Below are positions 1 to 41,039 of a stretch of DNA of 41,039 bases, piece after piece; within the stretch, counting starts at the first letter, position 1; the number at the start of each line of letters is the position of its first letter. Origin of the DNA: a virus; IMG/VR virus record IMGVR_UViG_3300026187_000001. One strand, given 5' to 3'. Both the position numbers and the translations under genes were made by a program. The notes under the pieces are model-generated. The model saw nothing but the letters and a program-made list of their open reading frames with translations. It was not told the DNA's origin and made no database searches.

Positions 1-127
1 CAGTAGATGAACTAAACTGTGACCTTCGTCGTGACGGTTCTCGCCGTAGACGTAAAGGTGCAGCTAAAGAAACTAACTTCGAACTGTCTAGTTTTACTGT
101 AGCAGATGATGCTATTACTACAACAGG
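1..127. repeat. 127-bp exact duplicate of the window end (40913..41039); circular-assembly overlap
   Basis: Read directly: cagtagatgaactaaactgtgacc...gctattactacaacagg occurs at both ends, base for base. It lies inside a continuous reading frame. Confidence 0.95.
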
Positions 128-2078
128 TGTGTGGTACAACGTAGGTGGTCAGTCAGGTCTAGAGTTTCTAGTATTTCAGAATGGCTCTACCCTTTACTTC
201 TTCAATAAGTCTGGTGCTCCTTTCTCAGCTAACATTGAAACAGCTACAGTAAACTTACTTACTTATGAAGTAGCAGGTAGTGTTGGTGCATCACAGGCTA
301 AGTGTTCATTCACTTCTCTTAAAGGTGCATTGATTGTAGTATCAGAAGCTATTGATCCTATCTACATTGAACGTGATAACGTAGCAGAAACACTTACAGT
401 TACTCAGATTGATTTCCGTGTACGTGACTTTGATTGGCAGGGTGACACTACAGAGTATGATGAATCTAAAGCAAGCCCTTCAGATGAACGTAAGTATGAT
501 ACACAGAACGCAGGGTGGGTAGCTCCTAATGGTGACTCTGCATTAACTGCCTATCAATCTGCAAACTCTAGTAAATATCCACCTCTAACACATGCTTGGT
601 ATTCAGGTAAAGATGCTACAGGTGCATTCTCTGCAAGTGAATGGGCAGAGATTTATAGCGGTAATAGTCTTACAGGCAACGGTCACTACATTCTAGACTT
701 TTTCAGTAAAGATCGTGCTACTGCATCAGGTATCTCAGGACTTACTACAGAGACTGAATCTAGTAGATTTAAATCAGTAGCCACCTTTGCAGGTCGTGCA
801 TTCTACGCAGGTCTTGACAGTACTACAAACACAGACATCATTCTGTTCAGTCAGTTGATTGATAACTTCTATCAGTTAGGTGAGTGTCTACAACAGAACG
901 ATCCTACATCAGAGTTAATCAGTGATGTTCTTGATACTGATGGCGGTACAATACGGATAGCAGGTGCTGTTGGTATCAAAGTACTTTATGTAATTGATGC
1001 TAGTTTGTATATCTTTGCAGAGAACGGTGTGTGGCGTATTGAAGGTATTGATGGTGTCTTTAGTCCTACAGCGTTTGCTATTAAAAAGATTACAGATGTA
1101 GGTATTGTTAGTCAAGGTAGTTTTGTTATTGCTGATGGAACTCCTCTGTGGTGGAGTAAGAATGGTATTCACACATTGCAATTTGATGCAACAAGTGGTC
1201 GCCCTGTAGAAAGTAACTTGACTATTTCTACTATTCAAGCTTATTGGGATCGTATTCCTAACGAGTCTAAGAATAAACTTACGTCTATCTTTGATCCTGT
1301 AAACAAACGTGCTTACTGGGCATGGCCTGATGACGGTGAAACAGTAGAGTCTAAAGTAAATAATATTCTAGTTCTTGATGTACCTCTAAAAGCATTCTAT
1401 CCTTGGTATGTTGAAGATGAAACTACAAACACAGATGCTATTATTGGTATAGAGTTCTTCTCTGGCTTTGGTGCTGCAGCGTCTACGCTTGATGTTGTAA
1501 CTAGCGCAGGGGATGACGTTATAACTTCTGCAGGAGATGATGTTGTCTCTATTCAGAACTTAGCAACTACAGGTTCACCTGCAATCATCTTGATCATACG
1601 TGATGGTGATACAAACAAAATGACTATGGGTTCCTTCACAGGAGATGACTTCTTAGATTGGGGTACTACAAACTATAGTTCTTACGCAGAAGCAGGTTAT
1701 GACTTTATGGGTGACCTACTCTTGAAGAAGACTGCACCCTACATTACAACTTACATGCGCTTAACTGAGACTGCATGGGAAGGTAATGAAACTGATGGAT
1801 ACGCCCCAGATAAACCATCCTCTATGTTAGTATCTGCATTCTGGGACTTCAAGAATACTACTTCAAGTAACCCTCAACAAGCCTATAGATTTAAATCAAT
1901 GCCTGTTGTAGATTCAGGAAACCTCTTGAACTTTGATTACCCTGAGTCAGTAATCACTACTCGAATGAAAGTACGTGGTCGTGGTCGATCAATGCGTATC
2001 AAGTTCGAAAGTGAACAAGGTAAGGACTTCGTTCTACTTGGATACTCAGTTCTTGGTGGAGTTAACCAAACACACTAA
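1..2078 (+). CDS. Tail tubular protein B (nozzle, T7 gp12-like), 3' portion. The frame is open from the window start; the true start is ATG 40822 across the circular junction, giving about 722 aa.
   Basis: The track ORF 129..2078 begins at an internal GTG, but the same frame is open back to base 3. Joined to 40822..40912 the N-terminus reads MPQSLTQRVVNTFVKGLITEAGELTFPPDASVDELNCDLRRDGSRRRRKG. The size and the position after a gp11-like gene match the T7 order. Confidence 0.75.
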   Translation, partial: VDELNCDLRRDGSRRRRKGAAKETNFELSSFTVADDAITTTGVWYNVGGQSGLEFLVFQNGSTLYFFNKSGAPFSANIETATVNLLTYEVAGSVGASQAKCSFTSLKGALIVVSEAIDPIYIERDNVAETLTVTQIDFRVRDFDWQGDTTEYDESKASPSDERKYDTQNAGWVAPNGDSALTAYQSANSSKYPPLTHAWYSGKDATGAFSASEWAEIYSGNSLTGNGHYILDFFSKDRATASGISGLTTETESSRFKSVATFAGRAFYAGLDSTTNTDIILFSQLIDNFYQLGECLQQNDPTSELISDVLDTDGGTIRIAGAVGIKVLYVIDASLYIFAENGVWRIEGIDGVFSPTAFAIKKITDVGIVSQGSFVIADGTPLWWSKNGIHTLQFDATSGRPVESNLTISTIQAYWDRIPNESKNKLTSIFDPVNKRAYWAWPDDGETVESKVNNILVLDVPLKAFYPWYVEDETTNTDAIIGIEFFSGFGAAASTLDVVTSAGDDVITSAGDDVVSIQNLATTGSPAIILIIRDGDTNKMTMGSFTGDDFLDWGTTNYSSYAEAGYDFMGDLLLKKTAPYITTYMRLTETAWEGNETDGYAPDKPSSMLVSAFWDFKNTTSSNPQQAYRFKSMPVVDSGNLLNFDYPESVITTRMKVRGRGRSMRIKFESEQGKDFVLLGYSVLGGVNQTH

Positions 2079-2091
2079 CTTAGGAGACTTC

Positions 2092-2550
2092 ATGTCTTAT
2101 AAAATACGTAACGCTAACCAAAGCGATACCTTCGATATTGTACTTCTTTATAAACAATTCTCTAAAGAAATACCTCACAAAGCTTTTTCTAAAGTAAACA
2201 CAAACAAGACAGTTGAGCTTATCTCTAATCTTATTCAGTATGAAAACGGTTTTGTACATGTAGCTACTTTTAATGATGAAGTCGTAGGTGTTCTTGCTGC
2301 ATTTTTATCAGAGTTACCAGTAAATGATTTTAAAATGTGTCAAGAGATTATATTCTTCGTAGAACCTAAACACCGAAATGGTAAAACATCTTCTAAATTA
2401 ATAGATGCTTACGTAGAGTGGTCTAAAAGTATCGGATGTAACTTTGTAAGACTTTCTTCTTTAGACCCTGTTCTTAATAGTAAAGCAGGGGTTTTGTTTA
2501 AACGTAAAGGTTTTTTAGAAACCGAAACAGCATATGTAAAGGAATTATAA
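2092..2550 (+). CDS. GNAT-family N-acetyltransferase (152 aa)
   Basis: Start refined to ATG 2092 (MSYKIRNANQSD), preceded by taggag. The track start at 1975 overlaps the nozzle gene. GNAT-like core: VHVATFNDEVVGVLAAF...IFFVEPKHRNGKTSSKLIDAYVEWSKSIGCNFVRLSS...LFKRKGF. Confidence 0.75.
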   Translation: MSYKIRNANQSDTFDIVLLYKQFSKEIPHKAFSKVNTNKTVELISNLIQYENGFVHVATFNDEVVGVLAAFLSELPVNDFKMCQEIIFFVEPKHRNGKTSSKLIDAYVEWSKSIGCNFVRLSSLDPVLNSKAGVLFKRKGFLETETAYVKEL

Positions 2551-2551
2551 A

Positions 2552-3229
2552 ATGGCTATATTTACTGCGATTGGTGCAGTCGTTGGTGCTCTTGCAGGTG
2601 CTGCCGTTGCTACGACTGCTGTAGCAGGTGCTATTGGTTTAACTACTACGGCTGCTGTTATCGGTGGTGCTGTTATTGGTGGACTTGTAGGTAGTAAAGT
2701 AGATAAGAACATTGAAGCTGCAAAACAACAACAAGCTGCTGCTGCTGCTACTGCTACTCAGATAGCAACAATTCAAGAAGAAGTTACAGATATATCTGCA
2801 GCACAAGTAGAAATACAAAAACAAACTATACAAACCCAAGCAGAACAAGATAGGTTAGCTGTACGTAGACAACGACGAAGTGCTATCCGACAAGCTCAGA
2901 TCGCAAGAGCACGTCAACAGAATATCGCACAAGCTGCAGGGGCTGCAGGATCATCTGCCGTATCTGGTGGTGCTGCGTCTATTGGTTCTAACTTGTCGGC
3001 TGCTCTTGGTTACTCTACACAACAGTCTGGTTTATCTGAACAGATTACACAAGCTAACCAAAGGACTGCAGACCTACAAGGTCAGATCAATGCGCTATAC
3101 GGTCAAGCTAACGTCCTACAAGGTCAGCAACAACTAGCTCTATCACAAGCTTCATTGTATCAGAGCCGTGCATCTAGCATTATGGGTATTGCAAGCACTG
3201 CATTCCAAGTGGGCGCAGGTATTATCTAA
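2552..3229 (+). CDS. Internal virion / ejection protein with a Gly/Ala-rich hydrophobic N-terminus and a Gln-rich coiled coil (225 aa)
   Basis: N-terminus MAIFTAIGAVVGALAGAAVATTAVAGAIGL...GGLVGS, then a Q/A-rich helical region. It sits between the nozzle and the giant virion proteins, as T7 gp13/gp14 do. Confidence 0.6.
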   Translation: MAIFTAIGAVVGALAGAAVATTAVAGAIGLTTTAAVIGGAVIGGLVGSKVDKNIEAAKQQQAAAAATATQIATIQEEVTDISAAQVEIQKQTIQTQAEQDRLAVRRQRRSAIRQAQIARARQQNIAQAAGAAGSSAVSGGAASIGSNLSAALGYSTQQSGLSEQITQANQRTADLQGQINALYGQANVLQGQQQLALSQASLYQSRASSIMGIASTAFQVGAGII

Positions 3230-3240
3230 GGGAAACCTAA

Positions 3241-6200
3241 ATGGAAAACTTAAATCTTACGTTCATTGGTGAGGACAATCATCAATTCCTTGATGAATCC
3301 CAAGAACAACAAGACACGTCTATCAAGACAGACAGAGAACAAGATGAAGTTATCCTAACCACAGGTAAGCCTCATACGGATGTTAAACTAGCCAAGCAGG
3401 ACTTCTTAGAACAGAACCGTCCTCTTGAGAGATATGCTGCAGAGCGTCTAGAATATCTAGATGCAGACCCAGTAGAGTTTCAAGAGAAGATTGAGAGCTA
3501 TCGCAAGAAAGAACAACAGTTTGTTGAGACTGATCAGTATTGGTACGAACAAGCATTGGCTCTAAAAGACTCTGAGATAAACGATACTGACACACGTATT
3601 GCAACTAACAACCGTATTGCTCAAGAAATTCTAGACACTTACATTGCACGAGAGGAGACAGGTGCTATCGATACAGTCTTAGACTTCGGGTCTATGGCCT
3701 TACGTGAGTTTGTTGTAGCACCTTACACCTTCATTCGAAAAGATGAGCTAGAAACACTTGGTAATGAAATCCTACAGAATAAAATTACCATGTCTTCTAA
3801 AGAGTTTCGTGAGTGGTTTACTGGATTCACAGCAGACTATATGAGACTAGGTCCACGTGAGGATAATGCATGGCGTTTAGGTTCTCTAATAGAGATGGAG
3901 AGAAACAACGGTTTCAGAACTTTCGGTGATAAACTTCTTACTAGAGGTTTTGCTGCACTAGATGCTGCAGGTGTCGGTAGTCTAGCAGTTAAGGGTGGTC
4001 TAAAACTAGCTACTAAAACTGCACGTCCACGTACACTTGTAGGTCGTGTAGCTGCTAATGAAGGACCAGAGGCTGCTGCAGATGTAGCAGAGGCAACACT
4101 AGCTAAACGTCTAGACCCTGAAGTTACTAATGATATTGGCCCTTCATCTTTAAACCCTCATGCTGACATTGCAAAGGTTTCTGAGTCTCGTGTAAGCCGT
4201 ATCTTGCAAGAAAATAAAATTATTCAAGATATACAAAAGTACTATAAGAACAATGCTATTGGTAAAGTTCTACCCGAAGAGACTGTTAAAAGACTTGCCT
4301 CAGAAACAGCAGCACTTATTGGTAAGAAGTTCGGAAACCCTATCTACAATGCAGATCATGTAGGTGATGATCTAGGTAACTACACTGTTACTGTACAGTT
4401 CGGACGTGCAACAGATGGTCAACCCTACAAAGCTACATCTAAAGGTAACCCATCAGTAGGTGCTAAAGAAGCTGCGAAGCGTTCAGGTGGTGAACTTATA
4501 CCTGTAGATGATGGTAAAGGTTTCGTAATTCAGTTACGTGAGAACCTAAACCTAGCTAAAGAGATCAAGGGTATTGATGACATCTTTGAAGGTGCAATGG
4601 CCCTTGAACGTGGCACTGCTCGTAACATGATCAACGATGTCTTAGGCGGTGTAGGTCGTTTTATAAGTAATGCTTCTGAGCGTGGTCTGCGTAACACAAC
4701 AGAACTAGCACAACTTGGTGAAGGTGCGGCTGCAGCTATTGGTAAGTTAGTAAAAGAAACTGCAAGACCTATTGAAGCCTTAGATAACACTGACCGTGCA
4801 GCACTGGCATTCATTACACGTGAGCTTCGAGATAACCCTAAAAAGTCTGCTAGACGTGGATGGTATAGTGTAGAAGAGTTCTCTAATCACTATGTGGAGT
4901 TCACAAAACGAGAATTTACACAAGGTGTTCAAGAAGCATACGAAGCTCTTGTAGAAATTAGCGATGCAGCGTACCTTCTACAGGCAAGTAACATTATGCA
5001 ACGGTATGTCCAGAAGGGCTACCGTGCTGTTAAATTGCCTAACGGATTCCGTGTACCTGCAAAGAATATAGGTAAAGCATCTATTCCTGAGAACGCAAGA
5101 ATCTTAGATGTTGTAGATAATCAGGTTACATACAAAGAGTTTGTAGACCCTAAGACAGATATATGGCGTTTAGATAAAACATACGAGGGTGTCGAGTACG
5201 TAATTCGTCCTAAGAATGTTGATGCGCTAGACCCATCAGATGTACTAGGTTACAATGCAGGTGGTCCTCGTACAAACCCTAACGCTCGTTGGTTTGTTGT
5301 AGCAGGTGACTACACTAAAGGTCGTCTTAAAACTTGGTTATCTGCATTTACTGAAGAAGACGCTATAAAAGCTGTTAACGAGATTAACACTATTCTCGCT
5401 AATAGAGGTAAGGCTAACATAGATGACATTGTAAAAGAGAATAACTCTTGGAATCCAGATGTACAAACCTTTGATGGCTTTGAGTTCGAAGCTAAAAGTA
5501 ATGGGTGGAGTTTAGACAACATCTCTGAGTTAAAAGTTAAAGAACGTAACGTACCTTTGTCTTCTGCAGATGGGGACGATGACGTATTTAATGGTATGGC
5601 TGCAGGTGATTTCATTGAGAATGATATGCGCCGTAGTGATAGCGTACTACCTCATTTCGGTGGTGTAAAAAATGTAAACTTCGATCCTACTGCTAATGTT
5701 GTAGCAGGTATTAATAGTGCTATCAACGAATTTAGCTACAGAGCATACACTGTTAATTCTATGGTTTCTTGGGTCAAGAGAGCTAAGAGAGTTTCAGGTA
5801 TTAAACTACCTAGCAATGTTCCTGAAAATGATTTCTACAATCAATTCATGGGTGCTCAGTTTACAGGGACAGGGGCAGAAGTAACTCGTATGAAAGAGTT
5901 ATGGACTATTGATCGTCGCCGTATGAGTGTTAAACGTGCAGACGAAATCGCCATGATTAATCTTGGTAAGGCTGTAGGTAACTTTGTGTATAAAGGTTCA
6001 CGTGAAATACAAAAATTACGAGGCAAAGAAAAACCTAAAGGAGTAGAGATCGACTTTAATGATCCTACTAATTTTATGCTTAAAGTAGGATTCTTGTCTA
6101 AGTTCGGATTCTTAAACCCTAAACAAGTAATTGTTCAAGCCCACCATACTACTTCTATTATGGCTATCTCTCCTACTCACGGTCCTCGTGGGGCAGGTTT

Positions 6201-7623
6201 AGCACTACTTATGCGTGGTATGTACATATGGCCTCAAATGGCAGAGAAGGGTTTGTCAAGGATTGCTAAACGATACAACCTTAACGAAGATCAAGTAAAA
6301 GAGATCATGGAATATGTACGTTCATCTGGACGTGCTGACTTGGATACTGAGATCGCTGAACTTAACACAGGTTATGGTCGTGGTATCTCTGGTTTTGCAG
6401 GTGAAGACTACACACCTAGTAAACTAGCTAGTACATGGGCAGCTACACGTAAGACTGCATCTAAAGGTATGGAGTTAGGTCTTCTACCTTTCCGTGAAGG
6501 TGACCGCCTAGCACGTATGACAGGTACTTATACAGCTATCCTTGAGTACATGGCGAAGAACCCAGGTGCGTCTATCCTGACTGAACAGGCTCGTAGGCAG
6601 ATTGCTCGTCGTGATCATGCTTTGAACTTTCATATGTCGTCTATCTCTAACTCACCTTGGCAGCAAGGTGTACTACGCCTACCATCACAATGGCTTTCTC
6701 ATACCATTAGATCAATGGAAATTTTATTTAATGGTAAAGAATTTACTGTAGCTGAACGTGCAAGATTGGGGGCTGTACTTGTACCTATGTATGGTGCTGC
6801 AGGTTTCGGGTTTGCTAATGCTGCAGATTACATTGCAGAGAAACTAAACATATCTACAGACCACGAGTTCTTCACATTTATGAAATGGGGTTTGATTGAT
6901 GGTTTAACTGACGTTCTTATGACAGACGAGAAAGGCCGTGTAGGTACAGGTCTAACAACAAGCCTTGCACCTATGGGTCAGGTGCGTGAAACATTACGTA
7001 TGATTCAAGAGGGTCAGTTCTTAGAAGTTTTAGGTGGTCCTTCTACTCAGATTGGTGGAGACATCATATCTTCTTTGTGGAATGCTATTATAAATCTTAC
7101 AGACGGAAATGGCACACTTATGAAAGAGGATGTTATTAAAACCTTCCGTAACATCACGACACTAGATAACGCTGCTATAGCCCTTGGTATTAAAAACAAT
7201 GGCTACTATCGTAGTAAGACAGGTGCTAGAGTTCCTGGTGAAATGTCTATTACTGAGGCTTGGATGATTGCTTTAACAGGTATTAAACCATTAAAGGTAC
7301 AAGAGTTCTACTCAGTCAAGACTAATATTTATAATGATGACAGAAAATTACGTAAAGAACGTCGAGACATTAACCGACTAGCAGATAAAGCTCATACTAT
7401 GATTAAGTCAGGTGATCCACAACAATACGAAGAAGGCTTCAAACTACTAGAAGCCTTGAAGCTACGTATTGATTTAAGTGGTGCATCAGAGATAAATAAA
7501 ATGAGTTTACGTAAATCATTGGTAACTCCACTACAAGATGAACTACCTCAACTAATTCTTAAACTACGTAAGAATGATAAGACTGCTATGGCTGAACGTC
7601 TAGCTGCAACACTAGGAAACTAA
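3241..7623 (+). CDS. Giant internal virion / DNA-ejection protein (1460 aa)
   Basis: It is the longest ORF and has a good RBS (gggaaacctaaATG). Its position corresponds to T7 gp15/gp16. I recognised no enzymatic motif. Confidence 0.65.
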   Translation: MENLNLTFIGEDNHQFLDESQEQQDTSIKTDREQDEVILTTGKPHTDVKLAKQDFLEQNRPLERYAAERLEYLDADPVEFQEKIESYRKKEQQFVETDQYWYEQALALKDSEINDTDTRIATNNRIAQEILDTYIAREETGAIDTVLDFGSMALREFVVAPYTFIRKDELETLGNEILQNKITMSSKEFREWFTGFTADYMRLGPREDNAWRLGSLIEMERNNGFRTFGDKLLTRGFAALDAAGVGSLAVKGGLKLATKTARPRTLVGRVAANEGPEAAADVAEATLAKRLDPEVTNDIGPSSLNPHADIAKVSESRVSRILQENKIIQDIQKYYKNNAIGKVLPEETVKRLASETAALIGKKFGNPIYNADHVGDDLGNYTVTVQFGRATDGQPYKATSKGNPSVGAKEAAKRSGGELIPVDDGKGFVIQLRENLNLAKEIKGIDDIFEGAMALERGTARNMINDVLGGVGRFISNASERGLRNTTELAQLGEGAAAAIGKLVKETARPIEALDNTDRAALAFITRELRDNPKKSARRGWYSVEEFSNHYVEFTKREFTQGVQEAYEALVEISDAAYLLQASNIMQRYVQKGYRAVKLPNGFRVPAKNIGKASIPENARILDVVDNQVTYKEFVDPKTDIWRLDKTYEGVEYVIRPKNVDALDPSDVLGYNAGGPRTNPNARWFVVAGDYTKGRLKTWLSAFTEEDAIKAVNEINTILANRGKANIDDIVKENNSWNPDVQTFDGFEFEAKSNGWSLDNISELKVKERNVPLSSADGDDDVFNGMAAGDFIENDMRRSDSVLPHFGGVKNVNFDPTANVVAGINSAINEFSYRAYTVNSMVSWVKRAKRVSGIKLPSNVPENDFYNQFMGAQFTGTGAEVTRMKELWTIDRRRMSVKRADEIAMINLGKAVGNFVYKGSREIQKLRGKEKPKGVEIDFNDPTNFMLKVGFLSKFGFLNPKQVIVQAHHTTSIMAISPTHGPRGAGLALLMRGMYIWPQMAEKGLSRIAKRYNLNEDQVKEIMEYVRSSGRADLDTEIAELNTGYGRGISGFAGEDYTPSKLASTWAATRKTASKGMELGLLPFREGDRLARMTGTYTAILEYMAKNPGASILTEQARRQIARRDHALNFHMSSISNSPWQQGVLRLPSQWLSHTIRSMEILFNGKEFTVAERARLGAVLVPMYGAAGFGFANAADYIAEKLNISTDHEFFTFMKWGLIDGLTDVLMTDEKGRVGTGLTTSLAPMGQVRETLRMIQEGQFLEVLGGPSTQIGGDIISSLWNAIINLTDGNGTLMKEDVIKTFRNITTLDNAAIALGIKNNGYYRSKTGARVPGEMSITEAWMIALTGIKPLKVQEFYSVKTNIYNDDRKLRKERRDINRLADKAHTMIKSGDPQQYEEGFKLLEALKLRIDLSGASEINKMSLRKSLVTPLQDELPQLILKLRKNDKTAMAERLAATLGN

Positions 7624-7624
7624 T

Positions 7625-10351
7625 ATGGCACAAGATATATTTGCACCTAAAACATCCTTCGATATAGGCTATGAACGTCCTCAACAGGGTGTAGTAGACA
7701 ACACTGAAAAGATTAAAGCAGACTTTCAAGCAATGTCTCTAGGTGCTCAAGCCAAGGCAGTGCAGGGACAGGCTGCTCTTGAACGTGCTGAAGCAGGTCT
7801 TATTCAATCTGCTATTGGTATTGCAGGGGATGCTTATACTATTAATATTAAAGGCAGGGAGAAAGGCGCAGTAGATGCTCTTTTCAATGAGATAAAAAAT
7901 ATAGAATCTCAAGACTCACAAAAGCCCATGCCTTTTGAAACAAAGAAGTCTAAGTATAATAATGCTATAATGAAAGCTGCTTCAGAGATACCAGGTGGTT
8001 ACTCAACATTAGCTAAACACAACACTGCTATCAAAGCAGCAACTGGCATGGACATTGCTAGTATAGCTAAGTCTACTGAGCAAGAGCAGTACGAACAAAT
8101 GCAACAGAACCCTGTGTTTCAGACTGCATACCTTGCTTCTAAAGTAACTCAGCCTAACCTTTCTGAAGAAGATAGATTCATATACGCTCAGAACGAAGCC
8201 GCAAAGACTGCTGCAGCAGAGCTTATGCAAACAACTGTTAAGACGGAAGACTTATCTAGGTACTATACTGATACTAAACGTACAGTAGAGCAACGACTAA
8301 CCAACTTAGATACTGCTATTGTTGCATCTATTCAGTTAAAGCGTGATACTGGTCAGCCTATCACAACACTTGATATTGAAAGTCTTGAAGTACGAGTAGC
8401 AGAGGCTCAACGTCTTGTAGATGTCTTAATCCCTAACACTGTTCCTGAAGAGGAAAGAAGTCAGGTAGATGAATACTTTACAAACCTAAATGATTTTCTT
8501 ACTCAGATGAAAGAAAGTAAAGACCCTGATAGAATTGCTACAGGTGTTGCCTCTTATCTAGCTCAGACAGGGCAGACTATGGGTGAGATTCTAGCAGGTG
8601 CTAAGATTGCTAAAGCTGAGATACTTTCATCACAAGCAGGTGTTGAAATATTTAAGGTAATCACAACTAAGTTGAGTGACGGTTCTTCTACTGCTGCTCT
8701 AGCTGTTGGTGGAGATTTAGGTTCTATTTATGACGCTCTTGTTGAAGCACGTCAGGGTGAGGTTATTGGACCTAACACTATTATGACTCAAGAAGAGTTG
8801 AACATAGTGTTTGATACCAGAAACAAGACTCCTAAAGATATGATGGATGAACGTGCTGCAGGACTAGAATTAATTAAGTCTCTAGACGTTGGTGAACTTG
8901 GCACTGATCAAGGTAAGAGACAACTAGTATCAGGTATTGCATCTGTAGTAAAGTCTCTTAATAACCTTGATATACAACAAACAGGTTCTAAGTTAAGTGA
9001 GCTAGTAATCGACTCAGGTCTTATTGATAAGATTAAGTTCTTAGATAACTACGACAAGGCTACTGCTAACCAGATTCGCACACTACTGAATAGTGTTGTA
9101 ACAAATAACCTACGTTTCTCTGAACTTAAAATAAGTTCTATTGAGACAGATGGTAAAGGGTACACAAACCGTAACCCTGGACTTGTATGGGACGAAGCAG
9201 AGCAGGTATACTACGCCACTGATAAAGAGTATATTGAACAGGTTGCTCTAGGTTTCAGTGATGCTACTGATGCATCTTTGTTCTCTAGAAACATGGTGAA
9301 TGGTCGTCTACGTCTTCCTAAAAATACTGCCCTAGCTTATCGTGATATTGCTAAAGCATATGAACACCGTGATGTTGTATCTGCAGCTAACCGTATTCTA
9401 GCTCAGACTAAGGTAGAAGAACCTGATGAAACTATGGTTGATGTAGGTGGCGTACCTGTACCAGAGCGTATGGAAGTATTAAGCTTTATTAGTTCAGGTG
9501 AAGGTGGGTATAACTCTAGTAACCGTGGCACAATAGGAAAAGAGATTATTGGTTCTGACAATGGTACAAAACGTGGTGGTACATCTCTATCAGAAATGAC
9601 ACTAGGCGAGATTAAACGCTATCAACGTATTACAGACCCTAATGATCCTAATCGTCTATTTGCTGTAGGTGCATATCAGATTACACCTGAAGCAATGGAC
9701 GCTGCAATGAAAGCTGCAGGTGTTAACGACAACACAATCTTCAGCCCTACTGTGCAGGATCGTATGGGATTAGGTTTATTGCTTGGTACTAAACGTCCTA
9801 AACTAGCTGCGTACATCAAAGGCGAGTCTGATGATATTAACACTGCTATGTTGGAGTTCGCTAAAGAGTTTGCATCAGTACCTGATCCGAATACAGGACG
9901 TAGCTACTACGCTGATAAGGGTAACAAGGCAAAGCACACTGTAGCAGAAACACGTGAGGCACTAGAACGTGCAAGAGAAGCGTATGCTTCAGGTATTATT
10001 TCAGAAGTAATACCACGTGAAGGTGAAATGTCTACTACACAAATCATGGACACTGCATCACAGGCTATTGAATCTGCTGATCGCCGTGACCGTAGTCCAC
10101 GTCCTGTCTTACGTCCTGCGGATGACACTCAAACAGAGCCTATGGCTTTGAATATGATTTCTAATGCTGATTGGTTAACACCTGACTTAGAAAAAGAAAT
10201 GAGTGATGATGGCGTTGATATTAACAATACACCGTTCTTTATGTCTGATCAAGAATTAGAAAATGCATTAGACTCAGGTGCTATCAAAGTAGGGCAAGAA
10301 GTTCTTTTACTAATTGAAGGTCGTCCTGAATTTGTAAGGGTTACTGAGTAA
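7625..10351 (+). CDS. Internal virion protein with a C-terminal lysozyme-like (peptidoglycan-degrading) domain (908 aa)
   Basis: Translationally coupled to the previous gene (taATATGg). At about nt 9470..9910 the segment SSGEGGYNSSNRG...LFAVGAYQITPEAMDAAM...LEFAKEFASVP resembles lysozyme/transglycosylase-like domains, which T7 gp16 also carries. Confidence 0.6.
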   Translation: MAQDIFAPKTSFDIGYERPQQGVVDNTEKIKADFQAMSLGAQAKAVQGQAALERAEAGLIQSAIGIAGDAYTINIKGREKGAVDALFNEIKNIESQDSQKPMPFETKKSKYNNAIMKAASEIPGGYSTLAKHNTAIKAATGMDIASIAKSTEQEQYEQMQQNPVFQTAYLASKVTQPNLSEEDRFIYAQNEAAKTAAAELMQTTVKTEDLSRYYTDTKRTVEQRLTNLDTAIVASIQLKRDTGQPITTLDIESLEVRVAEAQRLVDVLIPNTVPEEERSQVDEYFTNLNDFLTQMKESKDPDRIATGVASYLAQTGQTMGEILAGAKIAKAEILSSQAGVEIFKVITTKLSDGSSTAALAVGGDLGSIYDALVEARQGEVIGPNTIMTQEELNIVFDTRNKTPKDMMDERAAGLELIKSLDVGELGTDQGKRQLVSGIASVVKSLNNLDIQQTGSKLSELVIDSGLIDKIKFLDNYDKATANQIRTLLNSVVTNNLRFSELKISSIETDGKGYTNRNPGLVWDEAEQVYYATDKEYIEQVALGFSDATDASLFSRNMVNGRLRLPKNTALAYRDIAKAYEHRDVVSAANRILAQTKVEEPDETMVDVGGVPVPERMEVLSFISSGEGGYNSSNRGTIGKEIIGSDNGTKRGGTSLSEMTLGEIKRYQRITDPNDPNRLFAVGAYQITPEAMDAAMKAAGVNDNTIFSPTVQDRMGLGLLLGTKRPKLAAYIKGESDDINTAMLEFAKEFASVPDPNTGRSYYADKGNKAKHTVAETREALERAREAYASGIISEVIPREGEMSTTQIMDTASQAIESADRRDRSPRPVLRPADDTQTEPMALNMISNADWLTPDLEKEMSDDGVDINNTPFFMSDQELENALDSGAIKVGQEVLLLIEGRPEFVRVTE

Positions 10352-11172
10352 TGGGCTATGAAGTAATAAAAACATTCGGGTCTAGTGTTAATAAAAAATC
10401 TGACTCTAGATGGGAGACTATTAAAGAGTATAGTTCAGACTTACTCGAAAAAGGTACGAGTGCTGCAACTGCAGTAGGTGAGTCTGTAGGCAAAGGTCTA
10501 GACTTTGTACAGGATGTAGGTGAGAAAGCTTACGAGGGTGTTCAAGTAGCATCCTCTACCCCTGTACGTACTATGCTTGAAGACATCTTTGTTCCTAAGT
10601 TTATAACAGGTGACATTACTGAGTCTAACTTTAGCCCTGAAGCTATGGATGTACTACGTAAAGCTGCACTAGATAAGAACTTGAAACCTGGAAAACCTGT
10701 AAAGTTATCTTATAAGGACTACAACAAATACGGTGCTAAGATTTCTGCTGCATTCTTCGGTAGTAATGTTGCTGATGACACTGCTAGTCTGAAAGAAAAA
10801 CTAAAGAACATCACACCTGCTGATGAATTAAAGATGACACTAGGTGAAATACTTGTAAGTGTAGACGAAGATGGTAACATCACTGCACAAGACCAGTATG
10901 ACTTCAACAGTTGGACACACTTCGGTAGAGGAAAAGACAAGTCAGGTCGATACCGTAACCTTAGTGCAGAGGAGTTTGAGAACTCAGGTATACCCTTCAT
11001 GGAAGCTGTAATGGACTCTGTGAAGAATGCACCATCTGATTATCAAATGATTCGTAACCTTGCGTTCTTGTTCGGTAGTCGAGACTATGAAGGAACAGAG
11101 CGTGACACAGGCCGTAAGGTCGTACTTAACTTAGGCAAGAATGATCAACAAATAGCTATGGCAGGTAACTAA
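10351..11172 (+). CDS. Hypothetical protein, probably virion-associated (273 aa)
   Basis: Its ATG overlaps the previous stop (TAATG). The function is assigned from position only. Confidence 0.5.
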   Translation: MGYEVIKTFGSSVNKKSDSRWETIKEYSSDLLEKGTSAATAVGESVGKGLDFVQDVGEKAYEGVQVASSTPVRTMLEDIFVPKFITGDITESNFSPEAMDVLRKAALDKNLKPGKPVKLSYKDYNKYGAKISAAFFGSNVADDTASLKEKLKNITPADELKMTLGEILVSVDEDGNITAQDQYDFNSWTHFGRGKDKSGRYRNLSAEEFENSGIPFMEAVMDSVKNAPSDYQMIRNLAFLFGSRDYEGTERDTGRKVVLNLGKNDQQIAMAGN

Positions 11173-11618
11173 TGGGATATGTTTTAGGTAATCGAAGTAA
11201 AGAGAAACTTGAAGGTGTGAACCCACGGCTAGTAGCTGTAGTGGAGAGAGCTATTGAGCTATCTGAGCAGGACTTCTCTGTGATCTGTGGTCTACGTACC
11301 ATTCAGGAACAGGAAGCCTTGGTCGCTAAAGGTGCATCACAAACCATGAAGTCTAAACACCTTGAAGGTAATGCTGTAGACCTTATGGCTTGGGTTGACG
11401 GTGGTCGTTGGGAACTGAACTTGTACGACGAAATAGCTGATGCAATGCTCAAGGCAGCTAAAGAACTAGGAGTCACTATCCGTTGGGGTGCTGCATGGCA
11501 CAAGGCTCTTAATGATTGGGATGGTACGGCAGAAGACTTGATGAATGAGTACATAGACATTCGTCGTTCTGCAGGGCGTAGACCCTTCATTGATGCCCCA
11601 CATTTCGAGGTTCTATAA
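11172..11618 (+). CDS. Endolysin, peptidase M15 (VanY / L-alanyl-D-glutamate peptidase type), 148 aa
   Basis: Zinc-ligand pattern SKHLEGNAVDL plus the C-terminal DAPHFE, typical of M15 cell-wall peptidases. There is no signal peptide. Confidence 0.85.
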   Translation: MGYVLGNRSKEKLEGVNPRLVAVVERAIELSEQDFSVICGLRTIQEQEALVAKGASQTMKSKHLEGNAVDLMAWVDGGRWELNLYDEIADAMLKAAKELGVTIRWGAAWHKALNDWDGTAEDLMNEYIDIRRSAGRRPFIDAPHFEVL

Positions 11619-11620
11619 TC

Positions 11621-11851
11621 ATGTACGAGATGATAGACTTATTCATGCAATGGTTAGTAGCTCCTATTATTGTTGTAGTGTGGGTTCTGTTTAATAAAGT
11701 AAACAAGAACGAAAGAGACATTGCAGTAATACAAGCGCAACATGAGTCCTCTAAAACATCTTATGATCGTGAGATGAAAGAGATGAAAGAAACAATCAGA
11801 GCAATCTTCAATAAGCTAGACAATATAGAGCAAGCATTGCGAGATAGATAA
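11621..11851 (+). CDS. Small membrane protein, holin candidate (76 aa)
   Basis: One N-terminal TM helix (WLVAPIIVVVWVLF) followed by a charged coiled-coil tail. It lies immediately after the endolysin. Confidence 0.5.
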   Translation: MYEMIDLFMQWLVAPIIVVVWVLFNKVNKNERDIAVIQAQHESSKTSYDREMKEMKETIRAIFNKLDNIEQALRDR

Positions 11852-12312
11852 TGGACCCAGTTACCATAATCACAGGAGCCACTGTCGCATTTAACGCCCT
11901 CAAGAAAGGGTTTGCTGTAGGCAAGGACTTACAAGATATGGGTAGCCAACTAACCAAGTGGGCAGGTCATATGGCTGATCTTGGTCAGGCTGAGAAACAG
12001 GTCAAGAATCCCCCTTGGTGGAAGTCAATCGGAGGCTCTGTAGAGGCTGAAAGTCTGGAAGTTTTCGCTGCAAAGCGTAAGGCAGAGGCCATGAGAAAAG
12101 AACTCAAGGACTATATAAGTTTCACGATGGGGCCATCTGCATGGGACGAGCTTGTAGCTATTGAGGCTAAGATTCGTAAGCAGAAAAAAGAACACGAGTA
12201 TCGTAAGGCAGAACTACAAGAAGCCATCATTACTTGGACAATATCAGGACTACTATTACTATCAGGTATTGGTGCGATTATATTCTTTGCGTGGTTCTTC
12301 GCCAACAGATGA
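11851..12312 (+). CDS. Tail-anchored membrane protein of unknown function (153 aa)
   Basis: C-terminal TM helix (ITWTISGLLLLSGIGAIIFFAWFF). ATGA-type coupling with its neighbours. Confidence 0.5.
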   Translation: MDPVTIITGATVAFNALKKGFAVGKDLQDMGSQLTKWAGHMADLGQAEKQVKNPPWWKSIGGSVEAESLEVFAAKRKAEAMRKELKDYISFTMGPSAWDELVAIEAKIRKQKKEHEYRKAELQEAIITWTISGLLLLSGIGAIIFFAWFFANR

Positions 12313-12413
12313 TTAAGATAGGTGATAAGTATTACGTGTTCGACAAGAACGGAAAGATACTTATCATTACAAGAAACAGACGAATAGCTGAGAGAGTAGA
12401 AAATGGTAGTTGA
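12309..12413 (+). CDS. Possible 34-aa ORF (MIKIGDKYYVFDKNGKILIITRNRRIAERVENGS)
   Basis: It is below the track cut-off. Its ATG overlaps the previous stop (ATGA) and it fills an otherwise empty 90-nt gap. Confidence 0.35.
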   Translation: MIKIGDKYYVFDKNGKILIITRNRRIAERVENGS

Positions 12414-12723
12414 TTTCGATATTGATGGTGACGGTAAGATCACTGAGCAAGAAGTAGCAATGAAGGAACGTATGCTTGAGATAGAGCTACGTGAAGAGAA
12501 AGCAGAGTCGCAGAAGTTCATGGCTTGGGTAGCTATGGGTATGATGATTATCTTTACTGTGTTCTTGTTTACTCCATTCATGTCAGACTCTCGTGTATCT
12601 GCACTAGCTGATCTACTAGGTCTATTCTACATTGCACAGACAGGTGTTGTTGCAGCGTATATGGGTGCTACTGCGTACATGGCAGGTAAGCCTATGGGTA
12701 ACAAGGTGGCAATGAGTAAATGA
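12403..12723 (+). CDS. Two-TM membrane protein with an N-terminal canonical EF-hand loop; holin/antiholin candidate (106 aa)
   Basis: Residues 6-18, DIDGDGKITEQEV, satisfy every position of the PROSITE EF-hand loop pattern. Two hydrophobic helices follow (FMAWVAMGMMIIFTVFLFTPF and LLGLFYIAQTGVVAAYMGATAYMA). Confidence 0.6.
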   Translation: MVVDFDIDGDGKITEQEVAMKERMLEIELREEKAESQKFMAWVAMGMMIIFTVFLFTPFMSDSRVSALADLLGLFYIAQTGVVAAYMGATAYMAGKPMGNKVAMSK

Positions 12724-13094
12724 GGTGGTTAGTCTTAGCTCTGTTCCTGTCTGGTTGTTCTCAGATTCCATCCTTTCTCATGGGAGGTGGGGGTGGACCG
12801 AATGTCGCAGCAAATGTACAGGCAGGAAAGACTAACTCTCAGACAGTTGGAACTACGAACAACTCTGATCAAGAAGTGGTAGTGGATACACTGACAGGTG
12901 ACCTGAAACAGAGCAACGACACAAACAAAGTAAACACAGATAGCGTAGAAAATATAAACATAAATGAAATACCGCCGTGGGTCTTGATCCTTCTAGTGCT
13001 AGGTTGGTTAGCCCCTAGTCCACAAGAAATGGGACGTGGTTTACTTACTCTAATAGCAACACTAAGGAGAAAGAGTGATGGCAGCAAGGCTTAA
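12720..13094 (+). CDS. Unimolecular spanin (u-spanin) candidate: lipoprotein with a C-terminal TM anchor (124 aa)
   Basis: Signal peptide plus lipobox MRWLVLALFLSGC, a polar Gly/Asn/Thr-rich middle, and a C-terminal TM (IPPWVLILLVLGWLAP) followed by basic residues. This is the same architecture as phage T1 gp11. Confidence 0.6.
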   Translation: MRWLVLALFLSGCSQIPSFLMGGGGGPNVAANVQAGKTNSQTVGTTNNSDQEVVVDTLTGDLKQSNDTNKVNTDSVENININEIPPWVLILLVLGWLAPSPQEMGRGLLTLIATLRRKSDGSKA

Positions 13095-13329
13095 CAAAGC
13101 TAAGATGAAATGTAATAGTCCACGGACTACACCTAAACATCCAACTAAATCTCATGTAGTAAAGGCGTGTGTGAATGGTAAAGAAAAGATTATTCGATTC
13201 GGTCAGAAAGGTGTCAAAGGCAGTCCTAAAGGTAGCGCAAGAAATAAAGCGTTTCGTGCTAGACATGCTAAGAACATTAAAAAGGGAAAAATGAGTGCAG
13301 CATACTGGGCTGCGAAAGTGAAGTGGTGA
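13078..13329 (+). CDS. Small basic conserved protein (83 aa)
   Basis: ATG 13078 lies 8 nt after aaggag; the track start at 13075 is a GTG. The protein is Lys/Arg-rich and ends KMSAAYWAAKVKW. Confidence 0.6.
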   Translation: MAARLNKAKMKCNSPRTTPKHPTKSHVVKACVNGKEKIIRFGQKGVKGSPKGSARNKAFRARHAKNIKKGKMSAAYWAAKVKW

Positions 13330-13330
13330 G

Positions 13331-13519
13331 ATGTGGGTAGGAATATTATTAGTTTGCTTCGATCCTATGGCACTATCTTGCAGGATCATAGCAAAGCCTG
13401 AACCATTCTATAGTGAGCAAGCTTGCCTAGAGGAAGCAGAACAGATAGCTATGGATATAAGAAGAGGCGGTGCTTATGTTACACCACACTGTCACAAAGT
13501 CGAAGGGAGTAGTACGTAA
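13331..13519 (+). CDS. Small Cys-containing protein with a hydrophobic N-terminus (62 aa)
   Basis: Tightly packed between its neighbours (TGAgATG upstream, TAATG downstream). Confidence 0.5.
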   Translation: MWVGILLVCFDPMALSCRIIAKPEPFYSEQACLEEAEQIAMDIRRGGAYVTPHCHKVEGSST

Positions 13520-13692
13520 TGGCTAAGAGTCCAACACCTACAAATCCGAAGCTATGGTCACGAGCCAAGGCAGAAGCCAAGAAGAAGTTCAAGGTCTACC
13601 CTTCAGCATACGCTAATGCATGGGCCGCTAAGTGGTACAAATCCAAGGGCGGTGGTTGGCGAGGCAAAGACAACAGAGTAAAGAAAGCGTAG
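13519..13692 (+). CDS. Small basic protein, 57 aa, not in the ORF track (MAKSPTPTNPKLWSRAKAEAKKKFKVYPSAYANAWAAKWYKSKGGGWRGKDNRVKKA)
   Basis: Translated by hand. Its ATG overlaps the previous stop (TAATG). It shares the SAY..WAAK motif with the 13078 gene. Confidence 0.6.
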   Translation: MAKSPTPTNPKLWSRAKAEAKKKFKVYPSAYANAWAAKWYKSKGGGWRGKDNRVKKA

Positions 13693-13694
13693 TC

Positions 13695-13928
13695 ATGGCT
13701 AAGAAAGGTGGACTAGGCAAGTGGTTCGGGGAGAAGTGGGTTGACGTTAAAACAGGAAAGCCATGTGGCAGGTCAGGGAAAAACGATAAGCGCAAAAGCT
13801 ACCCTGCATGTCGCCCTAAAGCAGTTGCAGGAAGAATCTCAAAGAGTGAAGCAAGGAAAAAGACAGGACCGAAACGAGTGAGTTGGTCAGTCACTGCTTC
13901 AGGTAAAAAGAGAAAAAAGAAAACATAA
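13695..13928 (+). CDS. Small basic protein (77 aa), MAKKGGLGKWFGEKWVDVKTGKPCGRS...YPACRP
   Basis: Start refined to ATG 13695, 2 nt after the previous stop. The track start at 13632 would overlap the 57-aa gene. The tail is Lys-rich (KKRKKKT). Confidence 0.6.
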   Translation: MAKKGGLGKWFGEKWVDVKTGKPCGRSGKNDKRKSYPACRPKAVAGRISKSEARKKTGPKRVSWSVTASGKKRKKKT

Positions 13929-13930
13929 AA

Positions 13931-13966
13931 GAAAACCCCCAAGGAGAAATCCCTGGGGGTTTTTTC
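13931..13966. terminator. Bidirectional rho-independent terminator between the convergent arms
   Basis: gAAAACCCCCAaggagaaatcccTGGGGGTTTTTTc: a GC-rich stem flanked by an A-run on one side and a T-run on the other. It sits exactly between the last plus gene (stop 13928) and the last minus gene (stop 13967). Confidence 0.85.
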
Positions 13967-14305
13967 TTATTGGTGTATCTTACACCATCGTTCTCGTAGT
14001 CGTTGCAGGTACCAGATAGCTTTATCAATATCCTCTAAGCCATTCTTGTACTCACAACGCCACATGTACTTGAGTACGTTTGCTGCATGAGGTGCTATAC
14101 TCCCCGACATGTTCTCTGTCATAGCCTCTATTGCATCAATGCACTCAATACCACTGTGATTGTAGTGAATAGGGTTGTTTACTACATCATTCTTCTTAAT
14201 CTTCTTGTACTCCTCGTCTGTAAAATCAGGATACTCATAGACATAACACTCACCACAATATCCATCGTCATCTAACAGGTTACCACAGTCATCACAATTA
14301 GCCAT
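13967..14305 (-). CDS. DUF3310-like phage protein with an N-terminal Cys4 zinc ribbon (112 aa)
   Basis: CDDCG...CGEC, then NPIHYNHSGIECIDAIEAM...VLKYMWRCEYKNGLEDIDKAIWYL, the signature I associate with DUF3310. Confidence 0.65.
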   Translation of the reverse strand: MANCDDCGNLLDDDGYCGECYVYEYPDFTDEEYKKIKKNDVVNNPIHYNHSGIECIDAIEAMTENMSGSIAPHAANVLKYMWRCEYKNGLEDIDKAIWYLQRLRERWCKIHQ

Positions 14306-14489
14306 ATAGTTTCCACTTCAGGTACTTGATACGTGCTAAGTGATACAACGTAAGGATGGGCCATATAATACAGAACAACCACACGTTAATCTCTTCGTAT
14401 GTTATACCTAGTATGTTTGCTGACCATATCAAGAACAACACACACTGATCAAACACGAAGTCTATCCAAGGTATTCCACTATTAGCCAT
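14298..14489 (-). CDS. Small two-TM membrane protein (63 aa)
   Basis: Hydrophobic segments VLFLIWSANILGI and WLFCIIWPILTLY. It overlaps the starts/stops of its neighbours. Confidence 0.5.
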   Translation of the reverse strand: MANSGIPWIDFVFDQCVLFLIWSANILGITYEEINVWLFCIIWPILTLYHLARIKYLKWKLYG

Positions 14490-14667
14490 TCTCTTGTCTC
14501 CATTTCAACTCATGGACTAACATGTTCTGTTCATATGTAGACATGATCATCCAATCTCGTATCTCTTCAGGGGTGCGCTTACACCCTACACAGTATCCAT
14601 CCTCTAAACGACAGACCTTGATGCAGGGTGTAGGCACATCACCTAACTGTTTACGGTTCCTACTCAC
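14482..14667 (-). CDS. DUF1289-like small Fe-S/Cys4 protein (about 61 aa from GTG 14667; the track ATG 14715 is the alternative)
   Basis: PCIKVCRLEDGYCVGCKRTPEEIRDW matches the C-x3-C-x7-C-x2-C DUF1289 pattern. A GTG start overlaps the RNR stop (GTGAGTAG). The ATG at 14715 would overlap the RNR gene by 56 nt. Confidence 0.6.
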   Translation of the reverse strand: MSRNRKQLGDVPTPCIKVCRLEDGYCVGCKRTPEEIRDWMIMSTYEQNMLVHELKWRQENG

Positions 14668-16402
14668 ACTGACGTAGACCAGTAGCAGGATCGAAGTAGC
14701 AAGCACCACCTTCATCTACGAAGTCTTGTGTTTCCTCTACTACAGGTTCCTCTACTACATCCTCTGATGTTGATGCGTTCAAGATACCGTACCGTTTACC
14801 TGATGCACGGAATGTAGTACAACCAGATGAACCACCATCGTAGGCATCCATGTACACCTGCTTGAACTCTTCCCATGTTACGTCATCACCTACGTTACAT
14901 GTCTTAGAACATGCAGAGTCTACGAATCGTGATGCTACATTCAATACCTTGACGTGATCGAACACTGATAGTTCGTCTGCAGTTCTACCCTTCACACCAA
15001 ACACACGGTAACCGTAGTCCTCTACTCGCTCTGTTCTTGGACCATCGAAGGTTTGGATAGTTCTGTCGTAGTAATGTGAGAAAACAGGCTCGATTCCAGA
15101 GGATACGTTGTCTGCTGACAGACTGATAGTTCCTGTTGGAGCAACAGAAAGCAGATGACTGTTACGAATACCGTGATCGCTAATGAGATTACGAATATCA
15201 CTAGGCAAAGACTTAGCAAAGTCACTCTCAAGATAAGCTTGAGTAAAGAGAGGAAACGGTCCCTTCTCAATAGCCAACTCAACAGAAGTGCGATAAGCGA
15301 CATCCCTAATTACTCCCATGATTTCTTCAAGGGTTTGTAGGAATCGTTCACTACCATACTCAAACCCTAGTGCTTCGATAGCATTCGCTACACCAGTAAC
15401 ACCAAGGCCCATTCGACGTTTACTCTTAGCTTCTTGCTCCTGTTCTTTTAGTGGATACACTGCACGATCAACTACATTATCCATAGCACGGACAACGTGA
15501 GGTATATCGTTACGCAGTTGGTTTGTGTTGAAGACGTACTTACCCTCATGTTCTACTATGTACTTGGTTAAGTTAAACGAGCCTAGTAGACATGCACCGT
15601 TAGGTGGTAGCGGTTGTTCGCCACATGGGTTAGTAGCTGCAATCTTCTCTGCATACCATAGGTTATTCTTTCTATTGATACGATCTATAAACAGGATACC
15701 AGGTTCTGCCCAATCCCATGTACTACGTAGAATCTGATCCCACAATGCACGAGCACTAACAGTCTTGTAGACACGCCCATCAAACTTTAGATCGAAGTCT
15801 AGGTCATCCTTAACTGCAGTCATAAACTCGTCAGTCACACCTACAGAGATGTTGAACTGAGTCAGTGTATCACTGTTGTTCTTTGCCGTAATGAAGTCTT
15901 CGATGTCAGGGTGATCGACACGCAACACACCCATCTGTGCTCCACGTCTGTGACCTGCAGATGATATAGTCTTACACACTGCATTGAATATTTCCATAAA
16001 GGACAGAGGGCCAGAGGACTTAGAGTCTAGTGACTTGATCAACGTACCACGTGGACGTAGTGTTGAGAAGTCATAGCCAATGCCACCACCTAGACGCATA
16101 GTCTCTGCAGCACGACGAGCAGCTTCCATGATACCATCCATACTGTCTTCGATAGTCATAGACACAAAGCAGTTGTATGGTGTTACACGACGAGGCGCAC
16201 CCATTGCTGATTGCACACGTCCTGCAGGTAGGAAGCGTTGGTTGTAGAGAATGTTACGGAAGTTATTGAAGTGTGACTCAGTGTCCTTCAGTGCTTCAGC
16301 TACTCGTGTCATAGCCTCACGAAATGTTTCTCCTTTGCCACGGTATTTCATGGCATGAATCTCTTCTGAGATTGCTATCGTTGGTCCGTATTGTTCAGTC
16401 AT
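14660..16402 (-). CDS. nrdJ: Ribonucleotide reductase, compact class II-like (580 aa)
   Basis: Active-site finger loop TNPCGEQPLPPNGACLLGSFNL, GGGIGYDFSTLRPRG, and a C-terminal Cys pair (ACYFDPATGLRQCE). There is no beta-subunit gene in the genome. Confidence 0.8.
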   Translation of the reverse strand: MTEQYGPTIAISEEIHAMKYRGKGETFREAMTRVAEALKDTESHFNNFRNILYNQRFLPAGRVQSAMGAPRRVTPYNCFVSMTIEDSMDGIMEAARRAAETMRLGGGIGYDFSTLRPRGTLIKSLDSKSSGPLSFMEIFNAVCKTISSAGHRRGAQMGVLRVDHPDIEDFITAKNNSDTLTQFNISVGVTDEFMTAVKDDLDFDLKFDGRVYKTVSARALWDQILRSTWDWAEPGILFIDRINRKNNLWYAEKIAATNPCGEQPLPPNGACLLGSFNLTKYIVEHEGKYVFNTNQLRNDIPHVVRAMDNVVDRAVYPLKEQEQEAKSKRRMGLGVTGVANAIEALGFEYGSERFLQTLEEIMGVIRDVAYRTSVELAIEKGPFPLFTQAYLESDFAKSLPSDIRNLISDHGIRNSHLLSVAPTGTISLSADNVSSGIEPVFSHYYDRTIQTFDGPRTERVEDYGYRVFGVKGRTADELSVFDHVKVLNVASRFVDSACSKTCNVGDDVTWEEFKQVYMDAYDGGSSGCTTFRASGKRYGILNASTSEDVVEEPVVEETQDFVDEGGACYFDPATGLRQCE

Positions 16403-16773
16403 CTTTTATCTCCACTCCCTTGTATGACACCACGTTTCTTACGATCATGTAATTTTTCTAGGTTAGCTGTAGCTACGTCTGACATGTCCACGTTCAAGTC
16501 ACGACACAATGCTGCAATGTACCAGAGGCAATCACCCACCTCGTCTGCAATAGCCTGACGATTGAATGTACCGTCACGCATAATCTTCTTTACTTTGTTT
16601 GCTACCTCACCTGCTTCTGCTGCAAGACCAAGGGCAGGGTAGATCACTGCATGTTCTTGTTTGTAGACTGCAGTCTCAGCAGCTTGCTTCTGGTAGTAGT
16701 TCATAGTGATGTCTACATCCTCGTTGTAATACTCGAATGCTTCTATGTCACTCTGATTAATCATACTCTTCAT
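16399..16773 (-). CDS. mazG: MazG-like nucleoside triphosphate pyrophosphohydrolase (124 aa)
   Basis: LGLAAEAGEVANKVKKIMRDG...IADEVGDCLWYIAALCRDL, the EExxE/D-type MazG helix pair. Confidence 0.8.
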   Translation of the reverse strand: MKSMINQSDIEAFEYYNEDVDITMNYYQKQAAETAVYKQEHAVIYPALGLAAEAGEVANKVKKIMRDGTFNRQAIADEVGDCLWYIAALCRDLNVDMSDVATANLEKLHDRKKRGVIQGSGDKR

Positions 16774-16951
16774 CCTCTTCTAACACATCAATAGGCATAT
16801 CGTTGTAGAAATAATCTGACAAGTCTATGTCACCACGTTCAACTAACATTTCAAGGACTACATTCTCAGTGATGTCATTCATCTCTAAGAGTTTACTTAG
16901 TCCATAACTATCAACTAACAATTCAAGTTGTCCTCTATAATCAAACATCAT
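16757..16951 (-). CDS. Very acidic small protein (64 aa, 19 Asp/Glu against 3 Arg/Lys)
   Basis: Residues counted directly from the translation. The C-terminus is DVLEEDEEYD. Confidence 0.55.
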   Translation of the reverse strand: MMFDYRGQLELLVDSYGLSKLLEMNDITENVVLEMLVERGDIDLSDYFYNDMPIDVLEEDEEYD

Positions 16952-17739
16952 CCGCTCCCATACTGCCGTTTGATGGTTTCGAGTGATACAAACTCAGGCT
17001 CGTAGACACCGTTCTCTAACTCACGTTTAACTACAACACCTTTCCACCACTCATTATTAGATTGTCCTGCCCACGTTTCCTCGCTTCCCTTGAAGCATCC
17101 CGCAACAAGCCCGATAATCGAAGTAGGATGTGCAGTATCTTTAAAATAAATACTACGTTTGTGACTGTGACCACAAGTAGAACTATGGTTCCTGTTTTGT
17201 AGTAGGGTGTAAGCATGATGAACACCAGAGACAGGTGTCCCATAATTCCCAGAACCAAAGAAGTGAGCGTAAGATACGCCATCGTAATCAGCGATACTGG
17301 GGGCCGAATTGTGGTACTCATGGTACTCGTCGAACCAGTACTTCGTTTGAAGATGGCTGAAGGAAATCCCGTACTTTTCTCCCTGTAGTCTTGGGTCGTG
17401 GGCGATAGCCTTTTTGATTCTATTTTCATGGTTACCCTCAAGTCCTATCCAGAAGGGACGTTTACGTTTATGATGTCTGAACTTCCACCGTAGTCTTTCT
17501 TGTGCGTCATTGTAACACTCAATATCTCTACCGTAGTTCTGTGATACAATAGCCTGTGGGTATCGTGTATCGAAACTGTTGAGTGATTTAAGATCAGCAC
17601 CGTCACCTAAGTCTACAACATAGTCTGGTTTCAGATCATATATGAATGCACCTAGCCAACTGAACCTGTCGTTAGGCGTACCTGGGTCAGCGTGAGCACA
17701 CGTGAATACCAGTACAGTCTTCTTCTTTTTAAGCATCAT
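16948..17739 (-). CDS. Calcineurin-like metallophosphoesterase (about 263 aa)
   Basis: Motifs VFTCAHAD, DLGDGAD, GNHENR and GHSH. The start is probably MMLKKKK (17739 or 17736) rather than the track start at 17766. Confidence 0.75.
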   Translation of the reverse strand: MMLKKKKTVLVFTCAHADPGTPNDRFSWLGAFIYDLKPDYVVDLGDGADLKSLNSFDTRYPQAIVSQNYGRDIECYNDAQERLRWKFRHHKRKRPFWIGLEGNHENRIKKAIAHDPRLQGEKYGISFSHLQTKYWFDEYHEYHNSAPSIADYDGVSYAHFFGSGNYGTPVSGVHHAYTLLQNRNHSSTCGHSHKRSIYFKDTAHPTSIIGLVAGCFKGSEETWAGQSNNEWWKGVVVKRELENGVYEPEFVSLETIKRQYGSG

Positions 17740-17959
17740 ACATACTATTGTTACGGATAACAACACCCTCTATAGATTGTGATACTTTCTTAGCTTCTTG
17801 GTATGCCTCGTCGAAAGTCTCGTATAGCATTTCTGTTTCTTCTACTTCACCATTGTACTCTGATAAGTAGACAACACAGTAGGGATTGTTACCGTTTTCA
17901 TCTGCGTACTCAGGATGTTGAAATGGTTCTTGTAACACCTTGTGTAGTATGAGTTTCAT
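17729..17959 (-). CDS. Hypothetical protein (76 aa)
   Basis: Packed between its neighbours on the same strand. I recognised no motif. Confidence 0.45.
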   Translation of the reverse strand: MKLILHKVLQEPFQHPEYADENGNNPYCVVYLSEYNGEVEETEMLYETFDEAYQEAKKVSQSIEGVVIRNNSMYDA

Positions 17960-18357
17960 TTCTTAGGTTCCTTTAACCAAGCATCAGGTATCAGCCTGTC
18001 TGCATATTTAAATCCGTATCTGTCGCACCACATACCGTAGGTAGTCTTGCTACCTTTATATAGTCTAGCCTTACTATTTGTAAAGACAAACCGTATATCT
18101 AAGTCAGGGTACTGATCACGTACAGCCAAGTGTTTAGCTCTATCTGGGGAAATGAACCGTCCCTTGGTTTCGATTATGATACCGTTCTCTAGTACAAAGT
18201 CAGGTGTGTATGTCTTAGTCTTAGGATCAACCCACTTAATCTTGAACTCTTCATAAGTGAACTTCACACCTTTCTTCTTTAAGAACTTAGCAGTATCTTG
18301 CTCAAGACCTGAACGGTAACCTGCCCTCAGTGCTCTCTGTCTTACCTTAATCTTCAT
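17956..18357 (-). CDS. Endonuclease I (T7 gene 3-like Holliday junction resolvase), about 133 aa
   Basis: It aligns along its length to my recollection of T7 endonuclease I: SGLE...KGVKFTYEEFKI...YTPDFVL.NGIIIETKG...DRAKHL..RDQYPDLDIRFVF......LYKGS.TTYG.WC...GFKYADRLIPDAWLKEPKK. The start MKIKV (18357) is preferred over the track start at 18399. Confidence 0.9.
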   Translation of the reverse strand: MKIKVRQRALRAGYRSGLEQDTAKFLKKKGVKFTYEEFKIKWVDPKTKTYTPDFVLENGIIIETKGRFISPDRAKHLAVRDQYPDLDIRFVFTNSKARLYKGSKTTYGMWCDRYGFKYADRLIPDAWLKEPKK

Positions 18358-19207
18358 CCATAGATACCTCTGGAACTTTAGGTTCTGAGCGTACATCAAC
18401 TAGGTATACAGGGCCAGTGCTGTAAATAAACTTACGTGCTTCAGGCCAACACTGCTTCTTAAACTCACAGTAGCTACACATGATAGGCAGCTTGCTATTG
18501 GGACTCGACTTGGACTGTGGAACTTTATTCTGTCGTTGATCAGGCATATCACCTGCGACAAGTTCTTTAGCCTCTAACATCTCCTGCTCTTTGGTTCTGA
18601 GTTCCTCTGTGAAGTCATAAACATCTAGGCACATGTGTCCGTTCTGTTTATCTATCGCTAAGAATGCGCCGTGTGTTTTATCTGTTACCTTGTCATCATC
18701 TTGTCCTGCATACACATAACTAGATAGCTGACTGATGTAACCGAATGGATCGTCTTGTCGTAGGTTCCCTTCCTTGAACTTCTTGAATGCGTATGGACTA
18801 CAAGACTTGACATCGATAGTCATACCGTCAATCACTGCATCACGATGACCTTTGATACCGTGTACATTCAGACGATCTTGTTGTCCCTTCACATCATGTC
18901 CTGCAGCTATTGCTAGTGTCAGTGCTAGTTCCTCAATCATGTCACCATAAAAGAACTTGAACAGTGCGTCAGACTCTAGTGGCTTACCCTCTGCAGGTGT
19001 GTTGACTTTGTACCATAGCTTTCTCTTGCATGGAGTACCGATAGAAGACAGAGATAAATAACCTCGTGGCTCCTGTGGTTTGCTGAATCGTTTGTTAGCC
19101 ATCAGAGCGATGTTGTGGCCTAGAATAGAACCCTCTAATCCAGACCACCCACCGTTACCTTTGATAACCTCTTGCATATCAGCAATCAGAGTATCAATGG
19201 TTTTCAT
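18347..19207 (-). CDS. PD-(D/E)xK exonuclease of the Cas4/RecB type with a 4-Cys cluster (286 aa)
   Basis: Motifs HRDAVIDGMTIDVKS (D...D-x-K) and QLSSY (QxxxY). The Cys ligands are GTPCKRKLWY at the N-terminus and CSYCEFKKQC at the C-terminus. Confidence 0.75.
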   Translation of the reverse strand: MKTIDTLIADMQEVIKGNGGWSGLEGSILGHNIALMANKRFSKPQEPRGYLSLSSIGTPCKRKLWYKVNTPAEGKPLESDALFKFFYGDMIEELALTLAIAAGHDVKGQQDRLNVHGIKGHRDAVIDGMTIDVKSCSPYAFKKFKEGNLRQDDPFGYISQLSSYVYAGQDDDKVTDKTHGAFLAIDKQNGHMCLDVYDFTEELRTKEQEMLEAKELVAGDMPDQRQNKVPQSKSSPNSKLPIMCSYCEFKKQCWPEARKFIYSTGPVYLVDVRSEPKVPEVSMDED

Positions 19208-19701
19208 TAGAAGCCTACTGCCTCGTTCTCTTGGATGTACTCAACAAGCTCAAGAACCTTGACACCAACCAAGGATGTACGGCTGTACTGTTTACCGTCT
19301 GAACCTGTGAAGGTAGTGACTAGGTTAGTACACTCAGCTACTGTACCGTTACCGATCACACCCATGTCTGCAGTCCAAGGGTTACCGTCCTTGTCTGTTA
19401 CCTTCGGTGCTCCACCTGCTTGTGGAATCTCAGTACCGTCCTTCTTTGTAACCTTGTGTGGACGTACAAACTTTACTACAATCTCACCATCAATCATACG
19501 ATTCTGGTTAGGTTGCTTCTGAGAACCTGCGTCCTTCAGTGCTTTCATACCGTCCTTGGTGAGTACTTGGTTGACAGTGTAAGCACCGTCCGACTTTTCA
19601 TACGCACCACCATACCCTGTAAGGTCACGGTTTTCCTCAGTTAGACGAGGCCATTCGATTGCACCAGTAGTTGTTACTTCTTTGTAGATTGTTTTAGGCA
19701 T
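19207..19701 (-). CDS. Single-stranded DNA-binding protein, T7 gp2.5-like (164 aa)
   Basis: It lies between the DNA polymerase and the nuclease. It has an OB-like core (IGNGTVAEC...SLVGVKVLELVEY) and an acidic C-terminal tail ending in Phe (QENEAVGF), as gp2.5 does. Confidence 0.6.
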   Translation of the reverse strand: MPKTIYKEVTTTGAIEWPRLTEENRDLTGYGGAYEKSDGAYTVNQVLTKDGMKALKDAGSQKQPNQNRMIDGEIVVKFVRPHKVTKKDGTEIPQAGGAPKVTDKDGNPWTADMGVIGNGTVAECTNLVTTFTGSDGKQYSRTSLVGVKVLELVEYIQENEAVGF

Positions 19702-19725
19702 TGGTTTTCCTTCTATTTTGTAGGG

Positions 19726-19764
19726 CCATACTTATATATTAATACATATAGTAGCGTCTGTCAA
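19726..19764 (-). promoter_or_regulatory. Sigma70-type promoter upstream of the SSB gene: TTGACA-N17-TAATAT followed by ATAAGTATGG
   Basis: On the minus strand the -35 is 19764..19759 and the -10 is 19741..19736. It shares a roughly 16-nt block with two other promoters. Confidence 0.65.
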
Positions 19765-19768
19765 GGGG

Positions 19769-21649
19769 TCAATGTGTATCTTTCCACGATTTTCCTATCG
19801 AAGATTCACCCTCTAACGGACACATAATTCCGAGATGCAAACCTGCCCATTGGATCGCATCACGTTGTATCTGAGCTAGTCTCTCTGCGTCTTGATAACT
19901 TCCTCTCACTTCTGTTTGCCATTCGTCATGTACCCATGTACATATCTTAAAGTCAAGACCTTCTTGCTTTGCCTGTTCACGCCACCGTCTTGTAGCGTAC
20001 TTCATTACAAGTGTCTCGCCATTCTGCAACATACCTGCTAGTGTCTTGTGTTCGTTAGGTACTACAACCTTGCGTCCATCGTACCCTCTGAAGTAACCAC
20101 GAGATGCTATCTCAGGTATAACATTCTTCTTTAGTTTAGCTAGTCCTTCAATACTATTAGTAAAGTTAGACACTGCTTTGTTTGCCTGACCCATACCTGT
20201 CTTCAGTATCTGTGCGATCTTTGCTGTACCTGCACCAAGTAGGAATGCATAGATGAATGTCTTAGCCATGTCTCTAGTGATATGATTCAGACCCAGAGCC
20301 TTACGATTAAGGTTGTGTATATCTGTGTCGTCTTCTTTCTTACCTTCGATAATAGCCTTAACATACTGCTTACTCTCCATGATGTCAGCAAGTATCCGAA
20401 GTTGGATTCCTGCAGCATCCGTACCAACAAGATAGCACCCATCAGGTGTTGTCCATAAGTCTCTAAACTGTCCATCGTAATCTGCCTTTACTTTGTCTAC
20501 CGCAGTCTTAGCATCACCATGATACACACTTGGTATGTTACCCATGTTAGGGTGACGGTGTGCCATGCGTCCTGTCCATGATCCTATGTGCATGAACTGA
20601 CCGTGGATGCGTGTATCCCTGCTACTCTCCACTGCCTGTAGCCACTCTGTGAGTGTGCTTCTGCGTCCTTCTAAGGTCAACCACTCAGCAAGTGCCTTTG
20701 CCCCCTCTGGTGCGCTCTGAGGCAGCGTGTTGAGGTTCTCCTCTGATACTGTCCAACCATACTTCTTGTAGTAGTCAAGCTTCTCTGTCTGTTCCTTGCG
20801 GATAGCCTCACGGTGACCGACTGTTTTATCTACAGGATTCCAACCTGCATCCCACAATCTCTCGACTCGTTGCTTCGTAGAACCTGGGTTGAACTCTACG
20901 TAGTCGTAGCACTCTAGCATATCGTCAACGATCTTTGTCTCAGGGTATGTCTCAAGTGCAGTCTCTACATTCTTGAACAGGTTACCGTCTTCCTTAACAC
21001 GGTACTTGATAGTCTTGATTAGTTCTAGCTTGGGTGGGAATGCCTGATGAATACGTTCCTCTAGTTCTTGTAGTCGTTTAGTAATCTCTAGATGCAAACG
21101 ATTCGCAGTTGCTATGTCAAACTCGAACCCACCCTCGTGCATCTCTTGGCAGATGATTGCTACATCATGTTCAAGGCGCATAGACTGTGACCAATCCTTG
21201 TCCTTGATCTGCTTAGAGAAGTGATCGAATAGTTTCTCTGTTACCTCAACGTCACGGTGACAGTAGTCTAGCATCTCTTGTGTCAGGCCACCCTCGAAGT
21301 CCTTGAAGTTATCCTTCGGGAAGCCTAGCTTCTCACCCCATGTTGCAAGACTGTGTGATCCGATACCGAAGTCAACAAGCATAGACACAACCAAGGTATC
21401 AACAATCTTCTGCATGTCGATGACTTGTCCTACAATCCTGTTGATCACAGGCGCATCGAAGTTGATGAAGTTGTGACCAACCCAACGTGTGACACCCTTG
21501 GCGTACTGCTTGAACCGATCACGTTCCTCTTCGTTCTCATGTAGGTTGACGAACTGGTGTGTCTTACCTGACTCTTTCTCTTTCACACAGATACACCACA
21601 ACTTGTCAGGGGTCAGGCTCTCTGTCTCTATGTCTGCGAATACTATCAT
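19769..21649 (-). CDS. DNA polymerase, family A, T7 gp5-like with a 3'-5' exonuclease domain (626 aa)
   Basis: ExoI FADIETE; motif A DAAGIQLRILA; motif B RDMAKTFIYAFLLGAG; motif C VHDEWQTE. Confidence 0.95.
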   Translation of the reverse strand: MIVFADIETESLTPDKLWCICVKEKESGKTHQFVNLHENEEERDRFKQYAKGVTRWVGHNFINFDAPVINRIVGQVIDMQKIVDTLVVSMLVDFGIGSHSLATWGEKLGFPKDNFKDFEGGLTQEMLDYCHRDVEVTEKLFDHFSKQIKDKDWSQSMRLEHDVAIICQEMHEGGFEFDIATANRLHLEITKRLQELEERIHQAFPPKLELIKTIKYRVKEDGNLFKNVETALETYPETKIVDDMLECYDYVEFNPGSTKQRVERLWDAGWNPVDKTVGHREAIRKEQTEKLDYYKKYGWTVSEENLNTLPQSAPEGAKALAEWLTLEGRRSTLTEWLQAVESSRDTRIHGQFMHIGSWTGRMAHRHPNMGNIPSVYHGDAKTAVDKVKADYDGQFRDLWTTPDGCYLVGTDAAGIQLRILADIMESKQYVKAIIEGKKEDDTDIHNLNRKALGLNHITRDMAKTFIYAFLLGAGTAKIAQILKTGMGQANKAVSNFTNSIEGLAKLKKNVIPEIASRGYFRGYDGRKVVVPNEHKTLAGMLQNGETLVMKYATRRWREQAKQEGLDFKICTWVHDEWQTEVRGSYQDAERLAQIQRDAIQWAGLHLGIMCPLEGESSIGKSWKDTH

Positions 21650-21687
21650 TCAATTCTCCTATCCAGTGCGTCACGTCATCATATGGG

Positions 21688-23280
21688 TTAGCTCCATCTA
21701 CCTCTGTCTTCTGAGAGTTTGAAGCTTGCCTCGTCGAATCTAAGCTTCCCTGCGAATCCTGTTTTACCTGCAGGTCTGTTCTTGACGAGGAGTAGTTTCG
21801 TTGTGTTCCTTTCATCACGATCCTCTGCCATCTTATCACGTTCTAGTTTCACTACAACAGATGCACGTTTCGCAATGGTTCTGCAATCTCGTACCTGTCC
21901 ATCATCATTCTCATGGGCGATGGTTACGATTCCCACGTTTAGTTCAGAGGCAATGCGAGATAGCTGTACTGACAAAGCAGACAACCATTTCTCTACTGAC
22001 TCCTCACCCTTACGAGAGTAGGCTAAGTCTTGTATCGGTTCAAAGAATACGTAGTCTACTCCACAAGCCTCACGGAAATACCTGATCTTTTCTAGTATGT
22101 CCATAGGGTCTTCGTCTACTGCGATCTGGAACTGGAACAGGCGTTCATCTTGTGATAGTTCGATGATTGCTTGCTTGACTTCCTCTTCCATATCGTGTTC
22201 TTGTATCAAGTCTTTACGTGTCAGGTTCATGTTCAAGTGGTACGACACTAGACCTAACACACTTCGCTTCTCTGTTTCTTCTAGGTGACAGATAGCAATG
22301 CTTGTATCCTTGTGCTCAGTCAAGACGTGGTACTCTAGGTAGCGCATGAACTCTGTCTTGCCGATACCTTCGGGTGCTTGGAACACAGTGAAGTGTCCTT
22401 GCATCAGACCAAGTGCAACGTCATCAAAGGATTCGATACCTGTCGATACGTACACTGCATCGTCTTGCTTCTCGAATAGTTCTAGGAACTGTTCAGGTGT
22501 GCTACGAATGTTGTCAGGTGTGTACCGTTTAGCATTGTAGAATGCTGCAGCGTAGCTAGGTTTAGCACCTGCCTCTAAGAACTCGTTAGCATCCTTGAAC
22601 TTATCGTGTATGATCTGGAATGTTTTCTTCGGGAACAGTGCGCCGATCTTGGTAGCCAATGCACGTCCTGCCTCGTCGTTATCTACTGACAACACAATCC
22701 TGTCGAAGCTATCGATCCACTCCTTTGCTTTACCCTGCCACAGTTTCTGATTAGGTGTGGCACTAGGCACGGATACACATGGGTACTTCTTGTCGAGCAT
22801 CTGGAATGCAGACATAGCATCTAGCTCACCCTCGCATATCACGATAGACCTAGCTGACCCTGCGTTGAACTTATCCATACCGAATAGTTCATCAGTCTTG
22901 AATCCCTTGTCTGTCTTGAATCCTTTCTCCTTGGTGTTGCGTACCTTACGGAATCCTGATGGGTACTTGTACACCTGATTGAATCCGAATGTCTGTACAT
23001 CGTAGAACTCCATGACATCTTTGCGTACACCACGGTAAGCTTCGTAGTCACCAAGCCCTTCGATCTCTGTGGTCTTGATTGTCTGTACTGATACTTGTTT
23101 TAGTTCTTGCAATGGATAAGTCTCCTTCGCCCAGGGTTTCAGGCTCATACCTTTACTTGGGTAGCCACGGTCACAACTATGGCAGTACCCTGTCATCTTC
23201 TCTGTGTTGTACGCAAAGGCATCTGAACTTTCACAGTCTGCATGTGGGCAGGGTTGGTGTGTTACTTCTCTAGCTTGCAT
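21688..23280 (-). CDS. Bifunctional primase-helicase, T7 gp4-like (530 aa)
   Basis: Zinc finger CPHADC...CHSCD; TOPRIM motifs VICEGELDAMS and VDNDEAG; Walker A APEGIGKTEF; DnaB-like C-terminal half. Confidence 0.9.
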   Translation of the reverse strand: MQAREVTHQPCPHADCESSDAFAYNTEKMTGYCHSCDRGYPSKGMSLKPWAKETYPLQELKQVSVQTIKTTEIEGLGDYEAYRGVRKDVMEFYDVQTFGFNQVYKYPSGFRKVRNTKEKGFKTDKGFKTDELFGMDKFNAGSARSIVICEGELDAMSAFQMLDKKYPCVSVPSATPNQKLWQGKAKEWIDSFDRIVLSVDNDEAGRALATKIGALFPKKTFQIIHDKFKDANEFLEAGAKPSYAAAFYNAKRYTPDNIRSTPEQFLELFEKQDDAVYVSTGIESFDDVALGLMQGHFTVFQAPEGIGKTEFMRYLEYHVLTEHKDTSIAICHLEETEKRSVLGLVSYHLNMNLTRKDLIQEHDMEEEVKQAIIELSQDERLFQFQIAVDEDPMDILEKIRYFREACGVDYVFFEPIQDLAYSRKGEESVEKWLSALSVQLSRIASELNVGIVTIAHENDDGQVRDCRTIAKRASVVVKLERDKMAEDRDERNTTKLLLVKNRPAGKTGFAGKLRFDEASFKLSEDRGRWS

Positions 23281-23926
23281 TTCTTAGTGCGCTCCATGAT
23301 ACAGGGAACAGACGTTCCATCTCTTCGTCAATAGCATCCGCTACAATACGTGACTCTCGTTGCGTGTCATCAGTGCATCGTAGGTTACACATGTCAACGA
23401 ATGCGTCAAGACTACCTGACCAATACCACTCTGTCATCATAGACTGAGGCAACACCATACGTGCTTGCTCTGGTGCGACACCCTCGTTGAGTAGTTGCTC
23501 ATACGCCATGAGAGCTTTCGTGTTGTAGTACTTAATGTTAAAGTTACTCTTGACTGTACCTTCACTGCCTTGCTTCTTGTCTGCGCTACGTCCACGCCAC
23601 TCAGGTGATTCGTATAACTCTACGTCAATGTCAACGTACCGACGACTGATCTCGTTCCAACGTAGGAACTTATGCTTGACTAGCTGACGTGCTACAAACA
23701 CAGGTGCCTTGACATGGAAAGATGCGAAGCAATGCCCGAATGGACTGATGTGTTTGTGCTTTGCAAGGTACTTGATTAGCTTGTCATCTTTGAACTGTAG
23801 TACCTTCGGCTCACCCATGTGAACACGTGGCATGTAGTCTGACTTCTTACCGAAGCTAACACGTGCAGCGTTGACCACTGTTAAGTCATCACCCATGTGA
23901 TTGATATAGGTTACCTCAATCATCAT
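23270..23926 (-). CDS. thyX: Flavin-dependent thymidylate synthase ThyX-like (218 aa), with KHK in place of the canonical RHR
   Basis: AARVSFGK, FHVKAPVFVARQLVKHKFLRWNEISRRY, ADKKQGS. The signature spacing (three residues, then X7, then Ser) is retained. Confidence 0.8.
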   Translation of the reverse strand: MMIEVTYINHMGDDLTVVNAARVSFGKKSDYMPRVHMGEPKVLQFKDDKLIKYLAKHKHISPFGHCFASFHVKAPVFVARQLVKHKFLRWNEISRRYVDIDVELYESPEWRGRSADKKQGSEGTVKSNFNIKYYNTKALMAYEQLLNEGVAPEQARMVLPQSMMTEWYWSGSLDAFVDMCNLRCTDDTQRESRIVADAIDEEMERLFPVSWSALRNAS

Positions 23927-24233
23927 CTTTCCTTACATAATTTTCTATGAAGTGTTTGACACTCTTACTTTGATACCATTTATTTTTATTAAGAACTCTC
24001 CACTTACCAGTAAGTAATGCATAGATAAACTTATCTTCTACTAACACAGTCCCTGACCCATGATGTTTCCAATTAACACCACTCAGTATAAGCTCTCTTT
24101 CCTGTTGCAATCTTTTTAACTCATTCCACGGCCCTTTTCCGTATTGATCTTTATCATAAACCCTTATCTCAGCAAGCCTCACTTCTTCACTTTGCTTCTC
24201 TATCTCTTTGTCTATCCTTTCTAACTCAATCAT
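23916..24233 (-). CDS. Hypothetical protein (105 aa from MIELERIDKE)
   Basis: ATG 24233 overlaps the stop of the upstream 56-aa ORF (ATGA). The track start at 24254 is the less likely choice. Confidence 0.5.
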   Translation of the reverse strand: MIELERIDKEIEKQSEEVRLAEIRVYDKDQYGKGPWNELKRLQQERELILSGVNWKHHGSGTVLVEDKFIYALLTGKWRVLNKNKWYQSKSVKHFIENYVRKDDD

Positions 24234-24400
24234 TTTACATCCACCTCTAAACATACAACTGCCTCGCCTTTGTGTGTGACTAACACCTGTGCTTCATCCA
24301 ATGCTTGTATGCATTCATCTTTCTTCGGGAAAGATTTAATCTGATAATACTCTACACCCTGACTGTTGGTTATCTGAAACCAAACCAATACCCATATCAT
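24230..24400 (-). CDS. 56-aa ORF not in the track (MIWVLVWFQITNSQGVEYYQIKSFPKKDECIQALDEAQVLVTHKGEAVVCLEVDVK)
   Basis: Hand translation. ATGA overlaps at both ends. Hydrophobic N-terminus and two Cys. Confidence 0.55.
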   Translation of the reverse strand: MIWVLVWFQITNSQGVEYYQIKSFPKKDECIQALDEAQVLVTHKGEAVVCLEVDVK

Positions 24401-24516
24401 TGCTTACCACCTTTGAATCTGTGCTTGAAGAACACGATAGTATTCAACCCAGTGTTAATCGTTACCATCAACAGTATCCACCACTGCCACCATACTAATC
24501 CACCTACTTCAAACAT
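24397..24516 (-). CDS. 39-aa Trp-rich single-TM peptide not in the track (MFEVGGLVWWQWWILLMVTINTGLNTIVFFKHRFKGGKQ)
   Basis: Hand translation. Its start overlaps the previous ORF by 8 nt and its stop overlaps the next start. Confidence 0.5.
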   Translation of the reverse strand: MFEVGGLVWWQWWILLMVTINTGLNTIVFFKHRFKGGKQ

Positions 24517-24619
24517 CCTCGTCCTTTCCTTTGTGTTTCTTTTTCCTAAATGGTTTAGGTTTCTTCTTATCTGGTATGACTTTCTGCTTGTACTTAGGTT
24601 GCCTCAAGTCTTTAGCCAT
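24509..24619 (-). CDS. 36-aa polybasic peptide not in the track, ArfA-like (MAKDLRQPKYKQKVIPDKKKPKPFRKKKHKGKDEDV)
   Basis: Hand translation. The pattern P-x-Y-K-Q-K-V-x3-KK-x4-F-RKKKH parallels E. coli ArfA P-L-F-R-Q-R-V-x3-KK-x4-Y-x-RKGKH, recalled from memory. Confidence 0.5.
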   Translation of the reverse strand: MAKDLRQPKYKQKVIPDKKKPKPFRKKKHKGKDEDV

Positions 24620-24623
24620 TGGA

Positions 24624-24785
24624 TTAGAACGTGATGTTACCGTCTTCATCGTATGGACTCCTGAAGTAACCCTTCATCATACATTCCTGGCGAGGATCAA
24701 AGTCATCATCGTCATCCTCGAAGTCTAAGTCTACTGGTGTCATCACACCAATCTCACGCATAAAAATTTCTAGTTCTGTGTTCAT
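24624..24785 (-). CDS. 53-aa acidic ORF not in the track (MNTELEIFMREIGVMTPVDLDFEDDDDDFDPRQECMMKGYFRSPYDEDGNITF)
   Basis: Hand translation. RBS ggagtaataaacATG. It is the first gene after the promoter at 24794..24835. Confidence 0.55.
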   Translation of the reverse strand: MNTELEIFMREIGVMTPVDLDFEDDDDDFDPRQECMMKGYFRSPYDEDGNITF

Positions 24786-24793
24786 GTTTATTA

Positions 24794-24835
24794 CTCCTAT
24801 ACTTATATATTAGTACATTCTGATCGACGTGTAAA
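24794..24835 (-). promoter_or_regulatory. Sigma70-type promoter: TTTACA-N17-TAATAT followed by ATAAGTATAGGAG
   Basis: On the minus strand the -35 is 24835..24830 and the -10 is 24812..24807. It has the same conserved block as the promoters at 19726 and 27962. Confidence 0.6.
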
Positions 24836-24837
24836 GA

Positions 24838-25041
24838 CTATTCTTCATATTTATCTTTGATACCAAGAAGTCTTTTCAATTCATCCTCTTCGTTGATCTT
24901 GAAGATTCTTTCAAGGTCATCTCTACCGAATGTACTGTAAGCAGTCTTGTTAATATCGTCCTTACACTCAACGCAGTAGAACCGTTGCATCTTTTTATCT
25001 ACAAACGTAGCGTCTGCTCTGTTACAACAAAAACATCTCAT
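24838..25041 (-). CDS. Small zinc-ribbon protein (67 aa)
   Basis: CFCC...CVEC Cys pairs, with an acidic C-terminal half. Confidence 0.55.
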   Translation of the reverse strand: MRCFCCNRADATFVDKKMQRFYCVECKDDINKTAYSTFGRDDLERIFKINEEDELKRLLGIKDKYEE

Positions 25042-25063
25042 GTCCTGCCCCTTTCTTTAGTCT

Positions 25064-25152
25064 CTTACTAATAGTAATGTGTATAAAGTATTACTATACT
25101 TATAACACAGATTCTTTAAGTATTATCCTTTAAGTAAGATAGGGTATCACAA
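25064..25152. repeat. Copy A of a roughly 90-bp imperfect direct repeat (partner 27817..27910)
   Basis: Shared blocks: CTTACT, TAAAGTATTA, TATACTTATAACACA (15/15) and ATAGGGTATCA (11/11), with about 70 percent identity between them. On the minus strand it contains TGTTATAAG, an extended -10-like element. Confidence 0.8.
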
Positions 25153-25329
25153 ATCCTTGTCGTTGTCAAGTGCTTCTTGCATGTGTGCATGATACCCCAT
25201 CTCAAATCCATTCCAGAAGTTAGATTTGATAACCTTGTTGTCGATCTGCTCAGAGTCCTTGCGCCCAACTAGGAATCCCAGTGCAAACGCTAGACCGATC
25301 AAGGCTACCAACCATCCATCAAGTGTCAA
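25147..25329 (-). CDS. Small membrane protein (60 aa)
   Basis: N-terminal TM helix WLVALIGLAFALGFLVG. Confidence 0.5.
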   Translation of the reverse strand: MTLDGWLVALIGLAFALGFLVGRKDSEQIDNKVIKSNFWNGFEMGYHAHMQEALDNDKDL

Positions 25330-25531
25330 CGTACTGCTCCTTTAGGTTGAACATGAAAGCATTGATGACACCGTGAAACATCTTGTTCTGCTTATGCGAA
25401 TCCTTGATCTTCAACTGTACTATCTCTAGCTTCTCACGTGCTTCTCTTACATTAAGTTTCTTTGTTATCACTCTGAAACTATTGTCTTCTAGTTCAGCGA
25501 TGATTACGTATGCGTCTGGTTTGTTATCCAT
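25319..25531 (-). CDS. Hypothetical early protein (70 aa)
   Basis: On the same strand and tightly packed. No motif recognised. Confidence 0.45.
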   Translation of the reverse strand: MDNKPDAYVIIAELEDNSFRVITKKLNVREAREKLEIVQLKIKDSHKQNKMFHGVINAFMFNLKEQYVDT

Positions 25532-25532
25532 T

Positions 25533-25667
25533 CTATGTTCCTAGTGCTAGTGCTATCATTACAACCATAGATAAAGTCAGTGCTCTGCCTACGATCATTA
25601 CGTATTGTGGTGGTAGCGGTATCGCTATGTACAGTGACAACACTACCAACCATGTAAGTAAACCCAT
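25533..25667 (-). CDS. 44-aa two-TM peptide not in the track (MGLLTWLVVLSLYIAIPLPPQYVMIVGRALTLSMVVMIALALGT)
   Basis: Hand translation. Its ATG overlaps the upstream stop (TAATG) and its stop lies 1 nt before the next ATG. Confidence 0.5.
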   Translation of the reverse strand: MGLLTWLVVLSLYIAIPLPPQYVMIVGRALTLSMVVMIALALGT

Positions 25668-25888
25668 TACTCGTCGTCACCCCAATCCTTTGTTACTGTG
25701 CAGTTGTTCCAACCATCATCGTATGCGTCGATCTCCTCTTGTGTCATGTGTTCCATTGTTACGACACGTGATCCTAAACTGTCAAGCCATAGGTTAGGCA
25801 TAGCTCTGCGTCCGTAGTATCTATCAGCGTGACCCCTGTCGTATGCAGATTCCAACCTGTCCATTGCCATTGCGTTTACTTTACCCAT
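25667..25888 (-). CDS. Hypothetical early protein, acidic C-terminus (73 aa)
   Basis: ORF with RBS-like aaaggaaataacATG. No motif recognised. Confidence 0.5.
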   Translation of the reverse strand: MGKVNAMAMDRLESAYDRGHADRYYGRRAMPNLWLDSLGSRVVTMEHMTQEEIDAYDDGWNNCTVTKDWGDDE

Positions 25889-25941
25889 GTTATTTCCTTT
25901 CGATTTGCTTATGCGGATTAAGATTCAATTAACCATGCTAG

Positions 25942-25995
25942 AATATAGCAACAGATTAGTATTGTCAAGAGAAAAATTCCTATTGTCATTGTCAA
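25942..25995 (-). promoter_or_regulatory. Weak promoter/operator candidate with reiterated TTGACAAT boxes
   Basis: The minus strand reads ggggTTGACAATGACAATAgg...ctcTTGACAATActaatctgttgcTATATT. The spacer from -35 to TATATT is only 15 nt, so this is tentative. Confidence 0.3.
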
Positions 25996-25999
25996 CCCC

Positions 26000-26590
26000 T
26001 TAGATATTGTGTTCACGTTTCCATGTAGTCCATGTAATTGCTTGCAATTCATGAGGTAGTATGCCTACACGCTTTGCAGCTTTAACATATGCAGCTTGCA
26101 TGTCAAGATATAATTTCTTACCCATGTTTGTCTTGTCTGTGGTCAGTCCTTCACGATACCCACGAGCAATGTTGAGTGCATGTCCGTCAATCGTAACCTC
26201 ATTGAGTCCACGAATGTTAGAGTAGAATGATCTGATTTTCTGTCCGTTGAGTCGAGTCAGTATGTCATCATCATCAACTAGATTATCTGACAGGATAGAC
26301 CACGCCTTTTCTTTCATCTTGTTATAACACGACACCTTGAAGTCGGTCAGATCACCACCTTGTATCCATGCAACACACATTGTTTCTGTGTCCTTGATGT
26401 TGCGTTCCCACCGATTGTTGGGTGACAGCGCAGCCATGACACCAATGACAGTATGACGGTGGATCATGTACTTGGTTGAGATTACTTTTGCGTATCTTGC
26501 CGCACGATCATACCATTCTAGACCGTTTGCGTGGTCCTCTGGTGTTGCTCTGCGGTATACTTTGAGTATGTTTTTGACGTGTTGTGTCAT
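26000..26590 (-). CDS. Conserved hypothetical early protein (196 aa)
   Basis: A long clean ORF. The block WYDRAARYAKVIS...VMAALSPNNRWERN recalls a widespread uncharacterised phage family. No function can be assigned. Confidence 0.55.
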   Translation of the reverse strand: MTQHVKNILKVYRRATPEDHANGLEWYDRAARYAKVISTKYMIHRHTVIGVMAALSPNNRWERNIKDTETMCVAWIQGGDLTDFKVSCYNKMKEKAWSILSDNLVDDDDILTRLNGQKIRSFYSNIRGLNEVTIDGHALNIARGYREGLTTDKTNMGKKLYLDMQAAYVKAAKRVGILPHELQAITWTTWKREHNI

Positions 26591-26672
26591 TGGTCCTGTT
26601 CCTCTTTCTTTCCTATTTGTGTTGGTTTATCTAGTGACACCTTAACAGATGTCACCAATAAATCAACCCCTT

Positions 26673-27089
26673 TTATCCATTGTGTACTGTGTCTGGATTT
26701 CCTTTAACAGTGATCCAATACATGTTTAAATCTGGTCGGTATGTCCAAGCATCATGTTTCATTGCTTCATCTTTAGAAACATCTTTTAAAGAGCCTACAC
26801 TTTCCCTTGTCTGATCGGAATAAACCAGTTCAGCATATTGTTTATTGCACTCTGATACCCTAAGTATACTTTCCTGATTTTCAACGAACCCCTTGCCTAT
26901 AACGTGTTCTTTGAAATCATCCCATAACATCATATAGGACGGCTCAATTTCACCTTTATACGATCCGATACAGTGTACCATGTTACCTTTCATTTTTTGC
27001 ATGGCTCTTGCGGTATCTATATGACGCAAAAATTTAGCTTGTGTGTGTGTGTCGGTTACATTGTCTATTGAGAATATAACGTATTTCAT
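26673..27089 (-). CDS. Hypothetical early protein (138 aa)
   Basis: Clean ORF with RBS aggaaagaaaaATG. No motif recognised. Confidence 0.5.
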   Translation of the reverse strand: MKYVIFSIDNVTDTHTQAKFLRHIDTARAMQKMKGNMVHCIGSYKGEIEPSYMMLWDDFKEHVIGKGFVENQESILRVSECNKQYAELVYSDQTRESVGSLKDVSKDEAMKHDAWTYRPDLNMYWITVKGNPDTVHNG

Positions 27090-27115
27090 TTTTCTTTCCT
27101 CTTTTGATTGACCGT

Positions 27116-27152
27116 CTTGGAATGGTGCTATTGTGGCAGCACCTAACCAAGA
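27116..27152 (-). other. Intergenic hairpin CTTGG-aat-GGTGCT-loop8-AGCACC-taa-CCAAG
   Basis: Read directly. There is 5+6 bp of pairing around a symmetric internal loop, between two early genes. It lacks a U-tract, so it is not a classic terminator. Confidence 0.35.
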
Positions 27153-27155
27153 ATG

Positions 27156-27281
27156 TCAATAGTTAATTTGTTTTTCTAGTTCTTCAAGTTGTTTTCTTAT
27201 TTGTTTGTGCTTTTCTGCAATCTTTTTGTTATTCTCTTTTATTGTCTTTAAAAGATATTCAAGTTCTTGATCAGTTGTCAT
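27156..27281 (-). CDS. Small coiled-coil early protein (41 aa from MTTDQELEYLL); the track version extends to 27413
   Basis: The C-terminal 41 aa form a charged heptad helix. The 44-aa N-terminal extension in the track is Ile/Tyr/Asn-rich, lacks an RBS and looks non-coding. Confidence 0.4.
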   Translation of the reverse strand: MTTDQELEYLLKTIKENNKKIAEKHKQIRKQLEELEKQINY

Positions 27282-27423
27282 TGTTTCTTTCTTTCGTGTT
27301 GTTGTTTCGATATATTCAGTATTGCAAATTAAATCACAGTTGTAAACGACTACAAAGTATATCCAGTCTATACTAAAGGATAGGTCCAATTGTATATTAT
27401 AATGTATACCCATTGAATCGGTT

Positions 27424-27451
27424 CAGATAGGTAAGAACTATTGACGTATTA
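27424..27451 (+). repeat. Control-region repeat R1: CAGATAGGTAAG-aacta-TTGACGTATTA
   Basis: Read directly. It is one of three 28-bp copies. Confidence 0.85.
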
Positions 27452-27467
27452 ATCCAATCAGATCAAT

Positions 27468-27495
27468 CAGATAGGTAAGGTTTGTTGACCTTTAT
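27468..27495 (+). repeat. Control-region repeat R2: CAGATAGGTAAG-gtttg-TTGACCTTTAT
   Basis: Read directly. It lies 44 bp after R1. Confidence 0.85.
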
Positions 27496-27540
27496 TGTAT
27501 TTCCCTTACAAAGTGTTACATTATAACAGTATCGATCCTA

Positions 27541-27552
27541 TTTGTGATCACG
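27541..27552. repeat. Palindrome box 1: TTTGTGATCACG (core GTGATCAC, contains GATC)
   Basis: Read directly. Confidence 0.85.
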
Positions 27553-27556
27553 TTTA

Positions 27557-27584
27557 CAGATAGGTCAGCATTCTTGACGTATTA
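27557..27584 (+). repeat. Control-region repeat R3: CAGATAGGTCAG-cattc-TTGACGTATTA
   Basis: Read directly. It lies 89 bp after R2 and abuts palindrome box 2. Confidence 0.85.
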
Positions 27585-27596
27585 TTTGTGATCACA
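27585..27596. repeat. Palindrome box 2: TTTGTGATCACA (10-bp perfect palindrome TGTGATCACA)
   Basis: Read directly. It lies 44 bp after box 1. Confidence 0.85.
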
Positions 27597-27615
27597 GATT
27601 GCCGGGGGGTACTTT

Positions 27616-27627
27616 TTTGTGATCACA
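27616..27627. repeat. Palindrome box 3: TTTGTGATCACA
   Basis: Read directly. It lies 31 bp after box 2. Confidence 0.85.
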
Positions 27628-27816
27628 CGCAGGGGTGAGGCGGGGGTCTAGGGGGTTCCTCTGTATTGTACATTACGACATAAAATTATCTCAGAAAAAC
27701 ATTAGACCCTGCAGAGGGGGTAGGTACTTGTAACAACAGAACCTGCACTGTACGGTCCTCTCCGTGGCTCTCAGAGGTATTTTACATACAGGGGTGCGGT
27801 GTACACTTGTAGTATC

Positions 27817-27910
27817 CTTACTTTAAGTAATAGTGTTTAAAGTATTATAATATACTTATAACACAAGTACTTGTAGTAATAATTACTTAAAGTAATATAG
27901 GGTATCATAA
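27817..27910. repeat. Copy B of the roughly 90-bp imperfect direct repeat (partner 25064..25152)
   Basis: It has the same conserved blocks as copy A. On the minus strand it contains TGTTATAAGTATAT. Confidence 0.8.
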
Positions 27911-27961
27911 AAAACATCTGTTGTAAAGTAAATTAATTTTACACTTTATGTCGTTTTAGTG

Positions 27962-28003
27962 TTGACAAACCTATTGTTTCCGTGTTAATATATAAGTATA
28001 GGG
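27962..28003 (+). promoter_or_regulatory. Late-arm sigma70-type promoter: TTGACA-N18-TAATAT followed by ATAAGTATAGGGGG
   Basis: The -35 is 27962..27967 and the -10 is 27986..27991. It ends about 10 nt before the first plus-strand gene (ATG 28014). Confidence 0.7.
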
Positions 28004-28013
28004 GGACTAAACC

Positions 28014-28556
28014 ATGTCTATGTATAACCTACAACAGCTTAAAACAGAGAACGGAATCATAAGGACTAAGAGTTTGTTTTACGAACTGTCCTATGACTCA
28101 CCAGAGTATGCGTTGTTTACGCTGAAAGAAGAAGACATCGTGATGCCTGATGGCAGACCTGCTACGGCTCTGGGTAAGTTGTACATAGCATTTGCAACAA
28201 TGGACCCGACAGAGTACCAGTTCGCTACTGCAGTCTTTGGTAGTTGGGAAGTCTGGGAAAAGATGCAGACGACTGTGCCACTCAAGAAACCTATTGAGAA
28301 GTGGCGTAGAGAGGCAGAAGTAAAACGTAAATCACTTGCCTTTGAGTCTGTTATAAAAGAAATACAAGAGGGTGGGCGTAGTAGTTTCACTGCAGCTAAG
28401 TTCTTAATCAACGAAGAATGGAAAGCTAAAGAAGACGGACGTGCTGCTCGTAAAGAAAAGAATCTAAAAGACAAGACTACATCTGAAGAAGCTTTCGAAA
28501 GAGCAGGTGTAAACGAAGACTTGAAGCGATTAAAAGATCAGGGTTTAATAAACTGA
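28014..28556 (+). CDS. Hypothetical protein, first gene of the plus arm (180 aa); possibly a DNA-binding protein or small terminase subunit
   Basis: Clean ORF. The basic, coiled C-terminal half (KWRREAEVKRK...) and the promoter-proximal position are the only support for the functional guess. Confidence 0.5.
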   Translation: MSMYNLQQLKTENGIIRTKSLFYELSYDSPEYALFTLKEEDIVMPDGRPATALGKLYIAFATMDPTEYQFATAVFGSWEVWEKMQTTVPLKKPIEKWRREAEVKRKSLAFESVIKEIQEGGRSSFTAAKFLINEEWKAKEDGRAARKEKNLKDKTTSEEAFERAGVNEDLKRLKDQGLIN

Positions 28557-28578
28557 TTCAAAAGGGAGGCGCAAGCGA

Positions 28579-28872
28579 ATGGCTAAACGGCCTACAGTAA
28601 ATACGATTAGTTCTGGCTATGCTTCACAGAGTCAGTTAAATGAAAACTTTACAAATCTTAAAAATGGATTTAATAATACTCTGTCACTAGATGGTAGTGC
28701 TCCGAATGCTATGCAAGGTGACTTAGACCTAAACGATAATGATCTTTTAAATGTACGTGCTATCTATGTAGATGGTGTTAATGTTCTTAATGTCTTAGAC
28801 AATGTTACTGTTAGTACAGCAAGCCCTACAGGTGGTGAAGACGGTGACATCTGGTTTAAAGTATCTAGTTAA
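28579..28872 (+). CDS. Short tail-fibre-like protein carrying only the conserved fibre N-terminal module (97 aa)
   Basis: NENFTNL...LSLDGSAPNAMQGDLDLNDNDLLNV is the N..M.gdLDmN.n.i.N motif common at the N-termini of phage tail fibres and tailspikes. Confidence 0.55.
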   Translation: MAKRPTVNTISSGYASQSQLNENFTNLKNGFNNTLSLDGSAPNAMQGDLDLNDNDLLNVRAIYVDGVNVLNVLDNVTVSTASPTGGEDGDIWFKVSS

Positions 28873-28912
28873 CAAATAAAGCATAAGCGAAAGCAAAGAA
28901 GGAATATAAAAT

Positions 28913-29299
28913 ATGGCTGCTCTTTCAGATCACGCAGAAGACCTACTACTAGACTTCCTAATGACAAGTGGCACTGCTACTCGTCCTACAGCCTGGTATC
29001 TAGCTCTATTCACTGCTGCACCTAATGACGCAGGTGGTGGTACAGAAGTATCTACAGGTGGATATACACGTCAGACGATTGCATTTAGTGCTGCTTCTGG
29101 TGGTGCTACAAGTAATACTGCTGACGTAAGTTATACTGCTTCGGGTGCTAACTACGGCACAGTTACTCACGTGGGTATATTTGATGCAAGTTCTGGTGGT
29201 AACCTACTATGGCACGGTGCGATGACTGCATCTAAGACTGTTGAAGATGGCGACACAATTACATTTGCTGCAGGTAACGTAGACCTTACACTAGCATAA
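28913..29299 (+). CDS. Conserved fibre-cluster protein (128 aa)
   Basis: The pattern LLDFL...P.AWYLALFTAAP...GGTEVS.GGYTRQ...IFDA.SGGNLLWHG recalls a family often found beside tail-fibre genes. Its function is unknown. Confidence 0.5.
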   Translation: MAALSDHAEDLLLDFLMTSGTATRPTAWYLALFTAAPNDAGGGTEVSTGGYTRQTIAFSAASGGATSNTADVSYTASGANYGTVTHVGIFDASSGGNLLWHGAMTASKTVEDGDTITFAAGNVDLTLA

Positions 29300-29317
29300 T
29301 AGCAAAGGGCTTCTGTC

Positions 29318-30613
29318 ATGGCTAATATATACAGAGGCGCAACCGTAAGGCCAGTCTTCTACTACGAGAATACAAGTGGTGGTTTTAGGGCTGACCTTCA
29401 GCTTGATCTAATTAGTTTAGACGGTACTACTTATAGTTTTGAGTCTAGCGGTAATGGGTTTGAAACTACTACTACCTCAACAGATATAAGTAATTATGAT
29501 ACTGCTAGTTGGACTACTGTATTAACAGGTACTACATCAGGACGGTTTAACAGAGACACAGCAGGAACAGGTTCATCTGGTACTGGTCTAAATACTGCTG
29601 CTGCAGGTAGCTACTACTTATACGCTGAGACATCTAGCCCTGCGACTGCTGTAGGATTTGATTTTCTTCTTAGAGGACCGCAAGTAACTTTAGGGAATGA
29701 CCCTGACTTTACTTTCTATGAGGCTCGTTATAGTAGCGACAGTACAATGGGTACGCTTAAAGTGTACCTTGAAGTTATTACTTCTGGTGCAGGTGGTGCT
29801 CCTACAGGATTATCTCCTTTACTTCTTACTACCACAGGAAACACTGCTTCTTGGGTACAACAGACAGTAGATATTCAATCTGTTGAAGGTTTCCGTATAG
29901 ATGAAGCAAGTAATACACGTATTGCTGAGAACGGTGATGTACGTATTACAGAACAGTTCGTTGAAGGTTTATCTGCACTATCAGGATCAGGTGCTCTAGC
30001 TTCTGTAGCAAATACTACTTATCAGGCTGCGTCTAGTTTATCGTCTATTGGTTCTAAGCTTACTGCTGCAGGATTAACATCTGAAGCTGATCCTATTACC
30101 CTGAGTGCTACAGGAACTATGACTGCTACAGGCGGTGCGTTGTTCCAAGACTCAGTAAGTGTATCAGGAACAGGTACTGCTACGTTCCTTGGATTGAATA
30201 GCTTCGATATTAGTAAAGCATTCAGTGGAACAGGTACAGCAACCTTCGATGGTATACGTATTAAGAATGCTTCTGGGTCGTTTAGTGCATCAGGTACGTT
30301 TAGCAATGTTTATGACTTTGTACACTACGGTGCTTTACTTACAGAAGACGAAGAGTTTACACGTATTACTGAAGCAGGTGACACTCGTATAGACGAAGCA
30401 GGTAATACACGAATTGTTCTAATTGCAGGAAATGTCGGTGAAGGCTTCTTAGAAGCAGACTGTACACAGATTATCTTTAGTTCTACTGCGTATATAAAAT
30501 GGAATGGTCAGTGGACTACCTTCACACCTAAAGTTAAACAAGATGGTACGTGGGATGACCCTCTAGCTATCTATAAAAAGATTGATGCGAATACTTGGAA
30601 GAGGGCTTATTAA
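29318..30613 (+). CDS. Tail fibre / receptor-binding protein with a MAM/LamG-like N-terminal domain and RITE-GD-R repeats (431 aa)
   Basis: GTGSSGTGLNTAAAGSYYLYAETSS is MAM-like. The peptides RIDEASNTRIAENGDVRITE and FTRITEAGDTRIDEAGNTRI are repeated, as is the SGTGTATF unit. Confidence 0.6.
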   Translation: MANIYRGATVRPVFYYENTSGGFRADLQLDLISLDGTTYSFESSGNGFETTTTSTDISNYDTASWTTVLTGTTSGRFNRDTAGTGSSGTGLNTAAAGSYYLYAETSSPATAVGFDFLLRGPQVTLGNDPDFTFYEARYSSDSTMGTLKVYLEVITSGAGGAPTGLSPLLLTTTGNTASWVQQTVDIQSVEGFRIDEASNTRIAENGDVRITEQFVEGLSALSGSGALASVANTTYQAASSLSSIGSKLTAAGLTSEADPITLSATGTMTATGGALFQDSVSVSGTGTATFLGLNSFDISKAFSGTGTATFDGIRIKNASGSFSASGTFSNVYDFVHYGALLTEDEEFTRITEAGDTRIDEAGNTRIVLIAGNVGEGFLEADCTQIIFSSTAYIKWNGQWTTFTPKVKQDGTWDDPLAIYKKIDANTWKRAY

Positions 30614-30616
30614 AAA

Positions 30617-31234
30617 ATGGCTAATATTAAAATCTCAGATATGACTGCTGCAGCCAATGCTTCTGGTACGCAGGAATACGAAGTAAATGAAAGTGGTACT
30701 ACTAAGAAAGTAACTGGTGCTCAGATTTCTACTTATGTCAGAGGTACTGTAACCCTAGCTGACTTGAGTGTAACTGCTTCAGCTACTGAATTAAACTATA
30801 ATGACATTACGACTCTAGGTACATCTGAAGCAAGTAAGACTGTTACTGCAGATGCTAACGGTGATGTTAACTTAACAGAAGAACTAAAAGCTAAATCATA
30901 TAACGAGACATACGCTGCAGTTACTTCTACCTCTAACGCTACAACAGTTAACTGTGAGAACGGTAATGCATTCAGTCATACTCTGACAGAGAACACTACA
31001 TTTACTTTTAGTAGTCCACCTGCAAGTGGCACTGCATTTAGTTTTAGTTTAGAGATTATTCAGGATGCATCAGCAAGCGGCTACACAGTCACATGGCCTA
31101 CGTCTGTTGATTGGCCCTCTGCTACGGCTCCTACATTAACTGCAACTGCATCCGCTAAAGATGTCTTCGTGTTCTATACACGAGATGGCGGTACTAACTG
31201 GTATGGATTCACTGCAGGTCAAGCACTAGGTTAA
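30617..31234 (+). CDS. Tail fibre protein (205 aa)
   Basis: The N-terminus MANIKISDMTAAANASG...KKVTGAQISTY and the C-terminal WP....WP.ATAPTLT......DVFVFYTRDGGTNWYGF resemble common fibre anchor and tip modules. Confidence 0.55.
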   Translation: MANIKISDMTAAANASGTQEYEVNESGTTKKVTGAQISTYVRGTVTLADLSVTASATELNYNDITTLGTSEASKTVTADANGDVNLTEELKAKSYNETYAAVTSTSNATTVNCENGNAFSHTLTENTTFTFSSPPASGTAFSFSLEIIQDASASGYTVTWPTSVDWPSATAPTLTATASAKDVFVFYTRDGGTNWYGFTAGQALG

Positions 31235-31247
31235 GGAGTAATAACTA

Positions 31248-32909
31248 ATGGCTTCTAAGAAAAAGTTATTACAAGCTGCATCAGGTGTATCTACAGGTAT
31301 TCCAGGTGCATGGGACTTAGCCTATGCTTTTCCAGACGATCCTAATACTTATGTAACTTATGGTATGGGAATTAATGATTCTTCTAGCGGAGTTTTTGCT
31401 GAAGGTTCAAATCCTTTTACAGTATTCTTTAAACCTGACGGTACAAAGATGTATGTCATTATCAGCGCAGGTGCTTCAAGTGGTGATAACGACACAGTAT
31501 TCCAATACTCTCTGAGTACGGCTTGGGATGTGACTACAAAAAGTTACGATAGTAAAAAGTTTTCTTTTGCATTACAAGAGACTAGCCCTTGGGGGTTGTG
31601 GTTTAAACCAGATGGTACTAAGATGTATATGTCTGGCTCTTTAAACGATACTCTTTTTCAGTATTCTTTATCTACTGCTTGGGATGTATCTACAGCATCT
31701 TATGATAGTGTATCTGTAGTTTTGTCAAGTTTTGCAGGGGATATAATAGCCACCGCTACAAGCATCTTTTTCAAGGATGATGGTACTGAATTTTATGTAA
31801 TAGACCCTGGTAATGATGATGTCCACCATTTTACTTTATCTACTGCTTGGGATTTAACTGCAAGCAACTGGACAAGACAAACAGACTTTTATGTTGGGGG
31901 TGAAGAATCTTCTCCTGCAGGTATAGCCCTTAGTCCTGACGGTAAGTATATGACAATACTTGGATACGCAGGAGATGATTTTACTAGCTTTAAATTAAGT
32001 ACTGCATGGGACACATCAACTGCTACTCTTATAAACGGTAGCCAAGTTTATGTTGGAGGTCTTGAAACTTCGCCAAGAAGTTTTGTTTGGGGGGAAGATG
32101 GTCGTGCTCTTTTCTATACTGGAACTGGTAGTGATCAAGTTCGAAAGTTATATGTGGGTGGATGGTCTTTCCTTTCTGAAGGAACAGCCCCAAGAGACAT
32201 AGCTTTCAATGATGATGGCACTATAATGTACATCCTAGATGATGCAGGGAATGACATTAACTATTATGACTTAACAATTCCTTATGATACGTCAGAAGAT
32301 AATGTTGTTGTAGATGGTGCAAAAAGATTCAGTCAGAATGAAAGTGTACCCAACGCACTTGACTTTAAAGCAGATGGAACAAGTCTTTACGTTAGTACTG
32401 AAAACAATATTACACAATATGATATGAGTACTGCATGGGATACATCGACTGCTTCAACAGGTAGTACTTTTAATCATACACCAACTGGAGCCACGGGTAT
32501 GAGATTTAGACCTGATGGCACTCAGGTGTTTGTAAATTATCAAGCTGATGATACTGTAAAAGCTTTAAATTTAAGTACTGCTTGGGATATATCAACTGCT
32601 TCATATGCAACAGGACAATCTTTTGATTATTCAACTCAATCTGCAAATGCTTGGGGAATAGAGTTTAAACCTGATGGTAAGAAATTATACATTCATTCTG
32701 AACAAGATGACAAGATATATCAGTATAGTTTAAGCACCGCATGGGATTTAACTACTGTTAGTTATGACAATACTTTTTATGACGCACGAACAAAGATAGG
32801 TAATGTATCGCCACATGGGATCAGGTTTAAACCAGATGGAACAAAGTTGTTTTATCTTGATAGTAATGAAGATAGAGTCATAAGAATTGGTGTTGAAGAT
32901 ACATCGTAA
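31248..32909 (+). CDS. Repeat protein, predicted beta-propeller with about 10 units of 50-58 aa; probable receptor-binding protein (553 aa)
   Basis: The STAWD motif occurs 7 times (LSTAWDVTT, VST, LTA, TST, TST, IST, LTT). Each is preceded by an F(K/R)PDG(T/K)K(M/L)(Y/F)-type strand. Confidence 0.6.
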   Translation: MASKKKLLQAASGVSTGIPGAWDLAYAFPDDPNTYVTYGMGINDSSSGVFAEGSNPFTVFFKPDGTKMYVIISAGASSGDNDTVFQYSLSTAWDVTTKSYDSKKFSFALQETSPWGLWFKPDGTKMYMSGSLNDTLFQYSLSTAWDVSTASYDSVSVVLSSFAGDIIATATSIFFKDDGTEFYVIDPGNDDVHHFTLSTAWDLTASNWTRQTDFYVGGEESSPAGIALSPDGKYMTILGYAGDDFTSFKLSTAWDTSTATLINGSQVYVGGLETSPRSFVWGEDGRALFYTGTGSDQVRKLYVGGWSFLSEGTAPRDIAFNDDGTIMYILDDAGNDINYYDLTIPYDTSEDNVVVDGAKRFSQNESVPNALDFKADGTSLYVSTENNITQYDMSTAWDTSTASTGSTFNHTPTGATGMRFRPDGTQVFVNYQADDTVKALNLSTAWDISTASYATGQSFDYSTQSANAWGIEFKPDGKKLYIHSEQDDKIYQYSLSTAWDLTTVSYDNTFYDARTKIGNVSPHGIRFKPDGTKLFYLDSNEDRVIRIGVEDTS

Positions 32910-32920
32910 GGAGAACTGTT

Positions 32921-33394
32921 ATGTATTATGTAAAAATAGAAAATGATGTAGTTGCACAGTATCCTTATTCTGTAGCAAACTTAAAAAGTGATAATCCTAA
33001 TACTAGCTTTCCTGCTAGTGTTTCGGATACCGTTCTTGAAAGATACGGCGTACACCCTGTTTCTTTTGAAGCTCAACCGTCTTATGATCCTGCTACAGAA
33101 AGAGTACAGCATAGTACTTCACCAGTTTTAAAAGATGGTACTTGGACTATTACAAAAACTGTTGTTGCTTTAAATGATGAACAAATTGCAAGTTATGCAA
33201 ATCATGTAAGCGGTAAGAATAGAGAAAAACGTGATACTCTATTAGCTAATACTGATTGGACTCAGATGAATGATAGTCCGTTGTCTAATGAAGACAAGAC
33301 TGCATGGGCTACGTACCGTCAAGAACTACGTGACATCAGTGATCTAGATGCATGGCCTCACTTAGCAGACGAGGACTGGCCTGTAGAACCATAA
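32921..33394 (+). CDS. Tail-fibre assembly chaperone-like protein (157 aa)
   Basis: The C-terminal RDTLLANTDWTQMNDSPLSNEDKTAWATYRQELRDISDLDAWP...DWPVEP matches the phage tail assembly chaperone signature. Confidence 0.7.
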   Translation: MYYVKIENDVVAQYPYSVANLKSDNPNTSFPASVSDTVLERYGVHPVSFEAQPSYDPATERVQHSTSPVLKDGTWTITKTVVALNDEQIASYANHVSGKNREKRDTLLANTDWTQMNDSPLSNEDKTAWATYRQELRDISDLDAWPHLADEDWPVEP

Positions 33395-33403
33395 GGACAC
33401 ATC

Positions 33404-34948
33404 ATGGCAAAGCAAGCATTAGACCAGATAAGGCAAGCTGCTGAGAATGATCTAGAGTTCTTTATTCAGTTGATTGCTCCACAACAGGTCTTAGGGGATT
33501 GCCATAAAGAGGTCATAGAATGGTGGACAAGAGAGGACGCACGTAACTATCAGCTTCTTCTCTTTCCACGTGACCACGGTAAGTCAAGGCTCATTGCTTA
33601 CAGGGTAGCATGGGAACTAACTAAAGACCCTACACTACGTATCCTGTATATCTCTGCTACAGCAAACCTCGCTGAGAAACAACTTAGTTTCATTAAAGGT
33701 ATCCTTACCTCAGAAATCTATAGACGTTACTGGCCTGAACATGTACACGCAGAGGAAGGTAAACGTACACGGTGGACTAACTCAGAGATTAGCTTAGATC
33801 ATCCACTACGTAAACAAGAAAACGTCCGTGACCCTAGTATTTTTACAGGTGGTCTGACTACATCACTGACAGGTTTACACTGTGACATTGCTGTACTTGA
33901 TGACGTAGTTGTAGCTGAAAATGCTCTTACCCTAGAGGGCCGTAACAAGGTAGCAAGTCAGTACTCATTACTGTCGTCTATCGAAGGTGCTGACGCTAGG
34001 GAGTGGGTAGTAGGTACACGGTATCACACCAAGGATTTGTACAACGATCTAATGGAGATGAAAGAAGTTCTCTACGATGATCAGGGTGAACAAGCAGGTG
34101 AAGATCAGATATACGAAATCTTCGAGAAGCCTGTAGAAAATCGTGGTGATGGTACGGGTGAGTTCCTATGGCCCAAGCAACAACGTAAAGATGGTAAGTG
34201 GTTCGGTTTCGATATAGCTACACTTGCTAAGAAACGTGGTAAGTATCTAGACAAAGGTCAGTTCAGAGCACAGTACTACAACGATCCTAGTGATCCAGAT
34301 AACGTACCTGTAAGTAGAGACAAGATACAATACTTCGATAGGAAGCACGTAGTCTTAGACAATGGGTTCTGGTACTACAGAGGTAACAAACTAAACCTAT
34401 TCGCTGCTATCGACTTTGCGTTTAGTACGAGAGCGAAAGCTGACTACACTGCTCTAGTTCTTGTAGGTGTAGACGCAGATAATAATGTTTACGTTCTAGA
34501 CATCGACAGGTTTAGAACAGAACGTATATCAGAGTACTTTGATCACATCTTTGATATGCACGACAAGTGGTCATTCCGTAAGCTACGAGCAGAGGTTACT
34601 GTTGCTCAGATGGCTATCGTGAAACAACTAAAAGAGTTAATTAAGGAACACGGTCTAGCTTTAAGTATTGATGAGTTCAGACCTAACAAACAACAAGGTA
34701 ATAAACAAGAGCGTATTGCTGCAGTTCTAGAACCTAGATATGACAACCTTCAGATGTGGCACTACAGAGGTGGTAACACGCAGTACCTAGAGGATGAATT
34801 ATCTAGTAGGAACCCACCGCACGATGACGTTATCGACGCTCTAGCATCTGCCGTAGATATGGCTGTGCGTCCAACTCGTAACCTTAACAGGAAACGTGAT
34901 AGTAATATTGTCTGGGCGAATAGCCGTTTCAGAGCAGGGAGTAGGTAA
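33404..34948 (+). CDS. terL: Terminase large subunit (514 aa)
   Basis: P-loop-like FPRDHGKSRL, Walker B CDIAVLDDVV, and nuclease motifs AAIDFAFS and PPHDDVIDAL. It lies immediately upstream of the portal gene. Confidence 0.9.
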   Translation: MAKQALDQIRQAAENDLEFFIQLIAPQQVLGDCHKEVIEWWTREDARNYQLLLFPRDHGKSRLIAYRVAWELTKDPTLRILYISATANLAEKQLSFIKGILTSEIYRRYWPEHVHAEEGKRTRWTNSEISLDHPLRKQENVRDPSIFTGGLTTSLTGLHCDIAVLDDVVVAENALTLEGRNKVASQYSLLSSIEGADAREWVVGTRYHTKDLYNDLMEMKEVLYDDQGEQAGEDQIYEIFEKPVENRGDGTGEFLWPKQQRKDGKWFGFDIATLAKKRGKYLDKGQFRAQYYNDPSDPDNVPVSRDKIQYFDRKHVVLDNGFWYYRGNKLNLFAAIDFAFSTRAKADYTALVLVGVDADNNVYVLDIDRFRTERISEYFDHIFDMHDKWSFRKLRAEVTVAQMAIVKQLKELIKEHGLALSIDEFRPNKQQGNKQERIAAVLEPRYDNLQMWHYRGGNTQYLEDELSSRNPPHDDVIDALASAVDMAVRPTRNLNRKRDSNIVWANSRFRAGSR

Positions 34949-36687
34949 TGAACACTATTGATATTGAAAATCTTATCGATCCAGATAACCTTGCTGTAGA
35001 CATTGCAGATAAGTGGAGACTGTGGCATCAGCTACGTAACTCTTGGATGGAAGGTACTAAGGAGTTACGTAACTACGTATACGCTACAGATACCACGACT
35101 ACTGCTAACGCAATCCTTCCTTGGTCTAATACAACGACTACTCCTAAGATTACACAGATCGCAGATAACCTACACGCTAACTATTTCGCTACGTTGTTTC
35201 CACAACAGAAGTGGATGAAGTGGGAAGCAGACACTCGTGACTCAGCACGTAAAGAGAAACGTGAGATCATTCAATCCTACATGGATAACAAAGTATCTCA
35301 ATCAGGTTTCGTTACTACAGTCTCTGACATTATTCAGGATTGGATTCTGTATGGTAACTGTTTCGGTATGGTTGAGTGGCACGATGGTTTTACTACAAAG
35401 GAAACTGGCGAATACATTCCTAAGTATGTAGGACCGAAGCTTGTTCGTATCTCACCATACGACATCTGTTTTAATCCAACAGCATCATCATTCGAAGACT
35501 CACCTAAGATCATTAAGAGCATCAAGTCTCTTGGTGAGATTAAGCGTATGATCGACTCAGACCCTAACAACGAATACTTACAGGGTGTGTTCGAAAAGAT
35601 GATGTCTGCTCGTAAGAATGTACGAGGCACAGACGGTCACTTCGATAAGGCTGAAGGTTTTATTGCTGATGGCTTCACTAGCATTGAGCAGTACTACGAA
35701 TCAGACTACGTAGAGATTATGACATTCTACGGAGACATCTACGATCAGATGTCAGGTGAGCTAATGGCAGATCGTGTGATTACTATCGTAGACCGTGCTC
35801 ACGTACTAGACAACCAAGAGAATCCATCATGGATGGGCAAGGCTCCTATATTCCATAGTGGATGGCGTAACCGTCCTGACAACCTATATGCAATGGGTCC
35901 ACTAGATAATCTTGTAGGTATGCAGTACCGCATTGATCACCTAGAGAACTTGAAAGCAGATGTGTTTGATCAGATCGCTTACCCTATCTTGAAAGTCAAG
36001 GGTGACGTAGAAGACTTCGACTTCGAACCTGGTGCTCGTATATACATGGGTGAAGAAGGTGATGTAGGTTACATGGCTCCTGATGCTACTGCACTAAACG
36101 CAGACCTACAGATTCAAGTCTTAGAGAACAAGATGGAAGAGATGGCAGGTGCTCCTCGTCAAGCTATGGGTATTCGTACCCCAGGTGAGAAGACTGCATT
36201 CGAAGTACAGACACTACAGAACTCTGCATCTCGTATCTTTGAACACAAGGCTGCACACTTCGAGCGTACATTCATTGAACCTATCTTGAATACAATGCTT
36301 GAGAATGCACGTCGATACATGAACAGATCAGATACTATTCGTGTACTAGATGAAGATCAGGGCTTTATGAAGTTCCTAGATATTACTCGTGAAGACATTA
36401 CGTCTAGCGGTAAGATTGTACCAGTAGGAGCAAGACACTTTGCTGAACGTGCTCGTAGACTACAGAATCTATTACAGATGGCTGCAGTCAAGGCACAAGA
36501 CCCTACTGTTGCACCGCACTTGTCAGGTAAAGAACTAGCTCGTATCATTGCCTATGAACTTGGTGAACCAACCTTGTTTGCAGATAATGTTGCAATAGAT
36601 GAACAAATGGAAACACAATCTAAAGTTCAAGACCTACAAGCTGCAAATGAAGAGAGACTAATGGAAGCCTCAGAGATGGGACTATAA
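34948..36687 (+). CDS. Portal (head-tail connector) protein (579 aa)
   Basis: The size, ATGA-type coupling to terL, and position before the scaffold and capsid genes all fit. Confidence 0.8.
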   Translation: MNTIDIENLIDPDNLAVDIADKWRLWHQLRNSWMEGTKELRNYVYATDTTTTANAILPWSNTTTTPKITQIADNLHANYFATLFPQQKWMKWEADTRDSARKEKREIIQSYMDNKVSQSGFVTTVSDIIQDWILYGNCFGMVEWHDGFTTKETGEYIPKYVGPKLVRISPYDICFNPTASSFEDSPKIIKSIKSLGEIKRMIDSDPNNEYLQGVFEKMMSARKNVRGTDGHFDKAEGFIADGFTSIEQYYESDYVEIMTFYGDIYDQMSGELMADRVITIVDRAHVLDNQENPSWMGKAPIFHSGWRNRPDNLYAMGPLDNLVGMQYRIDHLENLKADVFDQIAYPILKVKGDVEDFDFEPGARIYMGEEGDVGYMAPDATALNADLQIQVLENKMEEMAGAPRQAMGIRTPGEKTAFEVQTLQNSASRIFEHKAAHFERTFIEPILNTMLENARRYMNRSDTIRVLDEDQGFMKFLDITREDITSSGKIVPVGARHFAERARRLQNLLQMAAVKAQDPTVAPHLSGKELARIIAYELGEPTLFADNVAIDEQMETQSKVQDLQAANEERLMEASEMGL

Positions 36688-36697
36688 GGAGTTTATC

Positions 36698-36775
36698 ATG
36701 CCCGCAAAAGGACAACCTTACAAAAAGCCTATGCCTAAAAAGCCTAAGCCTAAGAAAAAGAAGGTTATGAAATAA
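36698..36775 (+). CDS. 25-aa polybasic peptide not in the track (MPAKGQPYKKPMPKKPKPKKKKVMK)
   Basis: Hand translation. A strong RBS (taaggag) lies 6 nt upstream, and its stop abuts the next ATG (TAAATG). Confidence 0.45.
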   Translation: MPAKGQPYKKPMPKKPKPKKKKVMK

Positions 36776-37024
36776 ATGCACTCAGCTTGGACGAAAGGTC
36801 TAAGGGGTGAGGAAAAAGCCAAGCGCATCGAAGAAGTACTCTACTACAGAAATGCCTTTGATGACTTGCAAGATGTTATCGAACAGACACTATATAAGAA
36901 AGAATCTGTTCGTGACTACGGCCCAGGATGGGCTGAAAAACAAATAGCAGTGAATGAGTACAATGCTGCTCTAGATGATCTGCTAAGACTAATAGACCTC
37001 AACCGTAAGGATCATAAAGAATAA
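36776..37024 (+). CDS. Hypothetical protein in the head module (82 aa)
   Basis: Clean ORF, coupled to the scaffold gene (TAATG). Confidence 0.5.
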   Translation: MHSAWTKGLRGEEKAKRIEEVLYYRNAFDDLQDVIEQTLYKKESVRDYGPGWAEKQIAVNEYNAALDDLLRLIDLNRKDHKE

Positions 37025-37815
37025 TGTCAGTTTTTGATGAAGACAAGTCTGTAGCCACCCAACCACAGGAGACTCAGACACAATCCGATACTATGCAGCA
37101 AGAAACCACACCACAGGAATCTTACTTGCAGAAGATCGTAGAGACACGTGGTGATAATTGGAAAGACCCCGAAGTACTTGCTAAAGGTAAACTTGAGGCT
37201 GATGCCTATATCAAGAACCTTGAGGATCAACTTGCTAGTATGCGAGAAGATTTATCTAAACAAGACTATGCGGCCCAGTTGTTACAACAACTAGAGACAA
37301 AGGCTTCGGCTACCACCAACGAAAAACCTCTAGAGTCCAATAACTATAATAACGGTGGCACGAATACTGAAGGTAACACCAACCTCGCAGTGAGTGAAGA
37401 TGATTTAAAAAGCCTTGTTGAAAAAACTCTTACAGAACGTGAGAAGCAAGCTACTGTTCAGGAGAACATTCGTCAGGTGGATGTAACACTTGAAGAAATC
37501 TACGGAACAGAAGCACGTAACGTACTCATTAACAAGTCGCAAGAACTTGGAATTAGTATGGAGCGTATGCAGGAACTTGCATCTGAATCTCCCTCTGCTC
37601 TCTTTGCTTTACTAGGAGAGAAGCAACAAACCTTTAAGCCTATAACTCAAGGGTCAGTTCGCACAGAGTCTGTAGGGACAACAACTGGCGGTGAGCGTGA
37701 TTTTAATTATTATCAGAAGCTTCGCCGTGAGAATCGTAACCTATACTACACACCAAAGGTACAACAACAGATGATGGAAGATCGTCAACGCCTTGGTAAT
37801 AGGTTCGGTATTTAA
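37024..37815 (+). CDS. Scaffolding protein (263 aa)
   Basis: Acidic and Gln-rich, helical composition, and located between the portal and major capsid genes. Confidence 0.7.
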   Translation: MSVFDEDKSVATQPQETQTQSDTMQQETTPQESYLQKIVETRGDNWKDPEVLAKGKLEADAYIKNLEDQLASMREDLSKQDYAAQLLQQLETKASATTNEKPLESNNYNNGGTNTEGNTNLAVSEDDLKSLVEKTLTEREKQATVQENIRQVDVTLEEIYGTEARNVLINKSQELGISMERMQELASESPSALFALLGEKQQTFKPITQGSVRTESVGTTTGGERDFNYYQKLRRENRNLYYTPKVQQQMMEDRQRLGNRFGI

Positions 37816-37842
37816 TCACAACTTTAAATAAGGAGAGTCAGT

Positions 37843-38805
37843 ATGTCTATGACAACTGGTAACGTTTCTCTCTTAACTCGTGCAGAGGTATGGTCGGGCG
37901 AGCTAAAAGAGATTCTACGTGACGAGATGATGGCACAACGCTACGTGCGTATGCTTGAAGGTTTCCCAGATGGTGACACATTCAAGATTCCATCAATCGG
38001 TCAAGCGCAAGTGGACAACTACGCTGAAGATACAGCGGTTCAGTACCGTCCACTAGATACAGGTCAGTTCACATTCAGTGTTGACAAGTATCTATCATCA
38101 GCTACTTATATCACTAAGAAAGCTAAACAAGACATGTTCTACATGAACGAAATGGTTTCTCGTTTTGTTCCTGAACAAGAACGTGCTATCATGGCGCACT
38201 TCGAAACAACAACTATGGCTGCTCCAGAAGCAGGTGTTTCAGCAAACTCCAACGAGTCTATCGATGGCGTTGAACACCGTTGGGCAGCAGGTGGTACAGG
38301 TGCTATCATTACACTTGAAGACTTCGCACGTGCACGTCACGTATTGAAGAAAGCAAATGTTCCTGATCGTAACCTAGTTGCTATCGTTGACCCATCAGTA
38401 GAGTACACATTGAATACTCTATCTAACATCACAAACGTTTCAAACAACCCACGTTTCGAGGGTCTTGTTCGTGATGGTATTGCGTCTGGTATGCAGTTCG
38501 TTGCAAACGTTTATGGTTTCGACGTATACTGCTCGAACTACCTAGCTGACGTTACAGACGGTGCTCTACCAACATCTGCGGATGCTAATGTAGACTTCGG
38601 TACTGATAACGGTAAAGCTAACTTGTTCTTCTCTGCGGATCAGACTGCTAACCCATTCGTGGGTGCATGGCGTCAGATGCCAGAAGTGGACTACGAATAC
38701 AACAAAGACTTCCAACGTGACGAGTTTGTTACAACTGCTCGTTATGGTGTCAAGTTGTACCGTCCAGAGAACATGGTTCGTGTTGTATCGAAAACTAACG
38801 TCTAA
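37843..38805 (+). CDS. Major capsid protein (320 aa)
   Basis: Strong RBS (aaggagagtcagtATG), codon usage typical of a highly expressed gene, and the position after the scaffold. Confidence 0.85.
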   Translation: MSMTTGNVSLLTRAEVWSGELKEILRDEMMAQRYVRMLEGFPDGDTFKIPSIGQAQVDNYAEDTAVQYRPLDTGQFTFSVDKYLSSATYITKKAKQDMFYMNEMVSRFVPEQERAIMAHFETTTMAAPEAGVSANSNESIDGVEHRWAAGGTGAIITLEDFARARHVLKKANVPDRNLVAIVDPSVEYTLNTLSNITNVSNNPRFEGLVRDGIASGMQFVANVYGFDVYCSNYLADVTDGALPTSADANVDFGTDNGKANLFFSADQTANPFVGAWRQMPEVDYEYNKDFQRDEFVTTARYGVKLYRPENMVRVVSKTNV

Positions 38806-38826
38806 TTAAGATAAGGGGAAAGATAC

Positions 38827-39306
38827 ATGTCTTACAATAACGCAGACGGACTTCGTGTTCTAACTAATGCTGATCAGGGTGCTGCAGTTGATGCAGGTAC
38901 TACAGCCGTATCAGAAGTAAAAACACTTGTAATTGATATTGCAGATGCGACTGAGCTAGGCTCTTCGGCTGCAACACCAACAGCGAATGATGCATTCATT
39001 CCTGCAAACTCTTACATTACAGGTGCTCACTTGTTGGTAACAACAGCCTTTACTTCAGGCGGTTCAGCAACCTTGACAATCGGTGCGTATGACTCTGCAG
39101 GTTCTGCTATTGATGCTGATGGTATCGATGCAACCATTGCACTTACAGCAATCAACGCTACAACTAAAGCAGTCGCATGTGACGGTGCTTTAGTAGGTGG
39201 CGCAGTGATGACAGGTGCTTCAGATGCATACATTAAACCTAACTACGGTACTGCAGCGTTTACTGCAGGTGCTGCTAAGTTGGTTATTACTTACATCGAA
39301 ACATAA
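38827..39306 (+). CDS. Ala/Gly/Thr-rich head-associated protein, decoration candidate (159 aa)
   Basis: RBS ggggaaagatacATG. It follows the capsid gene directly and precedes a strong hairpin. Confidence 0.5.
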   Translation: MSYNNADGLRVLTNADQGAAVDAGTTAVSEVKTLVIDIADATELGSSAATPTANDAFIPANSYITGAHLLVTTAFTSGGSATLTIGAYDSAGSAIDADGIDATIALTAINATTKAVACDGALVGGAVMTGASDAYIKPNYGTAAFTAGAAKLVITYIET

Positions 39307-39314
39307 TACTATTA

Positions 39315-39336
39315 GGTAGTCCCTTCGGGGGCTACC
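39315..39336 (+). terminator. Stable UUCG-tetraloop hairpin after the capsid block (attenuator or RNA-stability element)
   Basis: GGTAGTCCC-TTCG-GGGGCTACC forms a 9-bp stem (one G-U pair) with a TTCG loop. Only a weak T-tract follows (ttacttgc). Confidence 0.55.
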
Positions 39337-39362
39337 TTACTTGCTCAAGGAGAAACAATTAA

Positions 39363-39821
39363 ATGGCAAACGTAAACCACTCAGCACTTACAGACCCTTA
39401 TCTCCATGAGCCGAAGGGTGCATCTACTGCTAGTTCAGGCGATGTGTATATTGCAAATGGTTCAGGGTCAGGTGCGTGGACTTCACGTCGATCTATGATC
39501 ACTGCACACTTTGAAGATATTTCTACAGCAGCAGATATTTACTTACCAATGCCCTATGCAGGTACGATCTCTAAGATACAGTCAGTAGCATCAGGAGCAG
39601 TTGCAGGTGGAGATGTTACGTTTACATTCCGTAACTCTGCAGGAAACTCTATGGGAACTATTGTAGTTACTTCAGCAGGTTCTGCTGCAGGAGATGTAGA
39701 TACTCTAGCTCCTTCATCTAACAATACAGTCACAGCAAGTGATTACATTAGAGTAAGTTGTGATGGCGGTGCTTCCTCACATACTGAATTGTGGTTTGTA
39801 GTTTCAGTGGATGGCTCATAA
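39363..39821 (+). CDS. Hypothetical virion protein (152 aa)
   Basis: RBS aaggagaaacaattaaATG. The N-terminus is LTDPYLHEPKGASTASSGDVYIANGSGSGAW. The functional call is positional only. Confidence 0.5.
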   Translation: MANVNHSALTDPYLHEPKGASTASSGDVYIANGSGSGAWTSRRSMITAHFEDISTAADIYLPMPYAGTISKIQSVASGAVAGGDVTFTFRNSAGNSMGTIVVTSAGSAAGDVDTLAPSSNNTVTASDYIRVSCDGGASSHTELWFVVSVDGS

Positions 39822-40552
39822 TGAAAAGAACATTACTACAGATAGTACAGAACATTCTCTCAGACATGGATTCTGAGGATGTCAACAGCATTAGCGACTC
39901 TATAGAAGCTGAACAAATAGCATCTGTAGTACGTGATGTTTACTACAACATGGTATCTACTCGTATGATACCTGAACACCAAGAATTAGTTAAACTTGTA
40001 AGTCTGTCTAGTTCAGCACGTCCGACACACTTTCAAGTACCCGACTCTGTAAAACGCATAGACTTCATTCGTTATAACGTAAGTACTACAAGCGAGACAG
40101 AGTTTAAAGAGATACAATACATAGAACCTCTGTTGTTCTTAACCTTACACCAAGACGGTGCTAATGTAACTACAGTCTACGATGTGAACGGTAACACACC
40201 ATTACTTATTCGTAATGATCAGATGCCTACTTACTACACGTCATTCGATGATCTGCATATCGTAATGGACTCACACAAGAGTGACACAGATCAGATTCTA
40301 GCAGAGAATAAAACACAAGCACTAGGTCATAAGATTCCTACATTCACAATCAGTGACACTTTCATTCCAGACTTAGATGAAGTATTGTTCCCATACTTGA
40401 TTGCTGAATCTAAATCTACATGCTTCTCATTATTCAAGAGTGGTGTAGATCAGAAGATAGAACAAGCTGCACGTAGACAGAAGTCATATATGCAGAGTGA
40501 TATGTATAGAGTGAAGAAAGAAAATAAAAGGCCGTACTATGGTAGACGTTGA
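39821..40552 (+). CDS. Tail tubular protein A / adaptor (T7 gp11-like), 243 aa
   Basis: Start refined to ATG 39821 (TAATG overlap). The N-terminus MKRTLLQIVQNILSDMDSEDVNSISDSIEAEQIASVVRDVYYNM is typical of gp11-like proteins, and the gene precedes the nozzle gene. Confidence 0.65.
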   Translation: MKRTLLQIVQNILSDMDSEDVNSISDSIEAEQIASVVRDVYYNMVSTRMIPEHQELVKLVSLSSSARPTHFQVPDSVKRIDFIRYNVSTTSETEFKEIQYIEPLLFLTLHQDGANVTTVYDVNGNTPLLIRNDQMPTYYTSFDDLHIVMDSHKSDTDQILAENKTQALGHKIPTFTISDTFIPDLDEVLFPYLIAESKSTCFSLFKSGVDQKIEQAARRQKSYMQSDMYRVKKENKRPYYGRR

Positions 40553-40853
40553 TTTCGAGATTGATTACGACAACAAAACCTTAAAGGCGACATGCACAGA
40601 AAAACTAAGCACTCCTATCCATGTAAGAAAATCACCAGATGGCTTTATATTCTTCGAGGTCCATGTAGAAAAAGGCAAGGTTCCAGGCGATTTAAGTGGA
40701 AAGTACACATCTCTAGATAACGCTAAGAAAGCTATACAAGTATACCTAAATAATATTACTCCTTCTAAGGCTGTTCGCAGAGAGGCTTTCGGTAAGGACT
40801 ACGAGGAGCGTAAGAAACGAAATGCCACAGAGTCTAACGCAAAGGGTAGTTAA
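40539..40853 (+). CDS. Hypothetical protein (104 aa)
   Basis: ORF overlapping both neighbours, by 14 nt upstream and 32 nt downstream. Confidence 0.45.
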   Translation: MVDVDFEIDYDNKTLKATCTEKLSTPIHVRKSPDGFIFFEVHVEKGKVPGDLSGKYTSLDNAKKAIQVYLNNITPSKAVRREAFGKDYEERKKRNATESNAKGS

Positions 40854-41039
40854 CACATTTGTTAAAGGTTTGATTACTGAGGCAGGTGAACTTACTTTCC
40901 CACCAGATGCATCAGTAGATGAACTAAACTGTGACCTTCGTCGTGACGGTTCTCGCCGTAGACGTAAAGGTGCAGCTAAAGAAACTAACTTCGAACTGTC
41001 TAGTTTTACTGTAGCAGATGATGCTATTACTACAACAGG
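40822..41039 (+). CDS. Tail tubular protein B (nozzle), 5' portion; continues at base 128 of the window through the circular junction
   Basis: ATG 40822 (MPQSLTQRVVNTF...) is in frame with 129..2078 once the 127-bp duplicate is collapsed: (129+90)/3 is an integer, and there is no stop in between. Confidence 0.75.
   Translation, partial: MPQSLTQRVVNTFVKGLITEAGELTFPPDASVDELNCDLRRDGSRRRRKGAAKETNFELSSFTVADDAITTT
40913..41039. repeat. 127-bp exact duplicate of the window start (1..127)
   Basis: Base-for-base identity, read directly. Confidence 0.95.

Follow-up and report, generated by a model that had tools for sequence, protein, structure and literature searches.

A conserved EF-hand loop marks an abundant family of two-transmembrane phage proteins linked to lysis cassettes: candidates for a calcium-responsive holin or antiholin

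Introduction

Class II holins, of which S21 68 of phage 21 is an example, have two transmembrane (TM) helices and an N-in/C-in topology, and the clocks of known holins are set by protein concentration and membrane potential. In phage T4, holin T is accompanied by RI, which has a periplasmic globular sensor and restrains holin T upon signal. The EF-hand loop, on the other side of the comparison made here, consists of 12 residues with oxygen ligands at positions 1, 3, 5, 7 (through the backbone), 9, and 12 (a bidentate Glu), a Gly at position 6, and a hydrophobic residue at position 8. EF-hands that occur singly generally form pairs, in which the two loops are bridged through their position-8 hydrophobic residues. 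In the searchable literature we found no description of an ion-sensing holin or antiholin and no paper on a holin or antiholin with an EF-hand, the full-text matches being endolysin calcium sites and unrelated papers. The original prediction, made from the DNA sequence alone, had stated that no holin with an EF-hand was known to have been described, and this agrees with our search, which extended to antiholins. The phiM9 paper contains nothing on the phiM12 homologue of the protein studied here. A likeness of working principle only is offered by STIM1, in which the state of a calcium loop near a TM helix governs the oligomers of a membrane protein (PMC11785200); unlike our protein, STIM1 is eukaryotic, single-pass, and non-homologous, and its EF-SAM region lies in the ER lumen and responds to calcium loss.

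The gene analyzed here belongs to an uncultured roseophage whose relatives include CRP-4 and the SIO1 group. Its product, a 106-aa EF-loop two-TM protein for which we use the working name EFTM, resembles class II holins in its small size, in its two predicted TM helices separated by a short periplasmic turn, in its basic C-terminal tail, in the small-residue face on one helix, and in the position of its gene beside those of endolysin and spanin. Unlike class II holins, EFTM has no sequence relationship to any named holin family, and it carries an acidic N-terminal extension of about 38 aa, predicted to be cytoplasmic, that holds an EF-hand loop. It also departs from them in that the adjacent endolysins are soluble, and a large-hole holin rather than a pinholin would therefore be needed. 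EFTM is comparable to T4 RI in being a small membrane protein of its own that has a potential sensing domain and whose gene frequently accompanies that of a different, holin-family protein, but its sensor would be a cytoplasmic calcium loop and the two have no sequence similarity. Compared with canonical EF-hands (PS00018, PF00036; calmodulin site I and EhCaBP1), EFTM shares the complete set of ligand positions along with Gly6, Glu12, the position-8 hydrophobic residue, and a predicted exit helix, whereas its loop is single (the natural variant P0251, with two tandem EF loops, excepted), follows an entering helix of 5 residues, is fused to a TM helix, and scores under the Pfam cut-off. GTA_holin_3TM (PF11351, phrog_3427) is found in the same cassettes, often as the immediate neighbour of EFTM; it is a separate family with, unlike EFTM, three TM helices according to its Pfam name, and its presence suggests that EFTM need not be the sole hole-former.

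Results

The window, by which we mean the whole stretch of 41,039 nucleotides analyzed, encodes large virion proteins (internal virion proteins) upstream of a lysis cassette with the following features.

11172..11618, + strand: soluble M15-peptidase endolysin, without N-terminal TM or SAR segment (phrog_465, E=2e-52)
11621..11851, + strand: protein of 76 aa whose single TM is N-terminal and whose charged tail is a coiled coil, an alternative holin candidate (weak holin/spanin PHROG matches only)
11851..12312, + strand: 153-aa protein with a C-terminal TM (phrog_32327, function unknown)
12403..12723, + strand: EFTM gene, encoding the EF-loop two-TM protein of 106 aa (ORF call; phrog_27150, of unknown function, E=7e-13)
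12720..13094, + strand: spanin, a lipoprotein (lipobox LSGC) with a C-terminal TM (NCBIfam NF037952, spanin2_3, E=4e-30, above cut-off; phrog_1804)
13932..13963, no strand: strong G+C-rich hairpin with T-runs on both sides, where the + and - gene blocks converge (sequence)

The ORF at 12403-12723 on the + strand, encoding 106 aa, was present exactly as originally claimed, and its placement between an endolysin and a spanin, to judge from the M15 and spanin2_3 matches, was sound as well, although two membrane ORFs that intervene between endolysin and EFTM had gone unmentioned. EFTM is one of three non-spanin membrane proteins in this cassette, and no known holin family in Pfam, PHROGs, or NCBIfam claims the 153-aa or the 76-aa protein. 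With these two other candidate membrane proteins present, EFTM is itself no more than a candidate for the holin of the window. The full protein reads MVVDFDIDGDGKITEQEVAMKERMLEIELREEKAESQKFMAWVAMGMMIIFTVFLFTPFMSDSRVSALADLLGLFYIAQTGVVAAYMGATAYMAGKPMGNKVAMSK. An in-frame TAG at 12397-12399, two codons 5′ of the ATG, indicates that the N-terminus is indeed M1. Upstream of the ATG, at a distance of 7-13 nt, there is a GAGAG stretch, and at the other end of the gene the stop codon overlaps the spanin start in an ATGA at 12720-12723. A promoter scan found no excess of sites in the region over shuffled sequence (9 vs 7.1), and a TCGACA-16-TATCAT arrangement at 12340-12367, 5′ of EFTM, is given no evidential weight in view of these numbers. 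The hairpin at 13932-13963 probably ends the late + operon. Small basic proteins are encoded 3′ of the spanin gene. A frameshifted DUF5872 gene (ORFs 13519-13692 and 13632-13928) was considered and rejected, since an ATG at 13696, 4 nt past the first stop, makes the 13519-13692 ORF and its downstream neighbour two adjacent genes.

Within EFTM, the following parts were distinguished.

12418..12456, + strand: EF-hand loop, residues 6-18, DIDGDGKITEQEV (PS00018 match and family conservation)
12445..12516, + strand: exit/juxtamembrane helix, residues 15-38, highly charged, predicted to be continuous with TM1 (AlphaFold, family spacing)
12517..12579, + strand: predicted TM1, residues 39-59, with a conserved M-A-W at its start (hydropathy, alignment)
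12580..12600, + strand: short predicted periplasmic turn, residues 60-66, with few basic residues (charge and hydropathy)
12601..12678, + strand: predicted TM2, residues 67-92, with an invariant small-residue face (A84, A85, G88, A91) (hydropathy, alignment)
12679..12720, + strand: basic C-terminal tail, residues 93-106 (3 Lys), predicted to be cytoplasmic (charge)

As reported in the original prediction, residues 6-18 (DIDGDGKITEQEV) fit PS00018 at all constrained positions, the pattern being applied in our own regular-expression form. The predicted ligands are D6, D8, D10, K12 (backbone), T14, and E17, with G11 and I13 at structural positions; numbered by loop position, DIDGDGKITEQE offers candidate ligands at 1, 3, 5, 7 (backbone), 9, and 12, a Gly at 6, and a hydrophobic residue at 8. 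When the EFTM protein was shuffled, 39 of 200,000 shuffles matched PS00018. About 0.07 matches were expected by chance across all long ORFs of the window, and the EFTM loop was the sole match among window ORFs of at least 60 aa. Pfam EF-hand_1 aligned with EFTM at E=9.5e-4 and 19 bits, under its cut-off of 25.4 bits, as the alignment is confined to the loop and the first part of the exit helix; the alignments of EF-hand_5 and EF-hand_6 covered the same part and likewise stayed below cut-off. Across the family, Pfam EF-hand models matched 19 of 23 members, every one below cut-off. The top PDB sequence matches of EFTM were the EF loops of EhCaBP1, centrin, and calmodulin site I, which extended over EF-loop stretches of about 17 residues only and had E values of 0.06 or worse.

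Each EFTM chain holds one loop, with two found only in P0251, and in the window subfamily the entering helix amounts to just 5 residues (MVVDF) ahead of the loop. The EF unit of the window subfamily is a single loop with an exit helix and not a full paired EF-hand domain. The original description of a canonical EF-hand loop holds at the level of residues; pairing within the chain and a Pfam score above cut-off are lacking, and the entering helix is short. Since the loop is single and its entering helix has only 5 residues, its calcium affinity could be low.

The PS00018 match was kept in 117 of 120 close homologues, in which the unconstrained loop positions varied freely. Among 101 representatives with a mutual identity of at most 50%, position 1 was D (100%), position 3 D or N (100%), position 5 D, N, or S (100%), position 6 G (96%), position 8 V, I, or L (100%), position 9 T, S, or D (95%), and position 12 E (96%), while positions 2, 7, 10, and 11 had high entropy; the regular expression that selected these loops was much looser than the distribution found. 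In 45 divergent members with a mean column identity of 25%, the sole invariant columns were D1, G6, and E12 of the loop, and D5 together with the M and W of the TM1 M-A-W were nearly invariant. At the DNA level, 31 unique sequences of the window subfamily used 2-4 synonymous codons at each of D6, G11, T14, and E17, always for a single amino acid, and positions 12, 15, and 16 each took five amino acids. The loop was also present in 99 of 100 loci retrieved by TM-region patterns alone, the exception having an ambiguous base. The EF loop is thus conserved in homologues, rather than being a chance match in the window; it is under selection in this family and is the most conserved part of EFTM.

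Departures from the pattern were of several kinds. The HTVC008M subfamily (DTNGDGKVSxxEH) misses PS00018 at position 13 only, which is a non-ligand. Of the 149 top representatives at the 50% identity level, about 42 have no loop, and many of these are fragments, frameshifts, or chimeras. A few others (P0254, P0257, P0269, P0300, and P0318) are apparently full-length, indicating that the hairpin can exist without the loop and that the loop is not essential to the core function.

Beyond the loop, Kyte-Doolittle hydropathy peaked at about residues 39-59 and 65-92, and AlphaFold predicted helices at 15-56 and 62-94, with a modest mean pLDDT of 64 and low confidence over residues 1-20. Both are consistent with the two TM helices that had been proposed to follow the loop. 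P0251 was modelled from a 45-sequence alignment with a mean pLDDT of 80.5 (hairpin, 86-98), giving a short helix at 36-43 before the conserved loop and then one helix at 53-105; in both EFTM and P0251 the predicted helix ran unbroken from the loop into TM1. The distance from D1 of the loop to the M-A-W of TM1 was 34 residues in 64 of the 101 representatives and 36 residues in 20 of them, and this fixed spacing suggests mechanical coupling, as far as can be judged from the alignment. In 76 representatives the mean number of K and R fell from 3.6 ahead of TM1 (15 residues) to 0.8 in the turn and rose again to 3.1 in the C-terminal tail. From this distribution the positive-inside rule, our one source for topology, predicts N-in/C-in for EFTM, which would leave the EF loop facing the low-calcium cytoplasm. 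Foldseek returned nothing below E=0.5 for the EFTM model against BFVD, and only generic Rop-like hairpins with E>4 for the P0251 model against the PDB, the latter search being uninformative because the fold is a two-helix hairpin.

No named family of Pfam, NCBIfam, or PHROGs matched the EFTM family above threshold. In PHROGs, EFTM matched phrog_27150 alone, and NCBIfam gave no match for EFTM or for three divergent members. The Pfam family PF07332, Phage_holin_3_6 (Holin-X/YqjE), gave weak matches over the charged juxtamembrane helix and the hairpin in 17 of 23 members, all below the gathering threshold (best E=1.2e-4; EFTM, 15.5 bits vs a cut-off of 28.4). Membership in Holin-X/YqjE was rejected, as hhalign gave a probability of 0.3-5% against a verified YqjE alignment of low diversity and aligned only an 'ELEEEKA' stretch; a shared juxtamembrane stretch of this kind accounts for the weak PF07332 matches. 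One metagenome homologue of EFTM has been auto-named YqjE.

Close homologues, with 85-98% identity, are plentiful in marine metagenomes and also occur in the Roseobacter phages CRP-9 and CRP-1; in CRP-1 the homologue, gp56, directly precedes endolysin gp55 and spanin gp54. More distant members of the same layout were found in CRP-207, Limnohabitans phage DC31, Sinorhizobium phages phiM12, phiN3, phiM7, and phiM19, and Pelagibacter phage HTVC008M. In phiM12 the homologue is SmphiM12_165. A profile search gave at least 7,998 family clusters at 90% identity, and an exhaustive HMMER search at least 3,930 clusters at 50% identity with E<=1e-3, 501 of them with E<=1e-10. The family is essentially confined to phages, since 185,579 species genomes yielded only 14 matches, all on contigs of metagenome bins and with no prophage or cellular context. 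To judge from these searches, EFTM represents an unnamed and very abundant phage protein family with the EF-hand loop as its hallmark.

To compare the genomic surroundings of EFTM, ORFs were called in 100 loci and neighbours were labelled with iterated profiles; the small panel behind these profiles had its key members verified with Pfam and PHROGs. Of the 100 loci, 69 had an endolysin, a spanin, or GTA_holin_3TM at most three genes from EFTM, and 52 had one directly adjacent; when the count was confined to loci in which three genes or more were available on either side of EFTM (69 loci), 51 had one of them within three genes. Dereplication at 70% left 23 clusters, among which a lysis gene was found in 11, the 153-aa family in 8, GTA_holin_3TM in 5, and baseplate genes in 5, and about 5 had no neighbour recognized by the small reference panel. 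GTA_holin_3TM, which PHROGs names 'holin', adjoins EFTM in 15 of the 100 loci, the 153-aa family lies within three genes of it in 33, and all three genes occur together in L052, L057, L081, and L084. The gene orders encountered were as follows.

Design A (window): M15 endolysin, 76 aa, 153 aa, EFTM, one-part spanin
Design B (CRP-1 type): 153 aa, x, EFTM, M15, spanin
Design C: T4-type lysozyme, EFTM, Rz (phrog_739), Rz1 (phrog_812)
Design D: EFTM, GTA_holin_3TM (PF11351, E=1e-15 to 2e-20; phrog_3427 'holin'), Phage_lysozyme
Design E: EFTM, 153-aa-like, i-spanin, o-spanin
Design F (T4-like): gp26 hub, gp51, EFTM, gp29-like

The lysis-cassette placement proposed for the window therefore extends over unrelated cassette designs, and the EFTM family is linked to lysis cassettes across four of them. 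The types of endolysin and spanin differ between designs, with an M15 or T4-type lysozyme for the former and one-part or Rz/Rz1 spanins for the latter. All 63 neighbouring endolysins examined lacked an N-terminal hydrophobic segment and are thus soluble, so that a holin is needed for their export. In design C, EFTM was the only membrane-protein candidate within three genes in two of the four full-context loci of its 70% cluster; the six loci of the L006/L009 group likewise had no other holin candidate within this distance. In T4-like phages such as HTVC008M and phiM12 (5 of 23 clusters), EFTM is flanked by the baseplate genes gp26/gp51 on one side and by a gp29-like gene on the other, and no lysis gene is close by.

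Discussion

The original proposal of a divalent-cation-sensing holin or antiholin is supported in part, through the conserved loop and the link to lysis cassettes. We tentatively favour a reading in which EFTM acts as a holin, or as a subunit of one, that resembles class II and carries a calcium switch on its cytoplasmic side. Its sequence has the hallmarks of a class II holin, namely, size (106 aa), two hydrophobic helices in a predicted N-in/C-in topology, a Lys-rich basic tail, and a gene encoded with endolysin and spanin. Topology and the continuous helix from loop to TM1 are predicted; calcium binding, pairing of loops, hole formation, and the direction of the switch are what we infer. 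Sea water contains calcium at about 10 mM. Bacteria keep cytoplasmic calcium in the nanomolar range (PMC5615198), and periplasmic calcium tracks the external level (PMC9132961). As a holin, or as one subunit of a two-part holin, EFTM would build up in the membrane late in infection, and at sub-micromolar free cytoplasmic calcium the empty acidic loops would hold its N-termini apart. A first membrane leak or depolarization would let calcium flow in down a steep gradient, upon which calcium-filled loops would pair between subunits, the rigid helix would relay the change in the loop to TM1, and the remaining EFTM molecules would switch jointly. Such joint switching would produce sharp, synchronous holes and release the soluble endolysin. 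In P0251, the tandem loops would supply a pairing partner within a single chain. Because of the calcium gradient, any membrane leak would load the loops; this could either feed back positively, so that triggering becomes all-or-none, or serve to signal damage or superinfection.

That EFTM is instead an antiholin or lysis-timing regulator, binding another holin of the cassette under the control of the calcium state of its cytoplasmic EF loop, ranks just behind the holin reading; it is doubtful in its own right and yet almost equally likely, given the further holin-type gene present in many cassettes. The holin in question would be GTA_holin_3TM where present, or the 76-aa or 153-aa protein of the window. 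In 15 of 100 loci the gene next to EFTM belongs to a genuine holin family, and in 33 the 153-aa family co-occurs, which implies that EFTM may be a regulator and not a hole-former; the four loci with all three genes, like the two extra membrane proteins between endolysin and EFTM in the window, point the same way. Antiholins typically carry dedicated sensor domains, as T4 RI does, which also counts for a regulator. This reading has to contend with the design-C loci (two of four) and the L006/L009 loci (six of six) that offer no other holin candidate within three genes for EFTM to bind, with the complete set of class II hallmarks in EFTM itself, and with the fact that the 153-aa and 76-aa proteins stand outside any known holin family. 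Taking the holin and antiholin roles together, the more specific proposal that the family reads calcium influx through a cytoplasmic EF-hand as a trigger or a brake of lysis is one that we put forward as possible, with considerable doubt.

The loop might alternatively be a constitutive structural metal site, for example, one holding a dimer, with no part in timing, either because the N-terminus is periplasmic and exposed to a calcium-rich space or because the loop is always filled with magnesium in the cytoplasm. According to PMC3123361, Dx[DN]xDG loops hold structural calcium in at least 12 unrelated protein contexts, many of them non-EF, and stabilize varied proteins in this way. Moreover, the N-terminal region of EFTM is net acidic (12 D/E vs 6 K/R), which can favour export, some loop-less representatives retain the hairpin, and conservation alone cannot tell a sensor from a structural site. 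We nevertheless consider a structural site unlikely, given that the count of positive charges strongly favours a cytoplasmic N-terminus, that a periplasmic one would force the lysine-rich C-terminal tail across the membrane, that E12 in 96% of representatives together with the canonical ligand set recalls calcium-responsive EF-hands, and that the fixed loop-TM1 spacing suggests mechanical coupling. Still less probable, in our view, is that EFTM merely shares a late operon and acts outside lysis, in superinfection exclusion, host takeover, or assembly of the tail or ejection channel. The conserved position between gp51 and a gp29-like or tape-measure-like gene in T4-like phages would fit such a role, as would the roughly 5 of 23 clusters without a lysis neighbour recognizable by the small panel and the location of the window cassette after the internal virion proteins; T4-like phages, however, have scattered lysis genes, and in podovirus-like, HMO-2011-like, and other contigs the constant neighbours of EFTM are endolysins and spanins of differing families and not virion proteins, with translational coupling of EFTM to the spanin gene in the window. 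As for a chance PS00018 match in an acidic N-terminus, the shortness of the motif and the Pfam scores below gathering cut-off speak for it, but the rarity of matches among shuffles (39 of 200,000), a loop that holds the invariant columns family-wide, and synonymous codon variation at fixed ligand residues make this idea extremely improbable, and we regard it as refuted by conservation.

If the family does read calcium in this way, bacterial calcium would be a second messenger that sets the timing of the phage burst, a clear case of calcium signalling inside bacteria, and calcium could couple lysis to membrane damage or superinfection. Given the size of the family and its presence in phages that infect dominant ocean bacteria, its mechanism is relevant to the timing of a large share of marine bacterial lysis. 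Among the carriers are RCA-lineage Roseobacter phages, pelagimyophages of SAR11 such as HTVC008M, and phages of rhizobia and of fresh water; of these, phiM12 (S. meliloti), CRP-1 and CRP-9 (RCA strains), and DC31 (Limnohabitans) are culturable.

A conserved partner protein and an alternative holin candidate

Two genes lie between the M15 endolysin gene and that of EFTM, the two-transmembrane (TM) protein with an N-terminal EF-hand loop:

11851-12312, + strand: 153-aa protein, phrog_32327, without a Pfam match
11621-11851, + strand: 76-aa protein with weak PHROG matches to holin and spanin families

The 153-aa protein carries a conserved N-terminal amphipathic segment, beginning MDPxTI, and a TM helix at its C terminus. 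EFTM was found within three genes of a member of this family in 33 of the 100 surveyed loci, including those of phages DC31 and CRP-1. The 153-aa protein is a second conserved, as yet uncharacterized component of EFTM-type lysis cassettes.

The reading frame of the 76-aa protein opens 3 nt past the stop codon of the endolysin gene, and its product has a single N-terminal TM helix followed by a charged coiled-coil tail. Comparison with PHROG gave nothing beyond the weak matches listed, and we consider this protein a candidate for an alternative holin of the cassette. It was absent from the original prediction's account of the cassette.

EFTM variants and gene neighborhoods

Two metagenomic representatives of the EFTM family depart from the usual architecture. 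P0251 is a natural variant with a tandem pair of EF loops before the usual TM hairpin (AlphaFold model, mean pLDDT 80.5). In P0266, the junction between the N terminus of a protein resembling CRP-1 gp57 and EFTM falls at residue 19 or 20, and the EF loop is removed by this fusion. The sequence reflects a deletion that occurred naturally or else a chimera created during assembly.

A neighboring gene and EFTM homologues were recorded at the following positions of the surveyed loci:

L009 5642-6094 and L006 6348-6830: DUF1353 (PF07087) protein, directly after EFTM
L005 2459-2791: EFTM homologue of phage HTVC008M
L004 2342-2761: EFTM homologue of phage phiM12

The cassette group of L009 and L006 is ordered lysozyme, 58-aa protein, i-spanin, o-spanin, EFTM, and DUF1353. 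In T4-like phages, the EFTM homologue is flanked by the baseplate-hub genes gp26/gp51 and by a gp29-like or tape-measure-like gene. This baseplate-side placement is conserved in L005, L004, L065, L068, L094, L099, L100, and L103, and no lysis gene was found near the homologue in these eight loci.

Region 3' of the lysis cassette

13075-13329, + strand: 84-aa basic protein, phrog_7595
13519-13692 and 13696-13928, + strand: two neighboring small basic genes, Pfam DUF5872
13932-13963: G+C-rich hairpin of 14 bp, at the junction of convergent + and - strand gene blocks

The phrog_7595 protein is kept in SIO1, Lentibacter phages, Celeribacter phages, and CRP-207, and it adjoins the lysis cassette in several loci. 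The two small basic genes match consecutive halves of the DUF5872 profile (positions 1 to 44 and 46 to 90, respectively), and DUF5872 appears to be split over two genes here. A frameshift or overlap between them, suggested by the ORF list, was rejected: the ATG at 13696 lies 4 nt past the first stop. The hairpin is flanked by A-runs and T-runs and is likely a two-way terminator.

Follow-up and report, generated by a model that had tools for sequence, protein, structure and literature searches.

The closest described system to the gene studied here is ArfA of E. coli (YhdL; PF03889), a small, basic ribosome-rescue factor that depends on RF2. For the roles of its residues we follow Demo et al. 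2017 (PMC5378476). The N-terminal minidomain is folded (Ile11, Ala18), and the A18T variant binds RF2 without activating it. Pro23 stacks on A1492/A1493, residues 25-29 form a strand that pairs with RF2 residues 213-217, and a hydrophobic patch made of Leu19, Leu24 and Phe25, on which RF2 specificity rests, binds Trp319 of RF2. The segment found in the mRNA tunnel comprises amino acids 31-48, with a truncation at Asn47 being active and one after Met40 being dead (PMC5378476). The residues of the KGKGS motif are individually dispensable (PMC6299226), and the KH motif (Lys44-His45), located in the mRNA channel, is common to ArfA and BrfA (PMC8012679). As for its distribution, a 2021 review limits ArfA to some beta- and gammaproteobacteria (PMC8012679).

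Two other small factors are comparable by description. ArfT of Francisella tularensis has about 40 amino acids and a basic tail believed to insert into the mRNA channel, recruits either RF1 or RF2, and has no non-stop-mRNA regulation (PMC6299226). BrfA of Bacillus subtilis is a small RF2-dependent rescue factor with the KH motif in the mRNA channel (PMC8012679), and is regarded as independently evolved. Among phages, gp30 of the pelagiphage HTVC027P was called ArfA in a 2025 paper, which reported high transcription of its gene at early as well as late stages of infection (PMC12753301). Genes annotated as alternative ribosome-rescue factor or ArfA are also present in Brevundimonas jumbo phages and in Citromicrobium phage RXM. 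Phage-encoded ArfA is already known, at annotation level.

The window analysed here is the whole stretch of 41,039 nucleotides of the IMG/VR record IMGVR_UViG_3300026187_000001, a roughly 41-kb podophage genome from a marine roseophage. Its DNA polymerase has 81.6% identity to that of Roseobacter phage CRP-4 (Zobellviridae; host in the RCA lineage of Rhodobacteraceae). The ArfA-like gene is found on the minus-strand arm, in an early/middle operon, just 5' of the phage replication genes. On its 3' side are thyX, primase/helicase, DNA polymerase A, a Cas4-like exonuclease, a phosphoesterase, MazG and ribonucleotide reductase. The features of the locus, all on the minus strand, are the following.

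24509..24649, minus strand: ArfA-like / DUF7230 coding sequence of 46 aa, with its TGA stop at 24509-24511; the 36-aa peptide noticed earlier corresponds to residues 11-46.
24658..24662, minus strand: Shine-Dalgarno-like AGGAG, 8 nt 5' of the ATG at 24649 and within the 3' end of the preceding 53-aa ORF.
24575..24625, minus strand: conserved head, residues 9-25 (NPMAKDLRQPKYKQKVI), aligned to ArfA 14-30 (Asn14, Pro23, Phe25 and the RF2-pairing strand 25-29).
24512..24574, minus strand: basic tail, residues 26-46, with 10 Lys/Arg and His39 in 21 residues, and KKKPKPF at the place of the KGKGSY of ArfA.
24624..24785, minus strand: acidic 53-aa ORF, upstream, which shares its last 26 nt with the beginning of the ArfA-like gene; its CRP-4 homologue is gp08, in the same position.
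24397..24516, minus strand: Trp-rich hydrophobic 39-aa ORF, downstream, whose ATG overlaps the stop of the ArfA-like gene (ATGTTTGA).
24230..24400, minus strand: 56-aa ORF with an ATGA overlap with the 39-aa ORF; its homologue is CRP-4 gp09.

The 56-aa ORF is followed by a 112-aa ORF and then by the thyX-primase/helicase-DNA polymerase block. The ArfA-like gene overlaps both of its neighbours, an arrangement of translational coupling, and the locus is a chain of coupled micro-genes. In CRP-4, the closest cultured relative, the homologues of the flanking micro-genes are present, and neither the basic gene nor the 39-aa ORF is found; therefore, these two form an accessory insertion. The same Trp-rich ORF accompanies the ArfA-like gene in some related contigs (L006, L018). 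No tRNA, tmRNA or Rfam element was found in the window, and at the 3' end of the ArfA-like gene there was neither a significant fold (z -0.9) nor a terminator-like site.

The gene was first reported, by a reading of the sequence alone, as a peptide of 36 aa. That peptide is encoded exactly at 24509-24619, stop included, and a check of the sequence places it on the minus strand. Its length had to be revised, since the frame is open for 10 more codons in the 5' direction, up to the ATG at 24649, giving 46 aa. We assign the gene to 24509-24649(-) for several reasons. AGGAG stands before the ATG at 24649, at a spacing of 8 nt, and the ATG at 24619, the start of the 36-aa form, has no purine-rich box. 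An in-frame ATG is located 4-10 codons 5' of the conserved motif in all 80 viral homologues examined. The Asn-Pro that precedes the Met of the 36-aa form is conserved among homologues, and this Met is itself replaced by Ile or Val in two of them (L019, L026). Finally, the Pfam DUF7230 score rises from 15.8 bits for the 36-aa form to 23.2 bits for the 46-aa form.

DUF7230 (PF23876) is the sole meaningful Pfam match of the window protein, with an E-value of 7.6e-5 over protein residues 8-44 and profile positions 4-37 of 42; at 23.2 bits, this match falls below the gathering score of the family, 27 bits. PF23876 is precomputed for close relatives, with identities of 70-96%. When 144 diverse relatives are considered, DUF7230 is matched by 72 and ArfA (PF03889) by 7. 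A search of NCBIfam with the window protein had no match, and a search of PHROGs returned weak matches only, all to families of unknown function. No mention of DUF7230 was found in the literature searched. The peptide also had no tblastn match in cultured phage records, a result to which low-complexity filtering probably contributes.

In terms of conservation, a word-indexed search of metagenomic data recovered 69 close homologues, in which Ala12, Lys13, Gln17, Pro18, Lys19, Tyr20, Lys29 and Lys30 are invariant (motif AK..QPKY..KK). In IMG/VR, 418 relatives were confirmed, on contigs of up to about 55 kb. The earlier reading had named lack of conservation in related phages as a result that would count against it; CRP-4 is without the gene, and more than 400 viral contigs carry it. 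Over a 25-codon core, in 43 distinct viral DNA versions, pN/pS is 0.11 (pooled pS 0.66, pN 0.07), with pN biased downward by the choice of loci by motif. The pattern over codon positions is unaffected by this choice, and in the same 43 versions third positions show five times the variation of positions 1-2. The gene is real, conserved and under purifying selection. The best conserved part of the family is the strand region, [YF]-[KR]-x-[QRK]-V.

The likeness to ArfA was proposed from a segment of the E. coli protein. This segment is correct and corresponds to residues 22-45 of E. coli K-12 ArfA (NC_000913.3). The one-gap alignment proposed with it was reproduced by BLASTP and extended N-terminally, and now places window residues 9-39 against ArfA 14-45, with 12/32 identities, one gap and an E-value of 5e-4 in a single pairwise comparison. 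From 20000 composition-preserving shuffles of the whole peptide, 38 match the real score against ArfA (p about 0.002). Taken separately, the head (residues 9-25) has a p of 0.027 and the polybasic tail a p of 0.29; therefore, the likeness of the tail to ArfA is compositional and the signal is carried by the head. The stress originally laid on a basic “ribosome-binding core” is thus misplaced, with no signal above composition in that part and the signal located in the head, around ArfA 14-29.

A match to the Pfam ArfA profile, which had been suggested as a check, was not obtained for the 46-aa or the 36-aa form, even at E<=10 (the gathering score of PF03889 is 25.5 bits). With an HMM of enterobacterial ArfA, the window peptide has 6.8 bits, a score reached by 0.29% of shuffles. 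With the same HMM, 49% of the real DUF7230 sequences (70 close relatives) are above the 99th percentile of the shuffles. When the close-family (DUF7230) profile, A1, was used to search the sequences of the PDB, no ArfA chain was recovered, and there was a chance match to eukaryotic uL24 (E 0.2). In the E. coli chromosome this profile did not find arfA and gave two weak matches elsewhere. A narrow hhalign comparison, A1 vs A2, reached a probability of 3.7%, which is insufficient alone. By itself, the direct comparison of the window protein with ArfA is suggestive only.

Intermediate sequences were found in an exhaustive HMM search of 1.84 billion representative proteins with A1. The search returned 305 proteins at E<=1e-3, which visibly share NPxAKDLRxPKY. 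Among the best 150 of these 305, five proteins (P0230, P0238, P0280, P0297 and P0333; A1 E-values of 1.3e-7 to 6.1e-5) have a DUF7230-type head followed by KGKGSY/W. The same five have 28.1-41.5 bits on Pfam ArfA, above the 25.5 cut-off. Another protein, P0314, matches both DUF7230 and ArfA, just below threshold. The window protein and P0238 are identical at 18/32 positions (56%, E 2e-9), and P0238 and E. coli ArfA at 17/32 (53%, ungapped, E 4e-10), with both alignments in one register and over the same 32 residues. The tails are graded, going from E. coli ArfA to RKGKGSYSRKEKH in P0238, then to DRKKYSRKEKHKG in P0262, a strong DUF7230 match, and to DKKKPKPFRKKKHKG in the window protein.

Comparison of profiles with hhalign, using the broad alignment A3 against enterobacterial ArfA, gave a probability of 85% and an E-value of 6.5e-6. 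With the bridges removed, so that no KGKGS-like row was left, these values were 54% and 1.3e-4. The ArfA side of these comparisons is shallow (Neff 1.7), because the ArfA homologues listed are enterobacterial only and at least 80% identical. Furthermore, the Pfam DUF7230 model has a single match in the six frames of the E. coli K-12 chromosome, and this match is inside arfA (residues 29-51), with an E-value of 0.96 that is non-significant alone. From these sequence comparisons, the window protein is very probably homologous to ArfA. DUF7230 can be regarded as a short, divergent ArfA branch because of the profile search, the bridge proteins and the profile-profile scores. The notion of a phage-encoded ArfA-like peptide is upheld through the bridges and the hhalign E-value of 6.5e-6, and the term “mimic” attached to it is better replaced by true distant homologue.

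The core that can be aligned with E. coli ArfA, with one gap, has 32 residues (Asn14-His45). In the bridge alignment, ArfA Asn14, Pro23, Lys34 and Arg41 are invariant throughout. Several residues with a described role are kept in the window protein: Asn14 is found as Asn9, Pro23 as the invariant Pro18, and Phe25 as the invariant Tyr20. At the sequence level, the ArfA strand Phe25-Arg-Gln-Arg-Val29 becomes Tyr20-Lys-Gln-Lys-Val24, which preserves the R/K-Q-R/K-V pattern, and Lys44-His45 becomes Lys38-His39, in a Lys-rich segment equivalent to that of the tunnel. The charged C-terminal segment would be long enough for the mRNA tunnel, with 22 residues after the strand and a requirement of about 18 in ArfA.

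Other features are lost. Two of the three residues of the hydrophobic patch are charged (Leu19 is Asp14, and Leu24 is the invariant Lys19), with the aromatic residue kept. Ala18 is Lys13, and the 13-residue N-terminal part of the minidomain is reduced to 8 unconserved residues before Asn9. Because of these changes in the patch, Ala18 and the minidomain, release-factor activation may differ from that of ArfA, both in its mode and in the choice of release factor. The phage-encoded window protein also lacks the KGKGS(Y) motif, with KKKPKPF instead, and the C-terminal hydrophobic extension. The regulatory hairpin of ArfA in its non-stop mRNA has no counterpart here, where an ordinary TGA stop overlaps the ATG of the next gene (fold z -0.9).

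Compared with the other known systems, the annotated ArfAs of HTVC027P (gp30), Brevundimonas phages and Citromicrobium phage RXM are also phage-encoded and have the head NPxAK[DE][LV]RTPKY, with gp30 having the same head as the window protein followed by KGRGSF. These proteins keep KG[KR]GS[YF] and match Pfam ArfA, unlike the window protein. An ORF of the cultured phage CRP-212, left unannotated there, is a further homologue. The likeness to ArfT is one of description (size, basic tail, recruitment of release factors and lack of non-stop-mRNA regulation), and with BrfA there is no sequence similarity beyond the KH pair.

The family is present in cells as well. When one genome was scanned for each species, 43 cellular loci were recovered. 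In Pelagibacteraceae (SAR11) the chromosomal genes have 35-38 aa, for example MKKKNLIAKDLRSPKYRSRVVKAKKGKGSFKRRKK, and in SAR86 and HIMB59-like alphaproteobacteria they have 38-44 aa. The cellular copies have conserved synteny, being located beside genes for a response regulator, a PfkB kinase, endonuclease III, TatC, acetyl-CoA synthetase, PolA and class I RNR. One SAR11 copy is above the Pfam ArfA cut-off, with 29.6 bits. Considering the alphaproteobacterial genomes sampled, a match was present in 13/301. The finds in SAR11 and SAR86 are at odds with the stated restriction of ArfA to some beta- and gammaproteobacteria. The short head is not a phage defect, because the chromosomal versions have the same head; it is a property of this branch of the family.

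As for the possible function, we consider it moderately probable that the window protein is a rescue factor of the DUF7230/ArfA branch, which would free ribosomes stuck on broken mRNAs. Ribosome binding, recruitment of a release factor and a benefit to the phage are what we infer by analogy with ArfA. The Lys-rich C-terminal half (residues 26-46, with the Lys-His pair) would thread into the empty mRNA entry channel of a host ribosome stalled on a truncated mRNA. The head, NPxAKDLRxPKYxxxV (about ArfA 14-29), would be placed at the decoding centre, with Pro18 against A1492/A1493 in the place of ArfA Pro23. A strand made of residues 20-24 would pair with domain 2 of a class-I release factor (by analogy, RF2), which would then hydrolyse the peptidyl-tRNA although no stop codon is present, and recycling of the ribosome would follow. 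Constitutive production during infection is expected, because no ArfA-type hairpin imposes tmRNA control, and this would maintain a supply of usable ribosomes during the cleavage of host or phage mRNAs.

A very different possibility is a generic small basic peptide that binds nucleic acids (in DNA condensation, as an RNA chaperone or as a replication accessory), with a likeness to ArfA that is compositional or convergent. The tail, which is no more like ArfA than its composition predicts (p 0.29), would agree with this, as would the missing Pfam ArfA match and the position of the gene in a replication and nucleotide-metabolism module, often after the primase gene. We find it very unlikely, since it is the head, a segment that is not of low complexity, that carries the signal, and the intermediates are 53-56% identical to both sides in one register. 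The hhalign result also keeps an E-value of 1.3e-4 without the bridges, and the Pfam DUF7230 model picks arfA from the E. coli chromosome, at an E-value (0.96) that is non-significant alone.

Other alternatives accept the ArfA origin and differ in what happens to the release factor. The protein could be an ArfA-derived ribosome binder without rescue activity, whose tail fills the channel and whose head occupies the A site with no release factor being activated. This would block tmRNA-SmpB/ArfB or sequester vacant host ribosomes, leading to host shut-off or to translation skewed towards the phage. The residues retained (the Pro23 equivalent, the KH motif and the basic tail) and the loss of most RF2-activating features are compatible with such a role, and ArfA A18T shows that binding is separable from activation. 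It is nevertheless unlikely: SAR11, SAR86 and others encode this short head, including the Lys that stands for Leu24, in single-copy genes on their chromosomes, and because these sit among housekeeping genes a translation poison is improbable. The RF2-pairing strand, moreover, is the best conserved part of the family. A little less doubtful, although still on the unlikely side, is that the altered head recruits both RF1 and RF2, as in Francisella ArfT, or a host-specific release factor. Of the patch that gives RF2 specificity, the aromatic residue alone survives, and the 40-aa ArfT uses either release factor (PMC6299226); this proposal is, however, a sub-case of the ArfA-type rescue reading. 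Among all of these, empty-channel sensing as in ArfA, together with a release factor engaged through the strand region, seems most likely by analogy.

A broader proposal, which we hold to be speculative and rather improbable in this full form, is that DUF7230 comprises minimal, separately specialised A-site/mRNA-channel factors. These would have kept the ribosome sensing of ArfA and re-invented the release-factor interface, with an invariant Lys for Leu24, no minidomain and a phage form without KGKGS. In marine phages their use would go beyond ribosome rescue: they could compete with or overrule host trans-translation, or counteract defences based on mRNA or tRNA cleavage, and might do so with another release factor or with none.

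What appears to be new is the tie between DUF7230 and ArfA, along with a phage form that has neither KGKGS nor the minidomain. If true, DUF7230, a Pfam family of unknown function with hundreds of members on marine viral contigs, would gain a testable role. The ArfA family would also be extended to versions of 35-46 residues on the chromosomes of streamlined marine bacteria, SAR11 and SAR86 among them, and in the phages of these bacteria. Such natural deletion variants would define the minimum for empty-channel sensing and release-factor engagement. A constitutive rescue factor in an early/replication operon would further suggest that stalling on truncated mRNAs limits phage yield in these hosts, with host mRNA turnover or RNA-cleaving defences as possible sources of stalling.

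Regarding RF2, a complex prediction of the window peptide with the Roseobacter denitrificans protein gave a score of 0.28, the mark being 0.32, a result that weighs on neither side of the question of binding.

Lastly, in other phage lineages the gene often directly follows the primase gene and is itself followed by an HNH-like gene or thyX. A fixed partner gene was ruled out, as the neighbours vary by phage lineage (primase, HNH-like gene, thyX or the 39-aa membrane ORF). The constant location across the phage lineages compared is the early/replication module. The Pfam-positive P0337 is encoded on T4-like freshwater phage contigs.

The genome in the window is organised as two divergent arms, and the sign of the GC skew switches with them. 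The arm on the minus strand carries genes for RNR, MazG, a phosphoesterase, a Cas4-like exonuclease, PolA, a primase/helicase and ThyX. Searches of the window for tRNA and tmRNA genes and for Rfam families came back empty.

Arms and small genes of the window:
13967-27089, minus strand, replication and nucleotide-metabolism arm
1-13928 and 28014-41039, plus strand, opposite arm
24230-25041, minus strand, run of five coupled micro-genes
24397-24516, minus strand, 39-aa Trp-rich, hydrophobic ORF (MFEVGGLVWWQWWILLMVTINTGL...), translationally coupled to the ArfA-like gene

The members of the micro-gene run are ORFs of 67 aa (a CxxC...CxxC zinc-ribbon), 53 aa (acidic), 46 aa (basic, the ArfA-like gene), 39 aa and 56 aa. 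Several micro-genes of the window are matched by counterparts in the Roseobacter phage CRP-4, namely gp06, gp08 and gp09, with the difference that in CRP-4 an insertion coding for an HNH endonuclease separates gp06 from gp08. The 39-aa Trp-rich ORF, which has no family match in Pfam or PHROGs, is found together with the ArfA-like gene at two further loci (L006 and L018), and both are missing together from CRP-4.

ArfA/DUF7230-like genes, 35-44 aa in length, are also present on the chromosomes of streamlined marine bacteria, where the surrounding housekeeping synteny is conserved. One SAR11 chromosomal copy exceeds the Pfam cut-off for ArfA. A review describes ArfA as confined to some beta- and gammaproteobacteria (PMC8012679).

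Chromosomal ArfA/DUF7230-like genes, by locus:
L118:4989-5096, L120:4989-5105, L126 and L127, Pelagibacteraceae
L131-L134 and L095-L097, SAR86
L109, L111 and L114, HIMB59-like

Some metagenomic proteins matching the DUF7230 profile are longer or of unusual build. P0217 (645 aa) contains nine tandem copies of a unit of about 63 aa, and in the profile search it matches positions 7-21 of the DUF7230 profile with a summed E of 1.9e-8. It seems not to be a true member of the family but a product of repetition or of odd assembly. Five others (P0290, P0286, P0229, P0332 and P0209, 117-166 aa) have the DUF7230 motif at the start, followed by unrelated C-terminal domains. In these, other modules may have become naturally fused to the ribosome-sensing peptide, or the gene calls may simply run through a stop.

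An unannotated ArfA-like ORF was also located in the Roseobacter phage CRP-212:
L091:2489-2614 (CRP-212, MZ892988.1), plus strand, ArfA-like ORF of 41 aa, MRQKNPVAKILRTPRYRQRKVMPKKGKGSYKRNTKHRKETT

It lies out of frame within the acidic 3' tail of gp38, a large structural gene. In the metagenomic protein P0283, a gp38-like C-terminus, as in CRP-212, is joined in frame to the DUF7230 motif. The arrangement in CRP-212 and P0283 could reflect gene overlap, or else a product made by frameshifting.

Follow-up and report, generated by a model that had tools for sequence, protein, structure and literature searches.

In phage T7, about a dozen direct CCTAAAG heptamers lie right after the 160-bp terminal repeat, a T7 RNA polymerase pause site lies just past that repeat, and host polymerase reads the early genes from promoters A1-A3; packaging starts at the right end, in whose unique region its recognition sequence lies. 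Phage T3 gene 0.3 provides an anti-restriction function, and an S-adenosylmethionine (SAM) lyase serves the same function. At lambda cosB, three R sites, which bind the phage small terminase, and the IHF site I1 lie beside cosN. The pac site of P1 consists of clusters of TGATCA/G hexamers, where Dam methylation controls cutting. In the lambda OR1-3 and P22 operators, where dimeric repressors bind, several dyad sites are clustered in a divergent control region, and the LexA boxes carried by some temperate phages set a precedent for phages that respond to a regulator of the host. Among the cobaviruses, terminal repeats have been mapped for ICBM1 and ICBM2 and T7-style packaging from concatemers has been inferred (PMC6775973), and these phages have no RNA polymerase of their own (PMC6918029). 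Neither of these two genome papers mentions promoters or regulatory repeats.

The window analyzed here, that is, the whole 41-kb stretch of DNA, is a complete cobavirus genome (Zobellviridae) with CRP-4 as its nearest relative, and belongs to a marine T7-like podovirus; the nearest cultured relatives have Rhodobacteraceae as hosts. Its GC content is 0.42, in line with the 42 percent or so estimated in the earlier note. The T7-type gene set includes endonuclease I, DNA polymerase A, a primase-helicase, and the large terminase, the last assigned by PHROG at 1e-89 and weakly matched, below the Pfam cutoff, by the T7 RNaseH-like terminase domain. The scan of ORFs turned up neither an integrase nor a repressor, and the phage accordingly appears to be strictly lytic. 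The repeat array sits in the divergent region between minus-strand early genes and plus-strand late genes, and the presence among the first early genes of a SAM lyase gene (26673-27089, minus strand; PF23780, 37 bits versus a cutoff of 28) marks the array side as the leading, early end.

The PacBio-mapped direct terminal repeats (DTRs) of ICBM1 (172 bp) and ICBM2 (159 bp) align at both edges to window positions 27499 and 27674, and this alignment predicts a DTR of ~176 bp (27499-27674, +/-3) in the window phage. The two ends of the window overlap by 127 bp, and since the assembly is circular, the predicted DTR occurs in it as a single copy. In the virion, the physical left end of the DNA is predicted at ~27674, reading leftwards, and directly outside this outer edge, on the late-gene side, lies a strongly conserved block, ACGACATAAAATTATCTCAGAAAAAC (27675-27700). 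Judging from the aligned edges, the array straddles the inner DTR boundary, which is the concatemer junction, and in the injected linear genome it would form a block at about nt 90-250 from the leading end.

Three 28-bp repeats, starting at 27424, 27468, and 27557 (spacing 44 and 89 bp), make up the core of the array, and each contains an imperfect 23-bp palindrome of the form ATAGGTMAG-N5-YTKACSTAT. R1, or site O1 (27424-27451; core ATAGGTAAG-AACTA-TTGACGTAT at 27427-27449), and R2, or site O2 (27468-27495; core ATAGGTAAG-GTTTG-TTGACCTTT at 27471-27493), lie outside the DTR on the early-gene side, O2 being about 5-6 nt from the predicted inner edge. R3, or site O3 (27557-27584; core ATAGGTCAG-CATTC-TTGACGTAT at 27560-27582), lies inside the DTR, so that the virion DNA would carry it at each of its two ends. 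The predicted order from the end inwards is thus the DTR, then O2 and O1, then promoter-like sites, and then the early genes. All three sites match the 23-mer pattern on both strands, as imperfect palindromes and not as same-orientation direct repeats. A second set of elements, the TTTGTGATCAC boxes, starts at 27541, 27585, and 27616 (spacing 44 and 31) and comprises B1 (27541-27552; TTTGTGATCACG, with the palindrome GTGATCAC at 27544-27551), B2 (27585-27596; TTTGTGATCACA, with a 16-bp near-palindrome, ATTTGTGATCACAGAT, at 27584-27599), and B3 (27616-27627; TTTGTGATCACA). All three GTGATCAC boxes are within the DTR, and two of them flank O3. The O1-O2 spacer holds a tandem AATCAGATC/AATCAGATA pair on the plus strand (27456-27473), the second copy of which overlaps O2, and just inside the DTR is the palindrome TGTTACATTATAACA (27514-27528), which resembles an extended -10 element (TGnTATAAT-like) on both strands. 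The earlier note had described an ordered array of putative protein sites in a divergent control region, and our analysis of the sequence supports this description: the coordinates and spacings it gave for the 28-mers and boxes, the position of R3 between boxes 1 and 2, the five GATC sites (between 27461 and 27621), and GTGTACAC at 27799-27806 are all exact, and the tandem AATCAGAT(C/A) pair exists but lies at 27456-27473 and not at 27454-27471. The inverted repeat within each 28-mer had escaped the earlier note.

Both sets of elements, the three 28-mers and the three TTTGTGATCAC boxes, are far above chance and absent elsewhere in the 41 kb. In its degenerate form the 23-mer gives 7 matches over both strands of the 41 kb versus 0.45 expected, a number reached in 0 of 100 shuffles, and the sole match outside O1-O3 is a weak one with 3 mismatches at 25489. 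The palindrome GTGATCAC occurs 3 times in the genome, each time in the array, against ~0.6 expected by our own base-composition estimate. GATC, on the other hand, is not enriched genome-wide (3.6 per kb versus 3.7 expected from composition), although no stretch of 217 bp has more than the five copies found here, a count that only 6 of 4083 sliding windows attain, each of them lying over the array. Three of these five local GATC sites are accounted for by the palindromes, of which they form the centers. An involvement of Dam or SeqA thus finds no support, because GATC shows no general enrichment, three of the local copies are centers of GTGATCAC, and the boxes are missing in several relatives; the Rhodobacteraceae use CcrM (GANTC) and are not known to have Dam.

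The array was compared across 19 aligned relatives and five further contigs (about 25 in all), and all three sites are kept in about 25 relatives. Conservation of the repeat spacing, a check that the earlier note had proposed, was borne out: O1 and O2 are 44 bp apart throughout, an unbiased gap scan of cobavirus contigs gives the 44-bp spacing only, and in no relative is there a single indel between O1, O2, and the TATTTCCC block, so that the distance from O2 to TATTTCCC is constant and O2 always lies 6 nt from the DTR edge. O1 is found in 19/19 aligned relatives, with positions 1-6, 8, 13, 16, 18, 19, 22, and 23 invariant, and the spacer pattern ATTAAT..CAAT..ATCAAT between O1 and O2 is conserved as well. 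O3 is kept as ATAGGTCAG-TAYTC-TTGACGTAT in 18 of the 19 relatives, and in 10 of those 18 it is inverted as a 28-bp cassette, which suggests that it looks functional in both orientations. The description of the 28-mers as iterons finds no support, given their dyad symmetry and this inversion. A G-G mismatch in O3 (columns 4 and 20) is uncompensated in 18/19 sequences, and the persistence of this mismatch, together with the occurrence of both O3 orientations, points to a protein site and not to a hairpin; a hairpin or cruciform was rejected because the mismatch is conserved and never compensated, and an RNA element because Rfam gives zero matches in the window region at E <= 1. Two CRP-4 sites are near-perfect palindromes, and a distant cobavirus lineage (L297) has one perfect site at the same DTR boundary. 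B1 is present in most relatives but missing from L006-L008, L026, and CRP-4; at the B3 position most relatives have GTTC-N7-GTTC direct repeats instead; and at the TGTTACATTATAACA position the relatives also carry a palindrome, of different sequence. The GTGATCAC boxes represent a putative second, lineage-specific class of DTR-internal sites. Putative host LexA-type boxes were also observed inside the DTR of relatives (23 versus 0.4 expected), and host-factor sites in this region appear to be a recurring theme.

Several candidate promoters surround the array, all assigned by consensus matches only. On the minus strand, a perfect TATAAT hexamer at 27396-27401 is a candidate early -10 with no recognizable -35 and is conserved in relatives. 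Its distance from O1 is ~23 nt in most relatives, 35 nt in L005 and L007, and ~10 nt in the L309 clade, a variation that one would not expect if an activator or operator acted on this promoter in the classical geometry. A second candidate early promoter (TTTACA-17-AATACT, 27318-27346, minus strand), ~30 nt upstream of the first small early ORF, is conserved in the closest relatives only. Two further minus-strand matches fall within or across the DTR: ATCACA-17-TATAAT with a TG (27548->27520), which overlaps TGTTACATTATAACA, and a promoter-like match (27694->27665) formed by the ACGACATAAAATTATCTCAGAAAAAC block and a TACAAT inside the DTR, which spans the outer DTR edge and would be intact only across the concatemer junction. 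On the plus strand, the late (structural) operon, which starts at 28014, is preceded by a consensus sigma-70 promoter (TTGACA-18-TAATAT, 27962-27991) conserved in all relatives. The TTGAC halves of the 28-mers were rejected as -35 elements: as the earlier note had remarked, they have no -10 at 16-18 nt, the promoter scan calls no plus-strand promoter from them, and relatives carry CTTACC in place of TTGACG while retaining the dyad.

The dyad also resembles an element of bacterial chromosomes. A scan of genomes (596 Gb) with ATAGGTMAG-N5-CTKACCTAT, a symmetric consensus that measures enrichment and not equivalence to the phage sites, returned at least 120 exact matches versus ~35 expected by our own uniform-base estimate. 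Among the 80 matches listed with an organism, 59 are from Alphaproteobacteria, including Rhodobacteraceae and Phaeobacter, and the matches listed occupy orthologous promoter positions of yitT, a PLP aminotransferase, gltD/gltB, a LysE exporter, and guaA; in Rhodobacteraceae the mnmE-mnmG region is a further chromosomal location. On this sequence evidence (enrichment, the right taxa, and promoter regions), the 23-bp palindrome ATAGGTCAG-N5-CTGACCTAT is a real host element, and because it overlaps the core promoter in host promoters, its arrangement there looks repressor-like. The left halves of the window sites are identical to the chromosomal motif, and O3 equals the commonest chromosomal form at 19 of 23 positions, its left half and center (ATAGGTCAGCATTC) being identical to Ciceribacter and Rhizobium sites. 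The right halves in the window (TTGACGTAT, TTGACCTTT) differ from the motif at 2-3 positions; phage right half-sites are mostly TTGACGTAT, as against the CTKACCTAT of the genome query, and the C-G half-site is ATACGTCAA. Exact matches to the chromosomal motif are found in O1 and O2 of CRP-4 and in several phage contigs. The same type of site occurs beside G-rich terminal-like tracts or terminase/head modules in at least four other phage lineages, namely L112 (~10 tandem copies) and the L280, L276, L300/L277, and L057 types. When IMG/VR site coordinates were compared by eye with contig ends, no clear pattern was seen.

From the dyads, their conservation and geometry, their position at the DTR, and the match to the chromosomal motif, we infer that the 28-mers are candidate sites for a dimeric sequence-specific protein of the alphaproteobacterial host and not of the phage, a reading to which we give a probability of roughly 0.45. 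A host binder is probable because promoters of the bacterial class to which the host belongs contain sites of the same kind. The phage would then probably recruit a host DNA-binding protein at its genome end, rather than have an origin there. The host protein would load on O3, O2, and O1 during entry of the left end into the cell and would do so again at concatemer junctions. The array lies between the DTR and the candidate early promoters for host RNA polymerase. The complex could gate transcription between the DTR and the early genes, as an operator or a roadblock, in which case early expression would follow the state of this regulator, and it may mark the inner DTR boundary during concatemer processing. 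The genes flanking the chromosomal sites, Rfam, and the literature did not put a name to the host factor: clustering of flanking genes gave target genes and no adjacent regulator, Rfam had zero matches at the chromosomal sites, and the motif as a text string in the literature returned primers only. Lrp-, LysR-, Rrf2-, and WYL/DriD-type binders are guesses of ours, each of which presumably fits part of the picture. Pattern searches of the window region gave no CtrA, LexA, IHF, DnaA, or parS site, and a sigma-54 site was rejected by eye because its spacing is off by one. Several points speak against a host protein: the right half-sites of the phages mostly depart from the symmetric genome query, any of the many unannotated small early ORFs could encode an unrecognized DNA-binding protein, and a lytic phage would have no evident reason to carry a site for a host repressor at the end that holds its early genes.

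The array can also be set beside each of the known systems. The predicted order of parts at the window end is that of the left end of T7 and T3: a DTR of ~160-175 bp, then short repeats at the inner edge, then host-type early promoters, and then an early anti-restriction gene, the SAM lyase of T3 being matched in the window phage; G-runs and C-runs occur inside the DTR in both T7 and the window phage. In contrast to the T7 heptamers, however, the window phage has two or three 23-bp dyads at fixed spacing, which match a host chromosomal motif; we know of no equivalent of this in T7. Transcription of its late genes runs inwards from the opposite end, where a consensus sigma-70 promoter precedes them, and unlike T7 the phage has no RNA polymerase of its own (PMC6918029). 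With lambda cosB it has in common three repeated sites at fixed distances from the place where ends would be cut, and a host protein in the end-processing complex would be a further, so far only proposed, likeness; on the other hand, the IHF site of lambda is asymmetric, whereas the window sites are palindromic with no IHF consensus, and lambda has cohesive ends whereas the window phage is predicted to have direct repeats. The clustering of dyad sites in a divergent control region recalls the lambda and P22 operators, but the window sites are 44 and 89 bp apart and not adjacent, one of them is inside the predicted DTR and would hence be at both virion ends, and the phage looks lytic. Three TGATCA-containing elements within ~85 bp, near where ends are formed, recall P1 pac, yet they are 8-16-bp palindromes (GTGATCAC) and not hexamer clusters flanking the cut, no methyltransferase domain was found in the phage ORFs scanned, and packaging in the window phage would use terminal repeats and not the headful mode.

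Of the three functions offered in the earlier note, a packaging site and an early/late switch come closest, the array being at the inner DTR boundary and upstream of early genes, and a replication origin fits poorly. For packaging, the terminase holoenzyme would assemble on O1 and O2, together with O3 and the GTGATCAC boxes, to cut the inner boundary and duplicate the DTR; the binder could be an unrecognized small terminase subunit or a host accessory protein like IHF at lambda cosB, and the bound protein might, by analogy with T7, pause polymerases crossing the concatemer junction. We regard this as somewhat unlikely. It would explain why the distances from O2 to the boundary and from O1 to O2 are fixed in every relative whereas the distance to the early promoter drifts, why the same site type lies directly upstream of terminase/head modules or beside terminal-like tracts in unrelated phages, and why a promoter-like match over the outer DTR edge would be junction-only, and it agrees with the equivalent place of the T7 short-repeat array and with the T7-style concatemer packaging thought to operate in cobaviruses (PMC6775973). 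The site-carrying phages, however, have unrelated terminases (T7-like in the window, Terminase_6N in L112), which makes a common phage recognition protein unlikely and leaves only the host-accessory version. In addition, a small terminase was not found, the conserved 180-aa first late protein (model pLDDT 79) having no sequence or fold match in the PDB; the T7 analogy puts the recognition sequence on the DTR side opposite O1 and O2; and the chromosomal occurrences of the motif are unrelated to packaging.

An early/late switch would make the sites operators of a small dimeric early regulator encoded by the phage, their chromosomal resemblance being coincidental or convergent. Three clustered dyads upstream of early genes form a classical operator layout, more than 10 small early ORFs have no recognizable domain, and the half-site TTGACGTAT is conserved in the phages and not seen among the chromosomal matches listed. 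We nevertheless find such a switch improbable: no HTH or other regulator domain was detected in the 40 ORFs scanned (Pfam, PHROG), gp5 of ICBM2, the sole annotated HTH protein there, has no homologue in the window, no small protein common to the site-carrying phage contigs was found, the sites are not in fixed overlap with the best promoter candidates, and the strong enrichment in Alphaproteobacteria at housekeeping promoters would need a host binder anyway. Highly improbable, finally, is a replication origin in which the 28-mers act as iterons and the palindromes as auxiliary elements. The kilobase that holds the repeats does have the highest AT content in the genome (GC 0.34), and the cumulative GC-skew minimum falls there too, and one unrelated phage group has three such sites beside a perfect DnaA box (TTATCCACA), but the skew minimum coincides with the coding-strand switch and the genome ends and so carries no information on an origin. 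The region has no DnaA box (27200-28100), CtrA box, or IHF site, the ORFs scanned include no initiator (Rep-like) domain, the replication genes are a T7-type primase-helicase and DNA polymerase A, and palindromic sites, with an O3 whose orientation flips among relatives, are unlike directional iterons.

Together, these data provide a conserved map of cis-elements for the cobavirus genome end, with three host-type dimer sites at the inner DTR edge, DTR-internal palindromes, and LexA-like boxes in relatives. Should their role be in end processing, these sites would become the first packaging signals to be defined in this phage family. If a host regulator binds the sites, the timing of infection would be linked to host physiology in slow-growing ocean bacteria, an uncharacterized alphaproteobacterial operator would gain a function, and there would be an explanation for the same 23-mer at module boundaries in several unrelated roseophages. 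A further step, which on the present comparison of sites we consider rather unlikely, is that several marine Rhodobacterales phage lineages that are not related, the abundant cobavirus clade of the window among them, each came independently to carry the operator of a single conserved host regulator at the genome end, with the nutritional state of the cell, sensed through this protein, deciding transcription or processing of the entering end; the chromosomal targets of the regulator would, by the same reading, be amino-acid and nitrogen genes (gltBD, aminotransferases, LysE exporters, and guaA). From an ecological point of view, this would, if true, amount to a "wait for a fed host" switch built into lytic ocean phages.

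The repeat array lies within a divergent region of ~600-730 bp that separates the early and late gene blocks of the phage. Because the first and last 127 bases of the window are identical (1-127 and 40913-41039), it is read as a circularly closed complete genome with a unit of 40,912 bp, in which the terminal repeat is collapsed to one copy. The nearest cultured relative is Roseobacter phage CRP-4 (Zobellviridae, Cobavirinae, Veravirus), with 78% DNA identity over part of the region and 83% protein identity for the first late gene. The genome carries a T7-like gene set (primase-helicase, DNA polymerase A, endonuclease I, ribonucleotide reductase, and ThyX), a large terminase, and tail genes, and lacks a phage RNA polymerase gene, cobaviruses having no RNA polymerase of their own (PMC6918029). 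Minus-strand genes run leftwards from 27413, with small ORFs, an S-adenosylmethionine lyase (26673-27089, minus strand), and DUF7178 coming first, and structural genes run rightwards from 28014. The lyase has the anti-restriction function of T3 gene 0.3; at its position, no comparable annotation was found in CRP-4 or in the cultured cobavirus ICBM2. The first late gene (28014-28556) encodes a 180-aa protein (phrog_8035) conserved in ~100 phage records, including Vibrio, Pseudomonas, and Klebsiella podoviruses, and typically adjoins a genome end; a PDB fold search with the AlphaFold model of this protein (pLDDT 79) returned no match.

The direct terminal repeats (DTRs) of cobaviruses, mapped by PacBio reads in ICBM1-3, are 159-173 bp long and are located in the ORF-free region separating the two gene modules (PMC6775973). 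When the concatemer junctions of ICBM1 and ICBM2 were reconstructed from the annotated ends and aligned to the window, the inner edge on the early-gene side (starting ATTTCCCCTA in ICBM2) fell at 27499 and the outer edge on the late-gene side (ending in TGTACAAT and followed by GCGAC) between 27674 and 27675; therefore, the DTR of the window is predicted at ~27499-27674. The 28-nt repeats R1 (27424) and R2 (27468) lie directly outside the inner edge, on the early-gene side, and R3 (27557) lies within the predicted DTR together with all three GTGATCAC boxes (27541, 27585, and 27616). Judging from this alignment, the left end of the virion DNA would be at ~27674 and, read leftwards, would present O3, then O2 and O1 (the 23-bp palindromic cores of R3, R2, and R1), and then the early genes. 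Directly outside the outer edge, ACGACATAAAATTATCTCAGAAAAAC (27675-27700) is almost invariant, distant relatives included, and forms with a TACAAT inside the repeat a promoter-like match on the minus strand (27694 to 27665) that is intact only across concatemer junctions. TGTAC-containing motifs at 27668 (the repeat edge), 27748, and 27800 are all conserved in the nearer relatives.

The overall layout of this region is that of a T7-like left end, in which a repeat, adjoining short repeats, host promoters, and an anti-restriction gene follow one another in the same order as in T7. Conserved ACTTGTAGTA and TTACTTTAAGTAAT repeats and palindromes, differing in copy number among relatives, lie at 27805-27900, past the terminal repeat and ahead of the late promoter, and recall the CCTAAAG/CTTAAAG repeats beside the T7 terminal repeat. 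In the stretches 27744-27757 and 27799-27806, GCACTGTACGGTCC is similar to the sequence with which the T7 genome opens, CAGTGTACGGACC.

The array elements lay where the earlier note had placed them, apart from the AATCAGAT pair, which it had put 2 nt off. Its GATC cluster stood as a local feature, the five sites being the genome maximum and three of them belonging to palindromes, but the genome-wide frequency equals compositional expectation. The 28-mers have the core ATAGGTMAG-N5-YTKACSTAT, in which the reverse complement of the right half matches the left half imperfectly; two of the three CRP-4 sites come close to perfect palindromes. In degenerate form, the 23-mer core gave 7 matches in 41 kb on both strands against 0.45 expected, a count that no shuffle equaled, and these correspond to the three sites alone, read on both strands, plus one weak match with three mismatches at 25489. 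All three genomic copies of GTGATCAC fall within the array. An isolated extra half-site, ATAGGTCCA, occurs at 27380-27388 near the predicted early transcription start, and two ATAGGTCCAGAT copies sit just within the terminal repeat of the clade of L309.

Conservation was assessed in 24 IMG/VR loci encoding the first late protein, 19 of which had sufficient upstream sequence to be aligned, and in five more contigs from a motif scan. The repeat spacing, proposed earlier as a check, was kept: O1 and O2 are retained in all relatives, 44 bp apart start to start, with zero indels from O1 through O2 up to the repeat-edge block TATTTCCC, whereas the distance from O1 to a conserved TATAAT facing the early genes is ~10, 23, or 35 nt depending on the clade. 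An independent scan for two left halves separated by gaps of 25-45 nt returned cobavirus contigs at the 44-bp spacing only, and in L297, a distant cobavirus lineage with 45% protein identity, a single perfect site occupies the same inner edge. All 23 positions of O3, including its center and asymmetry, are conserved in 18 of the 19 relatives, and 10 of these 18 have it in the opposite orientation, flipped as a 28-bp cassette that the GTGATCAC palindromes flank. Columns 4 and 20 of O3 form a G-G mismatch that is never compensated, which rules out a hairpin and therefore argues for constraint on a sequence read by protein. The GTGATCAC boxes occur in most relatives and are missing from some, including CRP-4. 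At the position of the third box (~27600-27630), 15 of the 19 relatives (L006-L022) carry one to three GTTC-N7-GTTC direct repeats per genome, which we take to be the alphaproteobacterial consensus for LexA (SOS) boxes; there are 23 copies in total, with shuffling giving an expectation of 0.4, and all lie on one strand and within the predicted DTR. The window and two relatives (L005 and L016) have the third GTGATCAC box instead.

The symmetric form ATAGGTMAG-N5-CTKACCTAT, scanned against one genome per bacterial species, gave at least 120 exact matches compared with ~35 expected by chance, by our own estimate assuming uniform base frequencies over 596 Gb. Among the matches listed, 59 of the 80 with a named organism were from Alphaproteobacteria, including Rhizobium and relatives, Sphingomonas, Hyphomicrobiales, Rhodospirillales, Rhodobacteraceae, and Phaeobacter; the listed matches outside this class look like chance or terminators (e.g. 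Anoxybacillus sites with a T-run behind them). Within Alphaproteobacteria, the sites, few per genome, occupy orthologous positions from a few to ~130 nt upstream of genes, which among the matches listed were yitT (35 loci), a PLP aminotransferase (19), gltD/gltB (9), LysE-type exporters (8), guaA (4), and others. The chromosomal site is also symmetric at its center (GCA-T-TGC), giving an 11-1-11 site, and at LysE it begins 11 nt past a TTGACA and stops 13 nt ahead of the ATG, a placement resembling that of a repressor site. The binder may be an amino-acid or nitrogen regulator, a lead suggested by the target genes. At three Rhodobacteraceae loci (L239 1280-1360, L191 3635-3700, and L219 3290-3365), parS-like palindromes (GTTTCACGTGAAAC or TGTTTCGCGCGCGAAACA) are interleaved with two sites, in L239 between mnmE and mnmG, an arrangement that mirrors the box-O3-box layout of the phage with a different second palindrome. 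We found no description of the 23-bp element or its rigid coupling to the repeat edge, of its correspondence with a chromosomal palindrome widespread among Alphaproteobacteria, or of its recurrence in unrelated roseophages.

Exact or near-exact sites were also found in other viral contigs. L112, a different podovirus-like contig that has terminase and portal of different types and only lysis-region proteins in common with the window, carries at its start (40-290) ~10 tandem copies of ATA(C/T)GTCAG-TAGTC-CTTACCTAT spaced by 23-30 bp, followed by a G-rich tract and consensus TTGACA..TATAAT promoters with ACTTTAAGTAT-like repeats. A single site flanked by G and C runs occurs in the L276 type; in the L300/L277 type (57-60% GC), a primase-like gene and the large terminase flank the site, which is followed, as in the window, by TATTYCCC and a TGTTA..TAACA palindrome; and the L057 type has two sites directly upstream of a head-tail connector gene and terminase. 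The repeated occurrence of the site at boundaries that look terminal or border packaging modules suggests a function connected with genome ends. That the array is a signal for packaging or end processing and works through a host accessory factor, for which IHF at lambda cos is a precedent, is rather unlikely as the explanation; this reading overlaps with our preferred one, and both may be true together. The replication origin considered earlier is very improbable here. In another phage group (L280 3740-3870 and the related contigs L282, L291, L284, and L294), three sites at distances of 45 and 31 bp stand between a G-rich tract and a perfect DnaA box, TTATCCACA; this stretch may be an origin or a terminal region of that group. 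The clustered dyad sites of the window also resemble operator arrays, and they could be operators of an unrecognized phage protein, which we consider improbable: no DNA-binding or regulator domain was recognizable in any window ORF scanned, the only HTH protein annotated in ICBM2 lacks a homolog in the window, and no small protein is common to the site-carrying contigs and the window. The distribution of the site over phages is most simply explained by a host binder.

Tentatively, then, with a probability of roughly 0.45, the 28-mers bind a dimeric host protein at the genome's leading end. Two dimers would occupy fixed positions at the inner repeat edge, and a third would lie within the repeat. 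Candidate minus-strand promoters are a consensus match with an extended -10 within the repeat (27548 to 27520), the conserved TATAAT (27401 to 27396), and TTTACA-17-AATACT (27346 to 27318); if the first of these is in use, O2 and O1 would stand downstream of it as roadblocks. The protein complex would gate passage between the early genes and the repeat and would also mark that boundary.
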